Assembly: GCA_013361685.1 (NCBI GenBank)
Contig: JABFXP010000051.1
Location: 78,013 to 142,012, forward strand
DNA: 64,000 bases
DNA from: Catenulispora sp.
GTDB taxonomy: Bacteria > Actinomycetota > Actinomycetes > Streptomycetales > Catenulisporaceae
Reading direction: 5' to 3'
The notes under the pieces: generated by a model
Told to the model about the DNA's origin: nothing
What the model saw: the letters and a program-made list of their open reading frames with translations, nothing else
The model's database searches: none
Shown: positions 1-64,000 of the stretch, piece after piece
Layout of the letters: each line of letters opens with the position of its first letter
Position numbering within the stretch: position 1 is the stretch's first letter
Program-made: the position numbers and the translations under genes

Positions 1-477
1 CCCGCCCCGCCGCACTGGAGCCGGGGCCGCTATCCCGACCTGCTCGCCGACCACCCGGTCGTGTTCGTCACCTGGCACGACGCCGCCGCCTACGCGACCT
101 GGGCCGACAAGCAGCTGCCCACCGCCCAGCAGTGGGAGAAGGCGGCCCGCGGCGGCAAAGGCGCGGCGTTCCCCTGGGGCGACCAGGAGACCCCGTTCAA
201 GTGCAACGTCCGCGAATCGCGAGTCCGTAGTACCACCCCCGTCGACCGCTACCACAGCGGGGTGAGTTCCTACGGGGTGTATGACCTGTGCGGCAACATC
301 TGGGAGTGGTGCTCCACCGCCAGCGGCGCGGACCGGCGCGAGCTGAAGGGCTCCGCCTTCACCAGCGCGTTCGCCCGCGCACTGCCGTCGGCGTTCAACG
401 ACGCCAACGTCGAAATGGCCGACGACGACACCGGCTTCCGGTGTGCCACCGCCACCGACGCCGACCTGATCTCCTGA
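1..477 (+). CDS. FGE-sulfatase (formylglycine-generating enzyme/SUMF1-like) domain protein, N-terminus outside window
   Basis: Frame is open from base 1 to the TGA at 475-477. Motifs VTWHDAAAYATWA, LPTAQQWEKAARG, FPWGD, DLCGNIWEW and GFRCA are characteristic of the FGE-sulfatase fold. Confidence 0.75.
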   Translation, partial: PAPPHWSRGRYPDLLADHPVVFVTWHDAAAYATWADKQLPTAQQWEKAARGGKGAAFPWGDQETPFKCNVRESRVRSTTPVDRYHSGVSSYGVYDLCGNIWEWCSTASGADRRELKGSAFTSAFARALPSAFNDANVEMADDDTGFRCATATDADLIS

Positions 478-515
478 ATACATCGGCAACCCGCCCAGCG
501 GGGCCTTCGCGGCAG

Positions 516-1007
516 TCACGTCGCCTCGTCCTGGAACAGGTCGGCCAAGCACGGCATCGGTGGCAGGACCGGCACGACCTGGCGGCGGTGGTCGGAGTTG
601 ATCAGGGCCCGTGCCAGCTCCCGGGCTTCGCGGACCTCATGGTCGCCGTAGGCGTTCGAGATCAGGAAGAGCACGTCCAACGTCGCCTGCAAGCTCGCGG
701 CCCTGATCGTGTGCACCGGGTGGGTGCTCCACTGCGGCTCGATGGGCAGCAGGCCGCTGCGGTAGGCCGCGCCGACGATCCCGGGCCGGTCACGTTCGCC
801 GAGTGCCGAACGCAGGACCCGCACGTGGCGTGCGACCGCGCCGACGGTGATCCCCAGATCGGCGGCAATCTGGGCGTACGACCGGCCGTGCGCCATGCCG
901 ATCACGACGTCCTGCGTCACGGCCTCGAACGAAGGCACAGGAGACTTCGGCTGGTACGTGGCGGCGAGCGCCGCCTCGGACAGTGGCCTGGGCATCGGGT
1001 CATCCAA
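516..1007 (-). CDS. LuxR/GerE-type HTH regulator with uncharacterised C-terminal domain
   Basis: 163-aa ORF with an N-terminal GerE-like HTH (GMAHGRSYAQIAADLGITVGAVARHVRVLRSALG). TTG start at 1007; alternative ATG at 995. Confidence 0.6.
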   Translation of the reverse strand: MDDPMPRPLSEAALAATYQPKSPVPSFEAVTQDVVIGMAHGRSYAQIAADLGITVGAVARHVRVLRSALGERDRPGIVGAAYRSGLLPIEPQWSTHPVHTIRAASLQATLDVLFLISNAYGDHEVREARELARALINSDHRRQVVPVLPPMPCLADLFQDEAT

Positions 1008-1178
1008 CTTCTCTACGGGGACTTTGACGGCGGGCTAGTCGGGACGGCACCGTGTCGTGGGCACGTCCGGGGCGGCTCGCATCTCCTCGGGTCGCTGCGT
1101 CCGGCCAGCCGTAGGCGTCGACTCGGTCGACCGCCCTGCGGCTGGCCACGGCGCTAACGTCCGAGCCGGTGGGACGGG

Positions 1179-1964
1179 TCAGTTCCTGCCGGCCATGACG
1201 CCGCCGTCGACCGGCCAGACGACGCCGGTGACCCAGGCGGCCTGGTCTGACAGGAGGAACTCGATCACGCAGGCCACGTCGTCCGGCTCGCCGATCCGGC
1301 CGATGGGGTGGAACCCGTTGAACTCGGCGAGCGCGGCGTCGACCTCCGCCTCAGGGACGAACGACCGGTAGATCGGCGTCCGGACGATGGCCGGCGCGAC
1401 GGCGCCGACCCGGATGCCGTCCGCGCGCAGCTCCATCGCCAGGTGCTGGGTCAGCGCGTGGATCCCCGCCTTGGCCATCGAGTACGCCGACGACGGGGTC
1501 GCGGCCACGGCCTGCAGCGCCCACATCGAGCCGACGTTGACCACCGCCCCCTGCACCCCGGTGGCGATCATGTTGCGGGTGACGGCCTGCGTGACGAAGA
1601 ACAGCCCGAAGTTGATGGCGTGGTACGCGTCGAAGTCCTCGGAGGTGTGCAGCAGGAACGCCTTCGGGCTGAACACGCCCGCGGAGTTCACCAGGCCGAC
1701 GGCGTCGCCGTGCTCCTCGGTGAGGATCCGGCACAGGCCGTCGACGGCCGCGCGGTCGCACAGGTCCGCGCCGACACCGAACACCTTGCCGCCGCCGGCG
1801 GACAGGTCCTCGGCGGCCTGGTCGGCGCCGGCCTGCGTGCGGCCGGTGACGACGACGGTGCCGCCGGCGTCCACGACGCGCCGGGCGACGGCTCGGCCGA
1901 TGCCCGAGGTGCCGCCTATGATGATGATCTTCTTGCCGGCGAAGGACTTGAGGGTGCTGGACAT
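1179..1964 (-). CDS. SDR family NAD(P)-dependent oxidoreductase
   Basis: Rossmann motif IIIGGTSGIGRAVA and YxxxK region SSAYSMAKAG. ATG at 1964 is preceded by an AAGGGAG RBS; the track start at 2000 is less likely. Confidence 0.85.
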   Translation of the reverse strand: MSSTLKSFAGKKIIIIGGTSGIGRAVARRVVDAGGTVVVTGRTQAGADQAAEDLSAGGGKVFGVGADLCDRAAVDGLCRILTEEHGDAVGLVNSAGVFSPKAFLLHTSEDFDAYHAINFGLFFVTQAVTRNMIATGVQGAVVNVGSMWALQAVAATPSSAYSMAKAGIHALTQHLAMELRADGIRVGAVAPAIVRTPIYRSFVPEAEVDAALAEFNGFHPIGRIGEPDDVACVIEFLLSDQAAWVTGVVWPVDGGVMAGRN

Positions 1965-2220
1965 GCAGGTGCTCCCTTGCAGATCGGATGTCCCGGACAC
2001 GGAGTGGTCCGGAGTCGGAGTGGCGTTGGTTCCTCGTTCCGGTTGCTGCCTGCTGTGCGGGTCCTGCTTCGCCTACCACTCGGCAGGTGCCAGGGCCCGC
2101 ACAGCAGGGCCGTTCCTCCCGGGCTTCGCCGCAACGGTCACGGCGCGGCGGAGCCCGGGAAGTCACACACCGCCAGGACCTAGTAGTTCCAGGGACGGAA
2201 CCCGGCGGTCGTCGTTGGGA

Positions 2221-3231
2221 CTACTCCGGTGCCTCCGCGTGGGCCGCCGCAAGCAGGCGGTCTGCGCCACGAGCCGTCAGCTCACGGGCCACCTCTGCGC
2301 CCAGTGCCCACGGGTCGAGGCCGGAGGCGACGTATTCGACGGCCTCGGAGCCGTCCGGGCTGAAGACCTTCCCGGTCAAGGTGAGGTTGCAACCGGAGCG
2401 AGCGACGGTGGCGTGTCCGGAGATCGCCGAGGAGCAGTTGCCGCCAAGACCGGCGAGCATCGCCCGCTCCGCGCTCGCCGCAGCATCGGTCTCGGGGTCG
2501 CGGAGCGCAGCGAGCAGCGCCGCCACCAACGCGTCGTCGCGCAGGGATTGGACGGTGACCACCGCCGCTCCGGCGGCCGGCGCGATCTGCTCCAAGGTGA
2601 ACGTCTGACTCTGGGCGGTCGGCAGGCCCAGGCGTAGCAGCCCTTCGTACGACACCACCAGCCCGTCCAACCCACCGCTCGGGTCGTTCAGCCGCGCGAT
2701 GCGGGAGTCCACGTTCCCCTTCACCGGCACCACGACCAGGTCGGGACGCAGACGGCGCAGCTGGGCGCTCCGGCGCGGCGCGCACGTCCCGATCCGGGCA
2801 CCGGACGGCAGCTCGTCCAACCGGCGCCTGTCAGAGGAGATCAGCGCGTCCAGCACGCTGCCACGGGCCAGCCTCGCGGCCGTGACGATGCCGGACTCAG
2901 CCTCGGGCTCAGCGTCCAGATCCTTCTCGCAGTGCACCGCGGCGTGGATGTCTCCGGCGAGCAGCGCGCAGTCGATGTTGTCGGTGTAGATCTTCTTGCC
3001 CTCGACCGGTGGCCGGTCGACGGCCGTGTCCGCGCCGACCTTGATCGGAACGATGCGCACGCCGATACCCGGCGCGACCTGCCTGATTTTGGTCGCGACG
3101 TCCTCGAGCTGCGCCAGCGACATCGCCGAGCCTCGCCCGCCGAGTAACAATGGCGCCTCGCGCGTGAACCTGGCGGCAGCCACGACGGTGATCTCGGCCC
3201 ACATGCTTGGGGCCTGACTGGTCGATGTCAT
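2221..3231 (-). CDS. hydroxymethylbilane synthase (HemC)-like protein, divergent paralogue
   Basis: 336 aa from the ATG at 3231. HemC-like blocks GGRGSAMSLAQ, GKKIYTDNIDCALLAGDIHAAVHCEKDL, GTCAPRRSAQL and VPVKGNVDSRIARL, plus the cofactor-cysteine region GLGGNCSSAISGHA. The upstream 153 codons of the 489-aa track ORF are Arg/Pro-rich and look non-coding. Confidence 0.7.
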   Translation of the reverse strand: MTSTSQAPSMWAEITVVAAARFTREAPLLLGGRGSAMSLAQLEDVATKIRQVAPGIGVRIVPIKVGADTAVDRPPVEGKKIYTDNIDCALLAGDIHAAVHCEKDLDAEPEAESGIVTAARLARGSVLDALISSDRRRLDELPSGARIGTCAPRRSAQLRRLRPDLVVVPVKGNVDSRIARLNDPSGGLDGLVVSYEGLLRLGLPTAQSQTFTLEQIAPAAGAAVVTVQSLRDDALVAALLAALRDPETDAAASAERAMLAGLGGNCSSAISGHATVARSGCNLTLTGKVFSPDGSEAVEYVASGLDPWALGAEVARELTARGADRLLAAAHAEAPE

Positions 3232-3385
3232 GCGTGCGCTCTCCTCGACAGGGCGGCCCGCTGCGCGGGCCGGTCGTTCGCATCGGCGGGTTCGGTCGAC
3301 GCTGCTGGTACTGGTGACTCGATCGAGCGCCACGGCTGCAGGCAGTTGAGCGCCAGGAGGTGCGCCGCTCGTGCTGGTGTTGAGG

Positions 3386-4033
3386 TCACAGCGCCCCCAG
3401 TCCGGCGAGCACACGCTGGCCCATCTCTGCGTCCAGCGGCTCCACCCGGAGGTCGCGCATCGTCGTGGGCAGGACGTCGAGCATGGTGCTGTCATCGCGC
3501 GACGCTGCTGCCACACTCGGCGAGCTCTCTGGCGATACGGTCGGCGCCGGTATGGCGGGCTCTCTGTCGGAGAACAGGAGTACGGCGTAGACCGACTTGC
3601 CTCGCACGGTGCCGTCCTCCTCCTCGTCCATCTCGCACCCCCACCGGTCGGACAACGCTTCGACCAGGAACAAACCACGACCGCTCTCATCGGCAGGACC
3701 AGCTGTGTCCGGCTTCGGCGTCGACTGCCAGAACGGGTCCCAGCAGCTCACGGCTACACCGCCGGGAAAGCGGATCAGCGTCATCGCCAGCTCCGGCGTG
3801 TCCGTCGAGGAGTCGGCCTGGGCCGCCGGCAGCGAAAGCAGTGCCTTGATCCCGTTCGTAGCAAGTTCCGAGGCGAGCAGTTCCAGAGTCTCGGCGACCT
3901 CGGCCGCGCACAGCGCCCGTGCTATGCCTCCGACCGCGTGCCGAACGTCGGCGACGAATGCCGGATCGGCCTGGAAGGTCAGCCGAAGACCTAAGTGGCC
4001 AGCGAGCAGTTGGTCAGCGGTGCGAGTCGCCAT
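3386..4033 (-). CDS. ATP-binding protein (HATPase_c_2, SpoIIAB-like anti-sigma kinase fold) of a WhiJ-type module
   Basis: Motifs ELATNGIKA and ESGRGLFLVEALSDRWG. It lies divergent to the XRE/DUF5753 plus DUF397 pair, the classic actinomycete triad. Confidence 0.7.
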   Translation of the reverse strand: MATRTADQLLAGHLGLRLTFQADPAFVADVRHAVGGIARALCAAEVAETLELLASELATNGIKALLSLPAAQADSSTDTPELAMTLIRFPGGVAVSCWDPFWQSTPKPDTAGPADESGRGLFLVEALSDRWGCEMDEEEDGTVRGKSVYAVLLFSDREPAIPAPTVSPESSPSVAAASRDDSTMLDVLPTTMRDLRVEPLDAEMGQRVLAGLGAL

Positions 4034-4200
4034 GTCTGTTTCCGATGTTCGTCTTCGTGATCATCAGCTAACGGTGCGTCACTGTGCTCAGTGTGCATCA
4101 GAGCGTTCACATGTGCAAGCACCTGAGAAAGATTGCTTGGCTTTTGCGCAGTGGTCGATCACCGCGGCGTGGCACACTGGCACCGACAAGGAGGTGAACG

Positions 4201-5025
4201 GTGGCGTTCCAGGCGTCAGCAGCTCAGCAGCAGCTCGCTCGTGATCTGAAGCAACTCCGGGGAACGACCTCGATCAAGACAGTCGAGGCTGCCTGCGGCT
4301 GGGGCTACGGCAAGATCTCGAAGATTGAGAACTCTCGAATCGGCATCAGTCAACCTGATCTTGATCGACTGTTGGAGTATTACGGAGTCGGCCAGGAGGA
4401 GAGGGCTCGCCTCAGTAGCTTGCTGCAGAGCAGTCGCACGGACCGATGGTGGGAGGCGTTCAACCGCTGGCTGAATCCGACCCAGGCGGCACATGTGGCC
4501 TGGGAGAACGAAGCAGTCCGCATCCATCACGCGCAACCGTCCTATGTCCCGGGACTCCTTCAGACCGTCGACTATGCGACTGCGCTCATCCGCGATGACG
4601 GCTTCCAGCCGGACCCGGACAAAGTGGATGCTCTGGTAGCACTGCGCATGCAGCGCCAAGCTCGATTGGACGAGGCAGAGCCTCCAGAACTCAACGTGCT
4701 CCTCGCAGAGGCAGTCTTGTGGAACGCCTACGGAAGCGCCGAGATCCTGACCGCGCAGCTCGAGCACCTGCGTAGGATGATGGAGAGGCCCGCGGTCAAC
4801 GTGCGCATTGTCCCGTTCAGCCGAATGACCCTCATGTCCTCGATCGAGCTCTTCGAACTCGAGGTCGGGGCGGTCGTGATGACCGAAGGCATGTGGCAGC
4901 ACGCAGTCCTGGACAGCGACCTGGAGATCAAACAGGCTCGGCGGGCACTCGCGTACCTTGGCGAGCGCGCCCTTACCGAAATTGAAACTATTCAGCAGAT
5001 CGAACAGAGGATCAAGCAGCAATGA
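4201..5025 (+). CDS. XRE-family HTH regulator with DUF5753-like C-terminal domain (WhiJ/AbaA-like)
   Basis: N-terminal HTH (IKTVEAACGWGYGKISKIENSRIGISQPDLDRL). Central motif SYVPGLLQTVDYA is typical of this family. GTG start. Confidence 0.85.
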   Translation: MAFQASAAQQQLARDLKQLRGTTSIKTVEAACGWGYGKISKIENSRIGISQPDLDRLLEYYGVGQEERARLSSLLQSSRTDRWWEAFNRWLNPTQAAHVAWENEAVRIHHAQPSYVPGLLQTVDYATALIRDDGFQPDPDKVDALVALRMQRQARLDEAEPPELNVLLAEAVLWNAYGSAEILTAQLEHLRRMMERPAVNVRIVPFSRMTLMSSIELFELEVGAVVMTEGMWQHAVLDSDLEIKQARRALAYLGERALTEIETIQQIEQRIKQQ

Positions 5026-5225
5026 CTGCACCGAGGGACGTCTGGTTCAAGGCGTCTGCATCGAACGGAAACAACGGCGGGTGCGTCGAGGTGAAGGTCA
5101 CCGATGACGCAGTTCTCGTCCGTGACAGTAAGCTCGGCGATGACAGCCCCGTCCTGAACTTCACCCACTTCGAGTGGGAGTGCCTACAGGCCGGCATGTC
5201 AAACGGCGAGTTCGACCTGAGCTAG
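5022..5225 (+). CDS. DUF397 domain protein
   Basis: WFKASASNGNNGGCVEVKV...VLVRDSK signature. ATGA start/stop overlap with the upstream XRE gene. Confidence 0.85.
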   Translation: MTAPRDVWFKASASNGNNGGCVEVKVTDDAVLVRDSKLGDDSPVLNFTHFEWECLQAGMSNGEFDLS

Positions 5226-5247
5226 ACTGCCACGCGCGGTCCGTCCA

Positions 5248-5279
5248 TCCCGTCGCGAGGGGGTGCGGGCTGTTTTTTG
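5248..5279 (+). terminator. probable intrinsic terminator after the DUF397 gene
   Basis: GC-rich imperfect hairpin (cccgtcgcgagggggtgcggg) followed by TGTTTTTTG. A T-run is rare in this GC-rich DNA. Confidence 0.4.
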
Positions 5280-5480
5280 CTTTCCGGGGGGCGTACGGAC
5301 CGACTGGCCGTGCGCCCCGATGGCGGGCACTGCGCCGTCTATCTTCACAAGTGTTGAGTTCTCAAGCAGCGCAAACCGCGGCATGACTACCGGGTGATCC
5401 AATCGCTAGAGGCCGTTCTTCCAGGATGGGCGGGGTGGGCGGTCGCCCTCCACTGGTTCCTATGAGTTTCTACGTGGATT

Positions 5481-6332
5481 TCAGCCGAGGGCCTGGACTG
5501 CACGGGCGATCAGGTTTCTAGCTGAGGCGCCGTAGACAGCTAGCGCCGAGAGCTCGGCGAATGCCTGCTCATACAGGCTGACTTCGCGCGGTTGAGTCAC
5601 CGTCAGGTATGCGCCCACCAGCTCGACGGATACCTGTGCAGTGTCGTAGATCCAGAACCCTTCAGTTGGCTGGCGTTCACGCCGTGCGGACGACGGAATG
5701 ATCCCGAGTCGGATGTTGGGAACGGCCAGCAGGGTCAGCAGGTGTGCGAGCTGGCCGGTCATGACATCATCGTCGGCGATCCGGGTGCCAAGTACCTGCT
5801 CTTCAAGCAGGAAAGCGAACGTCTTCTCCTGCGTATTGAGCAGCTGCTGCCGCAGCATGCGCACCTCGACAGCAGCGTCGACGTCGTCGGCGAGGCCGCG
5901 GCGCCGCTGCGTGTTGCGTAGTACGGCAGTGGTGTATGCGCGGGTCTGGATCATGCCGGAGATGATGGTCGGGCTGTACGAGCGAAACCGTTCCGTGCGT
6001 TCGAACAAAGGGCGCACGCTCTCCTGCGCGGCGCGTAGGCCGGCGCGCTCCATACGCCGCCACTCCACGTACGTACCCTCGGCGAGCCGCAGGGACGCAA
6101 CGATTCCGGGGATCTCGTCTGCAGCCTCGCATGCTTGACACCAGGCCCGGACGTCAGCCTCCGACGGCGGGGTGACCGCCCTGATAATTCGGCTGACCTT
6201 CGACTCCTGCCAGCCAAGACGGCGAGCCATCTCTCGCCCGGAAGCGATGCCCGCGTCCCGCATCACCTCAATCAGCCGAGCGGCGAGTTGCTCGCGCGAT
6301 TGCTGGACAGAGGAGTACGGGGACGCGGGCAA
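5481..6332 (-). CDS. XRE-family HTH regulator with DUF5753-like domain (second WhiJ-like regulator)
   Basis: HTH REMARRLGWQESKVSRIIRAV and motif ISGMIQTRAYTTAVL. TTG start. Confidence 0.8.
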   Translation of the reverse strand: MPASPYSSVQQSREQLAARLIEVMRDAGIASGREMARRLGWQESKVSRIIRAVTPPSEADVRAWCQACEAADEIPGIVASLRLAEGTYVEWRRMERAGLRAAQESVRPLFERTERFRSYSPTIISGMIQTRAYTTAVLRNTQRRRGLADDVDAAVEVRMLRQQLLNTQEKTFAFLLEEQVLGTRIADDDVMTGQLAHLLTLLAVPNIRLGIIPSSARRERQPTEGFWIYDTAQVSVELVGAYLTVTQPREVSLYEQAFAELSALAVYGASARNLIARAVQALG

Positions 6333-6338
6333 CGGGGC

Positions 6339-6857
6339 CTACGCGGGAACGTAGCTGTCGTGCGGTATGGCGCGAGCCCAAGCGGCCTCGAACGAGTCAG
6401 CAGCGATCTTGGCGATCTCCGGTTCGCTGCGCAGCTCGTGGCCAGTGGACGCCCCGTCGCCGGAGAAGTATCCAAACAGGACAGACGAGCTGTCGAGGAC
6501 CCAGAAGTCGACTGGCACGACCGCGAGATCCGTACAAGCGCGCCGGGGAAGCCAGCGGACCTGCTCGCCCGCAGCGATGTTCACAACCGTGATAGCTCGC
6601 TCCCAACGCAGGTAGTCGCTCAGCGGTTCGGAGACGATCCGCAGGCGCCGGAACTCCACGCCCCTGGCCCTGGCCTCCCGAACTGTGCGGACCCAACTGC
6701 CCCAGAACGGTCCGTCCGGGTCGATGTCGGGAGCGTTCCCTGCAAGGAACGCCTCGTAAGAGGCACGTTGCCCCTCGCCGAGCGCATAGGCGTCACGTTG
6801 TTCGAGGTGGAAAGCGGACCGGGACGTGGTGGTCAGCGCCTGGCGGAAGGGTGTCAC
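6339..6857 (-). CDS. DUF6879-like protein
   Basis: 172-aa ORF with motifs FHLEQRDAY, FRRLRIVSEPLSDYLRWE and DFWVLD, recalled from DUF6879 proteins encoded next to XRE regulators. GTGA overlap with the upstream small ORF. Confidence 0.6.
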   Translation of the reverse strand: MTPFRQALTTTSRSAFHLEQRDAYALGEGQRASYEAFLAGNAPDIDPDGPFWGSWVRTVREARARGVEFRRLRIVSEPLSDYLRWERAITVVNIAAGEQVRWLPRRACTDLAVVPVDFWVLDSSSVLFGYFSGDGASTGHELRSEPEIAKIAADSFEAAWARAIPHDSYVPA

Positions 6858-7093
6858 CCGAGCGCCGCCTTCAGGGCCGGGATGATCGAGGCAGGGAGGC
6901 GGACCATCGTCTCGTGGTCCGGCACGACGGTGGAGTGCCCGGGGGTGGAGCCGGCCGCCGCCGCCAGCGCGTAGTCCTCGCCGGTCGCGCGGTAGCCCTG
7001 CACCATCAGGTCGCCGGTCTCGTTGTCGCGCCAGACCGTTGGCGAGTCGTCGACCGGGGTGTTCGGGATCTGTGCCAGGAAAGTGAACGCCAT
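6854..7093 (-). CDS. small hypothetical protein (79 aa), first gene of the DUF6879/XRE operon
   Basis: ATG at 7093 preceded by a GGAGGGA RBS. Translationally coupled (GTGA) to the DUF6879-like gene. No recognised domain. Confidence 0.5.
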   Translation of the reverse strand: MAFTFLAQIPNTPVDDSPTVWRDNETGDLMVQGYRATGEDYALAAAAGSTPGHSTVVPDHETMVRLPASIIPALKAALG

Positions 7094-7409
7094 GATGTCC
7101 CTCCGAGTGTTAGGAGATCGAGCCATTGCTGCGAGCTTGCAACCGAAGCGGACATAGCGGAAGAGGGTTTCTACAGGTTTCTACGCCAGTCTACTGAGAC
7201 TTCCGCGGGGCTGGCGCTACCTGGGGCGTTGCGATGCCATCATCAACATGCGTGGTCGGTACCGACCTTCCGCGCCTCGACTCCCCACTGGCCGAGCGCA
7301 AGCCGTGGCGGCGCTGCTACCTCTTCGACGACATGCGCACACATACGACTACTATCTCCAGGACGCTGGCGCGCTCTGAGAACCAACCGGCAGGGAAGGA
7401 GCTCCTGAT

Positions 7410-8324
7410 TTGACCGCCACCGACACGTCCCCGGCCGCAGACGCCGACGGACGCCTGCTGGCCCGCATCACCGAACAGACGGGACAGCCGGCCGTTCTGG
7501 CCGGCCAGCTGTCCGGATCGATCCTCAACATCGTCCACGCTGTCCGCTGCGATGGGCGTGACCTCATCGCCAAGTACGGCGTCGCGGACGGCGCGTCGGA
7601 CGGCATCCGGCGTGAGGCCACAGTCTTGGCGCTACTCGCCGATACCGAGGTCCCCGTCGCGCACGCCGTTCTGCTGCCCGCAGCCCCGGAGTTCCCGCAC
7701 GATCTTCTGCTGCTAGACCTGCTGCCGGGCCAGCCCGCAGCCCCGGACAGCGAGGTCCTGACCGACGCCGGACGGAGTCTGCGCCGGCTGCACGAGGTGC
7801 ACGCCCCTGGGTTCGGCCTGGTCGGCCCCGGCACCCACGGCCTGACGGGCACCGTCGACAGCTGGGCCGCAGTCATCGGCGCCGCCCTGGACGATGCCCG
7901 GCAGGCCATCCCGGCAGACGTCCTGCCGACGGCCGTTCACGACGAGGCCGCTGCGCAGCAGCGCCAGCCCCACATCCACGCCCACCTCGCCGGCATCCAG
8001 CACGGCGCTCTGCTGCACGGCGACCTGATGCGCCGGCACGTGTGGGACGACCACGGCCGCCTCGCGGGCCTGATCGACTGGGGCGACGCGATGATCGGCG
8101 ACCCGCTGTTCGACCTGGCCCGCTTCTCGATGTCCGGTGCCGCAGCGTTCGACAAGCTCCGCATCGGCTACGGTGGCCCCGCTCCGGACGGGCACGTCCT
8201 GTCCTTCTATCGGATGGTCTGGTCCCTCACCGCGCTCGCGTCCGAATGTCGCGCCGGTGGCGACTGGTTCGACAGCTATATCGAGACCGTGCGCCGCGAG
8301 CTGGACCTCATGCCCAGTTCGTAG
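7410..8324 (+). CDS. aminoglycoside/choline-kinase-type phosphotransferase (APH family)
   Basis: TTG start with a GGAAGGAG RBS. Catalytic region LLHGDLMRRHVW and GLIDWGDAMIGDPLFDLARF. Confidence 0.8.
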   Translation: MTATDTSPAADADGRLLARITEQTGQPAVLAGQLSGSILNIVHAVRCDGRDLIAKYGVADGASDGIRREATVLALLADTEVPVAHAVLLPAAPEFPHDLLLLDLLPGQPAAPDSEVLTDAGRSLRRLHEVHAPGFGLVGPGTHGLTGTVDSWAAVIGAALDDARQAIPADVLPTAVHDEAAAQQRQPHIHAHLAGIQHGALLHGDLMRRHVWDDHGRLAGLIDWGDAMIGDPLFDLARFSMSGAAAFDKLRIGYGGPAPDGHVLSFYRMVWSLTALASECRAGGDWFDSYIETVRRELDLMPSS

Positions 8325-8751
8325 ACCGGTACTTCGCGAGGCCCTCCGAGAGCCGGCATCAATTTCGATGTCAGCCGGTACACCGCGCCGAGTTCGCGAT
8401 CGCCTGCGCGGATTCGCCAGCGGATGCGAGATCCGCTCGATCGAAGCTCGTACGGCCGGGAACGATACGGCACGCACCATCACTCTGAGACAGATCCAAA
8501 CTTTGTTTGGACCCACAATCCGCCGGCCACAGCATGCCGTTCAGCCGACGGGCTGACGATCCTGCGGACCGGAAATCCGCGTGGGCCGTCAGCGAGTCAG
8601 AGGACGTACACGTCCACGCGGAACGCAGTCGGAACGCTCCCTGGACCACGCCGGGACCAATCGGCGCTGTCGTCGGGTGGGAGCCTCGACACTTTCAAGA
8701 TCTAAAACACGAAACCCCTGGTCAGATGCCTGCCAGAGGTTTCGCTACGGG

Positions 8752-8793
8752 TGCGCCGCCAGGGACTTGAACCCCGAACCCGCGGATTAAGAG
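8752..8793 (-). other. 3' fragment of a tRNA-Lys(CTT) gene (anticodon loop to acceptor end), att-like remnant
   Basis: Minus strand reads CTCTTAATCCGCGGGTTCGGGGTTCAAGTCCCTGGCGGCGCA. This gives an anticodon loop CTCTTAA, a T-arm CGGGG-TTCAAGT-CCCTG and an acceptor 3' strand GCGGCGC plus A. No matching 5' acceptor strand or D-arm lies upstream. Confidence 0.7.
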
Positions 8794-9431
8794 GAGATTC
8801 TCCGAAGTCCGCTGGTAGGAGCACAGGCAGTCGTTGATAGGCGGATCCGGGTGGTCCAGGGTGGTCCAGGGCGAACGGAACCCTTGTGCAGCGGATTTGT
8901 GAGCCATTGCCCACGGGAGGTGGGCGCGATGACCTGGACGCGGTCTGCCCGGTCGGCGCGCTTGACGGCTTCGGCACCGGTCCGGTCGCCGATTTTGGTG
9001 GTCGGGGCTGTCATGCATCCGCAAGGAGAGGGTCGTCCGATTCTTGTTCGCGGCGATCCGCATCGGGCCGAAGTCGACTCCGCGAACCGTGTTCGACTAC
9101 GACCGGGTCGCGATCGTACGCCACGCTTCTTGAGGACCGACCCGTACAGGTCAACCACGTGCCGGAACCACCCGGGCACCGGGATCGTCTGTCAATCGTC
9201 CAAACCGGTGTGGACACGGTCATGCGGTCGATGTGGGCGAAGGCGACATGCGCCGCCGTCGAGGGGTCGGTGATCGCATCCGGATGCGCCGGAAGTCTGG
9301 AACGTGGCGGCCGGCCGCGGCGGCGACCACCAGCTGCTCGAGGTTCGCCTTGCCGATGCCGACCCTGCAGCGCCGGGTGAGTAGGGCGGCATGTTCATGC
9401 CGAGCCGCCGCTCCACCCCGGGCGGTACTTG

Positions 9432-9450
9432 TTAGGTAAGCCTTACCTGA
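9432..9450. promoter_or_regulatory. IdeR/DmdR-type iron box upstream of the Fe(3+) ABC operon
   Basis: TTAGGTAAGCCTTACCTGA matches 15 of 19 positions of the consensus TTAGGTTAGGCTAACCTAA. It is palindromic and sits about 140 nt upstream of the SBP start. Confidence 0.55.
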
Positions 9451-9587
9451 GCTATGTTCTCTCTCGCCGGCCGGACCCGGCATCGGTGGCCCGGACGTCG
9501 GGAAACATCGTGGGCCGGCCGAACCATTGTTGTGCCCAAGGCGGAGCCGTCGGCCGAGCCTGACCGGAAGACGGAGAGACCCTCATC

Positions 9588-10655
9588 GTGCTCAGAATCG
9601 GACGTCCTGCCATAGCCCTTGCGGTCGCGACCGCTTCCCTTGCTGGACTGGCCGGTTGTGGCAGTTCGTCCGGGACGTCCGCGGCGGCCGGATCCTCGGC
9701 TGGTGGCAGCCAGTCGCTGTCCGGGCAGTCGATCACCGTCTACAGCGGCCAGCACGAGCAGACGGTGAAGGTCCTTGCCGCGGACTTCGAGAAGCGCACC
9801 GGCGTCAAGGTGAACCTGCGCTCCGGCGACGAGGCCGAGCTCGCCAATCAGATCCTGCAGGAGGGTTCGGCCTCTCCGGCGGACGTCTTCTACGCCGAGA
9901 ACCCGCCGGCGTTGAGCGTTCTGGACGAGAAGGGCCTGCTCGCCCCGGTCGCAGCCGACACCCTCAAAGCCGTCCCGGCCTCGGACAGCTCGGCGAACGG
10001 CGACTGGGTCGGCGTCTCGGCTCGCGCGGCCGCGTTCGTCGCCACGAGCGGCACCCCCGCGGACACCGCACCGCCAGCCTCGGTGCTGGATCTGGCCAAG
10101 CCGGAGTGGAAGGGCCGCCTGGGCATAGCGCCGTCGGAGACCGACTTCGCACCGGTCGTGACGCGCGTGATCCACAGCGCGGGGGCCGATGCGGCCAAGG
10201 CCTGGCTGCTGGGCCTGAAGGCCAACGCCAAGGTCTACAACAGCAACGAGGACCTATCCGCCGCGGTCAACTCCGGCGAGGTGCAGGGCGGCGTCATCGA
10301 CCACTACTACTGGTTCCGGCTGCGTGATGAGAAGGGTGCCGGCGACACCCATAGCGTGCTGCACTATTTCACCAAGGGCGATCCCGGCGCGCTCGTCGAC
10401 GTCTCCGGGGCCGGGATCCTCAAGAGCAGCAAGCACCAGCAGGCCGCGCAGGCGCTCCTAGCCTACCTCGACAGCACGCCGGCTCAGCAGCTGATCGCGT
10501 CATCGCAGAGCTATGAGTATCCGCTGGTCGCCGGGGTCCAGGGCCGTAGCGGACTCGTCGCGCTCGGCACCGTCGGCACGGTGGCCGACGCCACCCAGCT
10601 CGGCGACGGCAAGCAGGCCCTGCAGTTGCTGCAGGACACCGGCCTGCTGCAGTGA
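9588..10655 (+). CDS. Fe(3+) ABC transporter substrate-binding lipoprotein (FbpA/AfuA-like)
   Basis: Signal peptide with lipobox LAGC. Block ITVYSGQHEQ...FEKRTGVKVNLRSGD is typical of iron(III)-binding SBPs. GTG start after a GGAGAG RBS. Confidence 0.85.
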   Translation: MLRIGRPAIALAVATASLAGLAGCGSSSGTSAAAGSSAGGSQSLSGQSITVYSGQHEQTVKVLAADFEKRTGVKVNLRSGDEAELANQILQEGSASPADVFYAENPPALSVLDEKGLLAPVAADTLKAVPASDSSANGDWVGVSARAAAFVATSGTPADTAPPASVLDLAKPEWKGRLGIAPSETDFAPVVTRVIHSAGADAAKAWLLGLKANAKVYNSNEDLSAAVNSGEVQGGVIDHYYWFRLRDEKGAGDTHSVLHYFTKGDPGALVDVSGAGILKSSKHQQAAQALLAYLDSTPAQQLIASSQSYEYPLVAGVQGRSGLVALGTVGTVADATQLGDGKQALQLLQDTGLLQ

Positions 10656-12223
10656 GGAATCCGCTCCCGGCGCTCGGCCCGGCACCGCTGTCGCGGTGCC
10701 GGGCCGTTGGCGTGCTCCCGCTGCTCGCCTTCGCCGTCGTCGCCGTCCTGGCTCTGCCGCTGGTCTTCGTCGGCATGCAGGCCGCACAGGCAGGCTGGGC
10801 CGAGGCCGGCCGGCTGTTCTCCCGACCCCTGGTCGGGACGCTGGTTTGGCACACTGTTGAGTTGACCGCGGCGGTCACCTCGGCGTGCGTCGTCATCGGG
10901 TTCGGTGCCGCCTATCTCCTCGAGCGCACCGATCTGCCCGGCCGCAGGTGGTGGATGGTGCTGCTGGCTCTGCCGCTGGCGGTGCCGGAGTTCGTCCGTG
11001 GCTATTCCTGGGTCTCGTTGTTCCCCGCGGTTCACGGGTACTGGGGTGCGGTGCTGGTGATGACGTGCTCCCTGTATCCCCTTGTGTTCCTGCCCGTTGC
11101 CGCGACCTTGAGAGGCCGCCACACCGCCGCCGAGGAAGTGTCGCGCAGCCTGGGGCACGGGCCGTGGTTCACCATGTGGCGCGTTACGCTGCCTTTGTGC
11201 CGGCCTGCTCTGACCGGCGGCGCCCTCCTGGTGTCGCTGTACCTGCTGGGTGAATACGGCGCGTTCGCCATGCTGCGGTACACCACCTTCGCGACCGCGA
11301 TCTACACCGAGTTCCAGCTCGGGTTCGACGCCGCGTCCGCGTCCTTGCTCGCCTTGGTGCTCGTCGGACTCGCGTTGCTGCTGCTGGGCCTGGACGCGGC
11401 GACGGGTCGACGAGGCCGGATCGCAGTCACCGGTCGCGCCGGCAACGGTTCCCGCCTGGCCCGGCTGGGACGGTGGCGGATCGCGGCCCTGGCGGGGCTT
11501 ATCGGCGTCGTCGGCATTTCACTCGGCGTTCCCTGCTACGCCCTCGGATACTGGCTCATCAAGGGAAGCTCGACCACCCTCCCTTCGGCTTCGGTGTTCG
11601 GCGCCACGCTCACGACCCTCGGTTACGCCTTCGCCGCGGCCCTGGTGTCGACCGTCGCGGCCGTGCCGGTTGCGCTGTACGCGTGGCGCCGCGATACCCG
11701 GCTGGCCCGCGCTGCGGAGCGCGCGGCGTATGTCACGCGCGCGCTGCCCGGCATCGCCGTCGCGCTGTCAGTGGTCTTCTTCGCCATCCGCTACGCCCAG
11801 CCGCTGTACCAGCAGCCGCCTCTGCTCGTCGCCGGCTACGTGATCCTGTACTTCCCGCTGGCTCTCACGGCGATCCGGGGCGCACTCGCCCAGGTCCCGC
11901 CAGGCGTCGAAGAAGTCGCCCGCTCACTGGGCACCCGCCCGACCGCCGTCCTGCTCAGGGTCACGCTCCCGCTGATCCGGCCGGGACTCGGAGCCGCCCT
12001 GGCGATGGTGGCCCTCACCGCGAGCACGGAACTGACCGCCACTTTGCTGCTGCGTCCGACCGGGACCGACACCCTGGCCACCCGGTTCTGGGCCTACACC
12101 AGCGGCTTGGCCTACGGCGCCGCGGCGCCCTACGCCGCGCTGATGACCGCGATGTCCGTGCCATCCGTCCTCCTGCTCACCCGCCGCACGCTCGGCGCCG
12201 ACCATCGGGTGGAGACATCATGA
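10652..12223 (+). CDS. iron ABC transporter permease (duplicated BPD-type transmembrane domains)
   Basis: 523-aa polytopic protein. GTGA overlap with the SBP gene and ATGA overlap with the ATPase gene. Confidence 0.85.
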   Translation: MRNPLPALGPAPLSRCRAVGVLPLLAFAVVAVLALPLVFVGMQAAQAGWAEAGRLFSRPLVGTLVWHTVELTAAVTSACVVIGFGAAYLLERTDLPGRRWWMVLLALPLAVPEFVRGYSWVSLFPAVHGYWGAVLVMTCSLYPLVFLPVAATLRGRHTAAEEVSRSLGHGPWFTMWRVTLPLCRPALTGGALLVSLYLLGEYGAFAMLRYTTFATAIYTEFQLGFDAASASLLALVLVGLALLLLGLDAATGRRGRIAVTGRAGNGSRLARLGRWRIAALAGLIGVVGISLGVPCYALGYWLIKGSSTTLPSASVFGATLTTLGYAFAAALVSTVAAVPVALYAWRRDTRLARAAERAAYVTRALPGIAVALSVVFFAIRYAQPLYQQPPLLVAGYVILYFPLALTAIRGALAQVPPGVEEVARSLGTRPTAVLLRVTLPLIRPGLGAALAMVALTASTELTATLLLRPTGTDTLATRFWAYTSGLAYGAAAPYAALMTAMSVPSVLLLTRRTLGADHRVETS

Positions 12224-13254
12224 GCGGCCTGTCCATCAGCGGACTTCACGCGGGCCACGGCCGGACCGGGATCCTCGACGGCATCGACCTCGCCGTGCCG
12301 AATGGTGCGCTGGCCTGTGTCCTGGGCCCGTCAGGCTGCGGCAAGAGCACCCTGCTGAGAGTCATCGCAGGCTTCCATCCGGCCAAGAGCGGACGGATCA
12401 TGCTCGGTGACCGTGTCCTGGACGACGGCCGGCTCCGGCTGCCCGCCGAGCGTCGCCGCGTCGGATACGTCCCCCAGGACGGTGCGCTGTTCCCGCACCT
12501 GAGCGTCGCCGGGAACATCGGATTCGGACTTTCCCGCGGCGGCAGACGCGACCGCGTCGCGGAACTCGTCGAACTGGTCGGCCTCACCGGGCTCGAAAAG
12601 CGCTATCCGCACCAGCTTTCGGGCGGTCAGCAGCAGCGCGTCGCCCTGGCCCGGGCTTTGGCGCCGCAGCCGGAACTTCTGCTGCTGGACGAGCCGTTCG
12701 CCGCCCTGGACGCGGCCTTGAGAACCGAGGTCCGAGCCGAGGTCGCCGCGATGCTGCGACGAGCGGGCACCACGGCGATCCTGGTCACCCACGACCATGA
12801 AGAGGCCTTGACCTTCGCGGACGTCATCGCCGTCATGCGCGACGGCCGCATCGCCCAGACCGGAACGCCCGACGCGCTGTACCACCGGCCGGCGGACGCG
12901 GGCGTAGCGCGCTTCCTGGGCGAAGCCAACCTGCTGGCTGCCGAGATCGAGAACGGCAGCGCCCGCACCGCCTTCGGTGAGCTGCCGCTCACCAACGCAG
13001 CTCACGAGGCGAGGAACGCGATGGTCATGGTCCGCCCTCGTCAGGTACGCCTGGCAGCCTCGGCCTACCCGGGTACGGTGAAGGCCCGAGTCGCCCATTG
13101 CCACTTCCGAGGCCACGACTATCGCGTCGAGATCGTCACCGCCCAAGGAGATGACCTGCCCGGCCGCCTCATCGCCTACATCGACACCGCCCCGCCGCAG
13201 ATCGGCGACACCGTCCATGTCGCGATCCATGGCCAGGCGCACCACTGTCCCTGA
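12220..13254 (+). CDS. ABC transporter ATP-binding protein (iron import)
   Basis: Walker A GPSGCGKST, signature LSGGQQQRVALARAL, Walker B LLLLDEPF. The rest of the 593-aa track ORF upstream of 12220 is out-of-frame overlap with the permease gene. Confidence 0.9.
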   Translation: MSGLSISGLHAGHGRTGILDGIDLAVPNGALACVLGPSGCGKSTLLRVIAGFHPAKSGRIMLGDRVLDDGRLRLPAERRRVGYVPQDGALFPHLSVAGNIGFGLSRGGRRDRVAELVELVGLTGLEKRYPHQLSGGQQQRVALARALAPQPELLLLDEPFAALDAALRTEVRAEVAAMLRRAGTTAILVTHDHEEALTFADVIAVMRDGRIAQTGTPDALYHRPADAGVARFLGEANLLAAEIENGSARTAFGELPLTNAAHEARNAMVMVRPRQVRLAASAYPGTVKARVAHCHFRGHDYRVEIVTAQGDDLPGRLIAYIDTAPPQIGDTVHVAIHGQAHHCP

Positions 13255-13398
13255 TGATCCTTCAGCGAAGCGCCGGATGTGACGATTCAGGCCGCCTCGG
13301 CCGTCCGCTGAGGCTCGCTGCCGTCTTGCCGTACGGCGTCATCCTGCGCTGTCCGTGTCCGCTGCGCCATCCTCGCGCGAAACCTCAGGGAGCCCGTC

Positions 13399-14706
13399 GT
13401 GGTATCCGATGTCGCGGCGCTGTACTGCCGCACACCCCGAAGGCAGGATCCGGACCCGGTCGGGATCGACGTCCAGGAGGCCCTGGGCGTCGCCGAAGCG
13501 CGGCGACTGGGGCTGGACCTGCCGCCCCGGTGTGTGTACATAGACCATCGTGGCATTGACTGGCAACGAGGCCGGCCCAGGGCCGGCTGGGATGGTCTTC
13601 TGAGTGCGTTGCGTGCCGGCGGCGTGGGTTCTGTCCTGCTATACCGGCCCGAATCCCTGGCCTCGCAGTCCTTCGACCTCGCAGAGCTCTTCGCCCTCGC
13701 CGACGAGCGGGGGATCACGCTGCACGGGTTCGGGGCCGATTCGGAACGGCGAGACGCCGCCTTCTGGGCGGCCCTGCGAAATACTGTCGAGACGGTCTGC
13801 GCGACCCGGTCGATGGTGTCAGCTGCGGCGCAGTCCGCACACATTGCGGCGGCTGTGAGCGGGCGTCCGCATGGCGGGGGACGGCGACCCTATGGCTATA
13901 CCACCGGTATGGGCGAACTGGTGGCCGCTGAAGCGGCGATCGTCGCAGAGATCTTCGACAGGTTCGTCGAAGGGGCTTCGCTGCGTTCCATCGCCCAGGA
14001 CCTCAATGCCCGCGGTGTGCCGACGTCCACCGGGAAGAGCTGGAGCGTCGGAGGAATCGGGCGGATCGTGGACGCGCCCCGGTACGCGGGACTGCGGGTC
14101 AGGCACGGCGAGGTCGTGGCGGGCCGAACCGCCGTCTGGCCACCGTGCGTCGATGTCGATGTGTGGGAGCGAGCCCGCGCCCTCCGTCGTGGAGCCGGGC
14201 AGGAGCGGCCCCGGCATGTCTACCTCCTGACCGGGCTCGTGGTGTGTGCGGTGTGCGGCGGGCACATGGTGGGGTCGTCGGTGAACGGCTACCGGGTCTA
14301 CGCCTGCGCCGGGCACCTGCCGTCGAGCCCCGGCCACCGGCGGCGCTACATCAGCGCGGACAATCTCGAAGGCCAGGTCGTCGAGCAAGCGCTCGTCATG
14401 CTCGAAGGCTGGGAAGCGGAGGATGCGCGGACTGTGCCGATCGCCTCGCCCTACGAGGTGCCCGATCCCTCGGCCAACTCCACTGCGCCTCGCGCCCTCA
14501 TCGTCATCCGGTCGGCCGCGGCCATGGACGGCGTCGTGATCGGGCCAGGGGCGCGATTCGCCTGGAACCGGCTCAGCGCCGAGCATAAGGCCGCTGTACT
14601 GCGTTTCCTGTTCACGGTGATCCGTATCGGCCCCTCCACCAAACCCCGACCGGTGTTCGACGCGGGCCGCGCCGATATCGTCCCGGCAGTGCTGCGGCGA
14701 CCATAA
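13399..14706 (+). CDS. large serine recombinase-like protein (resolvase + recombinase + zinc-ribbon regions), atypical catalytic motif
   Basis: Recombinase-domain blocks GRPHGGGRRPYGY, IAQDLNARGVPTSTGKSWS and PRYAGLRV, and Zn-ribbon LLTGLVVCAVCGGHM...YACAGH. The N-terminal motif reads YCRTPRRQD where Y-x-R-x-S is expected. Confidence 0.7.
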   Translation: MVSDVAALYCRTPRRQDPDPVGIDVQEALGVAEARRLGLDLPPRCVYIDHRGIDWQRGRPRAGWDGLLSALRAGGVGSVLLYRPESLASQSFDLAELFALADERGITLHGFGADSERRDAAFWAALRNTVETVCATRSMVSAAAQSAHIAAAVSGRPHGGGRRPYGYTTGMGELVAAEAAIVAEIFDRFVEGASLRSIAQDLNARGVPTSTGKSWSVGGIGRIVDAPRYAGLRVRHGEVVAGRTAVWPPCVDVDVWERARALRRGAGQERPRHVYLLTGLVVCAVCGGHMVGSSVNGYRVYACAGHLPSSPGHRRRYISADNLEGQVVEQALVMLEGWEAEDARTVPIASPYEVPDPSANSTAPRALIVIRSAAAMDGVVIGPGARFAWNRLSAEHKAAVLRFLFTVIRIGPSTKPRPVFDAGRADIVPAVLRRP

Positions 14707-15104
14707 CCAATGTTCGCCCTCTCAACGCACATACCGGAAACCGCACAGGCCCCGGCGACGTTCGCGCCCATGTCATGCTCGAGGGCTGATCAAGAGCTTC
14801 GCTGCCTGCGGCACGGGTTGCCGGCGGCTCCGGGCGCGGCCGTAACCGGCGATGCACGGCCGGACCCGAGCCATCGGATGGCCGCCGGGTTACCAGATAC
14901 CAACGCATGACCAAAACTTTGCCAAACCGATGCTGTACAACGCGAAACGCGAACCGGCATGCGGCTCAACCGAGGTGATCGCCTCGCTACGCACGGGGTC
15001 TTCCATCAAGGAGAGCACATGCGCAAAAGCACAGCCGCCGGCCTGACGGGCATAGCCGCGATCGCGGCGTCCGTGGCCGGCGTCGCCGCCCCGGCCCAGG
15101 CCGC

Positions 15105-15306
15105 CCGGTGATACCGACCGGGATCGTGGCTATGACCAGCAGCCAGGCCAGGCGCAGGGTGAGTTCTCGAGGCGGCGGGTGCGGGCGGAGGTGATGAGCC
15201 CGCCGATGATGCGCACCCAGTCTCGCCAGTAGAACAGCAGCAGGGCGCAGGCGGTGGCCACGTGCAGGGCGACGATGAACGCCAGGTACGGCGACGTCTC
15301 GGAGGT
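15105..15306 (-). pseudogene. uppP: undecaprenyl-diphosphatase (UppP/BacA) internal fragment, frameshifted
   Basis: LAFIVALHVATACALLLFYWRDW..., then in a second frame RLAWLLVIATIPVGITG. There is no N- or C-terminal part of the gene. Confidence 0.55.
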
Positions 15307-15323
15307 CGCGGTGGAGTTCTCGG

Positions 15324-15536
15324 GGCCAGGGCGATGCCCACGCCGCCGGCGCCGCAGGCCAGTTCCAGGACGCGGTCTCCCGGGCGCGGTGCGGCCATGC
15401 GGATCATCTCGGCCGTGACGACTTGCGCCCGCCGTTCGACGTAGTCGGCGTGTTCCTCCCACGGCGCGGCGACCGCGGCCCACATGCCGTGGACCTGCTG
15501 GCGGATGGCTTCGGGGGCAGGGGTTGCGGTGGTCAT
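15324..15536 (-). pseudogene. class I SAM-dependent methyltransferase, N-terminal 71-codon fragment
   Basis: ATG at 15536 after a GGGAGG RBS. Sequence runs to SAM motif I, RVLELACGAGGVGIALA, and then joins the UppP fragment. Confidence 0.5.
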
Positions 15537-15594
15537 GGCGACCTCCCATATTCGTTGCACGTGGCGTGCACTGAATTTGTTCTAGACTACACCC

Positions 15595-16236
15595 GTGACA
15601 GAGGAGGTCAAGCGGCGCTACCACGCCCCGCAACGCGCCGAACAGGCGACGGCGCGGCGGGCATCCCTGGTCGACGCGGCCGCGAAACTGTTCGCCGAGC
15701 ACGGCTACGCCGCCACGACCATGCCGGCGATCGCAGACCGGGCCGGCGTCTCGCTGCGGACCGCACACGCCGCGTTCGGGACGAAGAGCCGCCTGCTGCG
15801 CGCGGTCTGGGATCGCGCCCTCAAGGGCGACCTGGGCGAGGAGCCCATGGCCGACCGGCCGTGGTACCTGGAGGTGCTGGAGCAGCCCGACCCACACCGA
15901 CAGCTTGAACTCGTCGCCCGCCATTCCCGGATCGTCAAGGAACGCATCGGCCCGATCCTGAAGGTGATCCGCGGCGGCGCGGAAACCGAACCGGATCTCG
16001 CAGAGCTGTGGGAGCTGATCCAAAGCGACTTCCGCACCAACCAGAAGGCGATCGTGGAAAGCCTCGCCGCCAAGGGCGCGCTTCGCGACAGCCTGGATGT
16101 CGAACGAGGGGCCGACATCCTCTGGACGCTGAACAACCCCGACGTCTGGCTGCTCCTGGTGGACCGGCGCGGATGGTCGCCGGCTCAATGGGAAGCGTGG
16201 TTCTTGGACGCAGCCGGCAACCAGCTGATCGGCTGA
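15595..16236 (+). CDS. TetR/AcrR family transcriptional regulator
   Basis: N-terminal TetR HTH (LVDAAAKLFAEHGYAATTMPAIADRAGVSLRTAHAAFGTK). Confidence 0.85.
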   Translation: MTEEVKRRYHAPQRAEQATARRASLVDAAAKLFAEHGYAATTMPAIADRAGVSLRTAHAAFGTKSRLLRAVWDRALKGDLGEEPMADRPWYLEVLEQPDPHRQLELVARHSRIVKERIGPILKVIRGGAETEPDLAELWELIQSDFRTNQKAIVESLAAKGALRDSLDVERGADILWTLNNPDVWLLLVDRRGWSPAQWEAWFLDAAGNQLIG

Positions 16237-16499
16237 CGACTGGTCCGACTGGTCCGACTGGCGCGACTGGGCCAGCCGCCCCAGTCGGACCCGCCAGGCC
16301 CCGAGGGCCGGTTGGTCCCGCCCGCCGGTGGCAAAGCAACGGCATGGGATGCTGCTGCCAGTCGGTGACCTGACCGGAGTAAGGCGGTGCCCTGGAGCAT
16401 CTGTGTGTCCTGGCACACCATCGACAGCCCGCGCAGCGCCATGTCCAAGCCCGGCGCCTCCGGTGCGGCATAGCGCTCCGCGGGAAGGTCCTGGTCGAC

Positions 16500-16943
16500 G
16501 TGCAGAGCCGGAACACCCTGGCCGAGATCGACCCGGCCACCCTGGCGATCACCCGCCGTCTGGACCTGCCCGGTTGCGACCACGACCACGGCCTGGCCCT
16601 GGATGCGGCCGAGCGGCTGGCGTTCGTGGCCTGCGACGGCAACGCCCGGCTGCTGACCGTCGACCTGGACGCCTGGAAGGTCACCGCGAACCAGCCGGTC
16701 GGCGTCGACCCCGACGTCCTGGCCTACGACCCGGCCGCCGCACGGCTGTATGTAGCCTGCGAGTCCGGCTGGCTCACCGTCGCCAACCGGCACGGCAAGA
16801 CGTTGAACATCACCGGATCGGCGCACCTCGCTGACGGCGCGCACGTGGTGGCCGTCGACCCGGTCACGCACCGCAGCTACTACCCCGTCCCGGCCGGGCC
16901 CGGCGGCAGGCCGGCCCTGCTGATCGAAGAGCCGACGACCTGA
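16500..16943 (+). CDS. beta-propeller repeat (YncE/YVTN-lactonase-like) protein, apparently N-terminally truncated
   Basis: Repeats of the type LAFVACDGNARLLTVDL and LYVACESGWLTV. Only about 147 aa are present, with an in-frame stop just upstream of a GTG start. Confidence 0.45.
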   Translation: MQSRNTLAEIDPATLAITRRLDLPGCDHDHGLALDAAERLAFVACDGNARLLTVDLDAWKVTANQPVGVDPDVLAYDPAAARLYVACESGWLTVANRHGKTLNITGSAHLADGAHVVAVDPVTHRSYYPVPAGPGGRPALLIEEPTT

Positions 16944-16966
16944 CGGCGGCGCCGAAGGAGGACACG

Positions 16967-17338
16967 ATGACCACGACCCTGGCCTCGGACCCGGTGTTCG
17001 GCAACGCCCACATCCTTGGAACCGCCGCTTTGACAGCCGTGTTCGCGCTCGCCGCGGCCATCTGGCGGCTGGGCCGCGACGCCTGGATCGACGCGGTCGG
17101 CGTCGCGGTGGCCGCCGGGGCCTCGGTGTTCCTGTTCCGGGCCAGCGCCAACATGCCCCAGCTCAACGCCGACGGGATCTCCGGATTCTCGGCCGACGAC
17201 TGGCTCGCCCCCGTGCTCACCTACGTGTTCGTGTCCGTATACGCCGCCGCCCGGCCTCCGGCCGACCCGCGCCGTTTCGCCCAGACCCGGGCGCTGGCCG
17301 TCGTGGCCTCGCTGGCCGTGAACGTCATCACCATCTGA
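16967..17338 (+). CDS. hypothetical membrane protein
   Basis: ATG after a GAAGGAGG RBS; about four hydrophobic segments. Confidence 0.6.
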   Translation: MTTTLASDPVFGNAHILGTAALTAVFALAAAIWRLGRDAWIDAVGVAVAAGASVFLFRASANMPQLNADGISGFSADDWLAPVLTYVFVSVYAAARPPADPRRFAQTRALAVVASLAVNVITI

Positions 17339-17379
17339 ACACCACCGCGGCGGCTACCACCACCGAGAAGAGGGGTTCC

Positions 17380-18286
17380 ATGGGACGGGCCGACGTCTAC
17401 CTGCAGCCGGAGGCGAAAGACCCGGTGCTGTCCGAAGCCACCGTGCTGAAGATCGCTGCGGCGCACACCGACCGTGCGGCCCGCGTCCTGGAGGTCGACG
17501 AGTCCGGCGGGGAGGCGCGTGCCGACCTGCTGGACGGCGACGTGGTGGTCATAACCCAGCGCCCGCACCGGTTGCGCCCTCGCACGTCCCTGGCCAAGGA
17601 GGCGCGCTTGCTGGAGCACCTGGCCGTACCGCTGGGCGAACGTGTTCCGCAGCTGTTCGGATACGGCCGCCTGGACGCTCCCGAAGGGGAGGTGGAGTAC
17701 CTGGTGATCAGCCGGATGCCCGGCCACGCGGTCCGGCACCGGACTGTGGCCGGGGAGATCCGGGGCGCGCTGCTGTCCGCCACGGGTCGGATGCTCGCCC
17801 GGCTGCACACCGTCCCCACCGACGCACTGCTGAAGGAGGACGGGCTGTTCCCGGTCGACCCGGACGGGGCGGCCTTGCGCACCCGCATGGAAGCCGGATT
17901 CGCCGACCTGGTCGAGCTGATCGGGCAGCGGCCCGAGACCTGGCAGTCGCCGATGGCACCGGCCCAGGTCGCCGAGCAGGCGCTGGCGTTGCTGCCGGAC
18001 ACGTTCGTCCCGGTGGCGCTGCATTCCAATCCCGGCCCCACCCACGTGTTCTGCGACGAGACCGGCACGCTGACCGGCGTCATCGACTTCGGCGACTCCT
18101 ACCTCAGCCATCCGGTGCTGGACTTGCGCAGCTGGCCGGACCCTCGACGGTGCGCGCCCGGGCGTGGACTTCGAGGCCGCCTGGACAGCGGCCATGATCT
18201 ACACCGACGTCGCTGTGCTGGCCTCCCGACCCGAACTGGCCGACGCCGCGGCCGCCGACCTCACCGGACGCCTGGGGCGAGGCTGA
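17380..18286 (+). pseudogene. APH-family phosphotransferase, frameshifted near 18145
   Basis: Kinase motifs up to VIDFGDSYLSHPVLDLRSWPDP. The frame then becomes Arg-rich nonsense. The +1 frame gives LDGARPGVDFEAAWTAAMIYTDVAVLA...GRLGRG and stops at 18286, just before the next gene. Confidence 0.6.
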
Positions 18287-18295
18287 GCACCGCCG

Positions 18296-19130
18296 GTGAA
18301 CACAGCACCCGTGTACCGCACCGCGATGCCGCAGCCCCGGCGACCGCGTCTGCTGTGGCCGCTGCGGGCCTACTTCCGGCAGGTCGCCGGGCTCCTGGCC
18401 ATCGGGTCGCTGGCCGGCGTCGCCATGAACACCGCGGTCGTACTGCCCTCGGTCCTGCTGGGGCACGCCGTCGACACCGTCGCGTCCTACCGGCACGGAC
18501 AGACCGGCACCGCGGCGGTGACGACCGCCGCGCTGCTGGTGGTGGCCGGGGCACTGGCCACCGAGGTCCCCAGGGTCGGCAAGCGGTTCTGGCTGGGCGT
18601 CGCCCGCTCCCGGATCCGCGCCGACCTGCGCGCCGACGCCATGGCCGGGGTACTGTCTGTCCTGGCCCGCGGCCCGGCTGCACACCACGGCCACCGGGGA
18701 GATCATGGCCCGGATCATCGGCGACGTGGAGGTGGTCGGCACCGGCGTCGGCGAGGTCATCGTCGAGACCTGGGACACCCTGCTGTTCTCCCTGTCCCTG
18801 GCCGTGGCGACGCTCGTCTACTCCCCGACGCTCGCCCTGCTCGCGCTGGCTCCGGTGCCGATCGCCCTGAGCCTGGCCAAAGCCACCGGGAAGGCGGTGG
18901 CCCGGCGCACGGTCGCCGCCCGGCAGGCCAACGCGGCGTTGACCACGTTCGTCCAGGAGGCCTGACCGGTCTTCGGGTCCTGCGGGTCGCCGGGCGCGGC
19001 CCAGCCTGGGCGCACCGCATGGACGCCCTCGCCCGCGCCCAAGCCGCGGCCGAGCTGTCCGCGACCCGACTGGCCTCCGCGTCGGCGCCGCGCGCAGGCT
19101 CGTCCCCGGTGAGCGGCACCGGTTCCGAAA
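18296..19130 (+). pseudogene. ABC exporter (MsbA-type) transmembrane domain, two frameshifts and 3' truncation, no ATPase domain
   Basis: TMD sequence runs in frame 0 (LWPLRAYFRQVAGLLAIG...ADLRADAMAGVLS). It continues in frame +1 (TGEIMARIIGDVEVVGTGVGE...FVQEA), then returns to frame 0 (LTGLRVLRVAG...AAELSATRL). No Walker motifs follow. Confidence 0.6.
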
Positions 19131-19297
19131 CCCGCCGCGCCGCGCGTCCCGTCCGAACTGTCAGCCAGCTGACACAATCGACCCCTCGGCGACCCTTACC
19201 TCGTGGCAGCTGTCGGTGAGGGCAGGGGAAGGAAACGGACGCCGTGGCGGGTTCCCTGGCTGACACCTTCGGCCGCAACGACGGAGAGCAGGCCCGG

Positions 19298-20713
19298 ATG
19301 AGCTCGTATGACCTGGTGGTGGTCGGCGGCGGCAGCGCCGGGCTGACCGCGGCGCGGCTGGCCGGGCGGCTGGGCGCGCGGGTGCTGCTCGCCGAGCGGG
19401 ACCGGCTGGGCGGGGACTGCCTGTGGACCGGCTGCGTGCCCAGCAAAGCGCTGCTGCACGCCGCCTCGCAGGTGCTGGCGGCGCGACGCGTCGACACGTA
19501 CGGATTGCCGGCGGCCACGGGACCTGCGGACCTGGCGGCGGTGATGGCACAGGTCCACCGGGCGATGGCGGCGATCGCGCCGCACGATTCGGCGGAATCC
19601 TTGAGCGCCGACGGCGTCGAGGTCGCCTTCGGCCCGGCGCGGTTCACCGGCCCGCGTGGCGTGCAGGTCGGCGACCGGCAGGTCGGCTTCCGGTTCGCGC
19701 TGATCGCCACCGGAAGCTCCCCGGCGCTGCCGCCGGTCCCCGGGCTGGCCCTGACGCATCCGCTGACCAGCGACGACGTGTGGGACCTCGAGCGGCTGCC
19801 GGAGCGGCTGGTGGTGCTCGGCGGTGGGTCGATCGGCTGCGAGCTGGGCCAGGCGTTCGCCCGCCTGGGCTCACAGGTGACCATCGTGGAGGCGATGGAA
19901 TGCCTGCTGCCGCGTGCCGAGCCGCGCGCCTCCGTAGCGCTGGCCGAGCATCTGGCCGGCGAGGGCGTCAGGGTGCTGACCGGTGCCGCGGCCGATCGGG
20001 TGGAGCCGGGTGCGTTGCACGTGGCCGGGCAGGTGCTGCCGTTCGATCGGCTGTTGGTGACGACCGGGCGCCGGGCGAACACCGCCGGACTTGAGCTGGC
20101 CGCCGCCTCGGTGCGGGTCGACGAGCGTGGGAACCCGCTGGTGAACGATCGGCTGGGTACCAGCAACCCGCGGATCTTCGCGGCCGGGGACGCTTCCGGC
20201 CGCTCGGCGTTCACCCATCTGGCGGGGGTGCAGGCCGCGTCGGTGGTGACCGGGGCGCTGCTGGGCGTGCGCCGCGGCGTCGACTACGAAGCGGTGCCGG
20301 CGGTGACGTTCACCGATCCGGAGGTCGCGCAGGTCGGCCTGACCGAGGCCGAGGCCCGCGAACGCCACGGCGACAAGGTGCGGGTGCGGGACCTGGACAA
20401 CGACCGGGTGGACCGGGCCGTGGCCGACGGGCGCACCGCCGGCTTTACCCGTCTGGTGCTGGGCCCGCGCGGGCGGATCGTGGGGGCCACCGTGGTCAGC
20501 CCGCGAGCCGGGGAGACGATCGCGCACTTGGCCGCCGCCGTTCGCATGGGGTGGACGCCGTCGAAGTATGCCGCGACCGTGCACCCGTACCCGACCTACG
20601 CCGACGGCCCGTGGAACGCCGCGCTGGCCGAGGTGGCCGGAAGGCTCGGCTCCACAACCGGCCGGGTCGCGATCAAGGCGCTGTTGGGAGCGCGCAGGAC
20701 CGCGAAGCGGTGA
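19298..20713 (+). CDS. FAD-dependent pyridine nucleotide-disulfide oxidoreductase (class I, dihydrolipoamide dehydrogenase/mercuric reductase-like)
   Basis: YDLVVVGGGSAGL, redox-active pair in GGDCLWTGCVPSK, and a dimerisation domain. There is no C-terminal Cys-Cys, so it is not called MerA. Confidence 0.85.
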   Translation: MSSYDLVVVGGGSAGLTAARLAGRLGARVLLAERDRLGGDCLWTGCVPSKALLHAASQVLAARRVDTYGLPAATGPADLAAVMAQVHRAMAAIAPHDSAESLSADGVEVAFGPARFTGPRGVQVGDRQVGFRFALIATGSSPALPPVPGLALTHPLTSDDVWDLERLPERLVVLGGGSIGCELGQAFARLGSQVTIVEAMECLLPRAEPRASVALAEHLAGEGVRVLTGAAADRVEPGALHVAGQVLPFDRLLVTTGRRANTAGLELAAASVRVDERGNPLVNDRLGTSNPRIFAAGDASGRSAFTHLAGVQAASVVTGALLGVRRGVDYEAVPAVTFTDPEVAQVGLTEAEARERHGDKVRVRDLDNDRVDRAVADGRTAGFTRLVLGPRGRIVGATVVSPRAGETIAHLAAAVRMGWTPSKYAATVHPYPTYADGPWNAALAEVAGRLGSTTGRVAIKALLGARRTAKR

Positions 20714-20719
20714 CCCGGC

Positions 20720-21019
20720 TCAACGCCGCTCCCGAGTGCCCTCAATGCGCACCCCGTTCCAGAACGCGACATGGTTCTTGATCCGCTTCGCCAGGAACCA
20801 GGGGTGCGGGTAGTACCAGGCGGCGTCCGGATTGACCTCGCCATCGACGCTCAGCGTGTAGTAGCGGGCCATCCCCTTCCACGGGCACAGCGTCTTGGTG
20901 GGGCTGTCGAGGAAGAACTCGCGGTTGACCGACTCCGGCGGGAAGTAGTGATTGCCTTCCACGATCCTGGTTCTGGGTGTCTGGGCCAGGACCTGACCGT
21001 TCCATACCGCTCGCATCAT
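20720..21019 (-). CDS. DUF427 domain protein
   Basis: Motifs VEGNHYFPPESV, CPWKGMARYYTL, AAWYYPHP and HVAFW. Confidence 0.8.
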   Translation of the reverse strand: MMRAVWNGQVLAQTPRTRIVEGNHYFPPESVNREFFLDSPTKTLCPWKGMARYYTLSVDGEVNPDAAWYYPHPWFLAKRIKNHVAFWNGVRIEGTRERR

Positions 21020-21056
21020 GGGTGGTCGACCTCCATCGTCGTCAGCCGGGTTCTCA

Positions 21057-21323
21057 TCATCGGGTCAGCCGTTCGGCGAAGCGGCGCAGCCGGGTCTCGG
21101 CTAGATCCGGCGGGGTGCGCCCCGGGCTGGCCCGCAGCGACTGCTTGATCAGGCGCAGGGTCTCGGCATAGCCGCTGCACATCCAGCACACCGCCAGGTG
21201 CGCGGCCACCCGCGGGCCGTCCGCACCGGTCAGCTCGCCGTCCAGATACGCGCCGACCATCCGGCGCAGCCGCAGATGCCGGGCCCACTGGCGGCACTCG
21301 TCCGCGGCCTGTTGCGCGTTCAC
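21057..21323 (-). CDS. zf-HC2 (ZAS-type) anti-sigma factor, short and soluble
   Basis: YLDGEL followed by HLAVCWMC (H-x3-C-x2-C). Paralogous to the ORF at 21973-22251. Confidence 0.65.
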   Translation of the reverse strand: MNAQQAADECRQWARHLRLRRMVGAYLDGELTGADGPRVAAHLAVCWMCSGYAETLRLIKQSLRASPGRTPPDLAETRLRRFAERLTR

Positions 21324-21343
21324 GCCAAGGGAACCCGGTTACC

Positions 21344-21976
21344 GTGGTCTGGGATTCCACAATGGAATTCCGATCTAGCCCGGCGGGTTTCCGACGCGTG
21401 GAGCAACCGGTGGCGAGCCTTGACGCAAGTCGGCAGGCGGCATTCGCGAAGTTCGTGCTGCCCGAGGTCGAAGTGCTCTACCGGGTCGCGCTGTCGATGA
21501 CCGCGCAGCCGGCCGACGCCGAGGACCTGGTGCAGGACACGCTGCTGCGCGCCTACCGCGCGATCGACCGGTTCGACGGGGCGCACCCCCGGGCCTGGCT
21601 GCTCACGATCTTGCGCAACGCCGAGGTCAACCGGCACCGGCGCCGCCGCCCGGATCTGCTGGACGACCCGGACGTGCACCTGGAACACGACACCGGTGGC
21701 GGACCGTTCGACATGGTGCCGCCCACGCCGGAGGAGCTGGTGGTCGGACGGGAGTTCGACGAGGTGGTGGACGCCGCGTTCGGCGCGCTGCCGGTCAAGC
21801 ACCGGCAGGTGGTCCGCCTGATCGACATCGACGGGCTGACCTACGCCGAGGCGGCCGTGCTGCTGGGAGTGCCGGAGGGAACCGTGATGAGCAGACTGCA
21901 CCGGGCCCGCAAGCGGATACGCGACCGCCTCGCCGCCGCCGGGCTCGCCCCGAAGCAGGGCGGTGGTGGACGATGA
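21344..21976 (+). CDS. ECF (sigma-70 family) RNA polymerase sigma factor
   Basis: Region 2 DAEDLVQDTLLRAYRAIDRF...WLLTILRN. Region 4 LTYAEAAVLLGVPEGTVMSRLHRARKRI. Alternative ATG at 21362. Confidence 0.85.
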   Translation: MVWDSTMEFRSSPAGFRRVEQPVASLDASRQAAFAKFVLPEVEVLYRVALSMTAQPADAEDLVQDTLLRAYRAIDRFDGAHPRAWLLTILRNAEVNRHRRRRPDLLDDPDVHLEHDTGGGPFDMVPPTPEELVVGREFDEVVDAAFGALPVKHRQVVRLIDIDGLTYAEAAVLLGVPEGTVMSRLHRARKRIRDRLAAAGLAPKQGGGGR

Positions 21977-22251
21977 TGGGCCGCCGACTGCGCCAGATGC
22001 GGGACATGCGCGAGTGCCTGCACGTCGGCCCACAGCTGCAGTCCTACCTGGACGGCGAGTGCGATCCGGCCACCGTCCGCCGGGTGGCCGCGCATCTGGA
22101 GTACTGCCGCAAGTGCGGCCTGGAGCTGGCCGCCTACCGGGAGATCAAGCGGGCGTTGGCGACGCACGAGCAGCCCGCCGACGATGCGGTCGCGCGCCTG
22201 CGGGCCTTCGGCGAGCACCTGGCCGGCGCGGGGCCAGAGGCGGAGCTGTAG
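21973..22251 (+). CDS. zf-HC2 (ZAS-type) anti-sigma factor, short and soluble
   Basis: ATGA overlap with the sigma gene. YLDGEC and HLEYCRKC (H-x3-C-x2-C). Confidence 0.75.
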   Translation: MMGRRLRQMRDMRECLHVGPQLQSYLDGECDPATVRRVAAHLEYCRKCGLELAAYREIKRALATHEQPADDAVARLRAFGEHLAGAGPEAEL

Positions 22252-22449
22252 CCGGCCGGCGGGGAAACCGCAGCTCCGGCCCGCGCCCGGGGAACTCGAC
22301 ACTCCTGCGTGTGCGGGCCGGAACCGGTCACCTGGAGGATACGGAGCGGGCCCGCCGCACCGCGAGTAGCACCCCGAGGGTCATGCCGAAGATCAGGTGC
22401 TCGACCAGGAAGGTGCCGTAGCCGACCATCGTGGCCATGTGCGTGATTT

Positions 22450-23015
22450 GATCGCCGCTGTTCGCGCTGCTGTATGCGATCGCCGAGACCGCGCTGTTCC
22501 CGGGCTCGGTGCTGACCGCCGCGGCGGGAGTGCTGTTCGGGCTCTGGCTCGGCACTGCGACCGTGCTGGTCGGCGCGACGGCGGGCGCGGCGCCGTCGTT
22601 CGGCCTGGCGCGATCACTCGGGCGCCCGGCGGTGGCCCGGCTGATCGGAGACGGCCGGCTGGCCGGGCTGGATGCGTTCGTGTCCTGGCAAGGTTTCTGA
22701 ACCGTGCTGATAGTGCGACTGGTGCCGCTGTTCCCGTTCGCGATCGTCAACTACGGGGCCGGGGTGAGCGCAGTGCGGTTCCGGCCGTACCTGGCGGCCA
22801 CCGCGATCGGCATCGTGCCCGGCACCCTGGCCTACGCCGGGATCGGCGTTTCGCTGCACGATCCCAGCTCTCCGGTGCTGTGGTCGGCGCTGGCGGGGCT
22901 GCTGGCCTTGACCGTCGGCGGCGCCTGGGCCGCCCGGGTCGTTCGCTCCCGCGCGACCCCGCCCGAAGACTCGGCAGGCGATGCTGTCCGGCCGTTCCAC
23001 GACACCCCGTCATGA
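22450..23015 (+). pseudogene. TVP38/TMEM64 (DedA-related) family membrane protein, 5'-truncated with an in-frame TGA at 22698-22700
   Basis: PLFALLYAIAETALFPGSVLTAAAGVLFG...VSWQGF*TVLIVRLVPLFPFAIVNYGAGVS. The family motif RL-P-x-x-PF is present after the stop. There is no start codon for the first 20 codons. Confidence 0.6.
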
Positions 23016-23095
23016 CAGATGGCTGATGCCTGACGGGGTCCTGGACACCGGCAGAACACTGGTTGGCATCCAAGCCATGGACGTTCCGTTCACGT

Positions 23096-23878
23096 TCACT
23101 CGGCTCGGGCGATCAGACGCCGGATCGGGATCGGAACCGAGGGGCGCATGACGGCCGCCGTCCGCACCGCCACGGACAGCACACGCATCCGGGCTGGACC
23201 GGTTCCTTGCAGGTACAGCGAGTCCAACAGCAGCTGCGCGTCGGCACCGGTGCGGACCCGGAAGGAAAAACGGCGCTGCTCGTCGCCGATCAGGCGCAGC
23301 CGGTGGCGGGCGAATGCAGCGCCGGCGTCGGCCAGCGCGGCGTTGTTGGGACTGCGCGGCAGCGATCCGGTACCCAGCAGCAGCCCGAAGAGCCGTGCGG
23401 CGTGGGCGGAGGTAGCGACCTCGGCGGGGACGGTCGCGGCGAGCAGGCCGCCGGGGCGCAGGACCCGGCGGATCTCGGCGAGCACAGCGTCCAGCGGCTG
23501 CGCGATCATCAGCGCCATCGAGCAGACCACCGTGTCGAATACGGCGTCGGGATGAGGCAGCGCGGCGGCGTCCGCGCGGATCAGCTTGCTGACGCCGCTG
23601 CGCTGGGCCGCGTTGAGCTCGGCGGGCGAGCGGTCGACGCCGACGTAAGCGCAGCCCGGCGCGACCGTGCGGCGCATCGGGGCGCTGCCGCAGGCCAGGT
23701 CCAGTACCGTGCCCTGCTTCGGGACGGCGTCGGCCAGCCACCGATACGGCGTGATCCCATGATCGACGGCACGTTGCAGGACGGCTTCGGTGATGCCGGG
23801 GTTGCGCTGGTGGAAGGCGCGCAGGAATTCTTGATTGATCACGCTGTTCTGGCCGATCACAGGATTCTGCGCCACCAT
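23096..23878 (-). CDS. class I SAM-dependent methyltransferase
   Basis: Motif I GTVLDLACGS and post-I/II blocks VGVDRS, DTVVCSMAL and LRPGGLL. Last gene of the 7-gene operon; overlaps the mycoredoxin gene by 22 nt. Confidence 0.8.
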   Translation of the reverse strand: MVAQNPVIGQNSVINQEFLRAFHQRNPGITEAVLQRAVDHGITPYRWLADAVPKQGTVLDLACGSAPMRRTVAPGCAYVGVDRSPAELNAAQRSGVSKLIRADAAALPHPDAVFDTVVCSMALMIAQPLDAVLAEIRRVLRPGGLLAATVPAEVATSAHAARLFGLLLGTGSLPRSPNNAALADAGAAFARHRLRLIGDEQRRFSFRVRTGADAQLLLDSLYLQGTGPARMRVLSVAVRTAAVMRPSVPIPIRRLIARAE

Positions 23879-24171
23879 GGCCTCCTCGCCGGCGCCACGT
23901 CGGCGGTCACCAGATCCGGCGCGTACTCCTCCACGGCGGCCAGCACCGTGGACACACTCGGGTTCACCATTGCGTGCCCGGCCACGACGACGGTGGGGAC
24001 GGTCTCGTCGCCGTTGGCGACCGAGCGCACGAATGCCTTGGCTTCAGGATCGTCCCAGATGTCGACCTCTCGGTAGTGCAGGCCGGTGGCGCGCAGGCCG
24101 CGTCGCAGCTTCCAGCAGTAGCTGCATCCGGGGCGCCAGTAGACGATCACCTCGCCGCTGGAATCGGTCAT
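23857..24171 (-). CDS. mycoredoxin / actinobacterial glutaredoxin-like protein
   Basis: VIVYWRPGCSYCWKL (CxxC), then EVDIWDDPEAKAFVRSV and ETVPTVVV. This pattern matches the mycoredoxin family. Confidence 0.75.
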   Translation of the reverse strand: MTDSSGEVIVYWRPGCSYCWKLRRGLRATGLHYREVDIWDDPEAKAFVRSVANGDETVPTVVVAGHAMVNPSVSTVLAAVEEYAPDLVTADVAPARRPWWRRIL

Positions 24172-24183
24172 GGGGCTTCCTCC

Positions 24184-25854
24184 TCAGATGGCGCAGTGCA
24201 CGGGCGCGGGCAGGTTGCCGTCGGCCAGGCGTGCGGCCAGGAACCGTTCGGTGACCAGGCGCTTGCCTTCGGCCAGCGGTGTGCCGGCCGGGGCCAGGTG
24301 CATGTCGGGGCTGGTCGCGGCATCGGCGCCGGCCGGGTGCCAGTGCAGGCCGTCGGCGCTGACGGTCAGCTCCGGGATGCTGCTGTCCTCGCCGATCTCC
24401 TGCCCGGTCTCGGAGAACCCGCGGCGCAGCAGGGGCCGTACCGCGAAGTTCGCCGGCGGCAGGCCGAGGCCGGCCAGAAGTTCGGCGACCTGCTCGATCT
24501 CGCCGGCGTTCTCCGGGGTCTCGGTCAGCGCCACGCGCGGCGGGAACCCGATGTCGATCAGGAGTCTGATGCCGTCCAGGGTGCGGGTGAACGAACCGCG
24601 TCCGCGGTGCGCGTCGTGGGTGGCCGGGCACGCGCCGTCCAGCGAGGTCTGGATCACCAGTTTGCGATCGGCCAGGTCGGCGAGCCGGGACATGCGCCGG
24701 GTTCCGGCGAGCATGGCGTTGGTCAGCACGACGGTGGGCAGCGCCGAGCTGGCGGCATCCAGCAGGGCGATGATGTCAGGGTGCAGGAACGGCTCGCCGC
24801 CGGTCAGGTACAGCTCGGCGAAGCCCTCGGCGACGGCCTGCTCGACCAGCGCGCCGAAGGCGTCCACCGTCAGCGATCTGGGCCGGGCCCGGGGTGAGGA
24901 CGCGACCGCGCAGTAGTCGCAGCGCAGGTTGCAGTGGAAGTTGGTGTAGATCCACAGCCGGGACGGGAAGTAGTCCGACCCGAACAGCGGGATCACCGGA
25001 CGCGCATCGTCGCCGGCGGAGGTCGTTTCGCCCCAGCCGCCGGCCGGGGCGAACGCGGTGGGCAGGGCGCTGCGATACAGGTGGAACCGTCCCCTTGAGC
25101 GCTCGGCCGGCGGCAGTGATTCCAGGCAGGTGGTCCACCAGCCGGTCTCGATGGTCTCGGCGAACGGCTCCGGGAGCCCGGCGTGGCGCATCGAGGCGGC
25201 CTGCGATCGCCAATCGTAGGCCAGTGGCACGAGTTCGGCCGAGGCCTGGCCGTCGTCGAGATCGAGCAGCGCGTACCAGACCTGCGTGTTCCCGTCATTC
25301 GCGGGCTTGCCCAGCACGCCCACGTTGACGGCGAGGGCCTGCCCGATCCGCCGGATCCAGGGCAGGCCGCTGTGCGTGCACAAGATCACTTGTGCGCCGC
25401 TGGCCGCCGCGCGCGCCCGGTGCTCGGATTCCGGCAGCGATTCCCACCAGAAGTCGTTGAGTGCCAACGGGGATCCGTGGACCATGTGGACGGCGCAGCC
25501 TCCGATCTGAAGGCGGCGCTCGGTGGGCAGAGCACCCATCCAGGCGGCGAACGGTCGGCTGGTGGTGGCCAGCGTGTGGTCGTAGATGAGCTGGGCGTAG
25601 GCGTTGTCGCGTTCGTCGCGGTAGCCGCAGCCGCAGTCCGGGTCGGCGCGGGCGATCGCGACGTCGTAGTTCCCGGCGACGCACTCGACGCGGTTTTCGC
25701 GCAGGATCGGCCACAGCGCGTCGACCTCGGCGCCGAACCCGCCCAGATCACCCAGACAGAACAAGCGGTCGGCACCCCGGACGCGGGCGTCGCAGACGAA
25801 CGCCCGCAGTGCGTAGGGGTTGCCGTAGGGGCCTCCGGATACTGCGATCCGCAT
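24184..25854 (-). CDS. fusion protein: N-terminal metallophosphoesterase-like domain + C-terminal radical SAM domain
   Basis: Residues 1-245 are calcineurin-like (LGDLGG, AGNYD, VHMVHGSP, LCTHSG). Residues 300-556 are radical SAM, with CNLRCDYC at residues 308-315 followed by LYLTGGEPFL. Confidence 0.8.
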   Translation of the reverse strand: MRIAVSGGPYGNPYALRAFVCDARVRGADRLFCLGDLGGFGAEVDALWPILRENRVECVAGNYDVAIARADPDCGCGYRDERDNAYAQLIYDHTLATTSRPFAAWMGALPTERRLQIGGCAVHMVHGSPLALNDFWWESLPESEHRARAAASGAQVILCTHSGLPWIRRIGQALAVNVGVLGKPANDGNTQVWYALLDLDDGQASAELVPLAYDWRSQAASMRHAGLPEPFAETIETGWWTTCLESLPPAERSRGRFHLYRSALPTAFAPAGGWGETTSAGDDARPVIPLFGSDYFPSRLWIYTNFHCNLRCDYCAVASSPRARPRSLTVDAFGALVEQAVAEGFAELYLTGGEPFLHPDIIALLDAASSALPTVVLTNAMLAGTRRMSRLADLADRKLVIQTSLDGACPATHDAHRGRGSFTRTLDGIRLLIDIGFPPRVALTETPENAGEIEQVAELLAGLGLPPANFAVRPLLRRGFSETGQEIGEDSSIPELTVSADGLHWHPAGADAATSPDMHLAPAGTPLAEGKRLVTERFLAARLADGNLPAPVHCAI

Positions 25855-25895
25855 GGTGTGCTGCTCCAGGTGGTTGGGGATTCAGGGTTCGGTTG

Positions 25896-27305
25896 TCAGG
25901 CGGGGGCCGGCACCGGAGCCGGTACCAACGATTCCAGGGCGCGTCCGGCGGCCTCGGTGCCGCCGCGCGCGCCGTAGGCGGTCATGGCACCGGCACCGAC
26001 CAGCCAGAAGGCGATGACCAGCAGGTAGGAGGCGGTGGGGCCGATCCGGGTGGCCACATCCGGCAGCGACAGGGTGCCGAGGATCGCGCCGATCCGGCCG
26101 ACGGCCACGCACATCCCTATCCCGGCGCCGCGCAGGTGGGTCGGGAACAGCTCGCTGAACGTCGGGTAGGCCGAGGTCCAGGCGGCTGTGGCCACGCCGT
26201 TGGCGACGACGAACGCCGCCGTCACCCAGGCCCCGGACCCGGTGGCGGTGGCGGCGGCCAGCAGCCCGACCCCGGCGGCTGCGGCCAGGTAGCTGCCGGT
26301 GACGGTGACCCGACGCCCGGCCCGGTCCAGCAGCGCCGCTGCCGTGAGCCCGCCGATCAGGCCGCCGACGTTGCCGACGATGTAGAAGAACGGGATCTGC
26401 GCCGATCCGATGTGGACTGCTGGTAGCACCACGACCGACAGCAGCGCGAAGATGCCGTAGTAGCCGAACGCCTCGGCCAGATCCAGCGCGGTGCCCAGCG
26501 CGAGCCGGCCGGGATAGCGGCGGACCAGCTCACCGAGCGCGGCCCGCGTCGATGGCGTCTGCCGCTCAGGCTCGGCCGCAGCCTCGTTCGGTGTCGGCCG
26601 GGTGATCCCGCAGGCGTGTTCGAGATCTGCCACGATCTGTTCGGCCTCGGCGGTCCGGCCGCGTGCGGCCAGCCAGCGCGGGGATTCCGGGATGCGGCGG
26701 CGGAAGTACAGCACGATCAGCGCCAGCAGCCCGCCCAGGACGAACAGGTATCGCCAGGATGTCGCGCTGCCCAGGGCGAGGGTGTCCAGCAGGAAGTAGG
26801 CCAGCAGGGCGGCGATGACCGCCCCGGCCGGCCAGAAGTTCATCACTGTCACCGACGCCCGGCCCCGGACCCGGGCCGGCATGAACTCGGCGATCGCCGC
26901 GTTCACGATCGCGTACTCGGCCCCCACCCCGAGGGCGGCCAGGAACCGCAGGACGTAGACGAAGCCGAGGCTGGGGCTTAGCCCGGTCAGCACGGTGAAC
27001 CCGGCGTACCAGAGCAACGTGAGCACGAACATGCGGCGCCGCCCGAGTCGGTCGGTCAGCGCCCCGCCGGTCAGGGCGCCGATCAGGATCCCGGACAGCC
27101 ACACTGCGAGTACTGAGTCGCGGGCGAACACCGAGGCGTGGAAGTGGTCGCCGAGCGGGCCGACGGCGCTGGAGAACAACTGCACCTCCAGGGAGTCGAA
27201 CAGCCAGCCGGCGCCCAGGGCGAGCAGGATCGTGGTGTGTCGGGGGCTCCAGGGCAGCCGGTCCAGGCTGGCACCGAGGGATTCCGGTGTCGAGGTCTCG
27301 GTCAT
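25896..27305 (-). CDS. MFS transporter
   Basis: About 12 TM segments; loop 2-3 motif TDRLGRRRMF. ATGA-type 4-nt overlap with the upstream fused transferase gene. Confidence 0.85.
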   Translation of the reverse strand: MTETSTPESLGASLDRLPWSPRHTTILLALGAGWLFDSLEVQLFSSAVGPLGDHFHASVFARDSVLAVWLSGILIGALTGGALTDRLGRRRMFVLTLLWYAGFTVLTGLSPSLGFVYVLRFLAALGVGAEYAIVNAAIAEFMPARVRGRASVTVMNFWPAGAVIAALLAYFLLDTLALGSATSWRYLFVLGGLLALIVLYFRRRIPESPRWLAARGRTAEAEQIVADLEHACGITRPTPNEAAAEPERQTPSTRAALGELVRRYPGRLALGTALDLAEAFGYYGIFALLSVVVLPAVHIGSAQIPFFYIVGNVGGLIGGLTAAALLDRAGRRVTVTGSYLAAAAGVGLLAAATATGSGAWVTAAFVVANGVATAAWTSAYPTFSELFPTHLRGAGIGMCVAVGRIGAILGTLSLPDVATRIGPTASYLLVIAFWLVGAGAMTAYGARGGTEAAGRALESLVPAPVPAPA

Positions 27306-28705
27306 CGCAACACGCTTCCTTTCGCACGGGAGGAACGGGCGGAGGACAGATTGCGCAGGGACGGGGGTCCCGCGGTGTAGCTGCGGCGCAGTGTTTCCGG
27401 TGAGGCACCGAGCAGGTAGCGGATCTTGATGATCTGCATGAAGGCGATCATGCGCCAGGTGCCGTGGGCTTGGAACCGGCGCGCCGAGGCGGTCGAGGTG
27501 GCGGTCAGGACGGCGAGCCGGCCGGTCTTGTGCAGGCGGCGGGAGAACTCGAAGTCCTCCATCAGCGGGTAGTCGGGGAAGCCGCCGAGCACGTCGAACA
27601 CGGTCCGGCGGACGAACATCGCCTGGTCGCCGAAGATCTGTCCGAGCCGTCGGGCGCGCTGGTTGGACGACCAGGCCAGGAATCGCAGGCCGATCGTGTC
27701 GTGGTCGAAGCGCAGGGTCAGGCCGCCGCCGACGACGTCCGCATCATCCAGCGCACGCCGAATGCCGTCCAGGGCGGCCGGGTCGATGACGGTGTCGGCG
27801 TGGACGAACCACAGAACCTCGCCGCCGGCCGCTTGAGCGCCGGTGTTGAGCTGGCGCCCCCGTCCAGGCTCGCAGCCGACCACCTTCGCGAAGCCGGCGG
27901 CGAGGTCCGCGGTGCCGTCTGTGCTGCCGCCGTCGACGACGACGATCTCGATGTCGGGGAAGTCGCGGCCGAGGCGGGTCAGGGCCGGCACGATCCCGGC
28001 GGCTTCGTTCAGTGTCGGCATGACGATCGAGACGGTGGCGTTGGTCATACCGACACCTGTCGTTGGCAGGAGAGCTTTGGCGACAGCGTCCGGCAACTCT
28101 GGATCCGCCAGCAGAGCTGCCGCATCCTCGGGGGTGTCGAGGTCACGAAGCGCCGGCAGCAGCTCGACACGCCCGGCTCGGCGCAGCCGGCTCACGGTCG
28201 CGGCCATGACGTGCGGGCCGCTCCACAGCGCCGGGTCGATGGCGAAGGCGGCCGGGTGCGGCCAGTGCACGGCCAGCAGGTAGTAGCCGCCGTCCAGGGC
28301 CGGGCCGATCGCGGCGGCCGAGCCGGAATCCAAGACGGTGAACGCCTGAACGATCATGTCGGCGGTCAGGGTCGGAGCGTCGGTGCCGATGACGACCAGC
28401 GGCCCGCCGCCGGGTAGAGCGTCATCGGCGGCGGCGGTCATTCGTTCGCCTAGGTTCCCGCCGCGTTGCGGCAGCAGCTCTACCTGCCCGCCGGTCAGGG
28501 CCCTGACCTCGGCCTGGGCGCTGGGCGGGTCGAAGGCCACCACGACGCGCCGCTGTGATCCCAGCGCGGTCGTCACGGTGTTCGCCAGCAGCTGCGCCTG
28601 CAGCCGTGCGCAGCCGTCCGGGCCGAGCAGCGGATGAAGGCGGGTCTTGACGCGGCCTGGACGCGGTGTCTTGGCCATCACCAGGACCGTCGGCGCGCCG
28701 GTCAT
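27302..28705 (-). CDS. fusion protein: DUF2064/CofC-like nucleotidyltransferase ('transferase 1') + family-2 glycosyltransferase ('transferase 2')
   Basis: N-terminal half: VLVMAKTPRPGRVKTRL, GGNLGERM, VVIGTDAP, PALDGGYYLL, LRDLDTPEDA. C-terminal half: VSIVMPTLNEA, EIVVVDGGSTDGT, GRGRQLNTGA, FVHADT, FGDQAMFVRR, PLMEDFEFSRRL. Confidence 0.8.
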   Translation of the reverse strand: MTGAPTVLVMAKTPRPGRVKTRLHPLLGPDGCARLQAQLLANTVTTALGSQRRVVVAFDPPSAQAEVRALTGGQVELLPQRGGNLGERMTAAADDALPGGGPLVVIGTDAPTLTADMIVQAFTVLDSGSAAAIGPALDGGYYLLAVHWPHPAAFAIDPALWSGPHVMAATVSRLRRAGRVELLPALRDLDTPEDAAALLADPELPDAVAKALLPTTGVGMTNATVSIVMPTLNEAAGIVPALTRLGRDFPDIEIVVVDGGSTDGTADLAAGFAKVVGCEPGRGRQLNTGAQAAGGEVLWFVHADTVIDPAALDGIRRALDDADVVGGGLTLRFDHDTIGLRFLAWSSNQRARRLGQIFGDQAMFVRRTVFDVLGGFPDYPLMEDFEFSRRLHKTGRLAVLTATSTASARRFQAHGTWRMIAFMQIIKIRYLLGASPETLRRSYTAGPPSLRNLSSARSSRAKGSVLR

Positions 28706-29490
28706 GATGTGAACCGGTAGATCAGGCCCGCCGGCGTCAGGTCGGCCAGCTTTGGCAGCGCCGCCTCCAGCAGATCGGCGAAGATCCCGGCGCTGGCCGC
28801 CATGCGGGCCACCAAGGCGTCGATCGGCTCCGGATGCTCGACCACACCGTTGGCGTAGTCGGTGACGAATCCGACCAGCGCAAGCGGTAGCTCCGCCTCA
28901 CCGGCGAGCACCACCTCCGGGCCGGCGGTCTGGCTGACCGCGCTGACGCCGACGCCGGCCAGCGCGGCGATCTCCGTGCGGGTGTTGAAGCGCGGGCCGT
29001 CGACGTGCCCGTAGCAGCCGCGGTCCCGCAGCGGGGTGCCAGCCGCGCCGGCGGCGCTGATCAGAGCTTCGCCCACGGGTGCGCTGAACGGCCGATCGAA
29101 GATCCAGTGTCCGCGGTCCTTCGCGGCCGGCTCGTCGAACCAGGTGCACGTGCTCCCGTCCGGCAGCCGGTTGCCCGGGAAGTACAGGTCGTCGAACACG
29201 ATCAGCGACCCGGGTTCGACCGCCGGGTCCACCGCGCCGCACACGGTCAGCGAGATCACGCAGTCGACGCCTGTCTCCCGCAACGCGGCGATGTTCGCCT
29301 TGTGGTCGACGTGGTTGGACAGTCGGGCGTGCCCGGTGCCGTGCCGGGCCAGATGCACCACCTCGACGCCGGCCACCGTGCCGACGGTGACGTCGGCCTC
29401 GCCGTGGCGGGTCTGCATCGTCCGTGAGACCGCGTCCTGAAGACCGGGCCAGGTGTAGCCGCCCGATCCGCTGATCACCCCTACTCGCAT
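28702..29490 (-). CDS. MTAP-family purine nucleoside phosphorylase (S-methyl-5'-thioadenosine phosphorylase-like)
   Basis: VGVISGSG, LARHGTGH, HKANIAALRETGVDCVISLTVCGAV, GPRFNTRTE and VTDYA blocks of the PNP_UDP_1/MTAP family. Confidence 0.85.
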   Translation of the reverse strand: MRVGVISGSGGYTWPGLQDAVSRTMQTRHGEADVTVGTVAGVEVVHLARHGTGHARLSNHVDHKANIAALRETGVDCVISLTVCGAVDPAVEPGSLIVFDDLYFPGNRLPDGSTCTWFDEPAAKDRGHWIFDRPFSAPVGEALISAAGAAGTPLRDRGCYGHVDGPRFNTRTEIAALAGVGVSAVSQTAGPEVVLAGEAELPLALVGFVTDYANGVVEHPEPIDALVARMAASAGIFADLLEAALPKLADLTPAGLIYRFTS

Positions 29491-30923
29491 GTGGGCCTCT
29501 CCATCGTCGTCGCATCCTCACGTCCGCCGGTGCGGACCTGCACGATCGGTAGCAGTCGCCGCAGTTGCGCGTTCTCGCCCGGGTCCAGCACGCTGTGCTG
29601 CACGCACGCCGGAACCACCGTCCCGTCCTCCGGGTGGGCCATCGCGTAATGGCACGCCGACAGCCGCTCGACGGTTTCCCGGATCCGCGGATCATCGCTG
29701 CTCTGGCCGCGCTGCATGAGATCCCAGGCCGTAGTGACGTCGGCGGCGTCCATGAACCGGTGCATCACGTAGGACGTGATACGCACCCGGCGGCACCGCG
29801 CCAGGCGCCTGATACCCACGCGGCGCACGGCACGGACCAGCCAGCCCACCGCGAGGACGACGGTCTGCGGGCGGCGCACCGCGACCCTGGTCAGCTGGGC
29901 TGCGAGCTGTGGGACGGGGGTTCCTGCGAAATCAAAGGCTCCCAGGTGCCGGAAGAACCCGTCGCGGACCGCCAGGTCCCGTCGATCCGCACCGTCGAGG
30001 ACCGGGAACCAGCGATCACCGACCCAGAAGCCGTAGGCGACCCGATTGCAGCGCACATCGCCGTGCTCGAAGATCCGATAATCCAGCTTGGTTCCGACCC
30101 CGCGCTCGATCTGCTCCCACACAGCGTCGCTGTCCACATCTCGGTAGTCCTCGTGCCAGCGGCGGGAGTCCCCGACGAAAGCCGCCGGCTGGAAGGAGAA
30201 CATCCCGAACCCCATGCCGCTGCTGTCGCGGACCACGTCGGCGACCTGGTCCAGGTTGGCCGGCGTGACGGTCATGTTGTGCGCGGCGAAGGTGCGCACC
30301 CCGGTCTCGGCGCGCAGCCGGCGCAGCTTGGCGGTGAACTCGGCCCGATACCGGTTCAGAGAGCGCTCGTCACCCGGGCGCGCGATGCCGCGGCGGCCGA
30401 ACATGAACATATCGAAGTGCGCGGCGAACGACAGCCGGTCGAACCGGCGCTTCCCGTCCGGGCCGAGCGCGAGCCGGCGAAGGTAGGCGTAGTCGACGTC
30501 GCCGTGGGTGAAGCTCATCGGCTCCCGGCCGTGCTGGCGCATCGCGGCCAGTGCCGCCGCATGGTCGTCGGGGTCCAGCAGGCTCACCTCGCCGCCGATC
30601 AGCTGCGCGTGCGCCCGCGGGCCGCGGACCCGGCGCAGCAGCGCCATCTGCGCCTCCACGTTCGCCACCGTGTGGCCGCCGTCAACGCGGACCTGGTTGG
30701 CGTCGCGAGAGTGGTAGCAGGGCGTGCAGGCCAGATTGCACTTGGGGAACACCCCGTGAGTGCCCTCACACCCCACGCCATGCCGCCCCAGCACCTGCCC
30801 TGGCGTTTTGACGTGAGGCGGGAGATCGTCCCAGCGCCGCCGCATCGCCGCCGCGAAGTCGCCGTCCACCGGGCGTGTGACACACTCCAGCCGCCGCAGC
30901 ATCGACACCACGCGCCACGTCAT
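29481..30923 (-). CDS. radical SAM protein, unclassified 480-aa family
   Basis: CNLACTPC (CX3CX2C) at residues 62-69, then LIGGEVSLL. Large C-terminal extension with conserved-looking Cys/His. First gene of the operon. Confidence 0.8.
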   Translation of the reverse strand: MTWRVVSMLRRLECVTRPVDGDFAAAMRRRWDDLPPHVKTPGQVLGRHGVGCEGTHGVFPKCNLACTPCYHSRDANQVRVDGGHTVANVEAQMALLRRVRGPRAHAQLIGGEVSLLDPDDHAAALAAMRQHGREPMSFTHGDVDYAYLRRLALGPDGKRRFDRLSFAAHFDMFMFGRRGIARPGDERSLNRYRAEFTAKLRRLRAETGVRTFAAHNMTVTPANLDQVADVVRDSSGMGFGMFSFQPAAFVGDSRRWHEDYRDVDSDAVWEQIERGVGTKLDYRIFEHGDVRCNRVAYGFWVGDRWFPVLDGADRRDLAVRDGFFRHLGAFDFAGTPVPQLAAQLTRVAVRRPQTVVLAVGWLVRAVRRVGIRRLARCRRVRITSYVMHRFMDAADVTTAWDLMQRGQSSDDPRIRETVERLSACHYAMAHPEDGTVVPACVQHSVLDPGENAQLRRLLPIVQVRTGGREDATTMERPTCE

Positions 30924-31121
30924 TCATCACTCCGCTCACGAGCCAGCACCGACCAGATCCAGGAAGGGAACCCGCTGCCCGGCGGGAACCTTCCATCCAG
31001 TCCGGGATGAACCCGACTCCAGCCCCAACCGTTTTGATCTTGGGGGCGGTCTGCCGCTGGTCTTGTCGAGCGCTGAAGCCGGTGCCGGGGTGTCGGGCAT
31101 GCCGCCCAAGGAGGTCTCGCC

Positions 31122-31628
31122 ATGCCACGCATCGTCCACCAGGTCGCAGCGTGCGCCGCCGTCGGATTCGCGGCAGCAGCACTGGCCGCCGGCTGCTCAA
31201 GCAGCGCCACCACCGCACCCGCACCGGGCGCCACCCCGAACCCCCAGGCGCCGACCAGCGCCGCCGGTGCCGTCGTGGCAGTGCACGATTCCCAACTCGG
31301 CAAGATCCTTGTGGACGGGCAGGGACGAACCCTCTACCTGTTCGAGAGCGACACCCCAACCACGTCAACGTGCTACGGCAACTGCACCACTGCCTGGCCG
31401 CCCTACACCACGGCCGGCGCGCCGCAGGCAGGCGCGGGCGTGATCGCGAGCAAGCTCGGCACCTTGGCCCGCACCGACGGCGGCACCGAGATCACCTATA
31501 ACGGCCATCCGCTGTACTACTACCGCGGCGACCAGAACCCTGGAGACACCACCGGGCAGGGAAACACCTCCTACGGCGCCCCCTGGTACGTGCTTGACGC
31601 CGGCGGCAACGCGATCACCGGCGGCTGA
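31122..31628 (+). CDS. secreted lipoprotein with duplicated YxxD repeat (COG4315/Lipoprotein_15-like)
   Basis: Lipobox LAAGC. Repeats GRTLYLFESD...C...CTTAWPP and GHPLYYYRGD...G...WYVL. Confidence 0.75.
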   Translation: MPRIVHQVAACAAVGFAAAALAAGCSSSATTAPAPGATPNPQAPTSAAGAVVAVHDSQLGKILVDGQGRTLYLFESDTPTTSTCYGNCTTAWPPYTTAGAPQAGAGVIASKLGTLARTDGGTEITYNGHPLYYYRGDQNPGDTTGQGNTSYGAPWYVLDAGGNAITGG

Positions 31629-31863
31629 CGTCCGGTAGCCGATCGGCCTGGCGAATCCGGGTCCGCCCTGCGCGGAGTGGAAGGCACCCGAGCGCCGCCG
31701 GGTTCCCCAGGGTGGGCGCCGCGAACGTCCGGCGATCGATCATGACGGGATGTGCGATGAACGGCAGTCGAATGCCGCTGACCGGGGCGACGCGCAGAAT
31801 GCGTGCTGTCCGTCGCAGACCCTGGCACCGAGCGCGTCGGCTGCGTCGTGGCGGTCTTCGGCC

Positions 31864-32799
31864 ATGACGCCGGCATATCTGCCGAGCCCGCCGCACGGCG
31901 TGTGGCATCTGGGCCCGATTCCGCTGCGGGCCTACGCCCTCTTCATCCTGGCCGGGATCGTCGTCGCGATCTGGGTGACCCGGCGGCGCTGGAGCGCCCG
32001 CGGCGGCAGCGCCGACGACATCGTGGACATCGCGCTCTGGGCCGTGCCGTTCGGGCTGGTCGGCGGTCGGCTCTACCACGTGACCACCGACCCCGAGCTG
32101 TACTTCAAGTACGGCGAACAGCCGATCCGCGCCCTGTACATTTGGGACGGCGGCCTGGGTATCTGGGGTGCGGTGGCGCTCGGGGCGGTCGGAGCGTGGA
32201 TCGGCTGCCGACGCAAGGGCATCGTCCCGGCCGACTTCGCCGACGCCGTGGCCCCGGGCCTGGTGCTGGCGCAGGCGATCGGCCGCTGGGGCAACTACTT
32301 CAACCAGGAGCTGTACGGCAGGCCGTCCGGTCTGCCATGGGCGATCCGCATCGACCCGGCGCACCGGCCGCCATCCACCCCGGACGCCGTGTTCCACCAG
32401 CCGACGTTCCTGTACGAATCGGTCTGGGACGTTGGGGTCGCGGTGTTGCTGCTGTGGGTCGACCGTCGCTGGCAACCGCGCCGCGGACGCCTGTTCGCGA
32501 TCTATGTCGTGGCCTACACCCTGGGCCGGGCCTGGGTGGAGGCGCTGCGCGAGGACCACGCCAACCGCATCGCCGGGGTGCGCCTGAACGACTGGACCTC
32601 GCTGCTGGTGTTCACCGCCGCGATCGTCTACCTGACCCTGCGCCGCGATCGCACCGTCACCCCCGCCACCGCGGCCGAACCGGAGCACCGCAGGCCCGAA
32701 TCCCGCGAGAGCGGGCAGGGCGACAAGCCTCCTGAGCCCGACCCGACACAGAACAGAAAATCAGCCCGAGCTCCCACCGACAGCGAAGGTCCACCGTGA
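31864..32799 (+). CDS. lgt: prolipoprotein diacylglyceryl transferase
   Basis: Blocks LRAYALFILAGI, GGRLYHV, IWDGGLGIWG, GRWGNYFNQELYG and PTFLYES. ATG at 31864, internal to the track ORF. Confidence 0.9.
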   Translation: MTPAYLPSPPHGVWHLGPIPLRAYALFILAGIVVAIWVTRRRWSARGGSADDIVDIALWAVPFGLVGGRLYHVTTDPELYFKYGEQPIRALYIWDGGLGIWGAVALGAVGAWIGCRRKGIVPADFADAVAPGLVLAQAIGRWGNYFNQELYGRPSGLPWAIRIDPAHRPPSTPDAVFHQPTFLYESVWDVGVAVLLLWVDRRWQPRRGRLFAIYVVAYTLGRAWVEALREDHANRIAGVRLNDWTSLLVFTAAIVYLTLRRDRTVTPATAAEPEHRRPESRESGQGDKPPEPDPTQNRKSARAPTDSEGPP

Positions 32800-32857
32800 G
32801 CCGCTGAACGCACCGTGCCCGGTCAGGGGGCCGCCCACATCGGCTGACCCGAAAGAG

Positions 32858-33391
32858 TGGATTCTCCATCGAGGTGTGTCATCTCGCTGACAACCCTCAA
32901 CGGCTGCTTCGCAGCGTTCGTCTACAGAGGCGCCGGGATGATGCCCGAGCCCGCGATGAGCGGCCAGCCGGCCATGCCCGGCGGCCGATGACGGGCGGAC
33001 ACTCGGACATGATGATGAACACCCCGATCGTCACCAGCCACCTGCTGGTCGGCGGCAGCCTGCACCTGCTGATGTCGGCAGCCGCCGGATCGCGTTCGCC
33101 CTCTTGCTCGCCCTGCTCATCCGGACCCGCACCCTGATCTCCGGATTGCTGGCCGGCCCGCTGGGCTACCCGGTCGCCGCTACGCTCGGAGGGGCACTGC
33201 TCTATGTGGTCATGATGTACGCGGTCGCCCCGGCGCTGAACACCGAGATCTCCGACAACACCGCACGCGCCCCGTTCTTCCTCGCGCACCTGCTGTTCGG
33301 CGCGGTAACCGGGGCCTTCGTCTACTGGCGCGCCGTGCGCCCGCGCGGCGCGGCCTGGGCGGGCGCGCCGACCGGCTCGATGGCCGGCTGA
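32858..33391 (+). pseudogene. small polytopic membrane protein, apparently disrupted by two frameshifts
   Basis: Three consecutive frame segments read plausibly as one protein: LNGCFAAFVYRGAG..., then TPIVTSHLLVGGSLHLLMSAAAG, then IAFALLLALLIRT...APFFLAHLLFGAVTGAFVYW. Confidence 0.35.
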
Positions 33392-33422
33392 CAACGCTTC
33401 CCCCGTTGCCGCGCCTGGTATC

Positions 33423-33713
33423 TCAGGTCTCTGTCGGCGGCTTGATCCGGCAGGCGCGGCGGCGGGAGCGGCGGCGCACGGTCGTCACGACGGCGGTGCC
33501 CACCACCACCGCTGCCGCAACGATAACCCACGGATTGGCCAGGAACGCCCCCACCGCGCCCAGCACTCCGGCGGCCAGCAGTGCGGGCCCGGCACAACAC
33601 ACGATCACCGCTACGGCGGCGCCGATCCCCGCCAGGAGGCCACCAGGACCGGGCCCGACCGGCTTGGACCCCGGAGCCGGATCGCGCGAGGGTGTGGTGC
33701 TGTCTGACGGCAT
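33423..33713 (-). CDS. mercury transport membrane protein (MerT/MerF-like)
   Basis: ATG at 33713, 4 nt after the ArsR-type gene stop. TM helix with a vicinal Cys pair (VIVCCAGPALL), then a second TM and a basic tail with Cys. Confidence 0.6.
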   Translation of the reverse strand: MPSDSTTPSRDPAPGSKPVGPGPGGLLAGIGAAVAVIVCCAGPALLAAGVLGAVGAFLANPWVIVAAAVVVGTAVVTTVRRRSRRRACRIKPPTET

Positions 33714-33717
33714 TGGT

Positions 33718-34116
33718 TCAGTCCTGTCGGCTGGTCGGGATGCGGGTGCAGCAATCCAAGGCGGCGGAATTGTCCGCAGCAAGGGCACGGGCCAGCACTA
33801 ACAGGTCCGCCACCCGCGGATCGCCGGCCGAGTAGCGGAACTTCTTGCCGTCCCGGCGGGCGACCACATAGCCGCAATCGACCAGGCACGACAGGTGCAC
33901 CGAGGCCCGCGGCTGGGAGATGCCGGCGTGCTCGATGCACTCGGCCACGGTGCGCTCGCCGGCCAGGATGAACTCCAGCAGCCCCAGCCGGGTCGGATCA
34001 CCCAGCGCCCGGAAGAACCGGGCCACCGTGTCGGTGTGCGAACAGCCCTCCTCGAGCGCGGCCGGCGCGAGGCTCACGGCACTGGTGCTGACGTTCACGG
34101 CGGTCCTCCCGGGCAA
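33718..34116 (-). CDS. ArsR/SmtB family metalloregulator (actinomycete-type mer repressor)
   Basis: FRALGDPTRLGLLEFIL...VAECIEHAGISQPRASVHLSCLVDCGYV. Divergent to merA. Confidence 0.85.
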   Translation of the reverse strand: MPGRTAVNVSTSAVSLAPAALEEGCSHTDTVARFFRALGDPTRLGLLEFILAGERTVAECIEHAGISQPRASVHLSCLVDCGYVVARRDGKKFRYSAGDPRVADLLVLARALAADNSAALDCCTRIPTSRQD

Positions 34117-34219
34117 CTGCTATTCGCTTACACGCATAATATGCTAGCCTCATGCTATTCGGCAAGGCACATAGCAAGACTCCGGCGCAGGACGCCGGAA
34201 TGGGGCACAGGAGGCGGCA
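34117..34219. promoter_or_regulatory. divergent mer promoter/operator region
   Basis: The most AT-rich stretch in the area (cacgcataatatgctagcc). TGCTAT-N12-ATAGCA inverted repeat at 34153-34176, plus a third TGCTAT at 34118-34123. Confidence 0.4.
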
Positions 34220-35647
34220 ATGGCCAGCACGGGCAGCGGATACGACCTGGCGATCATCGGCTCCGGCTCGGCGGCGTTCGCCGCGGCCATCGCCGCCCGC
34301 GGCAAGGGCGCGTCGGTCGTCATGATCGAGCGCGGCACGATCGGCGGTACCTGCGTGAACGTGGGCTGCGTGCCGTCCAAGGCGCTGCTGGCCGCCGCCG
34401 AGGCCCGCCACGCGTCCCTGACCGCGCACCGTTTCCCCGGCATCATCGCCGACGCGGGCACCGTGGACATGCCCGCGCTGATCGGCGGCAAGGACACGCT
34501 GGTCACGCAAATGCGTGCGGAGAAGTATGTGGACCTGGCCGCCGACTACGACTGGGAAATCGTGGCCGGGACCGCGTCGTTCGTCGACGGCTCGGCGCTG
34601 ACCGTGGCGTTGAACGACGGCGGCCTGCGAACGATCGAGGCCGCGCACTACCTGGTCGCCACCGGTTCCGCACCCTGGATCCCGCCGGTGCCGAGACTGG
34701 CCGAGGCCGGGTATCTGACCTCGACGACCGCGATGGAACTCGAGCACCTGCCGGAATCGATGGTGGTGGTCGGCGGCAACGCCGTCGGCCTGGAGCAGGC
34801 CCAGCTGTTCGCCCGACTCGGCGTCGCGGTGACCGTGGTCGAAGCCCTGGACCGGCTGGCCCCGTTCGAAGAACCCGAGATCTCCGCGGTCATCGAGCAG
34901 GTCTTCACCGGCGAGGGCATCACCGTCCGCACCGCCACCACGCTGACCGGCGTCGACCGCGACGAACGCGGCTATACGCTGACCGCAGCTCGCGCCGGCG
35001 AGCTGGTCGAGCTGCGGGCCGAGCAGCTGCTGATCGCCACCGGCCGCCGCCCGGTCACGACCGGGCTCTGCCTGGACAAGGCCGGGGTGAAGACCGGCCG
35101 GCGAGGCGAGATCGTCGTGGACGAGCACCTGCGCACCACCAACCCACGGATCTGGGCCGCCGGCGACGTCACCGGTCACCCTCAGTTCGTTTACGTCGCC
35201 GCCGCCCACGGCACCCTGGTCGCCGACAACGCCCTGTCCGGCGCCGACCGGACCCTGGACTACACCGCGATGCCGCGCGTCACCTTCACCAGCCCGGCCA
35301 TAGCCTCGGTCGGGATGACCGACGAACAAGCCGTCCAGGCAGGCATCGGCTGCGACTGTCGCACCCTGCCGCTGGAGTACGTGCCCAGGGCGTTGGTGAA
35401 CCGCGACACGCGCGGCCTGGTCAAACTCGTCGCCGATGCCGAAACCGGCCGGCTGCTGGGCGCGCACGTGATCGCCGAGGGCGCCGGCGAACTCATCACC
35501 GCCGCAGGCTACGCGATCAGCGCCGGGATGACCGTCGACCAGATCGCCCACGCCTGGGCCCCATACCTGACCATGGCCGAGGCGCTCAAGCTCGCCGCCC
35601 AGACCTACACCGCCGACGTCAGGAAACTGTCCTGCTGCGCCGGCTGA
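34220..35647 (+). CDS. merA: mercuric reductase (no NmerA domain)
   Basis: YDLAIIGSGSAAF, redox pair GGTCVNVGCVPSK, and the C-terminal vicinal cysteines ...RKLSCCAG. Confidence 0.9.
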   Translation: MASTGSGYDLAIIGSGSAAFAAAIAARGKGASVVMIERGTIGGTCVNVGCVPSKALLAAAEARHASLTAHRFPGIIADAGTVDMPALIGGKDTLVTQMRAEKYVDLAADYDWEIVAGTASFVDGSALTVALNDGGLRTIEAAHYLVATGSAPWIPPVPRLAEAGYLTSTTAMELEHLPESMVVVGGNAVGLEQAQLFARLGVAVTVVEALDRLAPFEEPEISAVIEQVFTGEGITVRTATTLTGVDRDERGYTLTAARAGELVELRAEQLLIATGRRPVTTGLCLDKAGVKTGRRGEIVVDEHLRTTNPRIWAAGDVTGHPQFVYVAAAHGTLVADNALSGADRTLDYTAMPRVTFTSPAIASVGMTDEQAVQAGIGCDCRTLPLEYVPRALVNRDTRGLVKLVADAETGRLLGAHVIAEGAGELITAAGYAISAGMTVDQIAHAWAPYLTMAEALKLAAQTYTADVRKLSCCAG

Positions 35648-35740
35648 ATAGGGCCGGAGGTGATCGCTCCCGTGGACCGTGAACATGCCAACGTTCTGAT
35701 GATCGCCGGAAAGCTGTCGGCGCTGTCGGGGTCTGTGCTG

Positions 35741-35929
35741 CTACCGCGCGGGCAGCTCGCGGATCCCGTACCCGCGTAGCAGTTCGGCGACCTCGTCGCT
35801 CGGCAGCTTGGTGCCGTTCGGGTCGAGCACCAGCTCGTCCGTCGAGGCGCCGGCTTCGATCAAGGTTGTCACGGTGGCTACCCGGTCGAGGTCCGGGACC
35901 TGGTCAGGGTGGTGGCCGCTACCGACCAC
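35741..35929 (-). pseudogene. ankyrin-repeat-like C-terminal fragment
   Basis: NPLDWAVVGSGHH...VTTLIEAGAS resembles a single ANK repeat. The frame is closed by a stop about 24 nt (8 codons) upstream of the GTG. Confidence 0.3.
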
Positions 35930-36227
35930 CGCCCAGTCGAGCGGGTTGCGTCAAAGCTGGTGTCGCGGGTCTCCAGGTCGGCACCCCAGAAATTGCCTGC
36001 ACCGAACGGGCGGCACAGTCCAGATTGCGGATTCGCGGACCGGTGACCTGCGGCGTCGTGGTCGAAGTGCGGGATCGGCCTCCGGCCGAACGCCGGCCAC
36101 CGCGGCATGGGCTGGCCTTCCCGCCGGGGCTTGAGGGAGGCAGACTGGAGTGGAGGCCGCTCCATGATCCCGGGGGCGGCTCGGGACAGCGGTCTCGCTG
36201 TACCGACGCCCGGGCGGGTGGCGGGAG

Positions 36228-36887
36228 GTGAGCGAGGTGACCGAGCAAGCCACGGTCACGGATACGCGCTGGCGTCTTGCCGGTGACTGGTTCGACACTT
36301 GCAAGTGCGCGATTCCCTGTCCGTGCACGTTCGCCCAGGCACCCACTTCCGGCTACTGCGAGGGCATCATGGCTTGGCACATCCGTGAGGGTAGCTACGG
36401 CGAGGTACGTCTCGATGACCTCAACGCTCTGATGGTTGGGTCCTTCGTCGGTAACCTGTGGGCCGGTGAGCACACGGACCCGTACGCCGCGATCTTCTTC
36501 GACGAGCGGGCCGACGAGCAGCAGCGGGCCGCGCTGGGGGCGATCTTCAGCGGGCAGGCCGGCGGCTGGCCGGCACAGTTCGGCGCGATGTTCCACCCCG
36601 AGATGCGGGGCATGGAGTTCGTGCCTATCCGGGTCGGCATCGATGCGGAGCTGGAGTGCGAAGGTCCCCGGGCGGGTCAGTGCGGCTGCCGAGGCGCTGA
36701 GCGGGCCGACCACGCCCGAGGGGCGCGGGTCCAGGTTCACAACGCTCCGGGTGCGGAGGTCGGGCCCGGCCAGGTCGCCACTTGGGGACGCGCCACCGCG
36801 CACCGGGCGGATGTGTTCGGGTTCACCTGGGACCGCGCCGGATGCTCAAGCAAGTACTTCCCGTTCGACTGGAGCGGCCCGGACTGA
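36228..36887 (+). CDS. DUF1326 domain protein
   Basis: WRLAGDWFDTCKCAIPCPCTF signature and C-terminal FGFTWDRAGCSSKYFPFDWSGP. The central part may carry compensating frameshifts (see findings). Confidence 0.7.
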   Translation: MSEVTEQATVTDTRWRLAGDWFDTCKCAIPCPCTFAQAPTSGYCEGIMAWHIREGSYGEVRLDDLNALMVGSFVGNLWAGEHTDPYAAIFFDERADEQQRAALGAIFSGQAGGWPAQFGAMFHPEMRGMEFVPIRVGIDAELECEGPRAGQCGCRGAERADHARGARVQVHNAPGAEVGPGQVATWGRATAHRADVFGFTWDRAGCSSKYFPFDWSGPD

Positions 36888-36924
36888 GCACCCGGCCCGA
36901 AGTCGTGAACCGAGGGAGACACTC

Positions 36925-37374
36925 ATGCATGCCAGGGTCGAGTTCGATTTCCACACCGATGCGACGCCTGAGCAGGTCGTCGGCCTGCTGACCGACTTCT
37001 CTCCGGAGCGTCCGGACCACTGGCCGGCGCTTTCGCGGAAGTGGTTCGAGGTGTATTCGGTCGGTGAGCACGAGGCGGACGTCCGCGAGGGGCAGGACCG
37101 GCCGAGGATTTGGGCCAGGGAGCACTACGAGTGGTCGACGCCCGGCAAGGTCACTTGGACCGTCGTGGAGTGCCCGGCCGTGGCGCCCGGCAGCTACGTG
37201 TCGTTGGAGGCGGAACCGGCCGTCGGTGGTGGCAGCGACGTGCACGGCGAGTGGGACCGCACCTCCCGGAACGCCAAGGGCGTGATGGCCGTTGTCGCGA
37301 TGCGTGCGATGGGTCGCAGGATCTTGCCGCGCTACTTCAAGAAGGTCTACGACGGCCTCGCCGCGCGCTCGTGA
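36925..37374 (+). CDS. SRPBCC (START/polyketide cyclase-like) family protein
   Basis: 149 aa from an ATG after a GAGGGAG RBS. Pattern of the type VEFDFHTDATPEQVVGLLTDF...WP...W. Confidence 0.65.
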   Translation: MHARVEFDFHTDATPEQVVGLLTDFSPERPDHWPALSRKWFEVYSVGEHEADVREGQDRPRIWAREHYEWSTPGKVTWTVVECPAVAPGSYVSLEAEPAVGGGSDVHGEWDRTSRNAKGVMAVVAMRAMGRRILPRYFKKVYDGLAARS

Positions 37375-37627
37375 CTTGCGGCGGGAGCCAGCCCGGTCCT
37401 GGGGCACTTGGCCCACCGAATGGCCTAACGGCGGTTCTATCGCTTCGCCGATAGGCCCCGGTCGGCTGGTTGGGAGACAACCGCTGTCTTGGCACCCGCG
37501 GATTGAGCCCATTACCGTGGAAAACAGGAATCCCCGGTGATCAAGGGGAGGGAACCTGTCGTGGCTGGCACTCAAAGGGTGCCGCGTCCGCTCTCGCCCC
37601 GGGCCGGGTCGATCGAGTGGAGGAGCC

Positions 37628-38248
37628 ATGACCTACACGATCTCCGGAACGTACCTCGCCAGCTGCTCGTGCGCGGTGCTTTGCGGGTGCCCGGTCGATG
37701 CGCAACCCAAGGACGCCAGCGGCAACTCCGAATGCCGTGGTGTGGCGGTCTTCCACATCGCTGATGGCACCTTGGACGACACCGACCTGTCCGGCGTCGA
37801 CTTCGCCTTCTACAACCTGTTCCCGTCCAACCTGTCCTCCGGGGACTGGAAAGTCGGTGTGGTCGTCGATACCGACGCCGACGATGCGCAGGTGGAGGCA
37901 CTCGGGCGGATCCTGTCCGGGCAGGAGGGCGGCATGTTCGGGGAGCTGGCCGGGCTGATCGGCGAGAACCTCGGCACCGAACGCGGGAAGGTGTCGCTGT
38001 CCAACGGCGAGAAGACGGCGCTGAGCGTCGAGGGGCACAGCGAGGTCGCCTTCGAGCCGGCCCTCGGGATGAACGGGCAGCCCACCACCGTCAAGAACGC
38101 GATGTTCGGGTTCGCGCCGGAGTTCCAGATCGGCCGTACCACCGGACGTTCGTCCGCCTTCGGCCTGAGCTTCGAGCCGAGCTACGGCGAGTCCGCGGAC
38201 TTCACGTTCAGCAGCGAGGGCGAGGCGGCGACGTCAGGCCGGGTGTGA
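37628..38248 (+). CDS. DUF1326 domain protein (second copy)
   Basis: ISGTYLASCSCAVLCGCPV N-terminal Cys cluster and FGLSFEPSYGESADFTF C-terminus. GGAGGAG RBS. Confidence 0.75.
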   Translation: MTYTISGTYLASCSCAVLCGCPVDAQPKDASGNSECRGVAVFHIADGTLDDTDLSGVDFAFYNLFPSNLSSGDWKVGVVVDTDADDAQVEALGRILSGQEGGMFGELAGLIGENLGTERGKVSLSNGEKTALSVEGHSEVAFEPALGMNGQPTTVKNAMFGFAPEFQIGRTTGRSSAFGLSFEPSYGESADFTFSSEGEAATSGRV

Positions 38249-38577
38249 GCGAAGCCGGATCCGGGCCGGGAGCGCCGGCCGAACGGGGAAAGACGTCCAC
38301 CGGCGTCGACAACGTTGTCACTGCGCCGCGCCTGTTCGCGACGGTGTTCTCGCGAAGCTCGCTGAGCAAGTGCGTGCCGATAGCGTTGTTCGTCGGCACG
38401 GTGCTGTCGCTGGTGAACCAGGGCTCGGTGCTCTTCGCAGGCACAGTCACTGCGGTGACTTGGATCCGTGTGGCGGTGAACTTCCTCGTGCCGTTCTGCG
38501 TCTCCAGTGCAGGTTTCTATGGCAGCCAGCGCGCCATGTGGCGGGCCATGCGGCTGTCACATCGACGTCATACCTGA
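38245..38577 (+). CDS. NrtS-like small membrane protein (putative nitrate/nitrite transporter family)
   Basis: VPIALFVGTVLSLVNQGSVLFAG...AVNFLVPFCVSS resembles the NrtS family signature as I recall it. GTGA overlap with the DUF1326 gene. Confidence 0.5.
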   Translation: MSEAGSGPGAPAERGKTSTGVDNVVTAPRLFATVFSRSSLSKCVPIALFVGTVLSLVNQGSVLFAGTVTAVTWIRVAVNFLVPFCVSSAGFYGSQRAMWRAMRLSHRRHT

Positions 38578-39390
38578 GGTGTCAGGTTGCAGGCCCGGCA
38601 GCAGCCAGCTGTGGAACGGGGCCAGCACCGCTAGCACCAGGAACGCCACGCCGACCACCTCGGACAGCAGCCAGCCGTGGCGCCACAGCTTCTCCAGAAA
38701 GATCACCACGGCCAGGCCCGCCATCGCGGCGATGTTCATCACGCCCAACGGGACCAGGACCACCATCAGCGCCGCGCAGCACCCGACGCAGTAGGTGCCG
38801 TGGTGAAGGCCGACCCGTAAGTCCCGGACTTGCGGGCGGAAGCTCGCGTAGCGCATCAGCTGGCTGATCGGGCTGCGGCAGTGCCGCAGGCACAGGTTCT
38901 TGAGCGGACCCAGCTGATACAGACCCGCCAGGGCGAAGGCGGTCGCGCCGATCCACTTGCCCGCCGTCGGATGATCATCGGCCAGGTGGCCGGTGAGGGC
39001 CAGGGCACCGTAAGCGGCCACGCCGAAGGCAGTCCAGGCCAGCAGGTAGCCGCCGATGAACTCACCCATCCGCACCGCCCGGGCGCGACCCGTCGCGTGC
39101 CGGGCGATGCCCTTGGCCCAGGTGATCGCCACCGGTGCGACCGACGGCAGCATCATCGCGGCCATCATCACCAGCCACAGCACCAGGAACACCGGCAGCG
39201 CCATCCCCATGGTGCCGGGTTCGATACCCATATGCCGGGCCTGAGCAGTGGTGATCACCCAGGCCAGGGCGGCGATCACGACGATGAGCAGCCAGGCGAT
39301 CGCCAGGTCGCGCGGCGGGAGCAGAGTCCCGGAACGCAACGGCCGGTCCTGGTCTGCGGAGCGCCGGGCGTCATGCACGTTGCTGCTCAT
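38557..39390 (-). CDS. DUF2182 family metal-binding integral membrane protein
   Basis: ATG at 39390 after a GAGGGAG RBS. Motifs WLVMMAAMMLPSVAP and HGTYCVGCCAALM. DUF1326/DUF2182 are known gene neighbours. Confidence 0.75.
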   Translation of the reverse strand: MSSNVHDARRSADQDRPLRSGTLLPPRDLAIAWLLIVVIAALAWVITTAQARHMGIEPGTMGMALPVFLVLWLVMMAAMMLPSVAPVAITWAKGIARHATGRARAVRMGEFIGGYLLAWTAFGVAAYGALALTGHLADDHPTAGKWIGATAFALAGLYQLGPLKNLCLRHCRSPISQLMRYASFRPQVRDLRVGLHHGTYCVGCCAALMVVLVPLGVMNIAAMAGLAVVIFLEKLWRHGWLLSEVVGVAFLVLAVLAPFHSWLLPGLQPDTSGMTSM

Positions 39391-39517
39391 AGCGGCTCCC
39401 TCAAACGCTGCGCTCTTCCAGGACAGCACAATCCGGGCCCGGCGGCGTGTCGAGGGACGGCCTGGTCGGACCGGTCAGCGGGGAATCGGGCCAACTGGTC
39501 TCGCTGTGGCGTGTCAG

Positions 39518-39892
39518 ACGCCGATCACGACCTGTCTGCCGTGGAAGGCCAACCCCGGCGGCGGCGACATCTACGTGATCACTGACAATCTGTCGTCACA
39601 CAACAGCAAATCAACGGTGGAGTGGCTGGCCGGCCATCCCCGGATCGTCCACGCCTTCATCCCGGTCGGAGCCCGCTGGCTGAACCTGCAGGAGCCCTGG
39701 TGGCGGATCTTCCGCCGCCACGCCCTGGCTGGCCAGTGCTTCGCCGACCCCGACGAGATCGACTACGCCACCCGGATCGCTACCGCCCAGCTCAACGCCC
39801 ATGCCAAACCCTGGATATGGGGACGGCCAGACCCCAAACCGCGCACACTTCGCCGACGCTTCACGTACGCACTTTGGGGAACGCAGCACTAG
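39518..39892 (+). pseudogene. IS630-family transposase, C-terminal (DDE_3) fragment
   Basis: IYVITDNLSSHNSKSTVEWLAGHPRIVHAFIPVGARWLNLQEPWW...KPWIWGRP. The N-terminal two-thirds is absent. Confidence 0.65.
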
Positions 39893-39933
39893 TTCCGCGG
39901 AGCGCGCGCTGAAGGATCTCCTCGCGCAGCCCT

Positions 39934-40521
39934 CTACCTCTCGGGGCGAAGCCCGGCCAGGGTGACTTGGACGAGGCGGTGGACTGCGGCTTTGGATGTC
40001 AGGCTGCTGGCTGCAGTCAGGGCGTGCAGGCAGTAGCTGGCGAGTTCGGCCGGAGCGACGTCGTCGCGCAGGCTGCCGTTCTGCGCGCCAGCGGCCACCA
40101 GTTCGGTGATCAGGTCATGGAGGTGCTTCTGCGCGGCGGCGAGGTGGCCGCCGCGGTGCAGGAGCGCGCCGAGGTCGGCATCGTGGCGGCCGAAGGCGTT
40201 GCCGGCGTAGGCCGTCAGGACGGCTTCGAGCTGGCGGTCGGGGCCTTCGGTGTGGTCGCGGACCTCGGTGAGCTGTTGCAGGTGCATATTGATCTGCTGT
40301 TCGTGCCAGGCGAGAAGGATCGATTCGACGTCGGGGAAGTACTTGTACAGCGTTGCCCGCCCGATGCCGGCCTCGGTGGCGATCTGCGACATCGTCACCG
40401 ACGTCAGGCCGTGCTCGTGCGCCAGGGCCGCAGCGGTCTGCAGGATCGCTTCGCGCACTGCGGCCCGGTGGGCGTCGATCGTCTCGTTCCACAGCTTCGG
40501 CACACCGAGATCATACACCAC
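39934..40521 (-). CDS. TetR/AcrR family transcriptional regulator
   Basis: HTH ILQTAAALAHEHGLTSVTMSQIATEAGIGRATLYKYF. Divergent to the ABC-2 exporter genes. Confidence 0.85.
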   Translation of the reverse strand: MVYDLGVPKLWNETIDAHRAAVREAILQTAAALAHEHGLTSVTMSQIATEAGIGRATLYKYFPDVESILLAWHEQQINMHLQQLTEVRDHTEGPDRQLEAVLTAYAGNAFGRHDADLGALLHRGGHLAAAQKHLHDLITELVAAGAQNGSLRDDVAPAELASYCLHALTAASSLTSKAAVHRLVQVTLAGLRPER

Positions 40522-40545
40522 GACGGTACCGTGACACTCTGAATT

Positions 40546-40562
40546 GACAGATACACTCTGTC
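40546..40562. promoter_or_regulatory. candidate TetR operator palindrome
   Basis: GACAGA-TACAC-TCTGTC perfect inverted repeat in the TetR/ABC intergenic region. ACACTCTG also occurs as a direct repeat at 40534 and 40553. Confidence 0.35.
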
Positions 40563-40622
40563 TCGATAAAGCTGAGGACGTGAAGCCCGCGACCCCCGCG
40601 GGCGGTCGAGACGGAGACTCCG

Positions 40623-40793
40623 ATGCCCGACATCCCCGCCCACCCCGACACCGGTACCGACCTCGAGGCCGAAGCCGCTGCGGTCAAGCCGCGCTGGAAG
40701 ACGGCGCTGTGGATCGCCGCCGTTGTCGCGGTGCTGGCCCTGTTCATCGTGTTGCACTTGACCGGCGTCGTGGGCGCCGAGAGCCACAAGTAG
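40623..40793 (+). CDS. small (56 aa) single-pass membrane protein upstream of the ABC-2 exporter
   Basis: MPDIPAHPDTGTDLEAEAAAVKPRWKTALWIAAVVAVLALFIVLHLTGVVGAESHK. Below the 60-aa track cutoff. Stops 9 nt before the ATPase start. Confidence 0.4.
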   Translation: MPDIPAHPDTGTDLEAEAAAVKPRWKTALWIAAVVAVLALFIVLHLTGVVGAESHK

Positions 40794-40802
40794 GAGGCGG
40801 CG

Positions 40803-41738
40803 ATGATCGAGGCGATCGGCCTGTCCAAGCGCTACGGCGACACCATGGCCGTCGACGACCTGTCGTTCACCGTGCCGCCCGGCCAGGTGACCGGGTTCCT
40901 CGGGCCGAACGGCGCGGGGAAGTCCACGACCATGCGCCTGATCCTGGGCCTGGACGCGCCGACCTCCGGCACGGTGACGGTCAACGGCAAGCCCTACACC
41001 TCACTGCGCCGTCCGCTGTTCGAGGTCGGGGCGCTGCTGGAGGCCAGGGCCATGCACGGCGGCCGCAGCGCCTTCAACCACCTCATGGCCCTGGCGCTGT
41101 CCAACGGCATCCCGCGAGCGCGGGTCGGGAAGGTCCTGGACCAGGTGGGCTTGCGCAGCGTGGCCCGCAAGCGCTCCGGCGGGTTCTCCCTGGGCATGGG
41201 CCAGCGCCTGGGCATCGCCGCGGCGCTGCTCGGCGACCCGCCGGTGCTGATGCTCGACGAGCCGGTCAACGGACTGGACCCGGAGGGCGTGCTGTGGATC
41301 AGGACACTGCTCAAGGCCCTGGCCGCCGAGGGCCGCACCGTGTTCTTGTCCAGCCACCTGATGAGCGAGATGGCCCTGACGGCGGACCGCCTCATCGTCG
41401 TCGGCCGCGGCAAGCTGATCGCCCAGACTACGATCGAGGACTTCCTGGCCGGCGGCGACGGCAGCTTCGTCCAGGCCCGCTCGCCGGAAGCCGAAACCCT
41501 CGCTTTGGTGCTGCGAGCCCGGGGCGTGACCGTCGTCCGCCAAGGTCCCGACCTGCTGCGGATCACCGGAGTCGATGCCGGGATGGTCGGCGAGATCGCC
41601 CGGACCGAAGGCTTGGCACTGCTGGAGCTTTCGACACGGCAGGCGACGCTGGAGCAGCGCTACATGGAGCTCACCGGCGACTTGGTCGACTATCGCACCG
41701 CCGAGGACGCCGACGTCCCGGCCCCGAACCGGAACTGA
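40803..41738 (+). CDS. ABC transporter ATP-binding protein (ABC-2/DrrA-like exporter)
   Basis: Walker A GPNGAGKST, signature FSLGMGQRLGIAAAL, Walker B VLMLDEP. Confidence 0.9.
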   Translation: MIEAIGLSKRYGDTMAVDDLSFTVPPGQVTGFLGPNGAGKSTTMRLILGLDAPTSGTVTVNGKPYTSLRRPLFEVGALLEARAMHGGRSAFNHLMALALSNGIPRARVGKVLDQVGLRSVARKRSGGFSLGMGQRLGIAAALLGDPPVLMLDEPVNGLDPEGVLWIRTLLKALAAEGRTVFLSSHLMSEMALTADRLIVVGRGKLIAQTTIEDFLAGGDGSFVQARSPEAETLALVLRARGVTVVRQGPDLLRITGVDAGMVGEIARTEGLALLELSTRQATLEQRYMELTGDLVDYRTAEDADVPAPNRN

Positions 41739-41749
41739 GGTCCGCCCCC

Positions 41750-42574
41750 ATGACAACGATCGCACCCCCGCAGGCCAGGATGCACCAGGACCACAGCCCG
41801 TTGACCGGCTTCCTGGATGTCCTGCGCTCGGAATTCCTCAAACTCCGTTCGGTCCGCTCGACGTTCTGGACGCTCACCGTCGCAGTGGTCTCCAACGTCG
41901 GGCTGGGCTCACTGACCGCCGCGGTCCTGGCCGGCCGGCTGTCGGCGTCCGAGAAGGCGACCGCCGACGGGGTCCGGCTCGCCCTGGCCGGCATCCACCT
42001 GTCACAGATCGCCTTCGGCGTCCTCGGAGTGCTGGTCATCACCAGCGAATACGGCACCGGCATGATCCGCGCCACCCTGTCCGCCGTGCCACAGCGCGGC
42101 ACCGTTCTGACCGCCAAGGCGATCGTGTTCACCGCGACCGCCCTGATCGTCGGTACCGCTTCCAGCTTCGGTGCGTACCTCGCCTTCCAGGCCGCGCTGC
42201 CGGCCGGCGACAGCCTCAAGTCCTCCCTGGGCGATCCCGGCGTCCTGCGGGCGGTGTTCGGCGGCGGCCTGTACCTGGCCATGCTCGGCCTGCTCGGACT
42301 CGGCCTGGGCGCGGTCATCCGGGTCAGCGCCGGGGCGATCGCCACACTGTTCGGGCTGCTGTTCGTACCGCCGATCCTGCTGGCGATGCTGCCGCACTCC
42401 TGGCAGACCACGGTTGGTCCGTACGTGCCGATGCAGGCCGGCGAGCAGGTCTACGTCGCCGTCAGCCATGAATCCTCCGCGCTGGCACCCTGGACCGGGT
42501 TCGGCGTATTCACGCTCTACGCCGCGGTCACGCTGGCTCTCGGACTCCTCCTGATCAACCGCCGTGACGCCTGA
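41750..42574 (+). CDS. ABC-2 type transporter permease
   Basis: 274 aa from the ATG at 41750. EFLKLRSVRSTFWTL N-terminal motif typical of ABC-2 permeases; six hydrophobic segments. Confidence 0.8.
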   Translation: MTTIAPPQARMHQDHSPLTGFLDVLRSEFLKLRSVRSTFWTLTVAVVSNVGLGSLTAAVLAGRLSASEKATADGVRLALAGIHLSQIAFGVLGVLVITSEYGTGMIRATLSAVPQRGTVLTAKAIVFTATALIVGTASSFGAYLAFQAALPAGDSLKSSLGDPGVLRAVFGGGLYLAMLGLLGLGLGAVIRVSAGAIATLFGLLFVPPILLAMLPHSWQTTVGPYVPMQAGEQVYVAVSHESSALAPWTGFGVFTLYAAVTLALGLLLINRRDA

Positions 42575-42597
42575 CACGCAAGAGAGGACTGCAGCCC

Positions 42598-44208
42598 ATG
42601 CCCGCATCTGAAGCACGTGTCCGCACCGATCGCGCCGGACGCTATCTTGCCCAGCTGTGCAACCACGGCAGCCAGATGAGCCGTGAAGCCACCCACCCAC
42701 CCCGCGGCCACGGCGGCGACGCACCGCCCGCGGTCCGACACGCCGACGCGACCGACACCGACGGGCTCATCGACTTCGACGGGGGGCGTTGCACCCTGCG
42801 CGCCACCGCCGAAGCGCTGACCCTGACCGCCGAGGCCGACGACCCGCAGAACCTGCAACGCATCCAGGACGGCATCGCGCGCCGCCTGGAGCGCATCGGC
42901 CGCCGCGACCGGCTCACCGTCACCTGGCAGCAGCCCCCACCGGACGCGGCCTCGGGTGAGCCCGCCGACGAACCGGCGTCCGCCGCCGCGATCCTCGACG
43001 TTCTCATGGCACCGGAGGGCCGGGCCGATCCCTTCCCGCTGTACGCGCGGGCGCACGAGATCGGCCCGGTCTCGGCCATCGCCGACGGCGCTTTCCTGGT
43101 GTCCGGATGTGCCGCCGTCAACCAGGTGCTGCGCGATCCGGGCTTCGGATTGCCCGAGCCCTCCGGGGTCTCGTCCGCCGACGGCGAGCTGCTTTCACTC
43201 GCCCGATCGATCCTGCGGGCCAACCCGCCTGATCACGGACGGATGCGTGCCCTGATAGGACAGGTGTTCACACCTCGCCGGGTCGCCGCCCTGCAACCGG
43301 TGATCGAAGACGCGGTGGACGTCCTGCTCGACCGGCTCGCCTACGCCGGAACCGGCGGCCGCACCGCGGATTTCATGGACCAGTTCGCCTACCAGTTGCC
43401 GGTCACGGTGATCTGCGAGCTGCTCGGCGTCCCGGCGTCCGACCACGACAAGTTCCGGCCGCTGGCCGCCGACCTCACCGAGGCCCTGGAACTGTCCGCC
43501 GACAGCGACCTCGGGCCTGCCGCCGCCGCGGCGGCGCGCGAGCTGACCGGATACTTCACGGACATGATCGCCGAACGTCGCGTGAGCCCGCGCGACGACC
43601 TCATCGGAGCCCTGGTGGCCGCCCGCGACGCCGACGACGGCCGACTGACCGAGAGCGAACTGCTCGCCAACCTGGTCGTGCTGCTCGTCGCGGGCTTCGA
43701 AACCACGACAAACCTACTCGGCAACGGTCTGGCGATCCTGCTGGAGCACCCTGAACTCGCCGCGGCGCTGCGCTCGGGCACGGTCGAGATATCGGGGTTC
43801 GTCGAGGAGGTGCTGCGCTTCGACTCCCCGGTGCAGGTGACCACCCGCGTAGCCCGGGAGGAGAACCTGCATGTCGCCCGGCTTCCCATCCCGCCTGGCA
43901 GCGTGCTGATCCTGCTGATCGGCGCCGCCAACCGCGATCCGGACCGGTACTGCGAACCAGACAGTTTCGATCCCACCCGCACCGACGTCAAACCGCTGAG
44001 CTTCGGCGCCGGAGCGCACTTCTGCCTCGGCAACGGCCTGGCCAGGCTGGAAGCCGCCGTCGCCTTCCCCCGACTGCTCGCCCGCTTCCCGGCCCTGACC
44101 ACGGCTCCCGGCCAGCACCCCGTCCGCCGCGACCGGCTGGTCCTGCGCGGCTATCAGAGTCTCCCCATCCGCATCGCCGATGACTATGGGCGCGGTGTGG
44201 GGTCCTGA
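42598..44208 (+). CDS. fusion protein: DUF2218 domain + cytochrome P450
   Basis: Residues 1-110: ARVRTDRAGRYLAQLCNH...IDFDGGRCTLRATAEALTLTAEA...RLTVTW (DUF2218-like). Remainder is P450: I-helix LLVAGFETT, EXXR EEVLRF, heme loop FGAGAHFCLG. Confidence 0.85.
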   Translation: MPASEARVRTDRAGRYLAQLCNHGSQMSREATHPPRGHGGDAPPAVRHADATDTDGLIDFDGGRCTLRATAEALTLTAEADDPQNLQRIQDGIARRLERIGRRDRLTVTWQQPPPDAASGEPADEPASAAAILDVLMAPEGRADPFPLYARAHEIGPVSAIADGAFLVSGCAAVNQVLRDPGFGLPEPSGVSSADGELLSLARSILRANPPDHGRMRALIGQVFTPRRVAALQPVIEDAVDVLLDRLAYAGTGGRTADFMDQFAYQLPVTVICELLGVPASDHDKFRPLAADLTEALELSADSDLGPAAAAAARELTGYFTDMIAERRVSPRDDLIGALVAARDADDGRLTESELLANLVVLLVAGFETTTNLLGNGLAILLEHPELAAALRSGTVEISGFVEEVLRFDSPVQVTTRVAREENLHVARLPIPPGSVLILLIGAANRDPDRYCEPDSFDPTRTDVKPLSFGAGAHFCLGNGLARLEAAVAFPRLLARFPALTTAPGQHPVRRDRLVLRGYQSLPIRIADDYGRGVGS

Positions 44209-45092
44209 TCCGAGGCGTCCCCCGGAAACGTCGCGGGTGCGGCCGGAAATGCGGCCGAGACGCACCGGCTCGCCACGTACATCAGGTTCGCGATGCCGGA
44301 TGCCGTGAGTCGCCGCCATTCCCTTGTGCCTCCGCATCAGGGTGGAACGTCGGGTCCGTGCGTGCATGGTGGACGTCCGGTTCCGGGACGCCAGGACCGG
44401 GGACGGCGCCGGCTTTTCACGTCGCCATGACCGCCGTCGTCACGACCGGTCCGGAACGGGCGCGCTGGGTGCGAGTGTGCGCTGCTGGAGTAGGCCAATC
44501 GATCGCAGACGTCGCCGCACGTCTTGGTCCGGCTGGTCCGAGCCGAATTGCGGACCAGCATCCTCCCTCACGCCAGCGGAACCGTCGGGGCGTTCCGGCG
44601 TCACTGGCGCGGATCCGGGACGGTACTCGGAGGGCGCGTCGTTCGGCACATCCCTGTATGCCGGGTGTCGGGAGGCAGGGCGGATCGATGAGGGCGCCGA
44701 TCACGGGCATGGCGCTGCTGGTCGCAGTCGGGCTCACTGCCTGCGCCAGCGCCGGAAGCGGCCCCCCGGCCACACCACGCCCCGCTCTGCGTCACTCATC
44801 CTCGATGGCACGTTGGGATATCCCCGCGGTCCCGGTCCGACCGCGTTGCGCGTCAGCGCCGATCTTGCGCGTTCCGGCAGTCAGGTCTTGGGCCGGCCAT
44901 GCCGTACCGCCACCGTATCGCCGGGGCCGCCGGGGCCGCCGGGGCCGCCGGGTCGTCTTGGTCGGGAGGAGCGTGTTCGCGACAGATCGTCGGGTGCACC
45001 TGTTCCCCTGGTGAATCCGATCCCCTAGCATCGACAGGCGGCGCCATCAGGCGTTACGCAGCGAACGGCATCGGCCGACGGGTGGGGTCACA

Positions 45093-46292
45093 GTGTCAGC
45101 AGCAGAACATCCCGGAGTGTGGACACGGGTCGTCGCGGCTTTGCACGGCGAAGTCAGCGCGGCGACATGGGAGGCCTACCGGGACGCGGGCCAGGCGGTG
45201 TTCGACGTGCTGGCCGAGAACGAGGAGCAGCGCAAGGCCGAAGTCGGCGAGCAAAGCGTCGGCGCGGTCAGCGGCCGGGTCGCGACGTGGAACGCGCTGG
45301 TGCTGCAGCTGCTCGGCGAAGCGCTGATGGACGCCGACTACGCCGCCGACCCGAAGACGGTCGGGTTCCTGCCGAAGGTCACCGCCGAGCAGGTCGGCCG
45401 GGTGCTGACCCAGGTCGAGCCGTGGCTGGCCCTGGCCCGCCAGGGCCAAGCCGACCCGAGCCTGGACCTCACGACGACCGTGCACCTCCCGGCCGTGCTG
45501 CCGGCCTGGGTGAAGGTCGAGCCCTGCCCGCCGGCGCACCTGGCGGCGATGATCGCCGCTTCCGCACGGATCGCCGGATACGCCGAGGCGGCGCTGGCCG
45601 ACGCCGCCGCAGACCCCCGGCAGGCGGAGCACCTGCCGCAGCTGCGCCAGATGTGGGCCGAGGCCGACACCGCCGGCCGCTACGCCGAGGCGCTCCTTCG
45701 GCCCGGTGCAAGCCAGGAACTGCATGAGGCCATAGAGGACAAGCTGCGCCGGGCGTTGGAGGTCTGGTATCGGCTCGGCCAGCTCGCCGCTGACCCGCGG
45801 CTGCACAACCAGGCCGCGCGACACGACCGGACCGTTTTGGCCGACCCCTCCACGCTGCCCGGCGGGTCGGGGTTCGACCCGTGGTGCCTGACGGCGCCGA
45901 ACTCCCGCGACAAGTGGCGAGCCGACCCTCGGGCCCGGCGCGCGATCGATCTGCTGTGGGCATACGACCCGGCGCCGGCGGCGACGCTGACGATCCAGGC
46001 GGAGATCGACGCCGCGTTCGCCGCCGGGGACATCGTCTATGCCCGCACCCGCGGCGGTCAGCCGCTGGGTCACTACTTCTGCTGCCCGTGGGGAGCGACC
46101 TACGAGGTCCGGCGGCAGGTGCGGATCGCGGGCAAACGACTGGCCCCGCACGAGCAGTTCGTCTTCGACGTCAGCGGCGAGGAACTCGCCGAAGGGGGCA
46201 AGTTCATCCGCCGCCTGGTCCGAGGCCCGTTCGAGCCGACGAAGAAGATCGACTACTGCGATCCCGAGGGCGGCCACGACGACGATGACTGA
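45093..46292 (+). CDS. hypothetical protein (399 aa), no recognised domain
   Basis: Long GTG-initiated ORF with non-repetitive composition. Conserved-looking blocks GFDPWCLT, IDLLWAYDP and HYFCCPWGATYEV, and an acidic tail GGHDDDD. Followed by a strong hairpin. Confidence 0.6.
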   Translation: MSAAEHPGVWTRVVAALHGEVSAATWEAYRDAGQAVFDVLAENEEQRKAEVGEQSVGAVSGRVATWNALVLQLLGEALMDADYAADPKTVGFLPKVTAEQVGRVLTQVEPWLALARQGQADPSLDLTTTVHLPAVLPAWVKVEPCPPAHLAAMIAASARIAGYAEAALADAAADPRQAEHLPQLRQMWAEADTAGRYAEALLRPGASQELHEAIEDKLRRALEVWYRLGQLAADPRLHNQAARHDRTVLADPSTLPGGSGFDPWCLTAPNSRDKWRADPRARRAIDLLWAYDPAPAATLTIQAEIDAAFAAGDIVYARTRGGQPLGHYFCCPWGATYEVRRQVRIAGKRLAPHEQFVFDVSGEELAEGGKFIRRLVRGPFEPTKKIDYCDPEGGHDDDD

Positions 46293-46312
46293 GAAGCGGA
46301 GGTAGGGCAGAG

Positions 46313-46357
46313 CCCGTCTCCGGCAGCCGCTGCTGATCACCGGCTGCCGGAGACGGG
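46313..46357 (+). terminator. stem-loop terminator after the 399-aa ORF
   Basis: Perfect 17-bp stem, CCCGTCTCCGGCAGCCG / CGGCTGCCGGAGACGGG, with an 11-nt loop. Confidence 0.6.
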
Positions 46358-46387
46358 CCGCATCAGCACACATACACTGAAGATCCA

Positions 46388-47031
46388 CCATCCTGAATCT
46401 GCTGGTCAGTGTGGTGGCGTGGCAGGGTTCGTGGGTGCTCGTGCTGGTGGTGGGCGGGTGTCTTCGGTGTAGATCGTCCGTCAGGGTGGTTCGTGGCGGT
46501 TCCGGCCCGTGCGGGCCGGTGTGCTTCCTACGCCTTCCTGGCCCTGACCGACGAGCAGGGTCGGCTCATCTGGATCTCCGCCGCGCGGCCCGGCCGCACC
46601 CACGACGCCACCGCCGCCAGACACGACCACATCGTCCAGCACCTGAAAGCCGCCGGCCTCGGCGCCCTGGCTGACCTCGGCTTCCTCGGCGTAGACAAAC
46701 CGTCCGACCCCGACGACCTGGTCATCATCACCGGCTACAAAGCCACCCGCTACCGCAAGCTCACCGCCGGACAGAAGACCGCCAACAAGGTGATCGCCGC
46801 AGGTCGAGCCCCGGTCGAACACGGCTTCGCCCACCTGAGAACTGGCGTGTCCTCACCAAGCTGCGCACCAACCCCGCCCGCGCCACCAACCTGCTGCGGG
46901 CCCTGCTCGTCCTGACGAACCTCGAAGTCGACCGGTGACAGACGATCAAGACCGCAGACACCCGCCCACAACCAGCACCAGAACCCACGAACCCTGTCAC
47001 GCCAGCGGCCTGACCAGCTACTTCAAGATGG
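46388..47031 (+). mobile_element. internally deleted copy of the IS at 53010-54813 (long imperfect terminal inverted repeats retained)
   Basis: The left end (46388-46480) and the reverse complement of the right end (46941-47031) align over about 90 nt: ccatcctgaatctgctggtcag...gggttcgtgggt.ct.gtgctggt.gtgggcgggtgtct.cggt.t.gatcgtc. Both also align to the ends of the full copy. Confidence 0.65.
46529..46937 (+). pseudogene. DDE_Tnp_4 (IS5/Harbinger-like) transposase, 5'-truncated and frameshifted
   Basis: FLALTDEQGRLIWISAARPGRTHDATAARHDHI...LGFLG...APVEHGFAHL parallels residues 148-250 of the intact copy. The tail NWRVLTKLRTNPARATNLLRALLVLTNLEVDR is in another frame. Confidence 0.7.
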
Positions 47032-47077
47032 CACCCGCCCATTCGTCGTCGCGCCGAACGGGGCGAAGATCACAATG

Positions 47078-47485
47078 TCAGACGGTATCGAGCTCCGCGA
47101 AGACGGTGATGTGGAGGCCGCCGGGGGCGTCCAGCCGGGAGTTGAGCGAGTTCCACGGCGTCCGGGTCGGCTCGGCCACCACTTCCGCGCCGGCGGCGGC
47201 CAACTTCGCCGTGGCGACGACCGAGTCGCCGACCTGGAACGCGACCCGGATCTGCCCGGCCACGCGCTTGCCGACCTCGACCTCGTCGATGAACGCGGCA
47301 TGGCCGGGATCGGCCAACTCCAGCGTGGCCCGGCCGGCGTCGAGGATGGTGACCCGGCCGTCGGGCGACGCGAACGCGGCCTGCTCGGGGAGGCCCAGGA
47401 CATCGCGGTAGAAGATCAGGGCCGCGTCGTAGTCGTCAGCGGTGACCACCAAGCGGAGTTCGCGGACGGCGGGTTCCTCGGACAT
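47078..47485 (-). CDS. VOC (glyoxalase/bleomycin-resistance) family protein
   Basis: Paired beta-alpha-beta-beta-beta pattern: LRLVVTADDYDAALIFYRDVLGL...ATLEL...IRVAFQVGD...GAEVVAEPTRTPW. Confidence 0.8.
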   Translation of the reverse strand: MSEEPAVRELRLVVTADDYDAALIFYRDVLGLPEQAAFASPDGRVTILDAGRATLELADPGHAAFIDEVEVGKRVAGQIRVAFQVGDSVVATAKLAAAGAEVVAEPTRTPWNSLNSRLDAPGGLHITVFAELDTV

Positions 47486-47638
47486 GTCAGCTCCTTACGA
47501 GAGTGCGGGACGGTCTCGTCAACGGAAGGAACGATCGGAAGATTCCGCCGGGCCGCTTCATCAAGGCTTCATGTGTTTCCCGCGAGGCTTTCGTCCAGAG
47601 CACCGCCCACGGGGGGCGGTGCCCAATACGGAGGCAGC

Positions 47639-48463
47639 ATGAAACTGCGATACATCGTCGCCAGCGCGGCCACAGCTCTGTCCGTCGCGCTCGCCGGGCT
47701 GACCATGGCCGGTCCAGCGCACGCCGCGCCCGGCAGCACGGTCAACTGGACCGACCGCTCGTTCCTGGAGGTCCGCGACAACGGCACCGCGTGGGGCGAG
47801 ACCGTCTTGTGGTCGTGGAACACCGCGACAAGCTACTTCGACCCGATCTCGCTGGGGAACAACTCGTACGGGATCACGGCGGTCGCCGCCTTGGCCCCGA
47901 ACACCTGGGTCGCCGTCGACAACGGCGGCTGCGTGCACACCTATGACCAGTCACTGGCCGCGGACTCGGTTCAGGCGAACGACCCCTGTAACGCGGTCAA
48001 GGCGGTCGGGCTGGACCAGTACAACTTCCTCGTCACAACGAAGGAGGGCGCGCTCATGCAGTGGTACTACGCGGGCGCCGGGCGGTGGCTGCACGGGGAT
48101 CCCATCACGGGCACGTCAGGCTGGGGCGACGCCCGTGAGCTGGCGAGCGTCGACAGCGGCCACTTCATCTCGATCAGCGCCTCGGAGCCCTACCAGCTGC
48201 GGTACTGGACGCTCGCCCCCACGGCCGCCGAGATGAGCGCCCGCATGATGGTGATCGGCCAAGGCTGGGACACCGGAACCAGCTCACACATCGCAGGGCT
48301 CGGAGGATACGGGTCGTTCGTCGAGGTCAAGGGACCGAACCCGGTCAACGGCCGTGTGCCGTACTCGCTGTCGCGCTGGTACTTCGACCTGACGACTGGT
48401 GACATCAGCGAAAGCCCGGTCGCCGGGACCTCGGGCTGGCAGAACGCGCGCGCGATCGGCTGA
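47639..48463 (+). CDS. secreted protein of unknown function (possible beta-propeller/lectin-like repeats)
   Basis: ATG after an ACGGAGG RBS. Signal peptide ...AGPAHA/AP. Recurrent SGWGDAR and SGWQNAR motifs. Confidence 0.7.
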   Translation: MKLRYIVASAATALSVALAGLTMAGPAHAAPGSTVNWTDRSFLEVRDNGTAWGETVLWSWNTATSYFDPISLGNNSYGITAVAALAPNTWVAVDNGGCVHTYDQSLAADSVQANDPCNAVKAVGLDQYNFLVTTKEGALMQWYYAGAGRWLHGDPITGTSGWGDARELASVDSGHFISISASEPYQLRYWTLAPTAAEMSARMMVIGQGWDTGTSSHIAGLGGYGSFVEVKGPNPVNGRVPYSLSRWYFDLTTGDISESPVAGTSGWQNARAIG

Positions 48464-48478
48464 TGAGCTGAACTGAAA

Positions 48479-48511
48479 GGGCCCGGATCGCCGAGGGGGC
48501 GGTCCGGGCCC
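48479..48511 (+). terminator. intrinsic terminator-like hairpin
   Basis: GGGCCCGGATCGCC-gagg-GGCGGTCCGGGCCC followed by TTCGG. Confidence 0.55.
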
Positions 48512-48582
48512 TTCGGCGTCCCGTGAACGGTGCCGCCACCAGCTTCATCCTCGCTTCATGAAAGCCCTGCGACGCTCCGACA

Positions 48583-50040
48583 ATGCGAACTCACCACAGC
48601 ATGCGAAGTCACCCCGGAAAGCGGCTCGCCGCCGTGGCCCTGGCCTTGCTGGCCGCTGTCACGGGGCTCACCCAGACCGCCTCGGCCGCTCGGCCGTCCA
48701 ACACCGCCACCAGCCACGCCGCGTCCGCTCCCGCCGCCGCGGCTCCCAACCTCCAGGTATGGGGCAACCAACTCGTCGACGCCGGCACGGGGCGGGCGTT
48801 CCAGATGCGCGGCGTCAACAAGATGATGTTCGACTGGGGGTGTGTCACCAAGGACAACGCCGCCGACGGCATCCATTTCGATCCGTGGAACAAGGACACG
48901 TCGATGGCGACGACGATCCAGACGCTGCGTGACTGGCACGTCAACACCGTCCGCATCCCGCTGAACGTCAGCTGCTTGCGCGGCTGGCATGATTCTCAGC
49001 ACCCGGAGTACGAGCTGCCGTGGAACGCGCAGGCGAACCCGCCGGGGCAGCACGTCTACGACCACATCGCCTACCGGAACGCGGTGTACGACTACGTCAC
49101 CTCTCTGACCGACGCCGGATTCGCCGTCGTCCTGAGCCAGCACCTGTCCGAGAACTTCCCGGACTCGGCCTTCCTCAAGACGACCTGTGCAAAGGAGCAG
49201 GTCGGCCTCGACCCGAACTCGGCGGTGTGCCCGAAGGTGCTGCCGAACATGGGATCCTCGGTCGAGTTCTGGACGGACGTCGCCGGCATGTTCGGGCAGA
49301 ACAAGGCGGTCACGTTCGACCTGTTCAACGAGCCGCGCGCCGCCGAGGCGATGAACGCCGGGACTGGCACCGTCGACGAGCGGGACGCCGCCGCGTGGAA
49401 GTGCCTGGTCGAGGGCGGACCGGCCAACTGCGCCGGGCAGCCGTCGGCAGGTCTCCGGCAGCTGCTGAAGGCGGTGCGGGACGCGGGCGCGGACAACGTG
49501 GTCATCGCCGAGGGCAACGGCTGGGGCGACCTCCTCAACCACTGGCTGGACTCCTGGGCCCCCGGCAAGTCCGCGCCGCCGCCGAACCTGATGGCCTCGA
49601 TCCACGTCTACGAACAGGACGACTGCGGTGAGCGGCCGGACCAGAGCACGGAGTGCTACTACAACCCGTGGCCGGACATGGCCGCCGTGGCGGCGAAGGT
49701 GCCGCTCCTGATCGGCGAGTTCGGCAACGGGCACTACGTGAAGGTGCAAGACGACCCGGAGAAGTGGGACGCCTACTGCACCTGGCACAAGCTGCTCCCG
49801 AACGGGACCCGTGACCCGCTGACCTTCTCCGAGCACCTCATGGACTGGGCCGACGGCGGGAACGACGCCCACGTCACCGCGGGCTACCTGGCGTGGACGT
49901 TCAACCAGAGCTTCAACTCCGACGTCTGTCACGACGACCAGCCGAACAAAGTGCACCAGCTGGTGACCGACGACTTCCTCGGCACGCCGACCGCCTTCGG
50001 GCAGCTGGTCCACGACCACTTGGCGGCCGTGGCACCGTGA
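48583..50040 (+). CDS. glycoside hydrolase family 5 (cellulase/endoglucanase-like), secreted
   Basis: Signal peptide ...TQTASA. GH5 blocks RGVN, TVRIPLN, acid/base FDLFNEP, HVYE, nucleophile LLIGEFG. Confidence 0.85.
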   Translation: MRTHHSMRSHPGKRLAAVALALLAAVTGLTQTASAARPSNTATSHAASAPAAAAPNLQVWGNQLVDAGTGRAFQMRGVNKMMFDWGCVTKDNAADGIHFDPWNKDTSMATTIQTLRDWHVNTVRIPLNVSCLRGWHDSQHPEYELPWNAQANPPGQHVYDHIAYRNAVYDYVTSLTDAGFAVVLSQHLSENFPDSAFLKTTCAKEQVGLDPNSAVCPKVLPNMGSSVEFWTDVAGMFGQNKAVTFDLFNEPRAAEAMNAGTGTVDERDAAAWKCLVEGGPANCAGQPSAGLRQLLKAVRDAGADNVVIAEGNGWGDLLNHWLDSWAPGKSAPPPNLMASIHVYEQDDCGERPDQSTECYYNPWPDMAAVAAKVPLLIGEFGNGHYVKVQDDPEKWDAYCTWHKLLPNGTRDPLTFSEHLMDWADGGNDAHVTAGYLAWTFNQSFNSDVCHDDQPNKVHQLVTDDFLGTPTAFGQLVHDHLAAVAP

Positions 50041-50096
50041 TCGACGGCTCCGGAAATGAGCGCGCGCACCCGTCCAAGGATCCTGATAATGGGCGG

Positions 50097-50789
50097 GTGC
50101 GCCTGCTGGTGGTCGAGGATGACGAGGAACTGCGTGCGGTGCTCGTACGGGGATTGCGGGAGGCGGGGCACGCGGTCGACGCGGCCGGCACCCTCGCCGA
50201 GGCCGACGAGCTCTGCGCCTACACCGACTACGCCCTGGTGGTGCTGGACCTCGGGCTGCCCGACGGCGACGGCGGATCGCTGGCCCGGACCCTGCGCGCC
50301 GCCGGCCGGGCCAGGATTCTGATGCTCACCGCCCGCGACCGGCTGACCGAGAAGGTCGCGGGGTTCGAGGCCGGGGCCGACGACTACCTGACCAAGCCGT
50401 TCGACTTCCCCGAGCTGACCATGCGGGTGCGGGCCCTGCTGCGGCGACCGGTGACGGTCGGGGGCGCGCAGCTGGAGGCGGCGGAGGTGCGGATCGACAC
50501 GGCCGCGCGCAAGGCGTGGCGCTCCGGTGTCCTCACACCGCTGACCACGCGGGAGTTCTCGCTGCTGGCCTACCTGATGGAACGCCTGGGCGAGGCCGTG
50601 CCGCGGACCGAGCTGCTGGAACAGCTGTGGGACATGAACTACGACGGACTCTCGAACGTGGTCGACGTCCATGTCGGGAACCTGAGACGCAAGCTCGACT
50701 TGAACGCGCCGGGGACGGTGCTCAACCTGGAGACCGTCCGGGGCGTCGGGTATCGGATGCACATTGATACCACCGCCCCGGAGGACTGA
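50097..50789 (+). CDS. OmpR/PhoB-family response regulator
   Basis: VRLLVVEDD, DLGLPDGDG, LTARD, KPF, winged helix TREFSLL...VRGVGYR. An alternative GTG at 50037 overlaps the GH5 stop. Confidence 0.85.
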   Translation: MRLLVVEDDEELRAVLVRGLREAGHAVDAAGTLAEADELCAYTDYALVVLDLGLPDGDGGSLARTLRAAGRARILMLTARDRLTEKVAGFEAGADDYLTKPFDFPELTMRVRALLRRPVTVGGAQLEAAEVRIDTAARKAWRSGVLTPLTTREFSLLAYLMERLGEAVPRTELLEQLWDMNYDGLSNVVDVHVGNLRRKLDLNAPGTVLNLETVRGVGYRMHIDTTAPED

Positions 50790-50794
50790 AGTCC

Positions 50795-51985
50795 ATGCAC
50801 CTGAGAGCTCTGCGGATCTGGTTCACCGTCGCGGCGGGCTTCCTGACCGCGCTGCTGGTCGTCCCGACCGCGTTCTACATCCACCACACGACCTCCGTGG
50901 AGCGGTACTCGGCGATCGAAGACGACGCCGAGACGTCGGCGGCCCAGCTCGCGCTCACCGGGACGCCCGGCGAAGTCGAGCCGCTGGACGCGTGGTGGTT
51001 CTCCGGCGACGGACAGACCAAGTCGAAGCCCACGGACTTCCACCAGCCGCCGGTGATCGACTGGGCGGTGGAGGAGGCGGCGCACGACGACGCGAACAAG
51101 GGGTTGTTCTTCGACGACATGCAGCCGATGGGGCGGGGGACCATCGTGCAGGCGACGGCGCTGAGCAAGGACGGCTCCGTGGTCCTGGTGCTGCGGGATC
51201 TCCGCGACTACCACGCCGGTCTGAACCGGCTGGCCTGGTGGCTGACCGCGGCGGCGGCCGGCGTCGTGCTGCTCGTCTCGGGCGCCGCATGGGTGATCGC
51301 GGGCCTCGCGCAGGTGCCGGCGAAGCGGGCCCTGCGCTTTCAGCAGGACTTCCTAGCCGACGCGGCCCACGAACTCCGCACCCCGCTGGCTGTGCTGCAA
51401 GCTTCGGTGAGTCACGCGTTGGCGCGGCCACGCTCCGAGGCGGAGTACGCCGAGACCCTGGGCTCGGCCCGGACCGCGGTGGAGCGCGCCGATCGGGCGG
51501 TCTCGCGGCTGCTGGATCTCGCGCGGCTGAACAGTGGGACGGTGCAGCTGATCCGGACGCCGTTGCGGCTGGACCTGCTGGCCGAGGAGGTCGTGGAGAC
51601 CGCGGCGGCCGGCGGCGTGCCCGTCGAGTTCCAGGGCACTCGATCGGTGGTGGTGGAGGGCGACGAGGCGCTGCTCCGGCAGGTGCTGGACAACCTGGTG
51701 CGGAACGCCGCGCCCCGGGCGTCGCGGATCGTGGTCGAGGTCGGAGCCGGAACCGGCGGTTCGAAGCGGGAGGCCTCGGTCACGGTGACCGACGACGGGC
51801 CCGGGTTCGAGACGGATCTGCTGCCGCACGTCTTCCGACGGTTCGCCCGAGGGGACGGACGTGGGCATGGGATCGGTCTGGCTCTCGTGGAGTCGATCGC
51901 GTCGTTGCACGGTGGGCGGGCCGCTGTGGAGAACCGGGCTGGGGGCGGGGCTCGGGTGACGGTGGCTCTGCCGCTGGGGAGTTAG
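50795..51985 (+). CDS. sensor histidine kinase
   Basis: Two TM segments, H-box FLADAAHELRTPL, N-box LDNLVRNA, G-boxes DDGPGF and GIGLALV. Confidence 0.85.
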   Translation: MHLRALRIWFTVAAGFLTALLVVPTAFYIHHTTSVERYSAIEDDAETSAAQLALTGTPGEVEPLDAWWFSGDGQTKSKPTDFHQPPVIDWAVEEAAHDDANKGLFFDDMQPMGRGTIVQATALSKDGSVVLVLRDLRDYHAGLNRLAWWLTAAAAGVVLLVSGAAWVIAGLAQVPAKRALRFQQDFLADAAHELRTPLAVLQASVSHALARPRSEAEYAETLGSARTAVERADRAVSRLLDLARLNSGTVQLIRTPLRLDLLAEEVVETAAAGGVPVEFQGTRSVVVEGDEALLRQVLDNLVRNAAPRASRIVVEVGAGTGGSKREASVTVTDDGPGFETDLLPHVFRRFARGDGRGHGIGLALVESIASLHGGRAAVENRAGGGARVTVALPLGS

Positions 51986-52010
51986 GCGAGCTAGGGGAGC
52001 TGGAGAGACC

Positions 52011-52379
52011 ATGGGGGAGTTGGCGATGGTGATCGAAGTGAGTCGGCCGGAATCAGGTCGCAGGACGGCTTGGGCACGCCGTGTCGCCGGAATCGCGTCC
52101 GCCGGGACGGTGCTGACGGTGGCGTCGGCGTGGATCGAGTTCCAGCACCGCCTCTCTCAGGGCGGCGACGCCGGCGGGTGGGCCGTCGGCCTGGGGCTGA
52201 GCCTGGTGCTGGCGTCCGGCGCGGCCGTCGTCTGCTTGCTCGTGGCCTGGGTGCTGGCGACCGTCGGCGGCGGGCGGTCCGCGGTCCAGAGGTGGAGCGC
52301 CGCGTCTGTGGTCTTCGCGGTGAGCGCACAGCTGTGCGCGGTCGGCGCACTCGTCGGCGCGTTCGTCTTGGGGCGGTGA
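52011..52379 (+). CDS. hypothetical membrane protein
   Basis: 122-aa ORF with 3-4 hydrophobic segments, downstream of the kinase gene. Confidence 0.45.
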   Translation: MGELAMVIEVSRPESGRRTAWARRVAGIASAGTVLTVASAWIEFQHRLSQGGDAGGWAVGLGLSLVLASGAAVVCLLVAWVLATVGGGRSAVQRWSAASVVFAVSAQLCAVGALVGAFVLGR

Positions 52380-52387
52380 ACTCCGCG

Positions 52388-52915
52388 ATGGAACGCACGA
52401 GTCCACGCCACCGAATCACAGCGGCCGGACTGATCAGTGCCCTGATCGTCGTCGTCGAACTCATCGGCATCCGGCTGGACTCCGAACCGGCGGACGGCTG
52501 CGGCAGGAGCGGCGACGTGAGCGAATGCTTCAACTACCAAGTCTTCAACCCAGCGTTCTTCTGCCTTATCGGCATCGTCGCCATCCCCCTGGCCCTCCGC
52601 GCCTTCCGCATCGCCCACCGCCCGCCCATCGTGGCCGCAGCGGCCCCCCTCGGCGTCCTCAGTGCGATCTTCCTCCGCGCCTTCGAGGTGGCAGTCACCC
52701 CGGACTGGGGCCAGCCCGCCACCTACTTCGCACAGGGCGCCGGCTGGCTCGCCGCGGACGCGATCGCCGTCGGCTTGTGCGCAGCGTTCGGAGCGGCGAT
52801 CTCGGACCCGCGGATAGCCACCCACGTCCGGCGGTGGCTGTCGATCGCCGTGGCCTCGGTCGTGGTGGCCGGAGTCCTGTCCTGGGTGATCGTCGCGGCG
52901 CTATCGCCACGCTAG
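52388..52915 (+). CDS. hypothetical membrane protein
   Basis: 175 aa from the ATG at 52388; five hydrophobic segments. Confidence 0.5.
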   Translation: MERTSPRHRITAAGLISALIVVVELIGIRLDSEPADGCGRSGDVSECFNYQVFNPAFFCLIGIVAIPLALRAFRIAHRPPIVAAAAPLGVLSAIFLRAFEVAVTPDWGQPATYFAQGAGWLAADAIAVGLCAAFGAAISDPRIATHVRRWLSIAVASVVVAGVLSWVIVAALSPR

Positions 52916-53101
52916 AGCCACGTTGCTGCCGCCTCCTACCTTCGGTCCCGAACTGAAGGGGGTCCGATGGACGTGCGTCGGCTGGTGGTCGGGATCAGTG
53001 GGGAGTTTTCATCCTGACGTCGCAGGTGTGTGGCGCTGGTGTGGCCCCGGCGGGTGTGAGTGGGCTGATGGGCGGCGGTGGTCGTCGGTCTTGATCGTCC
53101 G

Positions 53102-53944
53102 TCAGCGGGTGACCTGGAGCCGGGTCAGGACCAGCAGGGCGCGCAGGAGGTCGGTGGCGTGGCGGGCGTTCATGCGGACTTTGGCCAGGATGCGCCAGGC
53201 TTTGAGGTCGGCGAAGGCGTGTTCATTGGCGGCGCGTTCACGGCTGATCAGCTTGTTCGCCTCCTTCTGGGCGTCGGTGAGGGGTCGTTTGCGGGCGGCT
53301 TTCTTCCCGGTGATGATGACGGGGTCGTCGGGGTCGTCGGGGTCGTCGTCCAGGCCGACGAAGCCCAGGTCGCCGATCGCGCCGAGTCCGGCTTCGCGCA
53401 GCTTCGTGGTGATGTGGTTGTGGCGGGCGGCGGTGATGTCCGAGGCGCGGCCGGGTTTGGCCGCCGAGATCCACAGCAGGTTGCCGCGGTCGTCGGTGAC
53501 CGCGAGGAACAGCAGGCCGTGGGCCTTGTGTTTCCCGGAGTAGTTCTTCCGGTTGGCTTTCCCGGTGCGTCGGCGGGTGCGCACGAGGGTGCCGTCGATG
53601 AGGACGGCTTCGCCACCGGATCGGGCGATCTTTCCCAGGGCGCGTTCCAGGCGCGGGGCCTTCGCGGCCAGCAGCTTGATGACCTCCAGCACCCAGCGGC
53701 GCACGGTGGACGCCGAGACGCCGTTGCCGCCGGCGAGATCGGCAAGACGCTGGTCGTGCCGCAGGTGAGCCAGGACGATCAGCGCCTGTCGGCCCGCATC
53801 GGCCTTGCGCCAGCGGGTGCCCAGCACCTTGCGGCGGGTGCGGATCAGCTCGGCGACGACGGCCAGCACCCGGCTCGACAGCGGGAGCTTCACCTGGTAG
53901 ACAACGGAATCAGTGCCCTCGGCGGGCTCAGGGTTCGTATTCAC
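53102..53944 (-). CDS. IS5/Harbinger-like DDE_Tnp_4 transposase
   Basis: HTH region LADLAGGNGVSASTVRRW. Catalytic blocks LIDGTLV, YSGKHKAHG, LWISAAKPGRASD, GDLGFVG, ANEHAFADLKAWRIL. Confidence 0.85.
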   Translation of the reverse strand: MNTNPEPAEGTDSVVYQVKLPLSSRVLAVVAELIRTRRKVLGTRWRKADAGRQALIVLAHLRHDQRLADLAGGNGVSASTVRRWVLEVIKLLAAKAPRLERALGKIARSGGEAVLIDGTLVRTRRRTGKANRKNYSGKHKAHGLLFLAVTDDRGNLLWISAAKPGRASDITAARHNHITTKLREAGLGAIGDLGFVGLDDDPDDPDDPVIITGKKAARKRPLTDAQKEANKLISRERAANEHAFADLKAWRILAKVRMNARHATDLLRALLVLTRLQVTR

Positions 53945-54196
53945 ACACTGCCCAACCCGCCGGGGGCGCCGCGGTTACGCCCCTTGCGCGACGCTCCGCC
54001 GGGCACCCCGTTTTAGGGTGAAATCAGCCTCCGCATAATCCCTGCTATGCGGGACCATGCCGCGAGGCCCGGCGCACTGCCCGACGCCCCGGACGCCGCC
54101 GCCCGCCGGACTCCGCCTGCTACTCCCGCGCAGGTCGCCGACCGCGCGGCTGCCTCTGGCGGGTCCCGCGACGGTAAGGAGCACACCTCGAGCGGC

Positions 54197-54667
54197 TCAG
54201 AAGGCGATCGCAAACCGACCGTCGGCGAGTTTCCGCAGCCAGCCGCGATCAGCCAGCCGGTTCAGCTTGGAACGCAGCGGTTCCAGCTTCCCCCGCACCT
54301 CCACCTGCAGGCCGAGCACCTCACCGACCTGCCGAACCGTGGCCGGCCCGCCCTGACCTCGCACGATCGCCAGGATCCGCTGGTAGTCCGGCGGCAACAC
54401 GCTGTCGGAGGCATCCGCGCCGCGGTGCGGCACCAGCAGCACCGTCTCCCCGCCGACCTGCGCCGCCGCGGCCTCCGGCGGCGCGGGCGCGAGCGACAGG
54501 TACTCGCCGAAGCCCTGCTCGCTGATCCGCTGCACGACGCGCTCGGCCACCACCAGCTCGTCCCGCTCGAGGCGCACCTCGGCCAGCTGCTTGACCAGCT
54601 GCTCCTCCAGCAGGTCCAGCTCGGCACGCCGAGCAGCGATCCGTTCCAGCATCACCGAATCCGTCAT
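54197..54667 (-). CDS. IS-associated accessory protein (coiled-coil + winged-helix-like)
   Basis: ATG at 54667 (MTDSVMLERIAARRAELDLLEEQL...). Lies inside the IS boundaries upstream of the transposase gene. Confidence 0.55.
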   Translation of the reverse strand: MTDSVMLERIAARRAELDLLEEQLVKQLAEVRLERDELVVAERVVQRISEQGFGEYLSLAPAPPEAAAAQVGGETVLLVPHRGADASDSVLPPDYQRILAIVRGQGGPATVRQVGEVLGLQVEVRGKLEPLRSKLNRLADRGWLRKLADGRFAIAF

Positions 54668-54870
54668 AACGCAGAGCGTAGGAACACCACTGCGCCCCGC
54701 GACCCCGAAACCGCGAAACGTCAAACGATCGAGACCACAGACAACCGCCCACCACCAGCACGAGAACCCACGAACCCCGCCATACCAGAATCCTGACCAG
54801 CCGATTCAGGATGAAAAACTCTCACTGATTACAGGGCGTTCGGGTTTCCTGCAGACCGGCTCCCCACGCC

Positions 54871-56181
54871 TCAGCGATCCTGGGACGTCTCGCCGTGCGA
54901 GTCGTGTCGGCGGTGTTCCTGCTCGTCATGCTCCGCAGCTGCGGCGTGCGCGCTGTCGTCGGCGGCCTCGTGGCCATGCCCCTGGTGTACGGCCTGCAGA
55001 CCTCCGGCGTGGCCCATCGCCTCGTGCGAGCCGTGGTCGTGCGCCATGTCGTCGGGGCCGCCGCCCATCATCTTCAACATGGCAGTACCGCCGGTGCGGA
55101 CGAACCGCACCGCCAGCACCGCGGCCAGCACCAGGAAGGCGATGTTCAGCCAGGTGGTGTAGTTCCACGAGACGCCGTCCATCGGCAGCTTGGCCGACGC
55201 GGAGTCCGGGACCAGGCCCAGCCCGCCGAAAATCAGCTCGACGGCGTATCCGGCAGCCGCCATCGCCACGAAGAACGTGGCCAGCAAGAACGCCGCCATG
55301 CGCTTGCCGTAGTACTTCTTGTAGATGTTCAGGATGGGCAGGATGATCAGGTCCGCGAAGATGAACGCGGTCACGCCGCCGAAGCTGATCCCGCCCTTCC
55401 ACAGCACCACCGCCAGCGGGACGTTGCCGATCGAGCACACGAAGCTGACCACGGCGACGATCGGCCCTACCAGCGGTCCCCACACCTTGGCCAGGTCCGG
55501 GTGCCCGGCCAGGAAGAAGTGCTGCCAGAACGAGTCCGGCACCCAGGCCGCGATCCCGCCGGCGATCAGCAGGCCGCCGACCAGGTCCTTCCAGATCGCC
55601 GCCCATTCCATGACGAAAACGTGCGACACCGAGGTGAAGCCGCGCCCGGACAGCAGCCGCTTGGCGAACGAGCCGTCGCCGGACACCGACATGTCCATCG
55701 CCGCGTGCCCCTCCATGGAGCCGGCGATCCCGAGCTCGGCATGCTCGCTCGCCTGGCGCAGGAGCCTGTCCCGCAGGAACAGCCGGAACAGTACCGCCAG
55801 CACCACCATCATGATCGGGCCGCCGACCAACTCCGCGGCCGTGAACTGCCAACCCATCAGCAGCGCCAGGATCACCCCGAGCTCGATGACCAGGTTGGTC
55901 GAGGCGATCTCGAAGGCCATCGCAGCGGTGAAGTCCGCGCCCTTGCGGAACAGCGACCGGGCCAGCGCCACCGCCGCGTAGGAGCAGGAGGACGACGCCG
56001 CACCCAGGACCGAGGCGATCGCCAGGGTCTTGGGCCGGTCATCGCCGAGCAGCCGGATGACGGTGGACTTGCGCACCACCGCCTGCACCACCGCCGACAG
56101 CGCGAAACCGAGGATCAGCGCCCAGGTGATCTCCCAGGTCATCGACCCGGCGATGGACAAGGCATGTCCGATCGCGTTCAT
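54871..56181 (-). CDS. PF03773/UPF0718-type permease (ArsP/YraQ-like) with His-rich C-terminal tail
   Basis: ATG at 56181 after a GGGAGGAG RBS. Blocks LGAASSSCSYAAVALARSLF and VCSIGNVPLAVVLW. The tail HDHGSHEAMGHAGGLQAVHQGHGHEAADDSAHAAAAEHDEQEHRRHDSHG has 13 His in about 50 aa. Confidence 0.8.
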   Translation of the reverse strand: MNAIGHALSIAGSMTWEITWALILGFALSAVVQAVVRKSTVIRLLGDDRPKTLAIASVLGAASSSCSYAAVALARSLFRKGADFTAAMAFEIASTNLVIELGVILALLMGWQFTAAELVGGPIMMVVLAVLFRLFLRDRLLRQASEHAELGIAGSMEGHAAMDMSVSGDGSFAKRLLSGRGFTSVSHVFVMEWAAIWKDLVGGLLIAGGIAAWVPDSFWQHFFLAGHPDLAKVWGPLVGPIVAVVSFVCSIGNVPLAVVLWKGGISFGGVTAFIFADLIILPILNIYKKYYGKRMAAFLLATFFVAMAAAGYAVELIFGGLGLVPDSASAKLPMDGVSWNYTTWLNIAFLVLAAVLAVRFVRTGGTAMLKMMGGGPDDMAHDHGSHEAMGHAGGLQAVHQGHGHEAADDSAHAAAAEHDEQEHRRHDSHGETSQDR

Positions 56182-56233
56182 GGAATCCACTCCTCCCGGC
56201 ATAGCGCACGACTGACTGGACACCGGCAACCAT

Positions 56234-56250
56234 ATACCCCCCCAGGGTAT
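56234..56250. promoter_or_regulatory. CsoR-type operator upstream of the His-tailed permease gene
   Basis: ATACCC-CCCCA-GGGTAT inverted repeat, 53-69 nt upstream of the start. 14 of 17 positions are identical (in gene orientation) to the box upstream of csoR. Confidence 0.55.
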
Positions 56251-56411
56251 TCCGGACGCGAGGCGGTTCGTGATCTTCAGCATGCTAGCGGCAGCCGCCG
56301 CGAGCCGCTGTGCCGCGAACGGGCATGCCGACGCCGGCGCGATCGCAGCGTTCTTCGGCCGGTGACAGGCCGGCGGAGGTCATGCCCGCGGGCGTGCAGG
56401 CGGCTCAGTGC

Positions 56412-57674
56412 TCATGTCGCAGCGGCCAGCGTCCGGGCCGCCCAGGCCGGTGTGCGGGTCAGGACGGCCAGGCCCGCAGCGGAGGCCAGGCCGAGGACCG
56501 TCAACCCGAGCCACGGCAGCGCCGGGTGGCCGGAGACGCGGGCCGCGTCGGACAGCGCGCCGGCGCCGAGAGTGCCGACGGTGATGCCCAGGCCCGTGAT
56601 CGTGCTGTAGACGCCGTAATGGGTCGCCACCAGTCGGTCGCGCGCCAGGCACGTGATGGTGTTCATCTCGAACGGGTACGCGATCGCGGTCGCCACTGTG
56701 AGCAGTAGCGCGCTGGTCACCGCCGAGGCCACCGCAAGCGCCTGAGCGTACCCGGGGCTGACGGAGCCGGTGAAAGACTCGGCCGCGGCCGGCGGCAGGA
56801 ACGCCACGGGCATCAGGGTCACACCGGCCAGCAGCGCCTGCGCGGGTGTCAGGACGGTGCGGCACCAGGCGGTGATGCGGACCTGTCCGGCCAGGCCGGC
56901 CGCCCCGGAGGCGATGAACATCGCCGTGACCGCGGCCTGTCCGCCGCCGTGGCCGGTGACCAGGAGCGGGAGCATCAGGTAGATCTGGAAGGACAGGATG
57001 TAGGAGCCGGTCATCGCCGCGGCGAAGCCCAGGAATGTCCGGTTGCCCAGCGCCGCGCGCCACCCGGCCGCCATCGATGGCGGCCGGGCATTCGATTCAG
57101 CGGATTGTGGCGGGAGCCGCCGCAGCTGGGCGACGGTGAGCGCGGCGAACAACCCGGACGCGGCCAAGGCGGCGGTACGGAAGTCGACGCCGGTCAGGGC
57201 CAGGCCCAAAGGCGGCCCCAGCAGGATCCCGGCCTGGTAGAACACGTTGAAGGTGGCGAACGCCTCCACTCGGCGCTTTCCGGCCTCGCGCGCGAGGTAG
57301 GAGCGTACCGCCGGGTTGAACATGGCTCCGGCCAGACCGGTGAGGACCGATCCGGTGATCAGGCCAGGCAGGTCGCCGGCCAGGCCGAGCAGCGTGAACG
57401 CGACGACGCGCAACCCGCATCCGGCGATGATCAGGTTTCTGCTGCCGTAGCGGTCGGCCAGAGCGCCGCCGAGGGCGAACATGCCCTGCTGGGACAGGTT
57501 GCGCACGCCCAGGATCAGCCCGACGGCCCAGCCGGCCAGCTTCAGGTCGCCGGACAGGTGCCCGGCCAGGTAGGGCATGAGCAGGTAGAAGGCGATGTTG
57601 ATGGTGAGCTGGTTGACCATCAGCAGCCGGGCGGTGGGGCTGAAGGAGCGGTAGTCCCGCCACAGGCCGCGCAT
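56412..57674 (-). CDS. MFS transporter
   Basis: 420 aa from the ATG at 57674 (MRGLWRDY...). Motif ALADRYGSRN. TGATG overlap with the upstream PLP-enzyme gene. Confidence 0.85.
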   Translation of the reverse strand: MRGLWRDYRSFSPTARLLMVNQLTINIAFYLLMPYLAGHLSGDLKLAGWAVGLILGVRNLSQQGMFALGGALADRYGSRNLIIAGCGLRVVAFTLLGLAGDLPGLITGSVLTGLAGAMFNPAVRSYLAREAGKRRVEAFATFNVFYQAGILLGPPLGLALTGVDFRTAALAASGLFAALTVAQLRRLPPQSAESNARPPSMAAGWRAALGNRTFLGFAAAMTGSYILSFQIYLMLPLLVTGHGGGQAAVTAMFIASGAAGLAGQVRITAWCRTVLTPAQALLAGVTLMPVAFLPPAAAESFTGSVSPGYAQALAVASAVTSALLLTVATAIAYPFEMNTITCLARDRLVATHYGVYSTITGLGITVGTLGAGALSDAARVSGHPALPWLGLTVLGLASAAGLAVLTRTPAWAARTLAAAT

Positions 57675-58834
57675 CAGAGCTCCGCCGCAGCTGTCGCCGA
57701 GGCGGTCGCGGTGCGCGGGTCGAGAACGGTGGTACAGCGGGTCCAGCAGATGGCCTCCCGCTCGCCGGGGTGGCTGATCTCCTCGGGTTCGGCGGGCACC
57801 GCGGCATGGAGCAGCTGCTGGCTGCGGCAGTAGTCGTCGTCGAAGACGGTGTGGGCATAACGGTGCGGCCCGTCGGGGAAGATCGCGGCGATCCGGGTTC
57901 CGGCCGGGCGGGTCCGGGCGACCCATCCGGCGACCAGGGCGACCGCCCCGACGCTCCAGCCGCCGCTGGCGTAGTGCGCGGACGCAAGAGATCTCGCGCT
58001 GGCGACGGCTTCGCCGGGGGCGACCCAGTGGACCTCGGTGAAGGCGGCGTAGTCGACGTTGCGCGGGTGGATGGAGCTGCCCAGCCCGCGCATCAGCCGG
58101 GGCCGGGCCGGCTGCCCGAAGATCGCCGAGCCGATCGAGTCCACACCGATCACCTGCAGGCCCGGCAGCGCCTCGCGCAGCGCGCGGGCCGCCCCGGCCG
58201 AGTGGCCGCCGGTGCCGACGGCGGCCACCAGCACGTCGAGGTGCCCTAGCTGGGCGAGCAGTTCACGGCCCAGCGGGAGGTAGGAGTCGGGGTTGTCCGG
58301 GTTGTCGTACTGGTTCGGGCACCAGGCCGTCGGCGTGGCGGCCAGGTGGTGCAGCACCCGGTCACGGCGGGCCTGCTGCCACCCGCCGACCTCGTGCGGT
58401 GCGGGCACCACATCGATCGTCGCACCGTAGGCCGACAGCAGGCGGCGCATCGACGGCTCCAGACCGGGGTCGGTGACCAGCGTGACCGGGTGGCCGTGGG
58501 CGATCCCGGCCAACGCCAGGCCCAGACCCAGGGTTCCGGAGGTCGATTCCACCACCGGAGCCCCGGGAGCCAGATCGCCTCGGCGCCGCGCGGCCTCGAT
58601 CAGGTACAGGGCACTGCGGTCCTTGATGCCGCCGGGGTTGGCGCCCTCCAGTTTGGCCCAGAAGCCGCGGCGCGACCCGGGTTCGCAGGGGACGAACACC
58701 ACGGGTGTGTTTCCCACCGCGGTCGCGATGCCGCCGACCGGAACACCGGGCTCCGCTGTCTGCGTATGTGGACCGGGGACCGGGGACATGGTTTTCGGCA
58801 TGGGTGTAGCGAGGGTCATGAGATGGTCCTTCAT
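57674..58834 (-). CDS. PLP-dependent cysteine synthase/CBS family enzyme with about 60-aa C-terminal extension
   Basis: PLP-lysine motif [14 protein letters not shown], glycine loop [12 protein letters not shown], and [11 protein letters not shown]. Alternative start at 58819, which has an AAGGA RBS. Confidence 0.8.
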
Positions 58835-58977
58835 CAGGTGTCCGGCCGCGCGCGGCCGAAGAAGCGGATCGGAGTGCCGGAATCCGTCCTCACAGCACCG
58901 CCCGAGGCCACTGCCGCGATCATCGAAACGATCGGCCGGCGCCGGCTCAGGGTGCGCGAAAGGACGGGCCTTCGCGC

Positions 58978-59373
58978 TCAGATCCGCCAGACCATCAATG
59001 ACGGTCGGGCTTTGGCCGGTGGATCGGCCGAGGCCGGTCGCGGAGTCGTGCCCGATGCCGCGACGATGGGTTCCGGGCCCGCGACAGCGACGGGCTCTGT
59101 CTGCCCGATGGGGAGCCCGGTGCCAGCCGCCGGCCGGACCTGGGCCGGCGCGGCGGCGCTGTGACAGCAGCTGTCGCCGTCGTCCGCCCGCGGGGTTTGC
59201 CACTGGGCTGCCTGACCGGCAGCCGTGACGACCGCAGCCGGCCGAAGATCGTCGAGGCCGTTGTGGTCGTGGCTGTGCGAGGCCGCGCAGTGCGCGAACA
59301 CGAGCCCGGCCAGCAGGGTCACGACCAGCGCGAGCGGCCGCGCCGCCGCCTTCACGTCCGTGTCGCCTGCCAC
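58978..59373 (-). CDS. DUF6153-like secreted/membrane-anchored Cys/His-rich protein
   Basis: N-terminal hydrophobic helix ending ...[20 protein letters not shown], then DDGDSCCHS. Coding status is less certain than for its neighbours. Confidence 0.4.
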
Positions 59374-59503
59374 GGTGGTGATGGTGCCAGCGAGGCGCCA
59401 CGGTGATCGCCATCAACCCGTCCTGCGCCGCCGTGTTCACTCCATCGGCGGAACGACCCTTATCGTGGAGCCTGCAAATGGCGGTCGGCGAGGGGTGCGG
59501 GAC

Positions 59504-59920
59504 GTGAGCGGGAAGTCGCAGGCCGATGTGGATGTGCTGGTGTGCCGGGGTTGTTGTTGCGGCACCGACAAGCATCCCGATGCAGGCCACGCCACCCAAC
59601 TCGATCACCTGCGCGAAGCGGTGGCCGACGCTCCCAGTGCCCGCCTGTTCGTCGCGGACTGTCTGGGGGCGTGCGAGAACTCCAACGTCGTCCTCCTGCG
59701 CCGTCGCGGTGCTAGCGCGGGACGGCGGCGTCTTTGGTTCGGCCAGGTCCTCGAGTCGGAGGACACCGCGGCCATGTGTGTCTGGATCCGTCAGGGCGGT
59801 CCGTCCGCGGAAGACCCAGCTGTCCGCGCGGCGCCTGCCAGGTTGGACCGGCTGCGGATCGGCGAGCCGCGCGAAGCCGACACCAGCCGGGTTCGCGCCG
59901 ACAAGTCGGGTCGCGGCTAG
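59504..59920 (+). CDS. Cys-rich thioredoxin-like ferredoxin-type protein
   Basis: [11 protein letters not shown]...[15 protein letters not shown] resembles the (2Fe-2S) thioredoxin-like ferredoxin/DUF1636 pattern. GTG start is uncertain. Confidence 0.45.
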
Positions 59921-59980
59921 AGTGACGTCGACGCGCTTGACGACATCATTCTGTGATCACCTGACGGCACGCGAGGACCG

Positions 59981-60463
59981 ATGACCGACCCGACGCCGCA
60001 TCCCGCCGCGCCGCCGATACGGCGAGCGTGGCAGAGGGCTGTTTTGGTGTTCGCGGTGCTGGTCGGATTCTTCCTGATGCACGGAGTGTCGGCGGTCGGC
60101 AGCGCGGGCTGTCATGGCGGGATGTCTCCTAGCCTGTCGGCTCAGTCGTCCCACGTGATGGGTTCCGGGATGATCGCCCCCGTGATGGCTGCTGGGGTGG
60201 TGCAAAGCGATCCGGCATCGACGCCGGCGGTGACGGCTGAGGACAAGGCCGACGAATCCGTGGTGACCGGCGATTCGTGCATCCCGCTGCGACCGGACGG
60301 TCTGAGCGGGCTGTTGCTCGCACTCGGCCTGTGCGTTGCAGGGCTGGCATGGCGCCTGTCGGGCGTCGCGCGAGTGATCGCAGGCGTTCGACGCGGATCG
60401 GCCCACGGCCCACCCCGATCCGGGACAGATCTACTGTGCGCTATGGGCGTGTGCCGGACGTGA
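59981..60463 (+). CDS. DUF6153-like membrane protein
   Basis: AVLVFAVLVGFFLMHGVSAVGSAGCHGGM, then a second TM LLLALGLCVAGLAW. This family is recalled from actinobacterial copper loci. Confidence 0.55.
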   Translation: MTDPTPHPAAPPIRRAWQRAVLVFAVLVGFFLMHGVSAVGSAGCHGGMSPSLSAQSSHVMGSGMIAPVMAAGVVQSDPASTPAVTAEDKADESVVTGDSCIPLRPDGLSGLLLALGLCVAGLAWRLSGVARVIAGVRRGSAHGPPRSGTDLLCAMGVCRT

Positions 60464-60551
60464 CAGGACCGCGCCGCCGGGAAACCGGCGGTGCCGCCGC
60501 GTCCTGTTCACCGCGCGATCGCGCGCCATCAGAAAGTCGAAACCAACTTCC

Positions 60552-61493
60552 ATGCGTACCTTCACGCACCGTCGCCTCATCCTGCCCATCGTGTGCGCCG
60601 CCGGGTTGTCCCTGGTCGCGGCCTGTGGCAGCTCCAGCTCCAGTTCGCACGGCGGCTCCGGAATGCCGGGGATGACCATGCCCTCGTTCGCCGCCACGTC
60701 GCCATCTGGCGCGACTGCTGGCGCCGGCACCTCGACCGCATCGTCGATGCCCGGTATGGACATGGGCTCCGAGCCGATGCCTACCGGCGACGGCCTGACC
60801 GCCGGCAGCCAGGGCTTCACCTTCGCACCCACGGCCTCGACGCTGGGCTCCGGCGGCTTCTCCTTCCGGATCCTGGGCGCCGACGGCAAGCCGGTGACCG
60901 CCTTCGAGCCGGACCAGACCAAGCTCATGCACTTCTATCTGGTCCGCTCGGACCTGACCGGCTTCCAGCACGTCCATCCGACCATGGCCGCCGACGGGAC
61001 ATGGACCGCGCCGCTGACCGCCGCGGAACCAGGCGCCTACCGGGTCTTCGCCTCATTCATCACCAAGGGCGCAGACAGCAAGCCGGTGGCGCTGGTGCTG
61101 TCCAGCCCGGTCACCGCACCCGGCACCGCGAGCTCGAGCCCGCTGCCGGCACCGGCACCGTCCACCACGGTCGACGGCTACACCGTCACCGTCGATGCCA
61201 GCCAGATGATGGCGGGCATGGCGATGCCGCTGAAGGTCTCGATCAGCAAGGGCGGCACACCGGTCACCGACCTGCAGCCCTACCTGGACACCTACGCCCA
61301 CCTGTCCGCCTTCCACGCCGGGGATCTGGCCTTCGCCCACCTGCACCCCGAAGGCGCGGCCGCGACCGGGACCGGCGGGCCGGACCTGACGTTCCAGGCG
61401 AGCCTGCCCAAGCCCGGCGACTGGCGACTGTTCGTGCAGTTCCAGACTGGCGGCGTGCTGCACACCGCGGCGATCACGGTGCACGTGGGCTGA
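60552..61493 (+). CDS. Met/His-rich metal-binding lipoprotein
   Basis: Lipobox LVAAC. Met motifs GMPGMTMPS and SMPGMDMGSEPMP. His-containing beta-rich domains FQHVHP and FAHLHPE. Confidence 0.7.
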   Translation: MRTFTHRRLILPIVCAAGLSLVAACGSSSSSSHGGSGMPGMTMPSFAATSPSGATAGAGTSTASSMPGMDMGSEPMPTGDGLTAGSQGFTFAPTASTLGSGGFSFRILGADGKPVTAFEPDQTKLMHFYLVRSDLTGFQHVHPTMAADGTWTAPLTAAEPGAYRVFASFITKGADSKPVALVLSSPVTAPGTASSSPLPAPAPSTTVDGYTVTVDASQMMAGMAMPLKVSISKGGTPVTDLQPYLDTYAHLSAFHAGDLAFAHLHPEGAAATGTGGPDLTFQASLPKPGDWRLFVQFQTGGVLHTAAITVHVG

Positions 61494-61595
61494 CCAGCGC
61501 GGCGATCTGCGGTGCCACCCGCTCCGCGGTGGCACCGCGGAGCGGGCCCGTGATCGGCATCACTTCCAGTACAGGCCAGGGCCATACCTTCTTAC

Positions 61596-61612
61596 ATACG
61601 GTAGGGGGGTAT
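61596..61612. promoter_or_regulatory. CsoR-type operator upstream of csoR-copZ
   Basis: ATACGG-TAGGG-GGGTAT, 48-64 nt upstream of the csoR ATG. G-tract-containing pseudo-palindrome resembling known CsoR operators. Confidence 0.55.
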
Positions 61613-61659
61613 GGTTATATCCCCGAAGCACGGTCCCGCCGATCAAGGAGGAGGCAGAC

Positions 61660-61947
61660 ATGGACGGACACGGCTACACCGCCCGCAAGGACGACTACCT
61701 TAAGCGGCTTCGTCGGATCGAGGGCCAGGTCCGCGGCCTGCAGAAAATGGTCGACGAGGACAAGTACTGCATCGATGTCCTGACGCAGATTTCCGCGGTC
61801 AACAGCGCCCTTCAGTCGGTCGCGATCGGGCTGCTGGAGGAGCACATCGCCCACTGCGTCGCCGGAGCGGTCGCCGAAGGCGGCGACACCGCGACGGCGA
61901 AGGTCAAGGAAGCCACCGACGCTATCGCGCGGCTGGTCCGCTCCTGA
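61660..61947 (+). CDS. csoR: copper-sensing transcriptional repressor CsoR
   Basis: RLRRIEGQVRGLQKMV, YCIDVLTQISAV and EEHIAHCV (the C-H-C ligand set). AAGGAGGAGG RBS. Confidence 0.9.
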   Translation: MDGHGYTARKDDYLKRLRRIEGQVRGLQKMVDEDKYCIDVLTQISAVNSALQSVAIGLLEEHIAHCVAGAVAEGGDTATAKVKEATDAIARLVRS

Positions 61948-61996
61948 CCTTCCGCACCGCCGATACGAACCGCTTGAACCACCTACGGAGGAAACG

Positions 61997-62323
61997 ATGA
62001 CCGAGCTCACGCTCGTACCGGCCGAGGAAGCCGCCGGCGGCTGCGCCTGCTGCGCGGCGCCGACCGATGACACCACCGCCTCGAAGGAGAACCCTGTGAC
62101 CGGCTCGACCACCGACCACACCGTCACCGTCTACACCGTGTCCGGCATGACCTGCGGACACTGCGTGAAGTCGGTGACCGAGGAAGTCAGCGCCATAGCC
62201 GGGGTCAGCGCGGTCGAGGTGGAGCTGGCCACCGGCCAGGTCACCGTCACCAGCTCCGCGCGGCTGGCCGAAGCGGATGTGAAGGCGGCCGTCGACGAGG
62301 CGGGCTACCAGCTCGTCGCCTGA
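61997..62323 (+). CDS. copZ: copper chaperone (HMA domain) with Cys-rich N-terminal extension
   Basis: VSGMTCGHCVKSV HMA motif. N-terminal extension contains GGCACCA. Confidence 0.85.
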   Translation: MTELTLVPAEEAAGGCACCAAPTDDTTASKENPVTGSTTDHTVTVYTVSGMTCGHCVKSVTEEVSAIAGVSAVEVELATGQVTVTSSARLAEADVKAAVDEAGYQLVA

Positions 62324-62406
62324 TCCAGGGCGCCGGCGGCAGACGCGGGCTCCGAACCGCGCCTGCCGCCGCTGGTCTGCCCACCCGTCGTTGAAGGAGC
62401 AGCCCG

Positions 62407-62649
62407 ATGTCCACGCCGTCGGCCTTGACGACCGTCGCCGCAGATCCGCTGGACACCTCGCGGATCGAGCTGGTGATCGGCGGGATGACGCTGTTCTGGG
62501 CCTTCGCCTACAACATCGCCGCGCTGCCGCTGGCCGCCGCCGGTCTTCTCAACCCGCTGATCGCCGGGGCCGCGATGGCGCTGTCGTCGGTGTTCGTCGT
62601 CTCCAACAGCCTGCGGCTGCGCCGGTTCCAGACCGGTCTCACCGACTGA
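62407..62649 (+). pseudogene. copA: copper P-type ATPase (CopA) remnant: in-frame internal deletion joining the first 28 codons to the last about 50
   Basis: IELVIGGMT (start of the HMA motif GMTCxxC) runs directly into [46 protein letters not shown] (the last TM helices). The native GAAGGAG RBS is retained. Confidence 0.75.
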
Positions 62650-62708
62650 CCGGCAGCGTCTCCGTTCTCCAAGAGCCACACATCCCGATGGGTTAGGAAG
62701 GGCACCGA

Positions 62709-63284
62709 ATGTTGAAGTTCGCGAGTCTGGCCGGTTCGTTCGCGGCCGTGGTTCTCCTGGCGGCGTGCGGGACATCAACGGGGAAGGCGGCACCGAAGGC
62801 GGAGCCCTACAACCAGGCGGACGCCGACTACCTGGGTCCGATGAACCAGCTCCACGGCCAGCTCACGTCCTACTCCCTGCAGGCCGCCGCTCGCGCCGCC
62901 TCCCCGGAGGTCAAAGCTCTGGCCGCGACGCTGTCTGCGCACGGAGGCGGGATGTTCGACCAGAACGTGGTCTGGATGAAGGCTGCCGGAGACCAACCGG
63001 GCTTGACCATGAAGGAGGACCACGGCGACTCCAACGGCGCCATCCCCGGGTTCATCGGCAGCCAGGACGATACGAAACTCGGCCAGGCCAAAGGCGCCGC
63101 TTACGACCGGACGTTCGTCACCTTGATGATCGCGAACATTCAGGGCGACATCACCATGAGCCGCTCCGAAGTCGCGGCCGGCCGCAACGACGCCGTCAAG
63201 GCATTCGCCCAAGCCGAGTTGCAGCAACACACCGCCGACGTCCAGCGCATGCAGACGCTGTTGGCACAACTGCCGACACGTTGA
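62709..63284 (+). CDS. DUF305-like lipoprotein (divergent)
   Basis: Lipobox LLAAC. Two DUF305-like half-repeats, DADYLGPMNQLHGQ... and DRTFVTLMIANIQGDITMS...FAQAELQQHTADVQRMQTLL. Confidence 0.55.
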   Translation: MLKFASLAGSFAAVVLLAACGTSTGKAAPKAEPYNQADADYLGPMNQLHGQLTSYSLQAAARAASPEVKALAATLSAHGGGMFDQNVVWMKAAGDQPGLTMKEDHGDSNGAIPGFIGSQDDTKLGQAKGAAYDRTFVTLMIANIQGDITMSRSEVAAGRNDAVKAFAQAELQQHTADVQRMQTLLAQLPTR

Positions 63285-63285
63285 T

Positions 63286-63316
63286 CGTCGTAGTCTGCCG
63301 CCGGCAGGCTACGACG
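63286..63316 (+). terminator. hairpin terminator after the DUF305-like gene
   Basis: CGTCGTAGTCTGCCG / CGGCAGGCTACGACG arms with one G-T pair, followed by ATGTTTG. Confidence 0.45.
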
Positions 63317-63491
63317 ATGTTTGCCGTATCCGAGCAGTCCTGTCGACCATGTCACCGCAGGACTGCCCTCCCGGAAACCGCGGTCCCGCTCGGGCCCGAG
63401 GCCACGGGTCTGCCGGCCGACGCCGGCCAGCTCGTCCAGCAGGTGAAGACCGGTGGCAGCAGCCTGCTTCGACCGGTATCGGCGGGCTGGC

Positions 63492-64000
63492 TCAGCCCAC
63501 CGGGCTGCCGGTGCCCGAGCAGGCCGCGCCCGGTTCGGGAGTCTGCGGGCCGTTGACGTACTTGCTGATGAACTTGGCGATGCGGGAATCGGAGGCCGAG
63601 CCGACGTTGAGCTGCTTGCCCCACGCGTTGAGCGTTATCAGCCCCGGCTGCCCTGGGTAGGGGCTCAGCATCAGGTGGTCCTTGCCCTTCACATCCGCGG
63701 TGAGGGCGGCGATGTCCGTGGCGGGGATACCGGGCTGGTAGGTGATCCACACCGCGCCGTGCTCCAGGGAGTGCACGGCGTTCTCATTGGTGACCGCAGA
63801 GGTGTAGACGCCGCAGGTCTGCGGGGTGGCGTTGTGGTCGCCGCCGACCGGCGGCGTCTGCGGGTAGACCACGGAGCCGGTGACGTGTTTGGGCTGTGCC
63901 GCTACGGAAATGGACTGCACACCGGAAATCGTGTCGCTCTTCTGGCTGGCCAGCATGACCGCGGTCAGGCTGCCGATGCCGCCGACGAGCAGCACCGCCA
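63492..64000 (-). CDS. DUF3105 domain protein, N-terminus probably outside window
   Basis: PPVGGDHN...GVYTS...NAVHSLEHGAVWITYQP signature. The frame is open to the window edge. Confidence 0.75.
   Translation of the reverse strand, partial: AVLLVGGIGSLTAVMLASQKSDTISGVQSISVAAQPKHVTGSVVYPQTPPVGGDHNATPQTCGVYTSAVTNENAVHSLEHGAVWITYQPGIPATDIAALTADVKGKDHLMLSPYPGQPGLITLNAWGKQLNVGSASDSRIAKFISKYVNGPQTPEPGAACSGTGSPVG

Follow-up and report, generated by a model that had tools for sequence, protein, structure and literature searches.

Two described systems bear on the locus reported here. In Mycobacterium tuberculosis, MtxS/Rv0539 forms decaprenyl-P-methylthioxylose and MtxT/Rv0541c transfers the methylthioxylose (MTX) unit (PMC12088412, PMC8780516). 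In the arsenosugar system, the radical SAM (rSAM) enzyme ArsS adenosylates arsenic (Cheng et al. 2021, as cited in PMC12159101), and actinomycetes have been reported with simple methylated arsenicals only, save bisenarsan (PMC12159101). A sequence-only reading of a seven-gene unit in the 64,000-nt stretch of Catenulispora DNA analysed here (the window) had proposed an arsenosugar-type pathway and knew of no described actinomycete system with such an architecture. The latter claim needs qualifying, as the methylthioxylose pathway is partly analogous. The chemistry proposed here resembles that of arsenosugars or of methylthioxylose, but the operon is not the ArsS system. The operon most likely converts a SAM-derived adenosine into an unusual lipid-linked sugar, and it appears to be the biosynthetic arm of a thiol-stress regulon reaching beyond 23096-30923, which the sequence-only reading had missed.

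Operon layout and conservation

In the ORF listing of the window, the seven minus-strand ORFs are packed as one unit (Table 1), with junctions, in transcription order, of 10-, 4- and 4-nt overlaps, 41- and 12-nt gaps and a 22-nt overlap. All seven have coding-type GC3 (0.87-0.91; genome GC ~70%). No sigma-70-type promoter was found within the unit, and its terminator-like sites show no excess over chance. The genes, coordinates, junctions and domains first described all match the ORF listing and domain searches, and the set is, as predicted from ORF layout, a real operon.

Table 1. Features of the operon and its surroundings (window positions).
Feature	Position	Strand	Remarks
ECF-type promoter motif, FDR gene	19227-19255	+	upstream of FDR gene
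Flavoprotein disulfide reductase (FDR), glutathione-reductase-like	19298-20713	+	CLWTGC redox disulfide, HPYPT C-terminal motif
DUF427 (NTP_transf_9) protein	20720-21019	-	107 bits; recurrent companion of sigma/anti-sigma pair
ECF-type promoter motif, sigma gene	21330-21358	+	upstream of sigma gene
ECF sigma factor, SigH/SigR-like	21398-21976	+	TIGR02947 105 bits, below cutoff
ZAS-type anti-sigma factor, RsrA-like	21973-22251	+	HLEYCRKC = HxxxCxxC
DedA/VTT-family membrane protein gene, interrupted	22452-23015	+	after anti-sigma gene
Class I SAM methyltransferase	23096-23878	-	260 aa; best match DVU_1556 family, 62 bits, below cutoff
Mycoredoxin	23857-24171	-	104 aa; CSYC active site; TIGR02200 89.8 bits, cutoff 89.5
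Metallophosphoesterase-fold + rSAM fusion	24184-25854	-	556 aa; Metallophos_2 + Radical_SAM
MFS transporter, sugar-porter/aromatic-acid symporter-like	25896-27305	-	469 aa
DUF2064/TIGR04282 + GT2/TIGR04283 fusion	27302-28705	-	467 aa; both curated cutoffs passed
Nucleoside phosphorylase, MTAP subfamily (PNP_UDP_1)	28702-29490	-	262 aa
rSAM480, rSAM protein of unnamed family	29481-30923	-	480 aa; weak Radical_SAM match
ECF-type promoter motif GGAAGG-N15-GGGTTCC	30967-30994	-	ends 44 nt upstream of operon's first ATG (30923)
ECF-type promoter motif, Lgt paralog	31679-31706	+	ends 44 nt upstream of Lgt paralog
Prolipoprotein diacylglyceryl transferase (Lgt) paralog	31750-32799	+	TIGR00544 151.6 bits, cutoff 118.9
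ArsR/SmtB regulator	33718-34116		near merA
merA	34220-35647		608 bits, cutoff 454; genuine

Synteny of the gene set extends to numerous other actinomycete genomes, among them Streptomyces, Pseudonocardiales, Actinocrinis and Segeticoccus (loci L001-L005 and a census of L006-L085). The MFS, mycoredoxin, methyltransferase and even phosphorylase genes are variable accessories. By strict tblastn census the MFS gene occurs in a minority of related loci (one, L086, carries a copy 73% identical); the methyltransferase and mycoredoxin are missing from most loci, and the phosphorylase from about half of those with the transferase module (23/38). The compression of functions into two fusion proteins is likewise present here but not unique: the DUF2064+GT2 fusion occurs in ~25 other protein clusters, and the metallophosphoesterase-rSAM fusion is the rule. 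GT2 is fused to rSAM480 in Actinomycetospora and, in reverse order, in Streptomyces sp. KLOTTS4A1, while one locus (L087) encodes a 799-aa metallophosphoesterase+rSAM+phosphorylase triple fusion adjoining a DUF2064+GT2 fusion. As independent events, these fusions link the core parts to a single pathway; the metallophosphoesterase-rSAM protein, phosphorylase, DUF2064, GT2 and rSAM480 form an enzymatic core linked by both synteny and fusion. The triple fusion beside DUF2064+GT2 also lends support to three steps of the original proposal: phosphorolysis, nucleotidyl activation and transfer of the sugar.

Enzymes of the core

Both transferase halves belong where they had been placed: the CofC-like nucleotidyltransferase fold (aa 7-194) scores 163.8 bits on TIGR04282 (cutoff 134) and the GT2 domain (aa 225-443) 225.6 bits on TIGR04283 (cutoff 182). 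Structure comparison returned 3CGX and DPMS-like GT2 structures, and public product names read 'arsenosugar biosynthesis glycosyltransferase' or 'rSAM/selenodomain-associated transferase'. The phosphorylase reaches 155.6 bits on TIGR01694 (cutoff 274.85). Its phosphate and catalytic residues are kept in 26/26 cluster-linked copies, and the same 26 share four invariant pocket substitutions relative to human MTAP (A94V, S178N, M196Q, D222A), which makes plain methylthioadenosine (MTA) an unlikely substrate. Its role could also be merely to relieve inhibition by 5'-deoxyadenosine.

In the metallophosphoesterase-rSAM fusion, the N-terminal domain (aa 1-~240) is closest in structure to the Ap4A hydrolase SapH (TM 0.78) and carries a conserved DxDCGCGYxD insert. 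The dephosphorylation step previously assigned to it is doubtful, because in all 33 aligned homologs GGPYxNP stands where motif I (D-x-H) is expected and GNYD replaces GNH[DE]. The rSAM domain (aa ~294-554; motif CNLRCDYC, C308/C312/C315) finds its best family match in Rv1681 (259.5 bits, cutoff 380), above its 51 bits on the ArsS model TIGR04167 (cutoff 300), and is nearest, by sequence and fold, to the sugar-/nucleoside- and peptide-modifying enzymes BlsE, DesII and SkfB.

The second rSAM protein, rSAM480, has the motif CNLACTPC (CX3CX2C; C62/C66/C69) and four further invariant cysteines (C52, C292, C424, C440), which suggest an auxiliary cluster. No sequence relatives were found in the PDB, Foldseek returned only generic rSAM barrels (TM ~0.3), and the ArsS model gave no match. 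Judged by sequence, it is a new radical SAM family, present in at least 593 species genomes. In 47 loci its neighbour is the GT2 module and in 32 a YnjF-type CDP-alcohol phosphatidyltransferase module; the two partners occur together in only 4 loci, and 5 loci have neither. Identification of either rSAM as ArsS was rejected on these scores, and HpnH and MqnE are absent from the top matches of both. The two enzymes are in this respect unlike known adenosylating rSAMs, and neither falls into a characterised family, a point in favour of the sequence-only reading.

Regulation

A SigR/RsrA-like pair, an ECF sigma factor with a zinc/thiol (ZAS) anti-sigma factor, is encoded ~1 kb past the 3' end of the operon and appears, from promoter motifs, to control it. 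The sole NCBIfam match of the anti-sigma factor is RsrA (32 bits, cutoff 62.5); the sigma ORF opens at GTG 21344, with GTG 21398 the probable start. A bipartite motif, partly defined from the window's own operon site, occurs at 4 sites in the window, where 0.62 are expected; these lie 40-44 nt upstream of the start codons of the operon, FDR gene, sigma gene and Lgt paralog. The site before the sigma gene is a candidate for autoregulation. Across 80 loci, a related strict motif gives 68 matches versus 2-7 in shuffles, and 29 of the 68 lie upstream of the FDR gene in other loci. Pseudonocardiales loci have a different conserved element instead, so this regulation is not universal.

The FDR gene (ORF from 19244, probable start ATG 19298) lies within 10 kb of rSAM480 in 55/62 loci, and its product has no MerA-type C-terminal Cys pair. 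The thiol theme continues at rSAM480 loci with AhpC-TSA_2 in 31 of them, a YpdA-like flavoprotein in 33, MauE and mycoredoxin. DedA/VTT genes, whose product we take to be a flippase, occur near rSAM480 in 29/80 loci, in one of them (L051) directly after the GT2-rSAM480 fusion; the copy here has an in-frame TGA at 22698-22700 and is a pseudogene or reflects an assembly error.

Proposed pathway and alternatives

We put at roughly 0.5 the probability that the regulon responds to thiol stress and produces a 5-substituted pentose linked to a lipid, through chemistry like that of arsenosugars or methylthioxylose. Every chemical step is proposed from family resemblance. The Rv1681-like rSAM would make, or act on, a SAM-derived 5'-substituted 5'-deoxyadenosine, with the degenerate Ap4A-hydrolase-like domain serving as a nucleotide-binding module and not as a phosphatase. 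The specialised phosphorylase would strip adenine to give a 5-substituted pentose-1-phosphate, which DUF2064 would turn into an NDP-sugar and GT2 would pass to a phosphorylated lipid acceptor; the mycobacterial MtxS precedent suggests that this may be polyprenyl phosphate. rSAM480 may work on the lipid-linked substrate or product, and the MFS protein may carry precursor or product. The mycoredoxin, FDR and methyltransferase would deal with a thiol-reactive heteroatom, most likely sulfur, possibly selenium, tellurium or arsenic. The lipid link draws on the alternative GT2 and YnjF-type partners of rSAM480, DedA/VTT, GtrA (present in locus L005), the DPMS-like GT2 fold and the MtxS precedent. 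Against the reading as a whole count the dissimilarity of both rSAMs to known adenosylating enzymes, the many loci that lack the phosphorylase, and the absence of a GT-C or other final transferase from the operon.

The same transferases could instead serve salvage without radical adenosylation. Here the phosphorylase would use MTA or 5'-deoxyadenosine, by-products of SAM enzymes, DUF2064 and GT2 would build a lipid-linked 5-methylthio- or 5-deoxy-pentose like the mycobacterial methylthioxylose cap, and both rSAMs would only tailor sugar or lipid (epimerisation, C-methylation, cross-linking). Besides the MTX precedent, this agrees with the kinship of the fusion rSAM to BlsE, DesII and SkfB, with the lack of an NAD-dependent epimerase, which leaves room for an rSAM one, and with a thiol-stress regulon, which an antioxidant envelope sugar would suit. 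We nevertheless hold it unlikely: the phosphorylase pocket (M196Q and D222A included) speaks against plain MTA, the triple fusion suggests direct hand-over of the rSAM product, neither a GT-C nor any other final transferase is found in the operon, and the dedicated disulfide reductase would be left without a role. We regard as very improbable a pathway that makes a cofactor and has no relation to sugars derived from adenosine. Its CofC-/MftF-like transferases would assemble a redox cofactor or headgroup joined by a phosphodiester, for which F420 and mycofactocin are models, around an rSAM-made core, with the phosphorylase only clearing inhibitory 5'-deoxyadenosine. DUF2064 does match CofC (39 bits) and GT2 MftF (35 bits), many loci dispense with the phosphorylase, redox proteins surround the cluster and the alternative CDP-alcohol phosphatidyltransferase partner makes phosphodiester bonds; yet the CofC and MftF scores fall far short of those on TIGR04282/3, the phosphorylase keeps a specialised pocket and in L087 is fused to the rSAM, and neither a precursor peptide gene nor any other gene for a cofactor scaffold is apparent.

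The original arsenosugar-type proposal, in which the methyltransferase would methylate arsenite, one of the rSAMs adenosylate it and the phosphorylase remove adenine, with the MFS protein exporting the dimethylarsinoyl-ribose once it is activated and glycosylated, seems distinctly improbable. TIGR04282/TIGR04283 membership and the NCBI product name speak for it, the gene inventory suits the open steps downstream of arsenic adenosylation by ArsS, the reduction of arsenate or As(V) could fall to a mycoredoxin, and a thiol-switch anti-sigma factor could sense arsenite. Against this stand the failure of both rSAMs on the ArsS model, the restricted actinomycete arsenicals noted above and the rarity of methyltransferase and mycoredoxin in related loci. 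The methyltransferase has only 3 Cys and was rejected as ArsM (at most 28 bits on models with cutoffs of 263-575). The reported metal(loid) resistance surroundings hold for merA and the nearby ArsR/SmtB regulator, but no arsenic (ars) gene occurs among the annotated window genes, and the metal genes recurring near related loci are merA/arsR-type, not arsenic genes. We see no specific tie of the operon to arsenic.

Other neighbouring genes

The locus census found no Lgt gene near rSAM480 in other loci, and the Lgt paralog is apparently a regulon member in this genome only. Two DUF1326 genes and one PpoB2 gene also lie near the operon.

Organization and gene content of the operon

The operon comprises seven minus-strand genes, numbered here from the 5′ end. 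The seven ORFs and their junctions (overlaps of 10, 4 and 4 nt, gaps of 41 and 12 nt and an overlap of 22 nt) agree with those drawn in the earlier sequence-only reading. Third-position GC is 0.87-0.91 in all seven genes, the coding signature of high-GC actinomycetes, in a window of ~70% GC. The nearest relatives of the operon proteins are found in Actinocrinis puniceicyclus (78-81% identity) and in other Actinomycetota (87-88%). No sigma-70 promoters or terminators above chance were found within the operon, and a search for riboswitches or other RNAs gave no Rfam match across the window.

Features of the window and their coordinates
Feature	Coordinates	Strand	Remarks
Low-GC stretch	4001-6000		GC 0.61 vs ~0.70
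Serine recombinase	13399-14706	+	Recombinase and Zn-ribbon domains; upstream of regulon
Flavoprotein disulfide reductase (FDR)	19244/19298-20713		CLWTGC redox disulfide; HPYPT motif; no MerA-type C-terminal Cys
DUF427	20720-21019	-	107 bits
ECF sigma factor	21344/21398-21976		Best named relative: actinobacterial SigH/SigR family
Anti-sigma factor	21973-22251		HLEYCRKC (ZAS motif); only NCBIfam match RsrA
DedA/VTT gene	22452-23015	+	Downstream of anti-sigma gene
Gene 7	23878-23096	-	Class I methyltransferase
Gene 6	24171-23857	-	Mycoredoxin
Gene 5	25854-24184	-	Metallophos_2 + radical SAM fusion
Gene 4	27305-25896	-	MFS transporter
Gene 3	28705-27302	-	DUF2064+GT2 fusion
Gene 2	29490-28702	-	MTAP-family phosphorylase
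Gene 1	30923-29481	-	480 aa, rSAM480
Operon promoter motif	30994-30967
Lgt paralog promoter motif	31679-31706
Lgt paralog	31750-32799	+	Prolipoprotein diacylglyceryl transferase
ArsR/SmtB regulator	33718-34116		Divergent from merA
merA	34220-35647		Ends ...SCCAG
DUF1326	36228-36887
DUF1326	37628-38248
PpoB2 copper-chaperone-like gene	38557-39429
DUF2218 + cytochrome P450 fusion	42598-44208	+	536 aa

Both radical SAM (rSAM) proteins carry a CX3CX2C motif that is invariant in their homologs (CNLACTPC in gene 1, CNLRCDYC in gene 5), and Foldseek matches both to rSAM barrels. The 480-aa product of gene 1, rSAM480, reaches only 22 bits on PF04055, and its sole NCBIfam match is TrsS at 16 bits. Four further invariant cysteines suggest an auxiliary cluster. 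Its AlphaFold model (pLDDT 76, pTM 0.80) finds only generic rSAM barrels at TM ~0.3, and a PDB sequence search returned no relative. Distant full-length relatives of rSAM480 touch only Tes/GDGT-MAS and TrsS among named families, at 40-67 bits against cutoffs of 450-490, too weak for any assignment. Structural kinship to GDGT-MAS or to Tes, which acts on membrane lipids, was likewise rejected, as the structural matches are generic barrels and 7TOL is not among the matches listed.

The transferase halves of gene 3 exceed both curated cutoffs, with 163.8 bits (cutoff 134) on TIGR04282 (‘transferase 1’, DUF2064) for residues 7-194 and 225.6 bits (cutoff 182) on TIGR04283 (‘transferase 2’, GT2) for residues 225-443, so the key prediction of the sequence-only reading holds. 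The transferase gene adjoins rSAM genes, of which the operon has two; this adjacency is kept elsewhere, and fusions are known. A public record identical to the gene 3 product (P0391, on a 6.5-kb contig) spans just 376 aa, or 81% of the ORF, which raises the possibility that public gene calls cut the DUF2064 domain short at its N terminus. The gene 2 phosphorylase scores 86 bits on PF01048 and 155.6 bits on TIGR01694, below the cutoff of 274.85. Phosphate and catalytic residues (human MTAP T18, R60, H61, T93, T197 and D220) are kept in 26/26 cluster-linked phosphorylases, which also share A94V, S178N, M196Q and D222A (human MTAP numbering). Judged by these residues, the cluster phosphorylases would form a subfamily of their own, with an altered pocket, and not be housekeeping MTAP. 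Gene 6 scores 89.8 bits as a mycoredoxin (cutoff 89.5), with a CSYC active site, and the gene 7 methyltransferase best matches the DVU_1556 family at 62 bits, under the cutoff.

The rSAM domain of gene 5 best matches the uncharacterised Rv1681 family (NF049973) at 259.5 bits, against an equivalog cutoff of 380, and covers profile positions 68-325 only, the N-terminus being replaced by a metallophosphoesterase-fold domain (PF12850, 44 bits). In 33/33 homologs, catalytic motif I (D-x-H) of this domain is replaced by GGPYxNP and motif III (GNH[DE]) by GNYD; a DxDCGCGYxD insert is conserved. Since these motifs are altered and the predicted fold is nearest to the Ap4A hydrolase SapH (3QFM, Foldseek TM 0.78), the domain may serve to bind nucleotides or be non-canonical in some other way. 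The metallophosphoesterase half matches no curated NCBIfam family at E ≤ 0.001, including the ArsS-linked phosphoesterase named in the sequence-only reading.

Distribution, synteny and gene fusions

Databases hold more than 2,500 relatives of rSAM480, the top ones ~70% identical and named just ‘radical SAM domain-containing protein’. Among 50%-identity representatives, searched exhaustively, 574 at E ≤ 0.001 make up a compact family, which is encoded in at least 593 species genomes. Carriers include Streptomyces, Pseudonocardiaceae, Mycobacteriales, Propionibacteriales, Streptosporangiaceae, Acidimicrobiales and Nanopelagicales. The fusion in gene 5 (metallophos-rSAM) is the usual architecture, with ~558 aa and ~75% identity.

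The proposal that the seven genes form a set was borne out in that gene content and order are kept in Streptomyces hypolithicus, Segeticoccus, Actinocrinis and a Mycobacteriales MAG; it needs narrowing in that several members are accessory. In a tblastn census of 62 loci with sufficient flanking DNA, the metallophos-rSAM pair is present at 38 loci, GT2 at 36 and DUF2064 at 21, the last an undercount because DUF2064 diverges fast. The phosphorylase (23/62), methyltransferase (17/62), mycoredoxin (8/62) and MFS transporter (4/62) are found less often, which marks them as accessories.

Four kinds of gene fusion link pathway components. The DUF2064+GT2 fusion occurs in the window and in ~25 other protein clusters. 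GT2 and rSAM480 are also fused, in one domain order or the other depending on the lineage (locus L051, 9260-12024; locus L042, ~4005-6068; protein P0460): GT2-rSAM480 is an unbroken 693-aa ORF in Actinomycetospora cinnamomea DSM 45771 and is present in a second Actinomycetospora, and the reverse order is found in Streptomyces sp. KLOTTS4A1. At L051, an Actinomycetospora locus, a DedA/VTT gene follows the fusion directly. In the particular case of locus L087 (7605-11311), a 799-aa metallophos+rSAM+phosphorylase fusion is followed by a 436-aa DUF2064+GT2 fusion, which reduces the core to two genes. A 396-aa flavoprotein and an FDR are encoded divergently upstream there, and no rSAM480 gene lies within 10 kb.

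A probable ECF regulon extends the system

rSAM480 is partnered most tightly by the FDR, present at 55 of the 62 loci and mostly adjacent, and not by a transferase; next come an ECF sigma factor, at 31 loci, and its anti-sigma factor, at 26. The system appears to extend past the reported operon as an ECF regulon, whose genes in the window sit just past the operon’s 3′ end. The longest FDR and sigma ORFs open either within their own promoter motifs or 5′ of them; translation probably starts at ATG 19298 and GTG 21398 instead. Mercuric reductase was rejected as an identity for the cluster-linked FDR (TIGR02053, 352 bits vs 454.45; no C-terminal Cys pair).

Much like SigR-RsrA (SigH-RshA), the window combines a SigH/SigR-type ECF sigma factor, with regions 2 and 4 present, an HxxxCxxC ZAS anti-sigma factor, a GGGAA-N-GTT promoter and targets that include thiol/disulfide redox enzymes. 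Scores stay below the equivalog level for both proteins (sigma, 105 bits vs 251.55 on TIGR02947; anti-sigma, 32 bits vs 62.5 on TIGR03988), and the pair is paralogous to SigR/RsrA, rather than SigR/RsrA themselves, with its own small regulon. The likely inducer class is thiol-reactive stress, acting via the ZAS anti-sigma factor.

Comparison of upstream regions across loci gave a bipartite SigR-type motif, GGGAAsS-N15-17-sRTTCC. Under a definition that drew on knowledge of the operon’s own site, the window contains four occurrences (0.62 expected; 1/100 shuffles reaches four), and these end 40-44 nt 5′ of the start codons of the FDR gene, the sigma gene, the operon and the Lgt paralog. A stricter motif occurs 68 times across 80 loci, compared with 2-7 times in shuffles, and 29 of the 68 lie upstream of the FDR gene. 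The Lgt paralog shares the operon’s 44-nt spacing; none of the 80 other loci showed an Lgt gene near rSAM480.

The window motif is not a universal promoter. Pseudonocardiales-type loci are without it and have a different conserved element around the perfect palindrome GAACCGGTTC. In these loci the metallophos-rSAM and rSAM480 genes are divergent, separated by a short intergenic region with strongly conserved TGTTCTTACC...GCGAACCGGTTCGGC...GATCAGCGAA (L033, L038, L043, L045-L050, L052, L056, L060-L067, L071 and L074). This element could represent back-to-back promoters or an operator.

Some redox neighbours vary between loci (L029, 7109-9932; L007, 16128-17336). Tandem FDR paralog pairs lie upstream of the rSAM gene in some of them, and Streptomyces and L087 add a ~400-aa flavoprotein that faintly resembles the bacillithiol-disulfide reductase YpdA and is found at 33/80 loci. 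The DedA/VTT gene of the window is split by an in-frame TGA (22698-22700), with VTT profile positions 1-53 before it and 74-122 after; a further stop lies at 22449-22451, there is no clear start, yet GC3 is still ~0.9. Either the gene became a pseudogene recently or the assembly is wrong here. The ORF at 22397-23026 was discarded as a wrong-frame artefact.

An alternative partner module and a possible link to lipids

At loci without the transferase module, rSAM480 is followed by a CDP-alcohol phosphatidyltransferase homologous to YnjF (36% identity, E = 2e-34). This alternative module also holds a YnjB-type ABC importer (NF008633, 435 bits vs a cutoff of 203; YnjB 33% identity, E = 7e-56) and peroxiredoxin-like proteins. 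The two partner modules are near-exclusive: the metallophos-rSAM/GT2 module is present at 47/80 loci and the YnjF module at 32/80, with both at four and neither at five. DedA/VTT genes occur at 29/80 loci, and a GtrA-like gene at L005; DedA proteins function as flippases. DPM1-like GT2 enzymes and CDP-alcohol phosphatidyltransferases alike join polar groups to lipid phosphates, so that the most economical reading gives rSAM480 a substrate or product anchored in a lipid.

The uncharacterised Escherichia coli ydjXYZ-ynjABCDEF cluster (K-12, NC_000913.3, 1833401-1841403; locus L088) shares DedA (twice), AhpD-like, YnjBCD and YnjF components with rSAM480 loci, and AhpC/AhpD-like and DedA-family proteins are common to it and the alternative-module loci. 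It differs in having no homolog of either rSAM and in encoding the rhodanese/sulfurtransferase YnjE; no rhodanese was found in the actinomycete loci examined.

Comparison with known systems

There are several described or curated systems with which the operon can be compared. The ArsS cassette (TIGR04167+TIGR04282+TIGR04283) has both transferase domains, an rSAM and a metallophosphoesterase-fold protein, and the inferred logic is alike, leading from a SAM-derived adenosyl adduct to a sugar conjugate. NCBI names the transferases ‘arsenosugar biosynthesis glycosyltransferase’ and the curated pair ‘rSAM/selenodomain-associated transferase’, so public pipelines already label these genes. The arsenic assignment made in the sequence-only reading nevertheless fails at its enzymes: the gene 5 rSAM reaches 51.4 bits on TIGR04167 (cutoff 300), 14th among generic rSAM matches, rSAM480 has no TIGR04167 match, and no ArsS-type C-terminal domain was detected in the operon rSAMs. 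Nor is gene 7 an ArsM, with 17-28 bits on ArsM-type models (cutoffs 263-575) and three cysteines in no ArsM pattern. Unlike the ArsS system, the operon is without ArsS, ArsM or any ars gene, and adds an unrelated second rSAM (rSAM480), an MTAP-subfamily phosphorylase, apparent SigR/RsrA-like ECF control and a dedicated disulfide reductase. Across actinomycete genomes the arsenosugar name is probably misleading.

The closest described actinomycete pathway is the methylthioxylose (MTX) capping of Mycobacterium tuberculosis lipoarabinomannan, where a 5-substituted pentose is built onto polyprenyl phosphate by a GT2. The operon has GT2 and DUF2064 domain types, and its phosphorylase belongs to the MTAP family at family level. 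Angala et al. are said to have described, in 2017, an MTX cluster that includes the MTAP Rv0535 and the DUF2064-like Rv0540, the same three-enzyme module. The operon departs from the MTX pathway, which needs no rSAM and depends on the NAD-type epimerase GalE3 and the GT-C transferase MtxT; a GT-C transferase and a sugar epimerase are absent from the seven genes and their flanks. The GT2 MtxS/Rv0539 makes decaprenyl-phospho-MTX, and MtxT/Rv0541c transfers MTX (PMC12088412, PMC8780516). Antioxidant properties are proposed for MTX (PMC10503756).

A related logic is seen in HpnH/HpnG (hopanoid side chain) and MqnE/MqnB (futalosine), in which an rSAM enzyme adds 5′-deoxyadenosyl and a PNP/MTAN-family enzyme strips adenine, leaving the ribosyl. 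Likeness to the hopanoid enzymes is faint (GT2 vs HpnB, 32.5 bits; phosphorylase vs HpnG, 22.6 bits), and neither HpnH nor MqnE has family-level kinship to either operon rSAM. The operon has no isoprenoid or menaquinone context, and in it nucleotidyl activation and glycosyl transfer come after. No paper describing the cluster or the two rSAM families was found in the literature searched (TIGR04282/3, DUF2064 + radical SAM, Rv1681/MoeX, TrsS/DVU_1556 and selenodomain).

Proposed pathway and significance

The cassette identity, the synteny and the logic of phosphorolysis, activation and transfer proposed in the sequence-only reading stand, and the fusions add weight to them. What falls is the arsenic and ArsS assignment, together with the phosphatase step, which is unsupported given the altered motifs in all 33 homologs. 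Our preferred reading, to which we give a probability of roughly one half, is a thiol-stress-controlled conversion of a SAM-derived 5′-substituted adenosine to a lipid-linked 5-substituted pentose, served by a dedicated disulfide reductase. An unlikely extension is that the regulon makes and maintains a new membrane-anchored low-molecular-weight thiol (or selenol). If so, a sulfur or selenium species would first undergo radical adenosylation; phosphorolysis and nucleotidyl activation would come next, and transfer to a lipid phosphate would then give a lipid-linked 5-thio- (or 5-seleno-) pentose. This product would be served by an NAD(P)H disulfide reductase of its own, by peroxiredoxin-like partners and by a SigR-like sensor. 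The whole would be a third actinomycete thiol redox system besides mycothiol and ergothioneine, and the phosphorylase/DUF2064/GT2 trio would also reveal the missing post-ArsS steps of arsenosugar synthesis.

The same trio provides the first concrete candidates for turning an ArsS-type adenosyl adduct into a glycoside. Two rSAM families, with ~70-75% identity across hundreds of actinomycete species (many of them Streptomyces), have no function assigned, and the present work defines a likely inducer class, a promoter motif and fusions that show which enzymes act together. The two-gene minimal version at L087 suits heterologous expression. Broad conservation and immediate testability make the system of interest for radical SAM enzymology and actinomycete physiology.

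Other genes in the window

Beyond the Lgt paralog lies a true merA, which reaches the TIGR02053 cutoff and has the C-terminal Cys pair, divergent from an ArsR/SmtB regulator; two DUF1326 genes come after it, and then a gene for a PpoB2 copper-chaperone-like protein. A true merA, with or without arsR, is also found within 10 kb of the rSAM gene at L024, L057, L075, L083 and L085. On the other side of the regulon, the serine recombinase gene and the low-GC stretch may mark the edge of an integrated element. An unusual fusion of DUF2218 to a cytochrome P450 is also encoded in the window.

What the first reader, a model, noticed from the sequence alone, without database searches (positions are those of the whole stretch)
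28702..30923. Radical SAM enzyme directly coupled to a PNP/MTAP-family enzyme: signature of a radical adenosylation step
The 480-aa rSAM gene (CNLACTPC at residues 62-69) overlaps the start of an MTAP-like phosphorylase gene by 10 nt.

Known pathways that add the 5'-deoxyadenosyl radical to a substrate pair the rSAM enzyme with a PNP/MTAN-fold enzyme that then removes adenine. Examples are HpnH/HpnG in hopanoid side-chain synthesis, MqnE/MqnB in the futalosine route, and ArsS chemistry in arsenosugars.

This rSAM protein has a long C-terminal region of about 300 aa with blocks such as FSFQPAAFVGDSRRW, VMHRFMDAADV and ACVQHSVLDP. I cannot place this region in a named family.
Basis: partly seen in the sequence, partly recalled or inferred. 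Interest (0 to 1): 0.6.

Follow-up and report, generated by a model that had tools for sequence, protein, structure and literature searches.

The report
Tes-like radical enzyme beside arsenosugar-type phosphorylase
The overlapping gene pair is real, but the 480-residue radical SAM enzyme is a cut-down relative of the archaeal lipid-joining enzyme Tes, while the phosphorylase belongs to an arsenosugar-type cassette in the same operon whose likely adenosyl-adding enzyme is a second radical SAM protein.

Summary
A 480-aa radical SAM gene (CX3CX2C at residues 62-69) overlaps by 10 nt the start of an MTAP-like gene, at the head of a seven-gene minus-strand operon (30923 to 23096).

- **The radical SAM protein:** its unplaced C-terminal 300 aa is the auxiliary-cluster domain of tetraether lipid synthase Tes/GDGT-MAS (profile E 4e-17; Z 21.6 to 7TOL). 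That family abstracts hydrogen and releases 5'-deoxyadenosine.
- **How often the pair occurs:** the protein family lacks the phosphorylase in about two thirds of 80 loci.
- **The phosphorylase:** it is not housekeeping MTAP. It falls in one group with MTAP-likes that sit directly behind true ArsS, the proven arsenic-adenosylating enzyme. The two share the substitutions A94V, S178N, M196Q and D222A.
- **What the phosphorylase travels with:** it appears only where a second radical SAM protein (Cys-rich phosphoesterase-like domain plus Rv1681-type core) and the TIGR04283 transferase are present.

Adenosylation followed by adenine removal therefore probably applies to the operon, but to the other radical SAM enzyme. 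No substrate is shown.

The scan reached similar readings on other genomes (e1-4095820, e1-5255706).

The parts
29481..30923 (-). rSAM480 (P0001): radical SAM core plus a Tes/GDGT-MAS-type C-terminal auxiliary-cluster domain. It has no rubredoxin or N-terminal cluster domain.
   Evidence: - CX3CX2C at 62-69 and GGE at 110-112.
- Family profile against 7TOL: E 4.3e-17 over profile positions 54-442.
- Foldseek top hit.
- VIA Z 21.6 over 328 residues.
- Conserved C52, C292, H388, C424 and C440.
28702..29490 (-). MTAP-like phosphorylase (P0002), a specialised cassette-linked paralogue.
   Evidence: - PF01048; TIGR01694 at 155.6 bits, below the cut-off.
- Grouped with ArsS-adjacent MTAP-likes and separated from housekeeping MTAP at 100/99 support.
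- Shared residue signature.
27302..28705 (-). Fusion of TIGR04282 (DUF2064, CofC-like transferase 1) with TIGR04283 (GT2, transferase 2).
   Evidence: 163.8 bits (cut-off 134) and 225.6 bits (cut-off 182). A 4-nt overlap at each end.
25896..27305 (-). MFS transporter.
   Evidence: PF00083 and PF07690. Present in 6 of 80 related loci.
24184..25854 (-). Cys-rich metallophosphoesterase-like domain fused to an Rv1681-type radical SAM domain (P0005). This is the candidate ArsS counterpart.
   Evidence: - PF12850 plus PF04055; NF049973 at 259 bits, below the 380 cut-off.
- Collinear with a fusion of the same phosphoesterase-like domain to ArsS in another genome.
- Conserved C33, C58, C74, C76, C159, C243 and C554.
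23857..24171 (-). Mycoredoxin.
   Evidence: TIGR02200 at 89.8 bits (cut-off 89.5).
23096..23878 (-). Class I SAM methyltransferase, weakly like the DVU_1556 family.
   Evidence: PF08241; NF045667 at 62 bits, below the cut-off.
19244..20713 (+). CxxxxC flavoprotein disulfide reductase (P0275). This is the most constant neighbour of the rSAM480 family.
   Evidence: - Pyr_redox_2; NF004991 at 405 bits, below the cut-off.
- No C-terminal Cys pair.
- Same protein family within 10 kb of rSAM480 in 60 of 80 loci.
21344..22251 (+). ECF sigma factor and ZAS anti-sigma factor, a recurrent neighbour of the locus.
   Evidence: The sigma family f6 is present in 25 loci.

Best explanation
The pair heads a seven-gene actinobacterial variant of the ArsS-type (arsenosugar) cassette, joined to a separate Tes-like module.

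**Shown**
- P0001 is a trimmed Tes/GDGT-MAS homologue: a radical SAM core plus the C-terminal auxiliary [4Fe-4S] domain.
- P0002 is a specialised MTAP paralogue that shares a group and an active-site signature with phosphorylases lying directly behind true ArsS.
- P0003 meets the cut-offs of TIGR04282 and TIGR04283.
- P0005 has the same two-domain layout as phosphoesterase-like/ArsS fusions.

**Inferred**
1. The radical SAM domain of P0005, helped by its Cys-rich domain and terminal Cys554, adds the 5'-deoxyadenosyl radical to a thiophilic acceptor. This could be a methylated arsenic(III) species or a selenium or sulfur analogue.
2. P0002 removes adenine by phosphorolysis, giving a 5-substituted ribose-1-phosphate.
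3. The TIGR04282 half of P0003 activates that product as a nucleotide sugar, and the TIGR04283 half transfers it to an acceptor.
4. Mycoredoxin, the methyltransferase and the CxxxxC flavoprotein supply redox and methyl steps.
5. P0001 abstracts hydrogen from a probably lipid-like substrate using its site-differentiated auxiliary cluster, and releases 5'-dA. Its coupling to the phosphorylase gene is lineage-specific gene order.
For: **P0001 is a Tes homologue**
-. Z is 21.6 to 7TOL, against 13.9 for the next, core-only matches.
- C292, C424 and C440 align with Cys residues of the Tes C-terminal cluster domain. Invariant H388 aligns with the labile Met439.

**The phosphorylase belongs to the cassette**
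- 43-45% identity to ArsS-adjacent MTAP-likes, against 31-35% to housekeeping MTAP.
- One split at 100/99 support.
- Shared V94, N178, Q196 and A222, with R60, H61, H65, T197 and D220 kept.
- Gene order TIGR04283, ArsS, MTAP-like in L135, L137 and L143.

**Synteny**
- The MTAP-like gene occurs only with the P0005-type gene (23 of 23 complete loci). It is never found in loci that lack that gene.
- P0005-type and TIGR04283 genes co-occur in 35 of 36 loci.

**P0005 resembles ArsS fusions**
- It aligns collinearly with a fusion of the same phosphoesterase-like domain to ArsS (TIGR04167 plus DUF3641). The two share GGxYGNPxAL and GCGCxY motifs.

**Distribution in the phylum sample**
- rSAM480 and ArsS are each found in 11 of 401 genomes, with no genome in common.
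- All five genomes with a full-length P0005-type gene carry TIGR04283.

**Other**
- An ArsM-like methyltransferase lies next to the cluster in 18 of 80 loci.
Against: - No substrate, product or activity is shown for any protein.
- The radical SAM domain of P0005 is not close to ArsS by sequence (53 bits against a cut-off of 300) and lacks DUF3641. Its equivalence to ArsS rests on architecture and context only.
- By gene order, the gene directly before the phosphorylase is ArsS in canonical cassettes and P0001 here, with translational coupling.
- No ArsM-like gene was found in this genome, which is 90% complete.
- TIGR04283 also occurs in genomes with neither ArsS nor a P0005-type gene.
- ArsS-adjacent MTAP-likes were seen in only 4 of 11 ArsS-positive genomes, all of one taxonomic family.
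Confidence: 0.5

Rival explanations
1. The 480-aa radical SAM enzyme itself adds the 5'-deoxyadenosyl radical to its substrate, and the translationally coupled phosphorylase removes adenine from that adduct.
For: - A 10-nt overlap, and 25 of 80 loci with the phosphorylase directly downstream.
- In canonical cassettes the phosphorylase follows ArsS directly, so P0001 occupies the ArsS position.
- The phosphorylase is a specialised paralogue.
Against: - P0001 is a full-length Tes/GDGT-MAS homologue that keeps the auxiliary-cluster ligands.
- It has no match to ArsS, HpnH or MqnE models.
- The family lacks the phosphorylase in 53 of 80 loci, including 0 of 19 Pseudonocardiaceae loci.
- The phosphorylase never accompanies rSAM480 unless the P0005-type gene is present.
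Confidence: 0.12
2. By-product clearance. The phosphorylase only removes 5'-deoxyadenosine and MTA, which inhibit the two radical SAM enzymes and the methyltransferases of the operon.
For: - MTAP-family enzymes are known to accept 5'-dA (established knowledge; papers listed).
- The operon has two radical SAM domains.
- No other MTAP was found in this 90%-complete genome.
Against: - Streptomyces genomes with the operon also have a housekeeping MTAP above the cut-off.
- The paralogue has a remodelled nucleoside pocket shared with ArsS-linked members.
- It sits directly before a transferase pair that needs a sugar-1-phosphate-type input.
- It is absent from rSAM480 loci that lack the cassette.
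Confidence: 0.13
3. A route like the methylthioxylose pathway. The phosphorylase turns ordinary MTA into 5-methylthioribose-1-phosphate. The two transferase domains then activate it and load it on a lipid carrier, as for the methylthioxylose cap of mycobacterial lipoarabinomannan. No adenosylating radical SAM enzyme is needed.
For: - Rv0539 (mtxS) makes the lipid-linked MTX donor (PMC12088412).
- From memory only: the neighbouring Rv0535 is an MTAP and Rv0540 a DUF2064 protein.
- GT2 plus DUF2064 plus MTAP is the same three-enzyme logic.
Against: - The phosphorylase differs from housekeeping MTAP at pocket positions and groups with ArsS-linked enzymes.
- The cassette always includes a radical SAM enzyme.
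- The relationship of P0003 to Rv0539 and Rv0540 was not tested here.
Confidence: 0.12

Closest known systems
Tetraether lipid synthase Tes / GDGT-MAS (M. jannaschii MJ0619; PDB 7TOL, 7TOM; NCBIfam NF045702) and the uncharacterised TrsS family (NF045646)
   Same: [quoted passage not shown]
- Shared H-x-F-M-D-A block and Cys positions.
- Best sequence-profile and best structural match over almost the whole length.
   Different: - No rubredoxin domain and no N-terminal [4Fe-4S] domain.
- His388 stands where Tes has the labile Met439.
- P0001 does not reach any NCBIfam cut-off.
- Found in actinobacteria, which are not known to make tetraethers.
- Neighbours are redox and metalloid-type genes or a YnjF-like transferase.
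ArsM/ArsS arsenosugar pathway and the NCBIfam cassette TIGR04167, TIGR04282 and TIGR04283 (ArsS chemistry: Cheng et al. 2021, as cited in PMC12159101)
   Same: - Both transferases are above their cut-offs.
- The same specialised MTAP-like phosphorylase as in ArsS loci.
- The same Cys-rich phosphoesterase-like domain as in ArsS fusions.
   Different: - No TIGR04167 and no DUF3641; an Rv1681-type radical SAM domain stands in their place.
- No ArsM-like gene was found in this genome.
- An extra Tes-like radical SAM enzyme, a mycoredoxin and a CxxxxC flavoprotein are present.
HpnH/HpnG (adenosylhopane) and MqnE/MqnB (futalosine route)
   Same: The logic of radical adenosylation followed by adenine removal by a PNP/MTAN-fold enzyme (established knowledge).
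   Different: - Neither radical SAM protein matched HpnH or MqnE models.
- P0002 matches HpnG only weakly: 22.6 bits against a cut-off of 187.
Methylthioxylose capping pathway of M. tuberculosis (MtxS = Rv0539)
   Same: A GT2 enzyme that loads a 5-substituted pentose derived from a 5'-substituted adenosine onto a lipid carrier.
   Different: - That pathway has no radical SAM enzyme.
- Homology of its enzymes to P0003 was not tested here.

Membership tests
Tes / GDGT-MAS (NF045702) | [quoted passage not shown] | tested here: met
   - Profile E 4.3e-17 over chain residues 110-503.
- Z 21.6, rmsd 4.1 over 328 residues, model 32-464.
Tes / GDGT-MAS (NF045702) | Score above the curated NCBIfam cut-off. 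| tested here: not met
   P0001 has no NF045702 hit at E 0.01 or better. Only distant family members match it, with best E 2.4e-20.
Tes / GDGT-MAS (NF045702) | N-terminal rubredoxin domain and N-terminal [4Fe-4S] domain (C9/C12/C33/H36; C73/C77/C80). | tested here: not met
   Only about 50 residues precede the radical SAM motif, with a single conserved Cys (C52).
Tes / GDGT-MAS (NF045702) | C-C coupling of lipid tails through a cluster-bound intermediate. | not testable with these tools
   This needs biochemistry.
ArsS (TIGR04167) | Score above the 300-bit cut-off and a C-terminal DUF3641 domain. | tested here: not met
   - P0001: no hit.
- P0005: 51-53 bits and no PF12345.
HpnH / MqnE adenosylating radical SAM enzymes | Match to the family models. 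| tested here: not met
   Neither model is among the hits of P0001 or of 24 family members at E 0.01 or better.
MTAP (TIGR01694 equivalog) | Score above the 274.85-bit cut-off. | tested here: not met
   155.6 bits. Housekeeping copies in other genomes score 288-297 bits.
MTAP / PNP fold (PF01048) with catalytic residues | Phosphate- and base-contacting residues T/S18, R60, H61, H65, T197 and D220 (human MTAP numbering). | tested here: met
   All are conserved in 28 operon-linked and 4 ArsS-linked members.
TIGR04282 and TIGR04283 (arsenosugar-type transferases 1 and 2) | Scores above the curated cut-offs. | tested here: met
   163.8 bits against 134, and 225.6 bits against 182, for the two halves of P0003.
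Rv1681 family radical SAM (NF049973) | Score above the 380-bit cut-off. | tested here: not met
   259-261 bits for P0005 residues 294-554. It is the nearest family, but P0005 is not a member by the curated threshold.

The most novel reading that the evidence does not exclude
The operon may be a complete actinobacterial route to a metalloid-containing glycolipid or arsenolipid.
- The phosphoesterase-fused radical SAM enzyme would make a 5'-metalloid adenosine.
- The specialised phosphorylase and the two transferases would turn it into a sugar head group.
- The Tes-derived enzyme would use its site-differentiated cluster to functionalise an unactivated lipid carbon, forming a C-C or a carbon-heteroatom bond.

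This would give the first enzymes for the unassigned late steps of arsenosugar or arsenolipid synthesis, and a new reaction type for the Tes fold.
Probability: 0.1. Interest if true: 0.85.

Novelty: new variant of a known kind. Interest (0 to 1): 0.55.

Why it matters
- **Arsenosugar pathway:** the steps after ArsS are unassigned. That is, who removes adenine and who activates and transfers the 5-substituted ribose.
- **A testable candidate:** a distinct MTAP paralogue with a fixed four-residue signature sits behind ArsS in some actinobacteria and inside this ArsS-less operon in others. It is a concrete candidate for the adenine-removing enzyme.
- **A missed ArsS substitute:** the operon suggests that an Rv1681-type radical SAM enzyme fused to a Cys-rich phosphoesterase-like domain can stand in for ArsS. 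Arsenic-gene surveys would miss it.
- **A new Tes relative:** the 480-aa protein extends the Tes fold into aerobic soil actinobacteria in a minimal form with an unknown substrate.

Tried and rejected
- **Neighbourhood look-ups:** Neighbourhoods came instead from the search for related loci and the fetch from genomes.
- **First structure model:** a single-sequence AlphaFold model was useless (pLDDT 37.7). The model built from an alignment was used (pLDDT 85).
- **Direct PDB search:** phmmer of P0001 alone against PDB sequences found nothing. Only the family profile reached 7TOL.
- **RNA elements:** Rfam found no riboswitch or other RNA family in 18000-37000.
- **Promoters and terminators:** the consensus scan gave no promoter and no more terminators than chance.
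- **Phosphoesterase-like domains:** those of P0005 and of the ArsS fusion match no NCBIfam model.
- **Literature:** searches found no paper on Rv1681 as a radical SAM enzyme, on TrsS function, or on this cluster.
- **Housekeeping MTAP:** rejected.
- **Flanking flavoprotein as mercuric reductase:** rejected, because P0275 lacks the C-terminal Cys pair. The separate gene at 34220-35647 is a true MerA.
- **Aligning the labile Met of Tes with M391:** rejected. Counting the HMM alignment puts it at H388.
- **Not attempted:** expression data (sequencing runs) and complex prediction.
Full report
**Observation**

The minus strand carries a 480-aa ORF (29481-30923). A 262-aa ORF follows at 28702-29490. 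It belongs to the PNP_UDP_1 superfamily and is closest to MTAP, at 155.6 bits against a curated cut-off of 274.85. The junction reads ACATGCGAGTAG, so the second gene's ATG lies 10 nt inside the first gene, with a GGAGAGG ribosome-binding-like site just upstream. Both ORFs have coding-type GC3.

**The operon**

The pair heads seven same-strand genes with overlaps or short gaps:
- the 480-aa radical SAM protein (P0001, called rSAM480 here);
- the MTAP-like phosphorylase (P0002);
- a fusion of TIGR04282 and TIGR04283, both above their cut-offs (P0003);
- an MFS transporter;
- a metallophosphoesterase-like domain fused to an Rv1681-type radical SAM domain (P0005);
- a mycoredoxin;
- a class I methyltransferase.

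Nearby lie a CxxxxC flavoprotein disulfide reductase (19244-20713), an ECF sigma/ZAS anti-sigma pair, a truncated DedA gene, and an ArsR-MerA pair.

**What the 480-aa protein is**

The family has more than 2,500 members at E 0.001 or better. They are often about 70% identical and are named only "radical SAM domain-containing protein". Across 24 members the invariant or near-invariant residues are C52, the CX3CX2C motif, GGE, C292, H388, F390, M391, C424 and C440.

The nearest NCBIfam families are TrsS and the tetraether lipid synthase Tes. Neither cut-off is reached. Three results tie the protein to Tes/GDGT-MAS over nearly its whole length:
- A profile of the family hits GDGT-MAS (7TOL) at E 4.3e-17 over profile positions 54-442.
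- An alignment-based AlphaFold model (pLDDT 85) has 7TOL and 7TOM as its best Foldseek hits.
- VIA-align gives Z 21.6 (rmsd 4.1, 328 residues, model 32-464). The next matches reach 13.9 and cover the core only.

[quoted passage not shown] In the HMM alignment C292, C424 and C440 fall on Cys residues of that domain. Invariant H388 falls where Tes has the labile ligand Met439, taking PDB sequence numbering as native plus 20. The rubredoxin and N-terminal cluster domains of Tes are absent. Tes abstracts hydrogen from a lipid methyl group and releases 5'-dA (PMC9433317).

**What the phosphorylase is**

Streptomyces genomes that carry the operon also carry a housekeeping MTAP scoring 288-297 bits. 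The operon copy scores 140-148 bits. In bona fide ArsS loci of other Actinomycetota the gene order is TIGR04283, ArsS, MTAP-like, and those phosphorylases are 43-45% identical to P0002. Housekeeping MTAPs are only 31-35% identical.

A maximum-likelihood tree puts the operon-linked and ArsS-linked phosphorylases on one side of a branch with 100/99 support. The housekeeping enzymes lie on the other side.

Both specialised groups keep S/T18, R60, H61, H65, F177, T197 and D220. Both also share V94, N178, Q196 and A222, where housekeeping enzymes have A, S, M and D (human MTAP numbering). This genome is 90% complete, and no other MTAP was found in it.

**Which radical SAM enzyme the phosphorylase goes with**

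I compared 80 loci from other genomes.
- The MTAP-like gene is present in 27 loci. In 25 it lies directly downstream of rSAM480. Twenty-four of the 27 are in Streptomycetaceae, and none of 19 Pseudonocardiaceae loci has it.
- Among the 51 loci with at least 6 kb on both sides, the phosphorylase occurs only where the P0005-type gene is present (23 of 23).
- Thirteen of those loci have the P0005-type gene without the phosphorylase, and 15 have neither.
- P0005-type and TIGR04283 genes co-occur in 35 of 36 loci.
- The P0005-type cassette and a YnjF-like CDP-alcohol phosphatidyltransferase with an ABC importer are near-exclusive alternatives: 31 loci against 14, with 5 having both.

The most constant neighbour of rSAM480 is the CxxxxC flavoprotein family, present in 60 of 80 loci by clustering. 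Other recurrent neighbours are a SelL-related redox protein, an ArsM-like methyltransferase (18 loci), DedA, MauE, and an ECF sigma/ZAS pair.

In an evenly drawn sample of 401 genomes of the phylum:
- rSAM480 occurs in 11.
- A full-length P0005-type gene occurs in 5, of which 4 also have rSAM480 and all 5 have TIGR04283.
- ArsS occurs in 11, with no overlap with the rSAM480 genomes.

These tallies include unpublished genomes: G120, G148, and G318. No other claim rests on them.

**P0005**

Its radical SAM domain is nearest the Rv1681 family (261 bits, cut-off 380). It matches ArsS only over the core (53 bits) and has no DUF3641.

In one genome, however, a true ArsS (TIGR04167 plus DUF3641) is fused to an N-terminal domain that aligns collinearly with the N-terminal domain of P0005. 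The shared features include GGxYGNPxAL in place of the usual first phosphoesterase motif, and GCGCxY.

Thirty-six orthologues conserve six Cys residues in that domain and a Cys three residues from the C-terminus. This fits the binding of a thiophilic substrate, but that is an inference.

**Reading**

The logic of adenosylation followed by adenine removal probably holds for this operon. The phosphorylase is the ArsS-cassette type, and the transferases that follow it are the cassette's own.

The enzyme that makes the adenosylated intermediate is more likely P0005 than the 480-aa protein. The 480-aa protein belongs to a hydrogen-abstracting family, and across genomes it is independent of the phosphorylase. 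Gene order is the main argument the other way: here the 480-aa gene sits where ArsS sits in canonical cassettes. No substrate or product is shown for any protein.

Notes from this scan on other genomes reached similar readings. I treated them as leads. The Tes relationship and the ArsS-phosphorylase link were tested here independently.

Noticed in passing
window 34220-35647 (+) and 33718-34116 (-): A true mercuric reductase (TIGR02053, 608 bits, cut-off 454) lies divergent from an ArsR/SmtB regulator, 3 kb upstream of the operon.
   Followed up: partly
window 22458-22982 (+): A DedA/VTT-family gene matches only residues 81-255 of its 256-aa orthologue, which lies next to rSAM480 in other genomes. 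It looks truncated here.
   Followed up: partly
L022:6146-6307: In Actinocrinis puniceicyclus only a 75-residue remnant of the MTAP-like gene (46% identity) remains between rSAM480 and the TIGR04282 gene. This suggests recent loss of the phosphorylase.
   Followed up: no
L139:9535-11571 (-) and L140:8322-10466 (+): True ArsS occurs in two fused forms: to a Cys-rich phosphoesterase-like domain (678 aa), and to an ArsM-type methyltransferase domain (714 aa).
   Followed up: partly
80 related loci (L022-L101): rSAM480 comes with one of two near-exclusive partner modules. One is the phosphoesterase/radical SAM protein plus GT2. The other is a YnjF-like CDP-alcohol phosphatidyltransferase plus a YnjBCD-type ABC importer.
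   Followed up: partly
G089:C26:49867-50589, G120:C181:15787-16509, G333:C16:18780-19571: Matches to the phosphoesterase-like or Rv1681-type domains of P0005 contain a single in-frame TGA. These may be selenoproteins or broken genes.
   Followed up: no
phylum sample, taxonomic family f20: Fifteen of 31 genomes of one family carry a TIGR04283 gene just above the cut-off. None has ArsS or rSAM480, and only one (G141) has a P0005-type gene. This may be a third context for that transferase.
   Followed up: no
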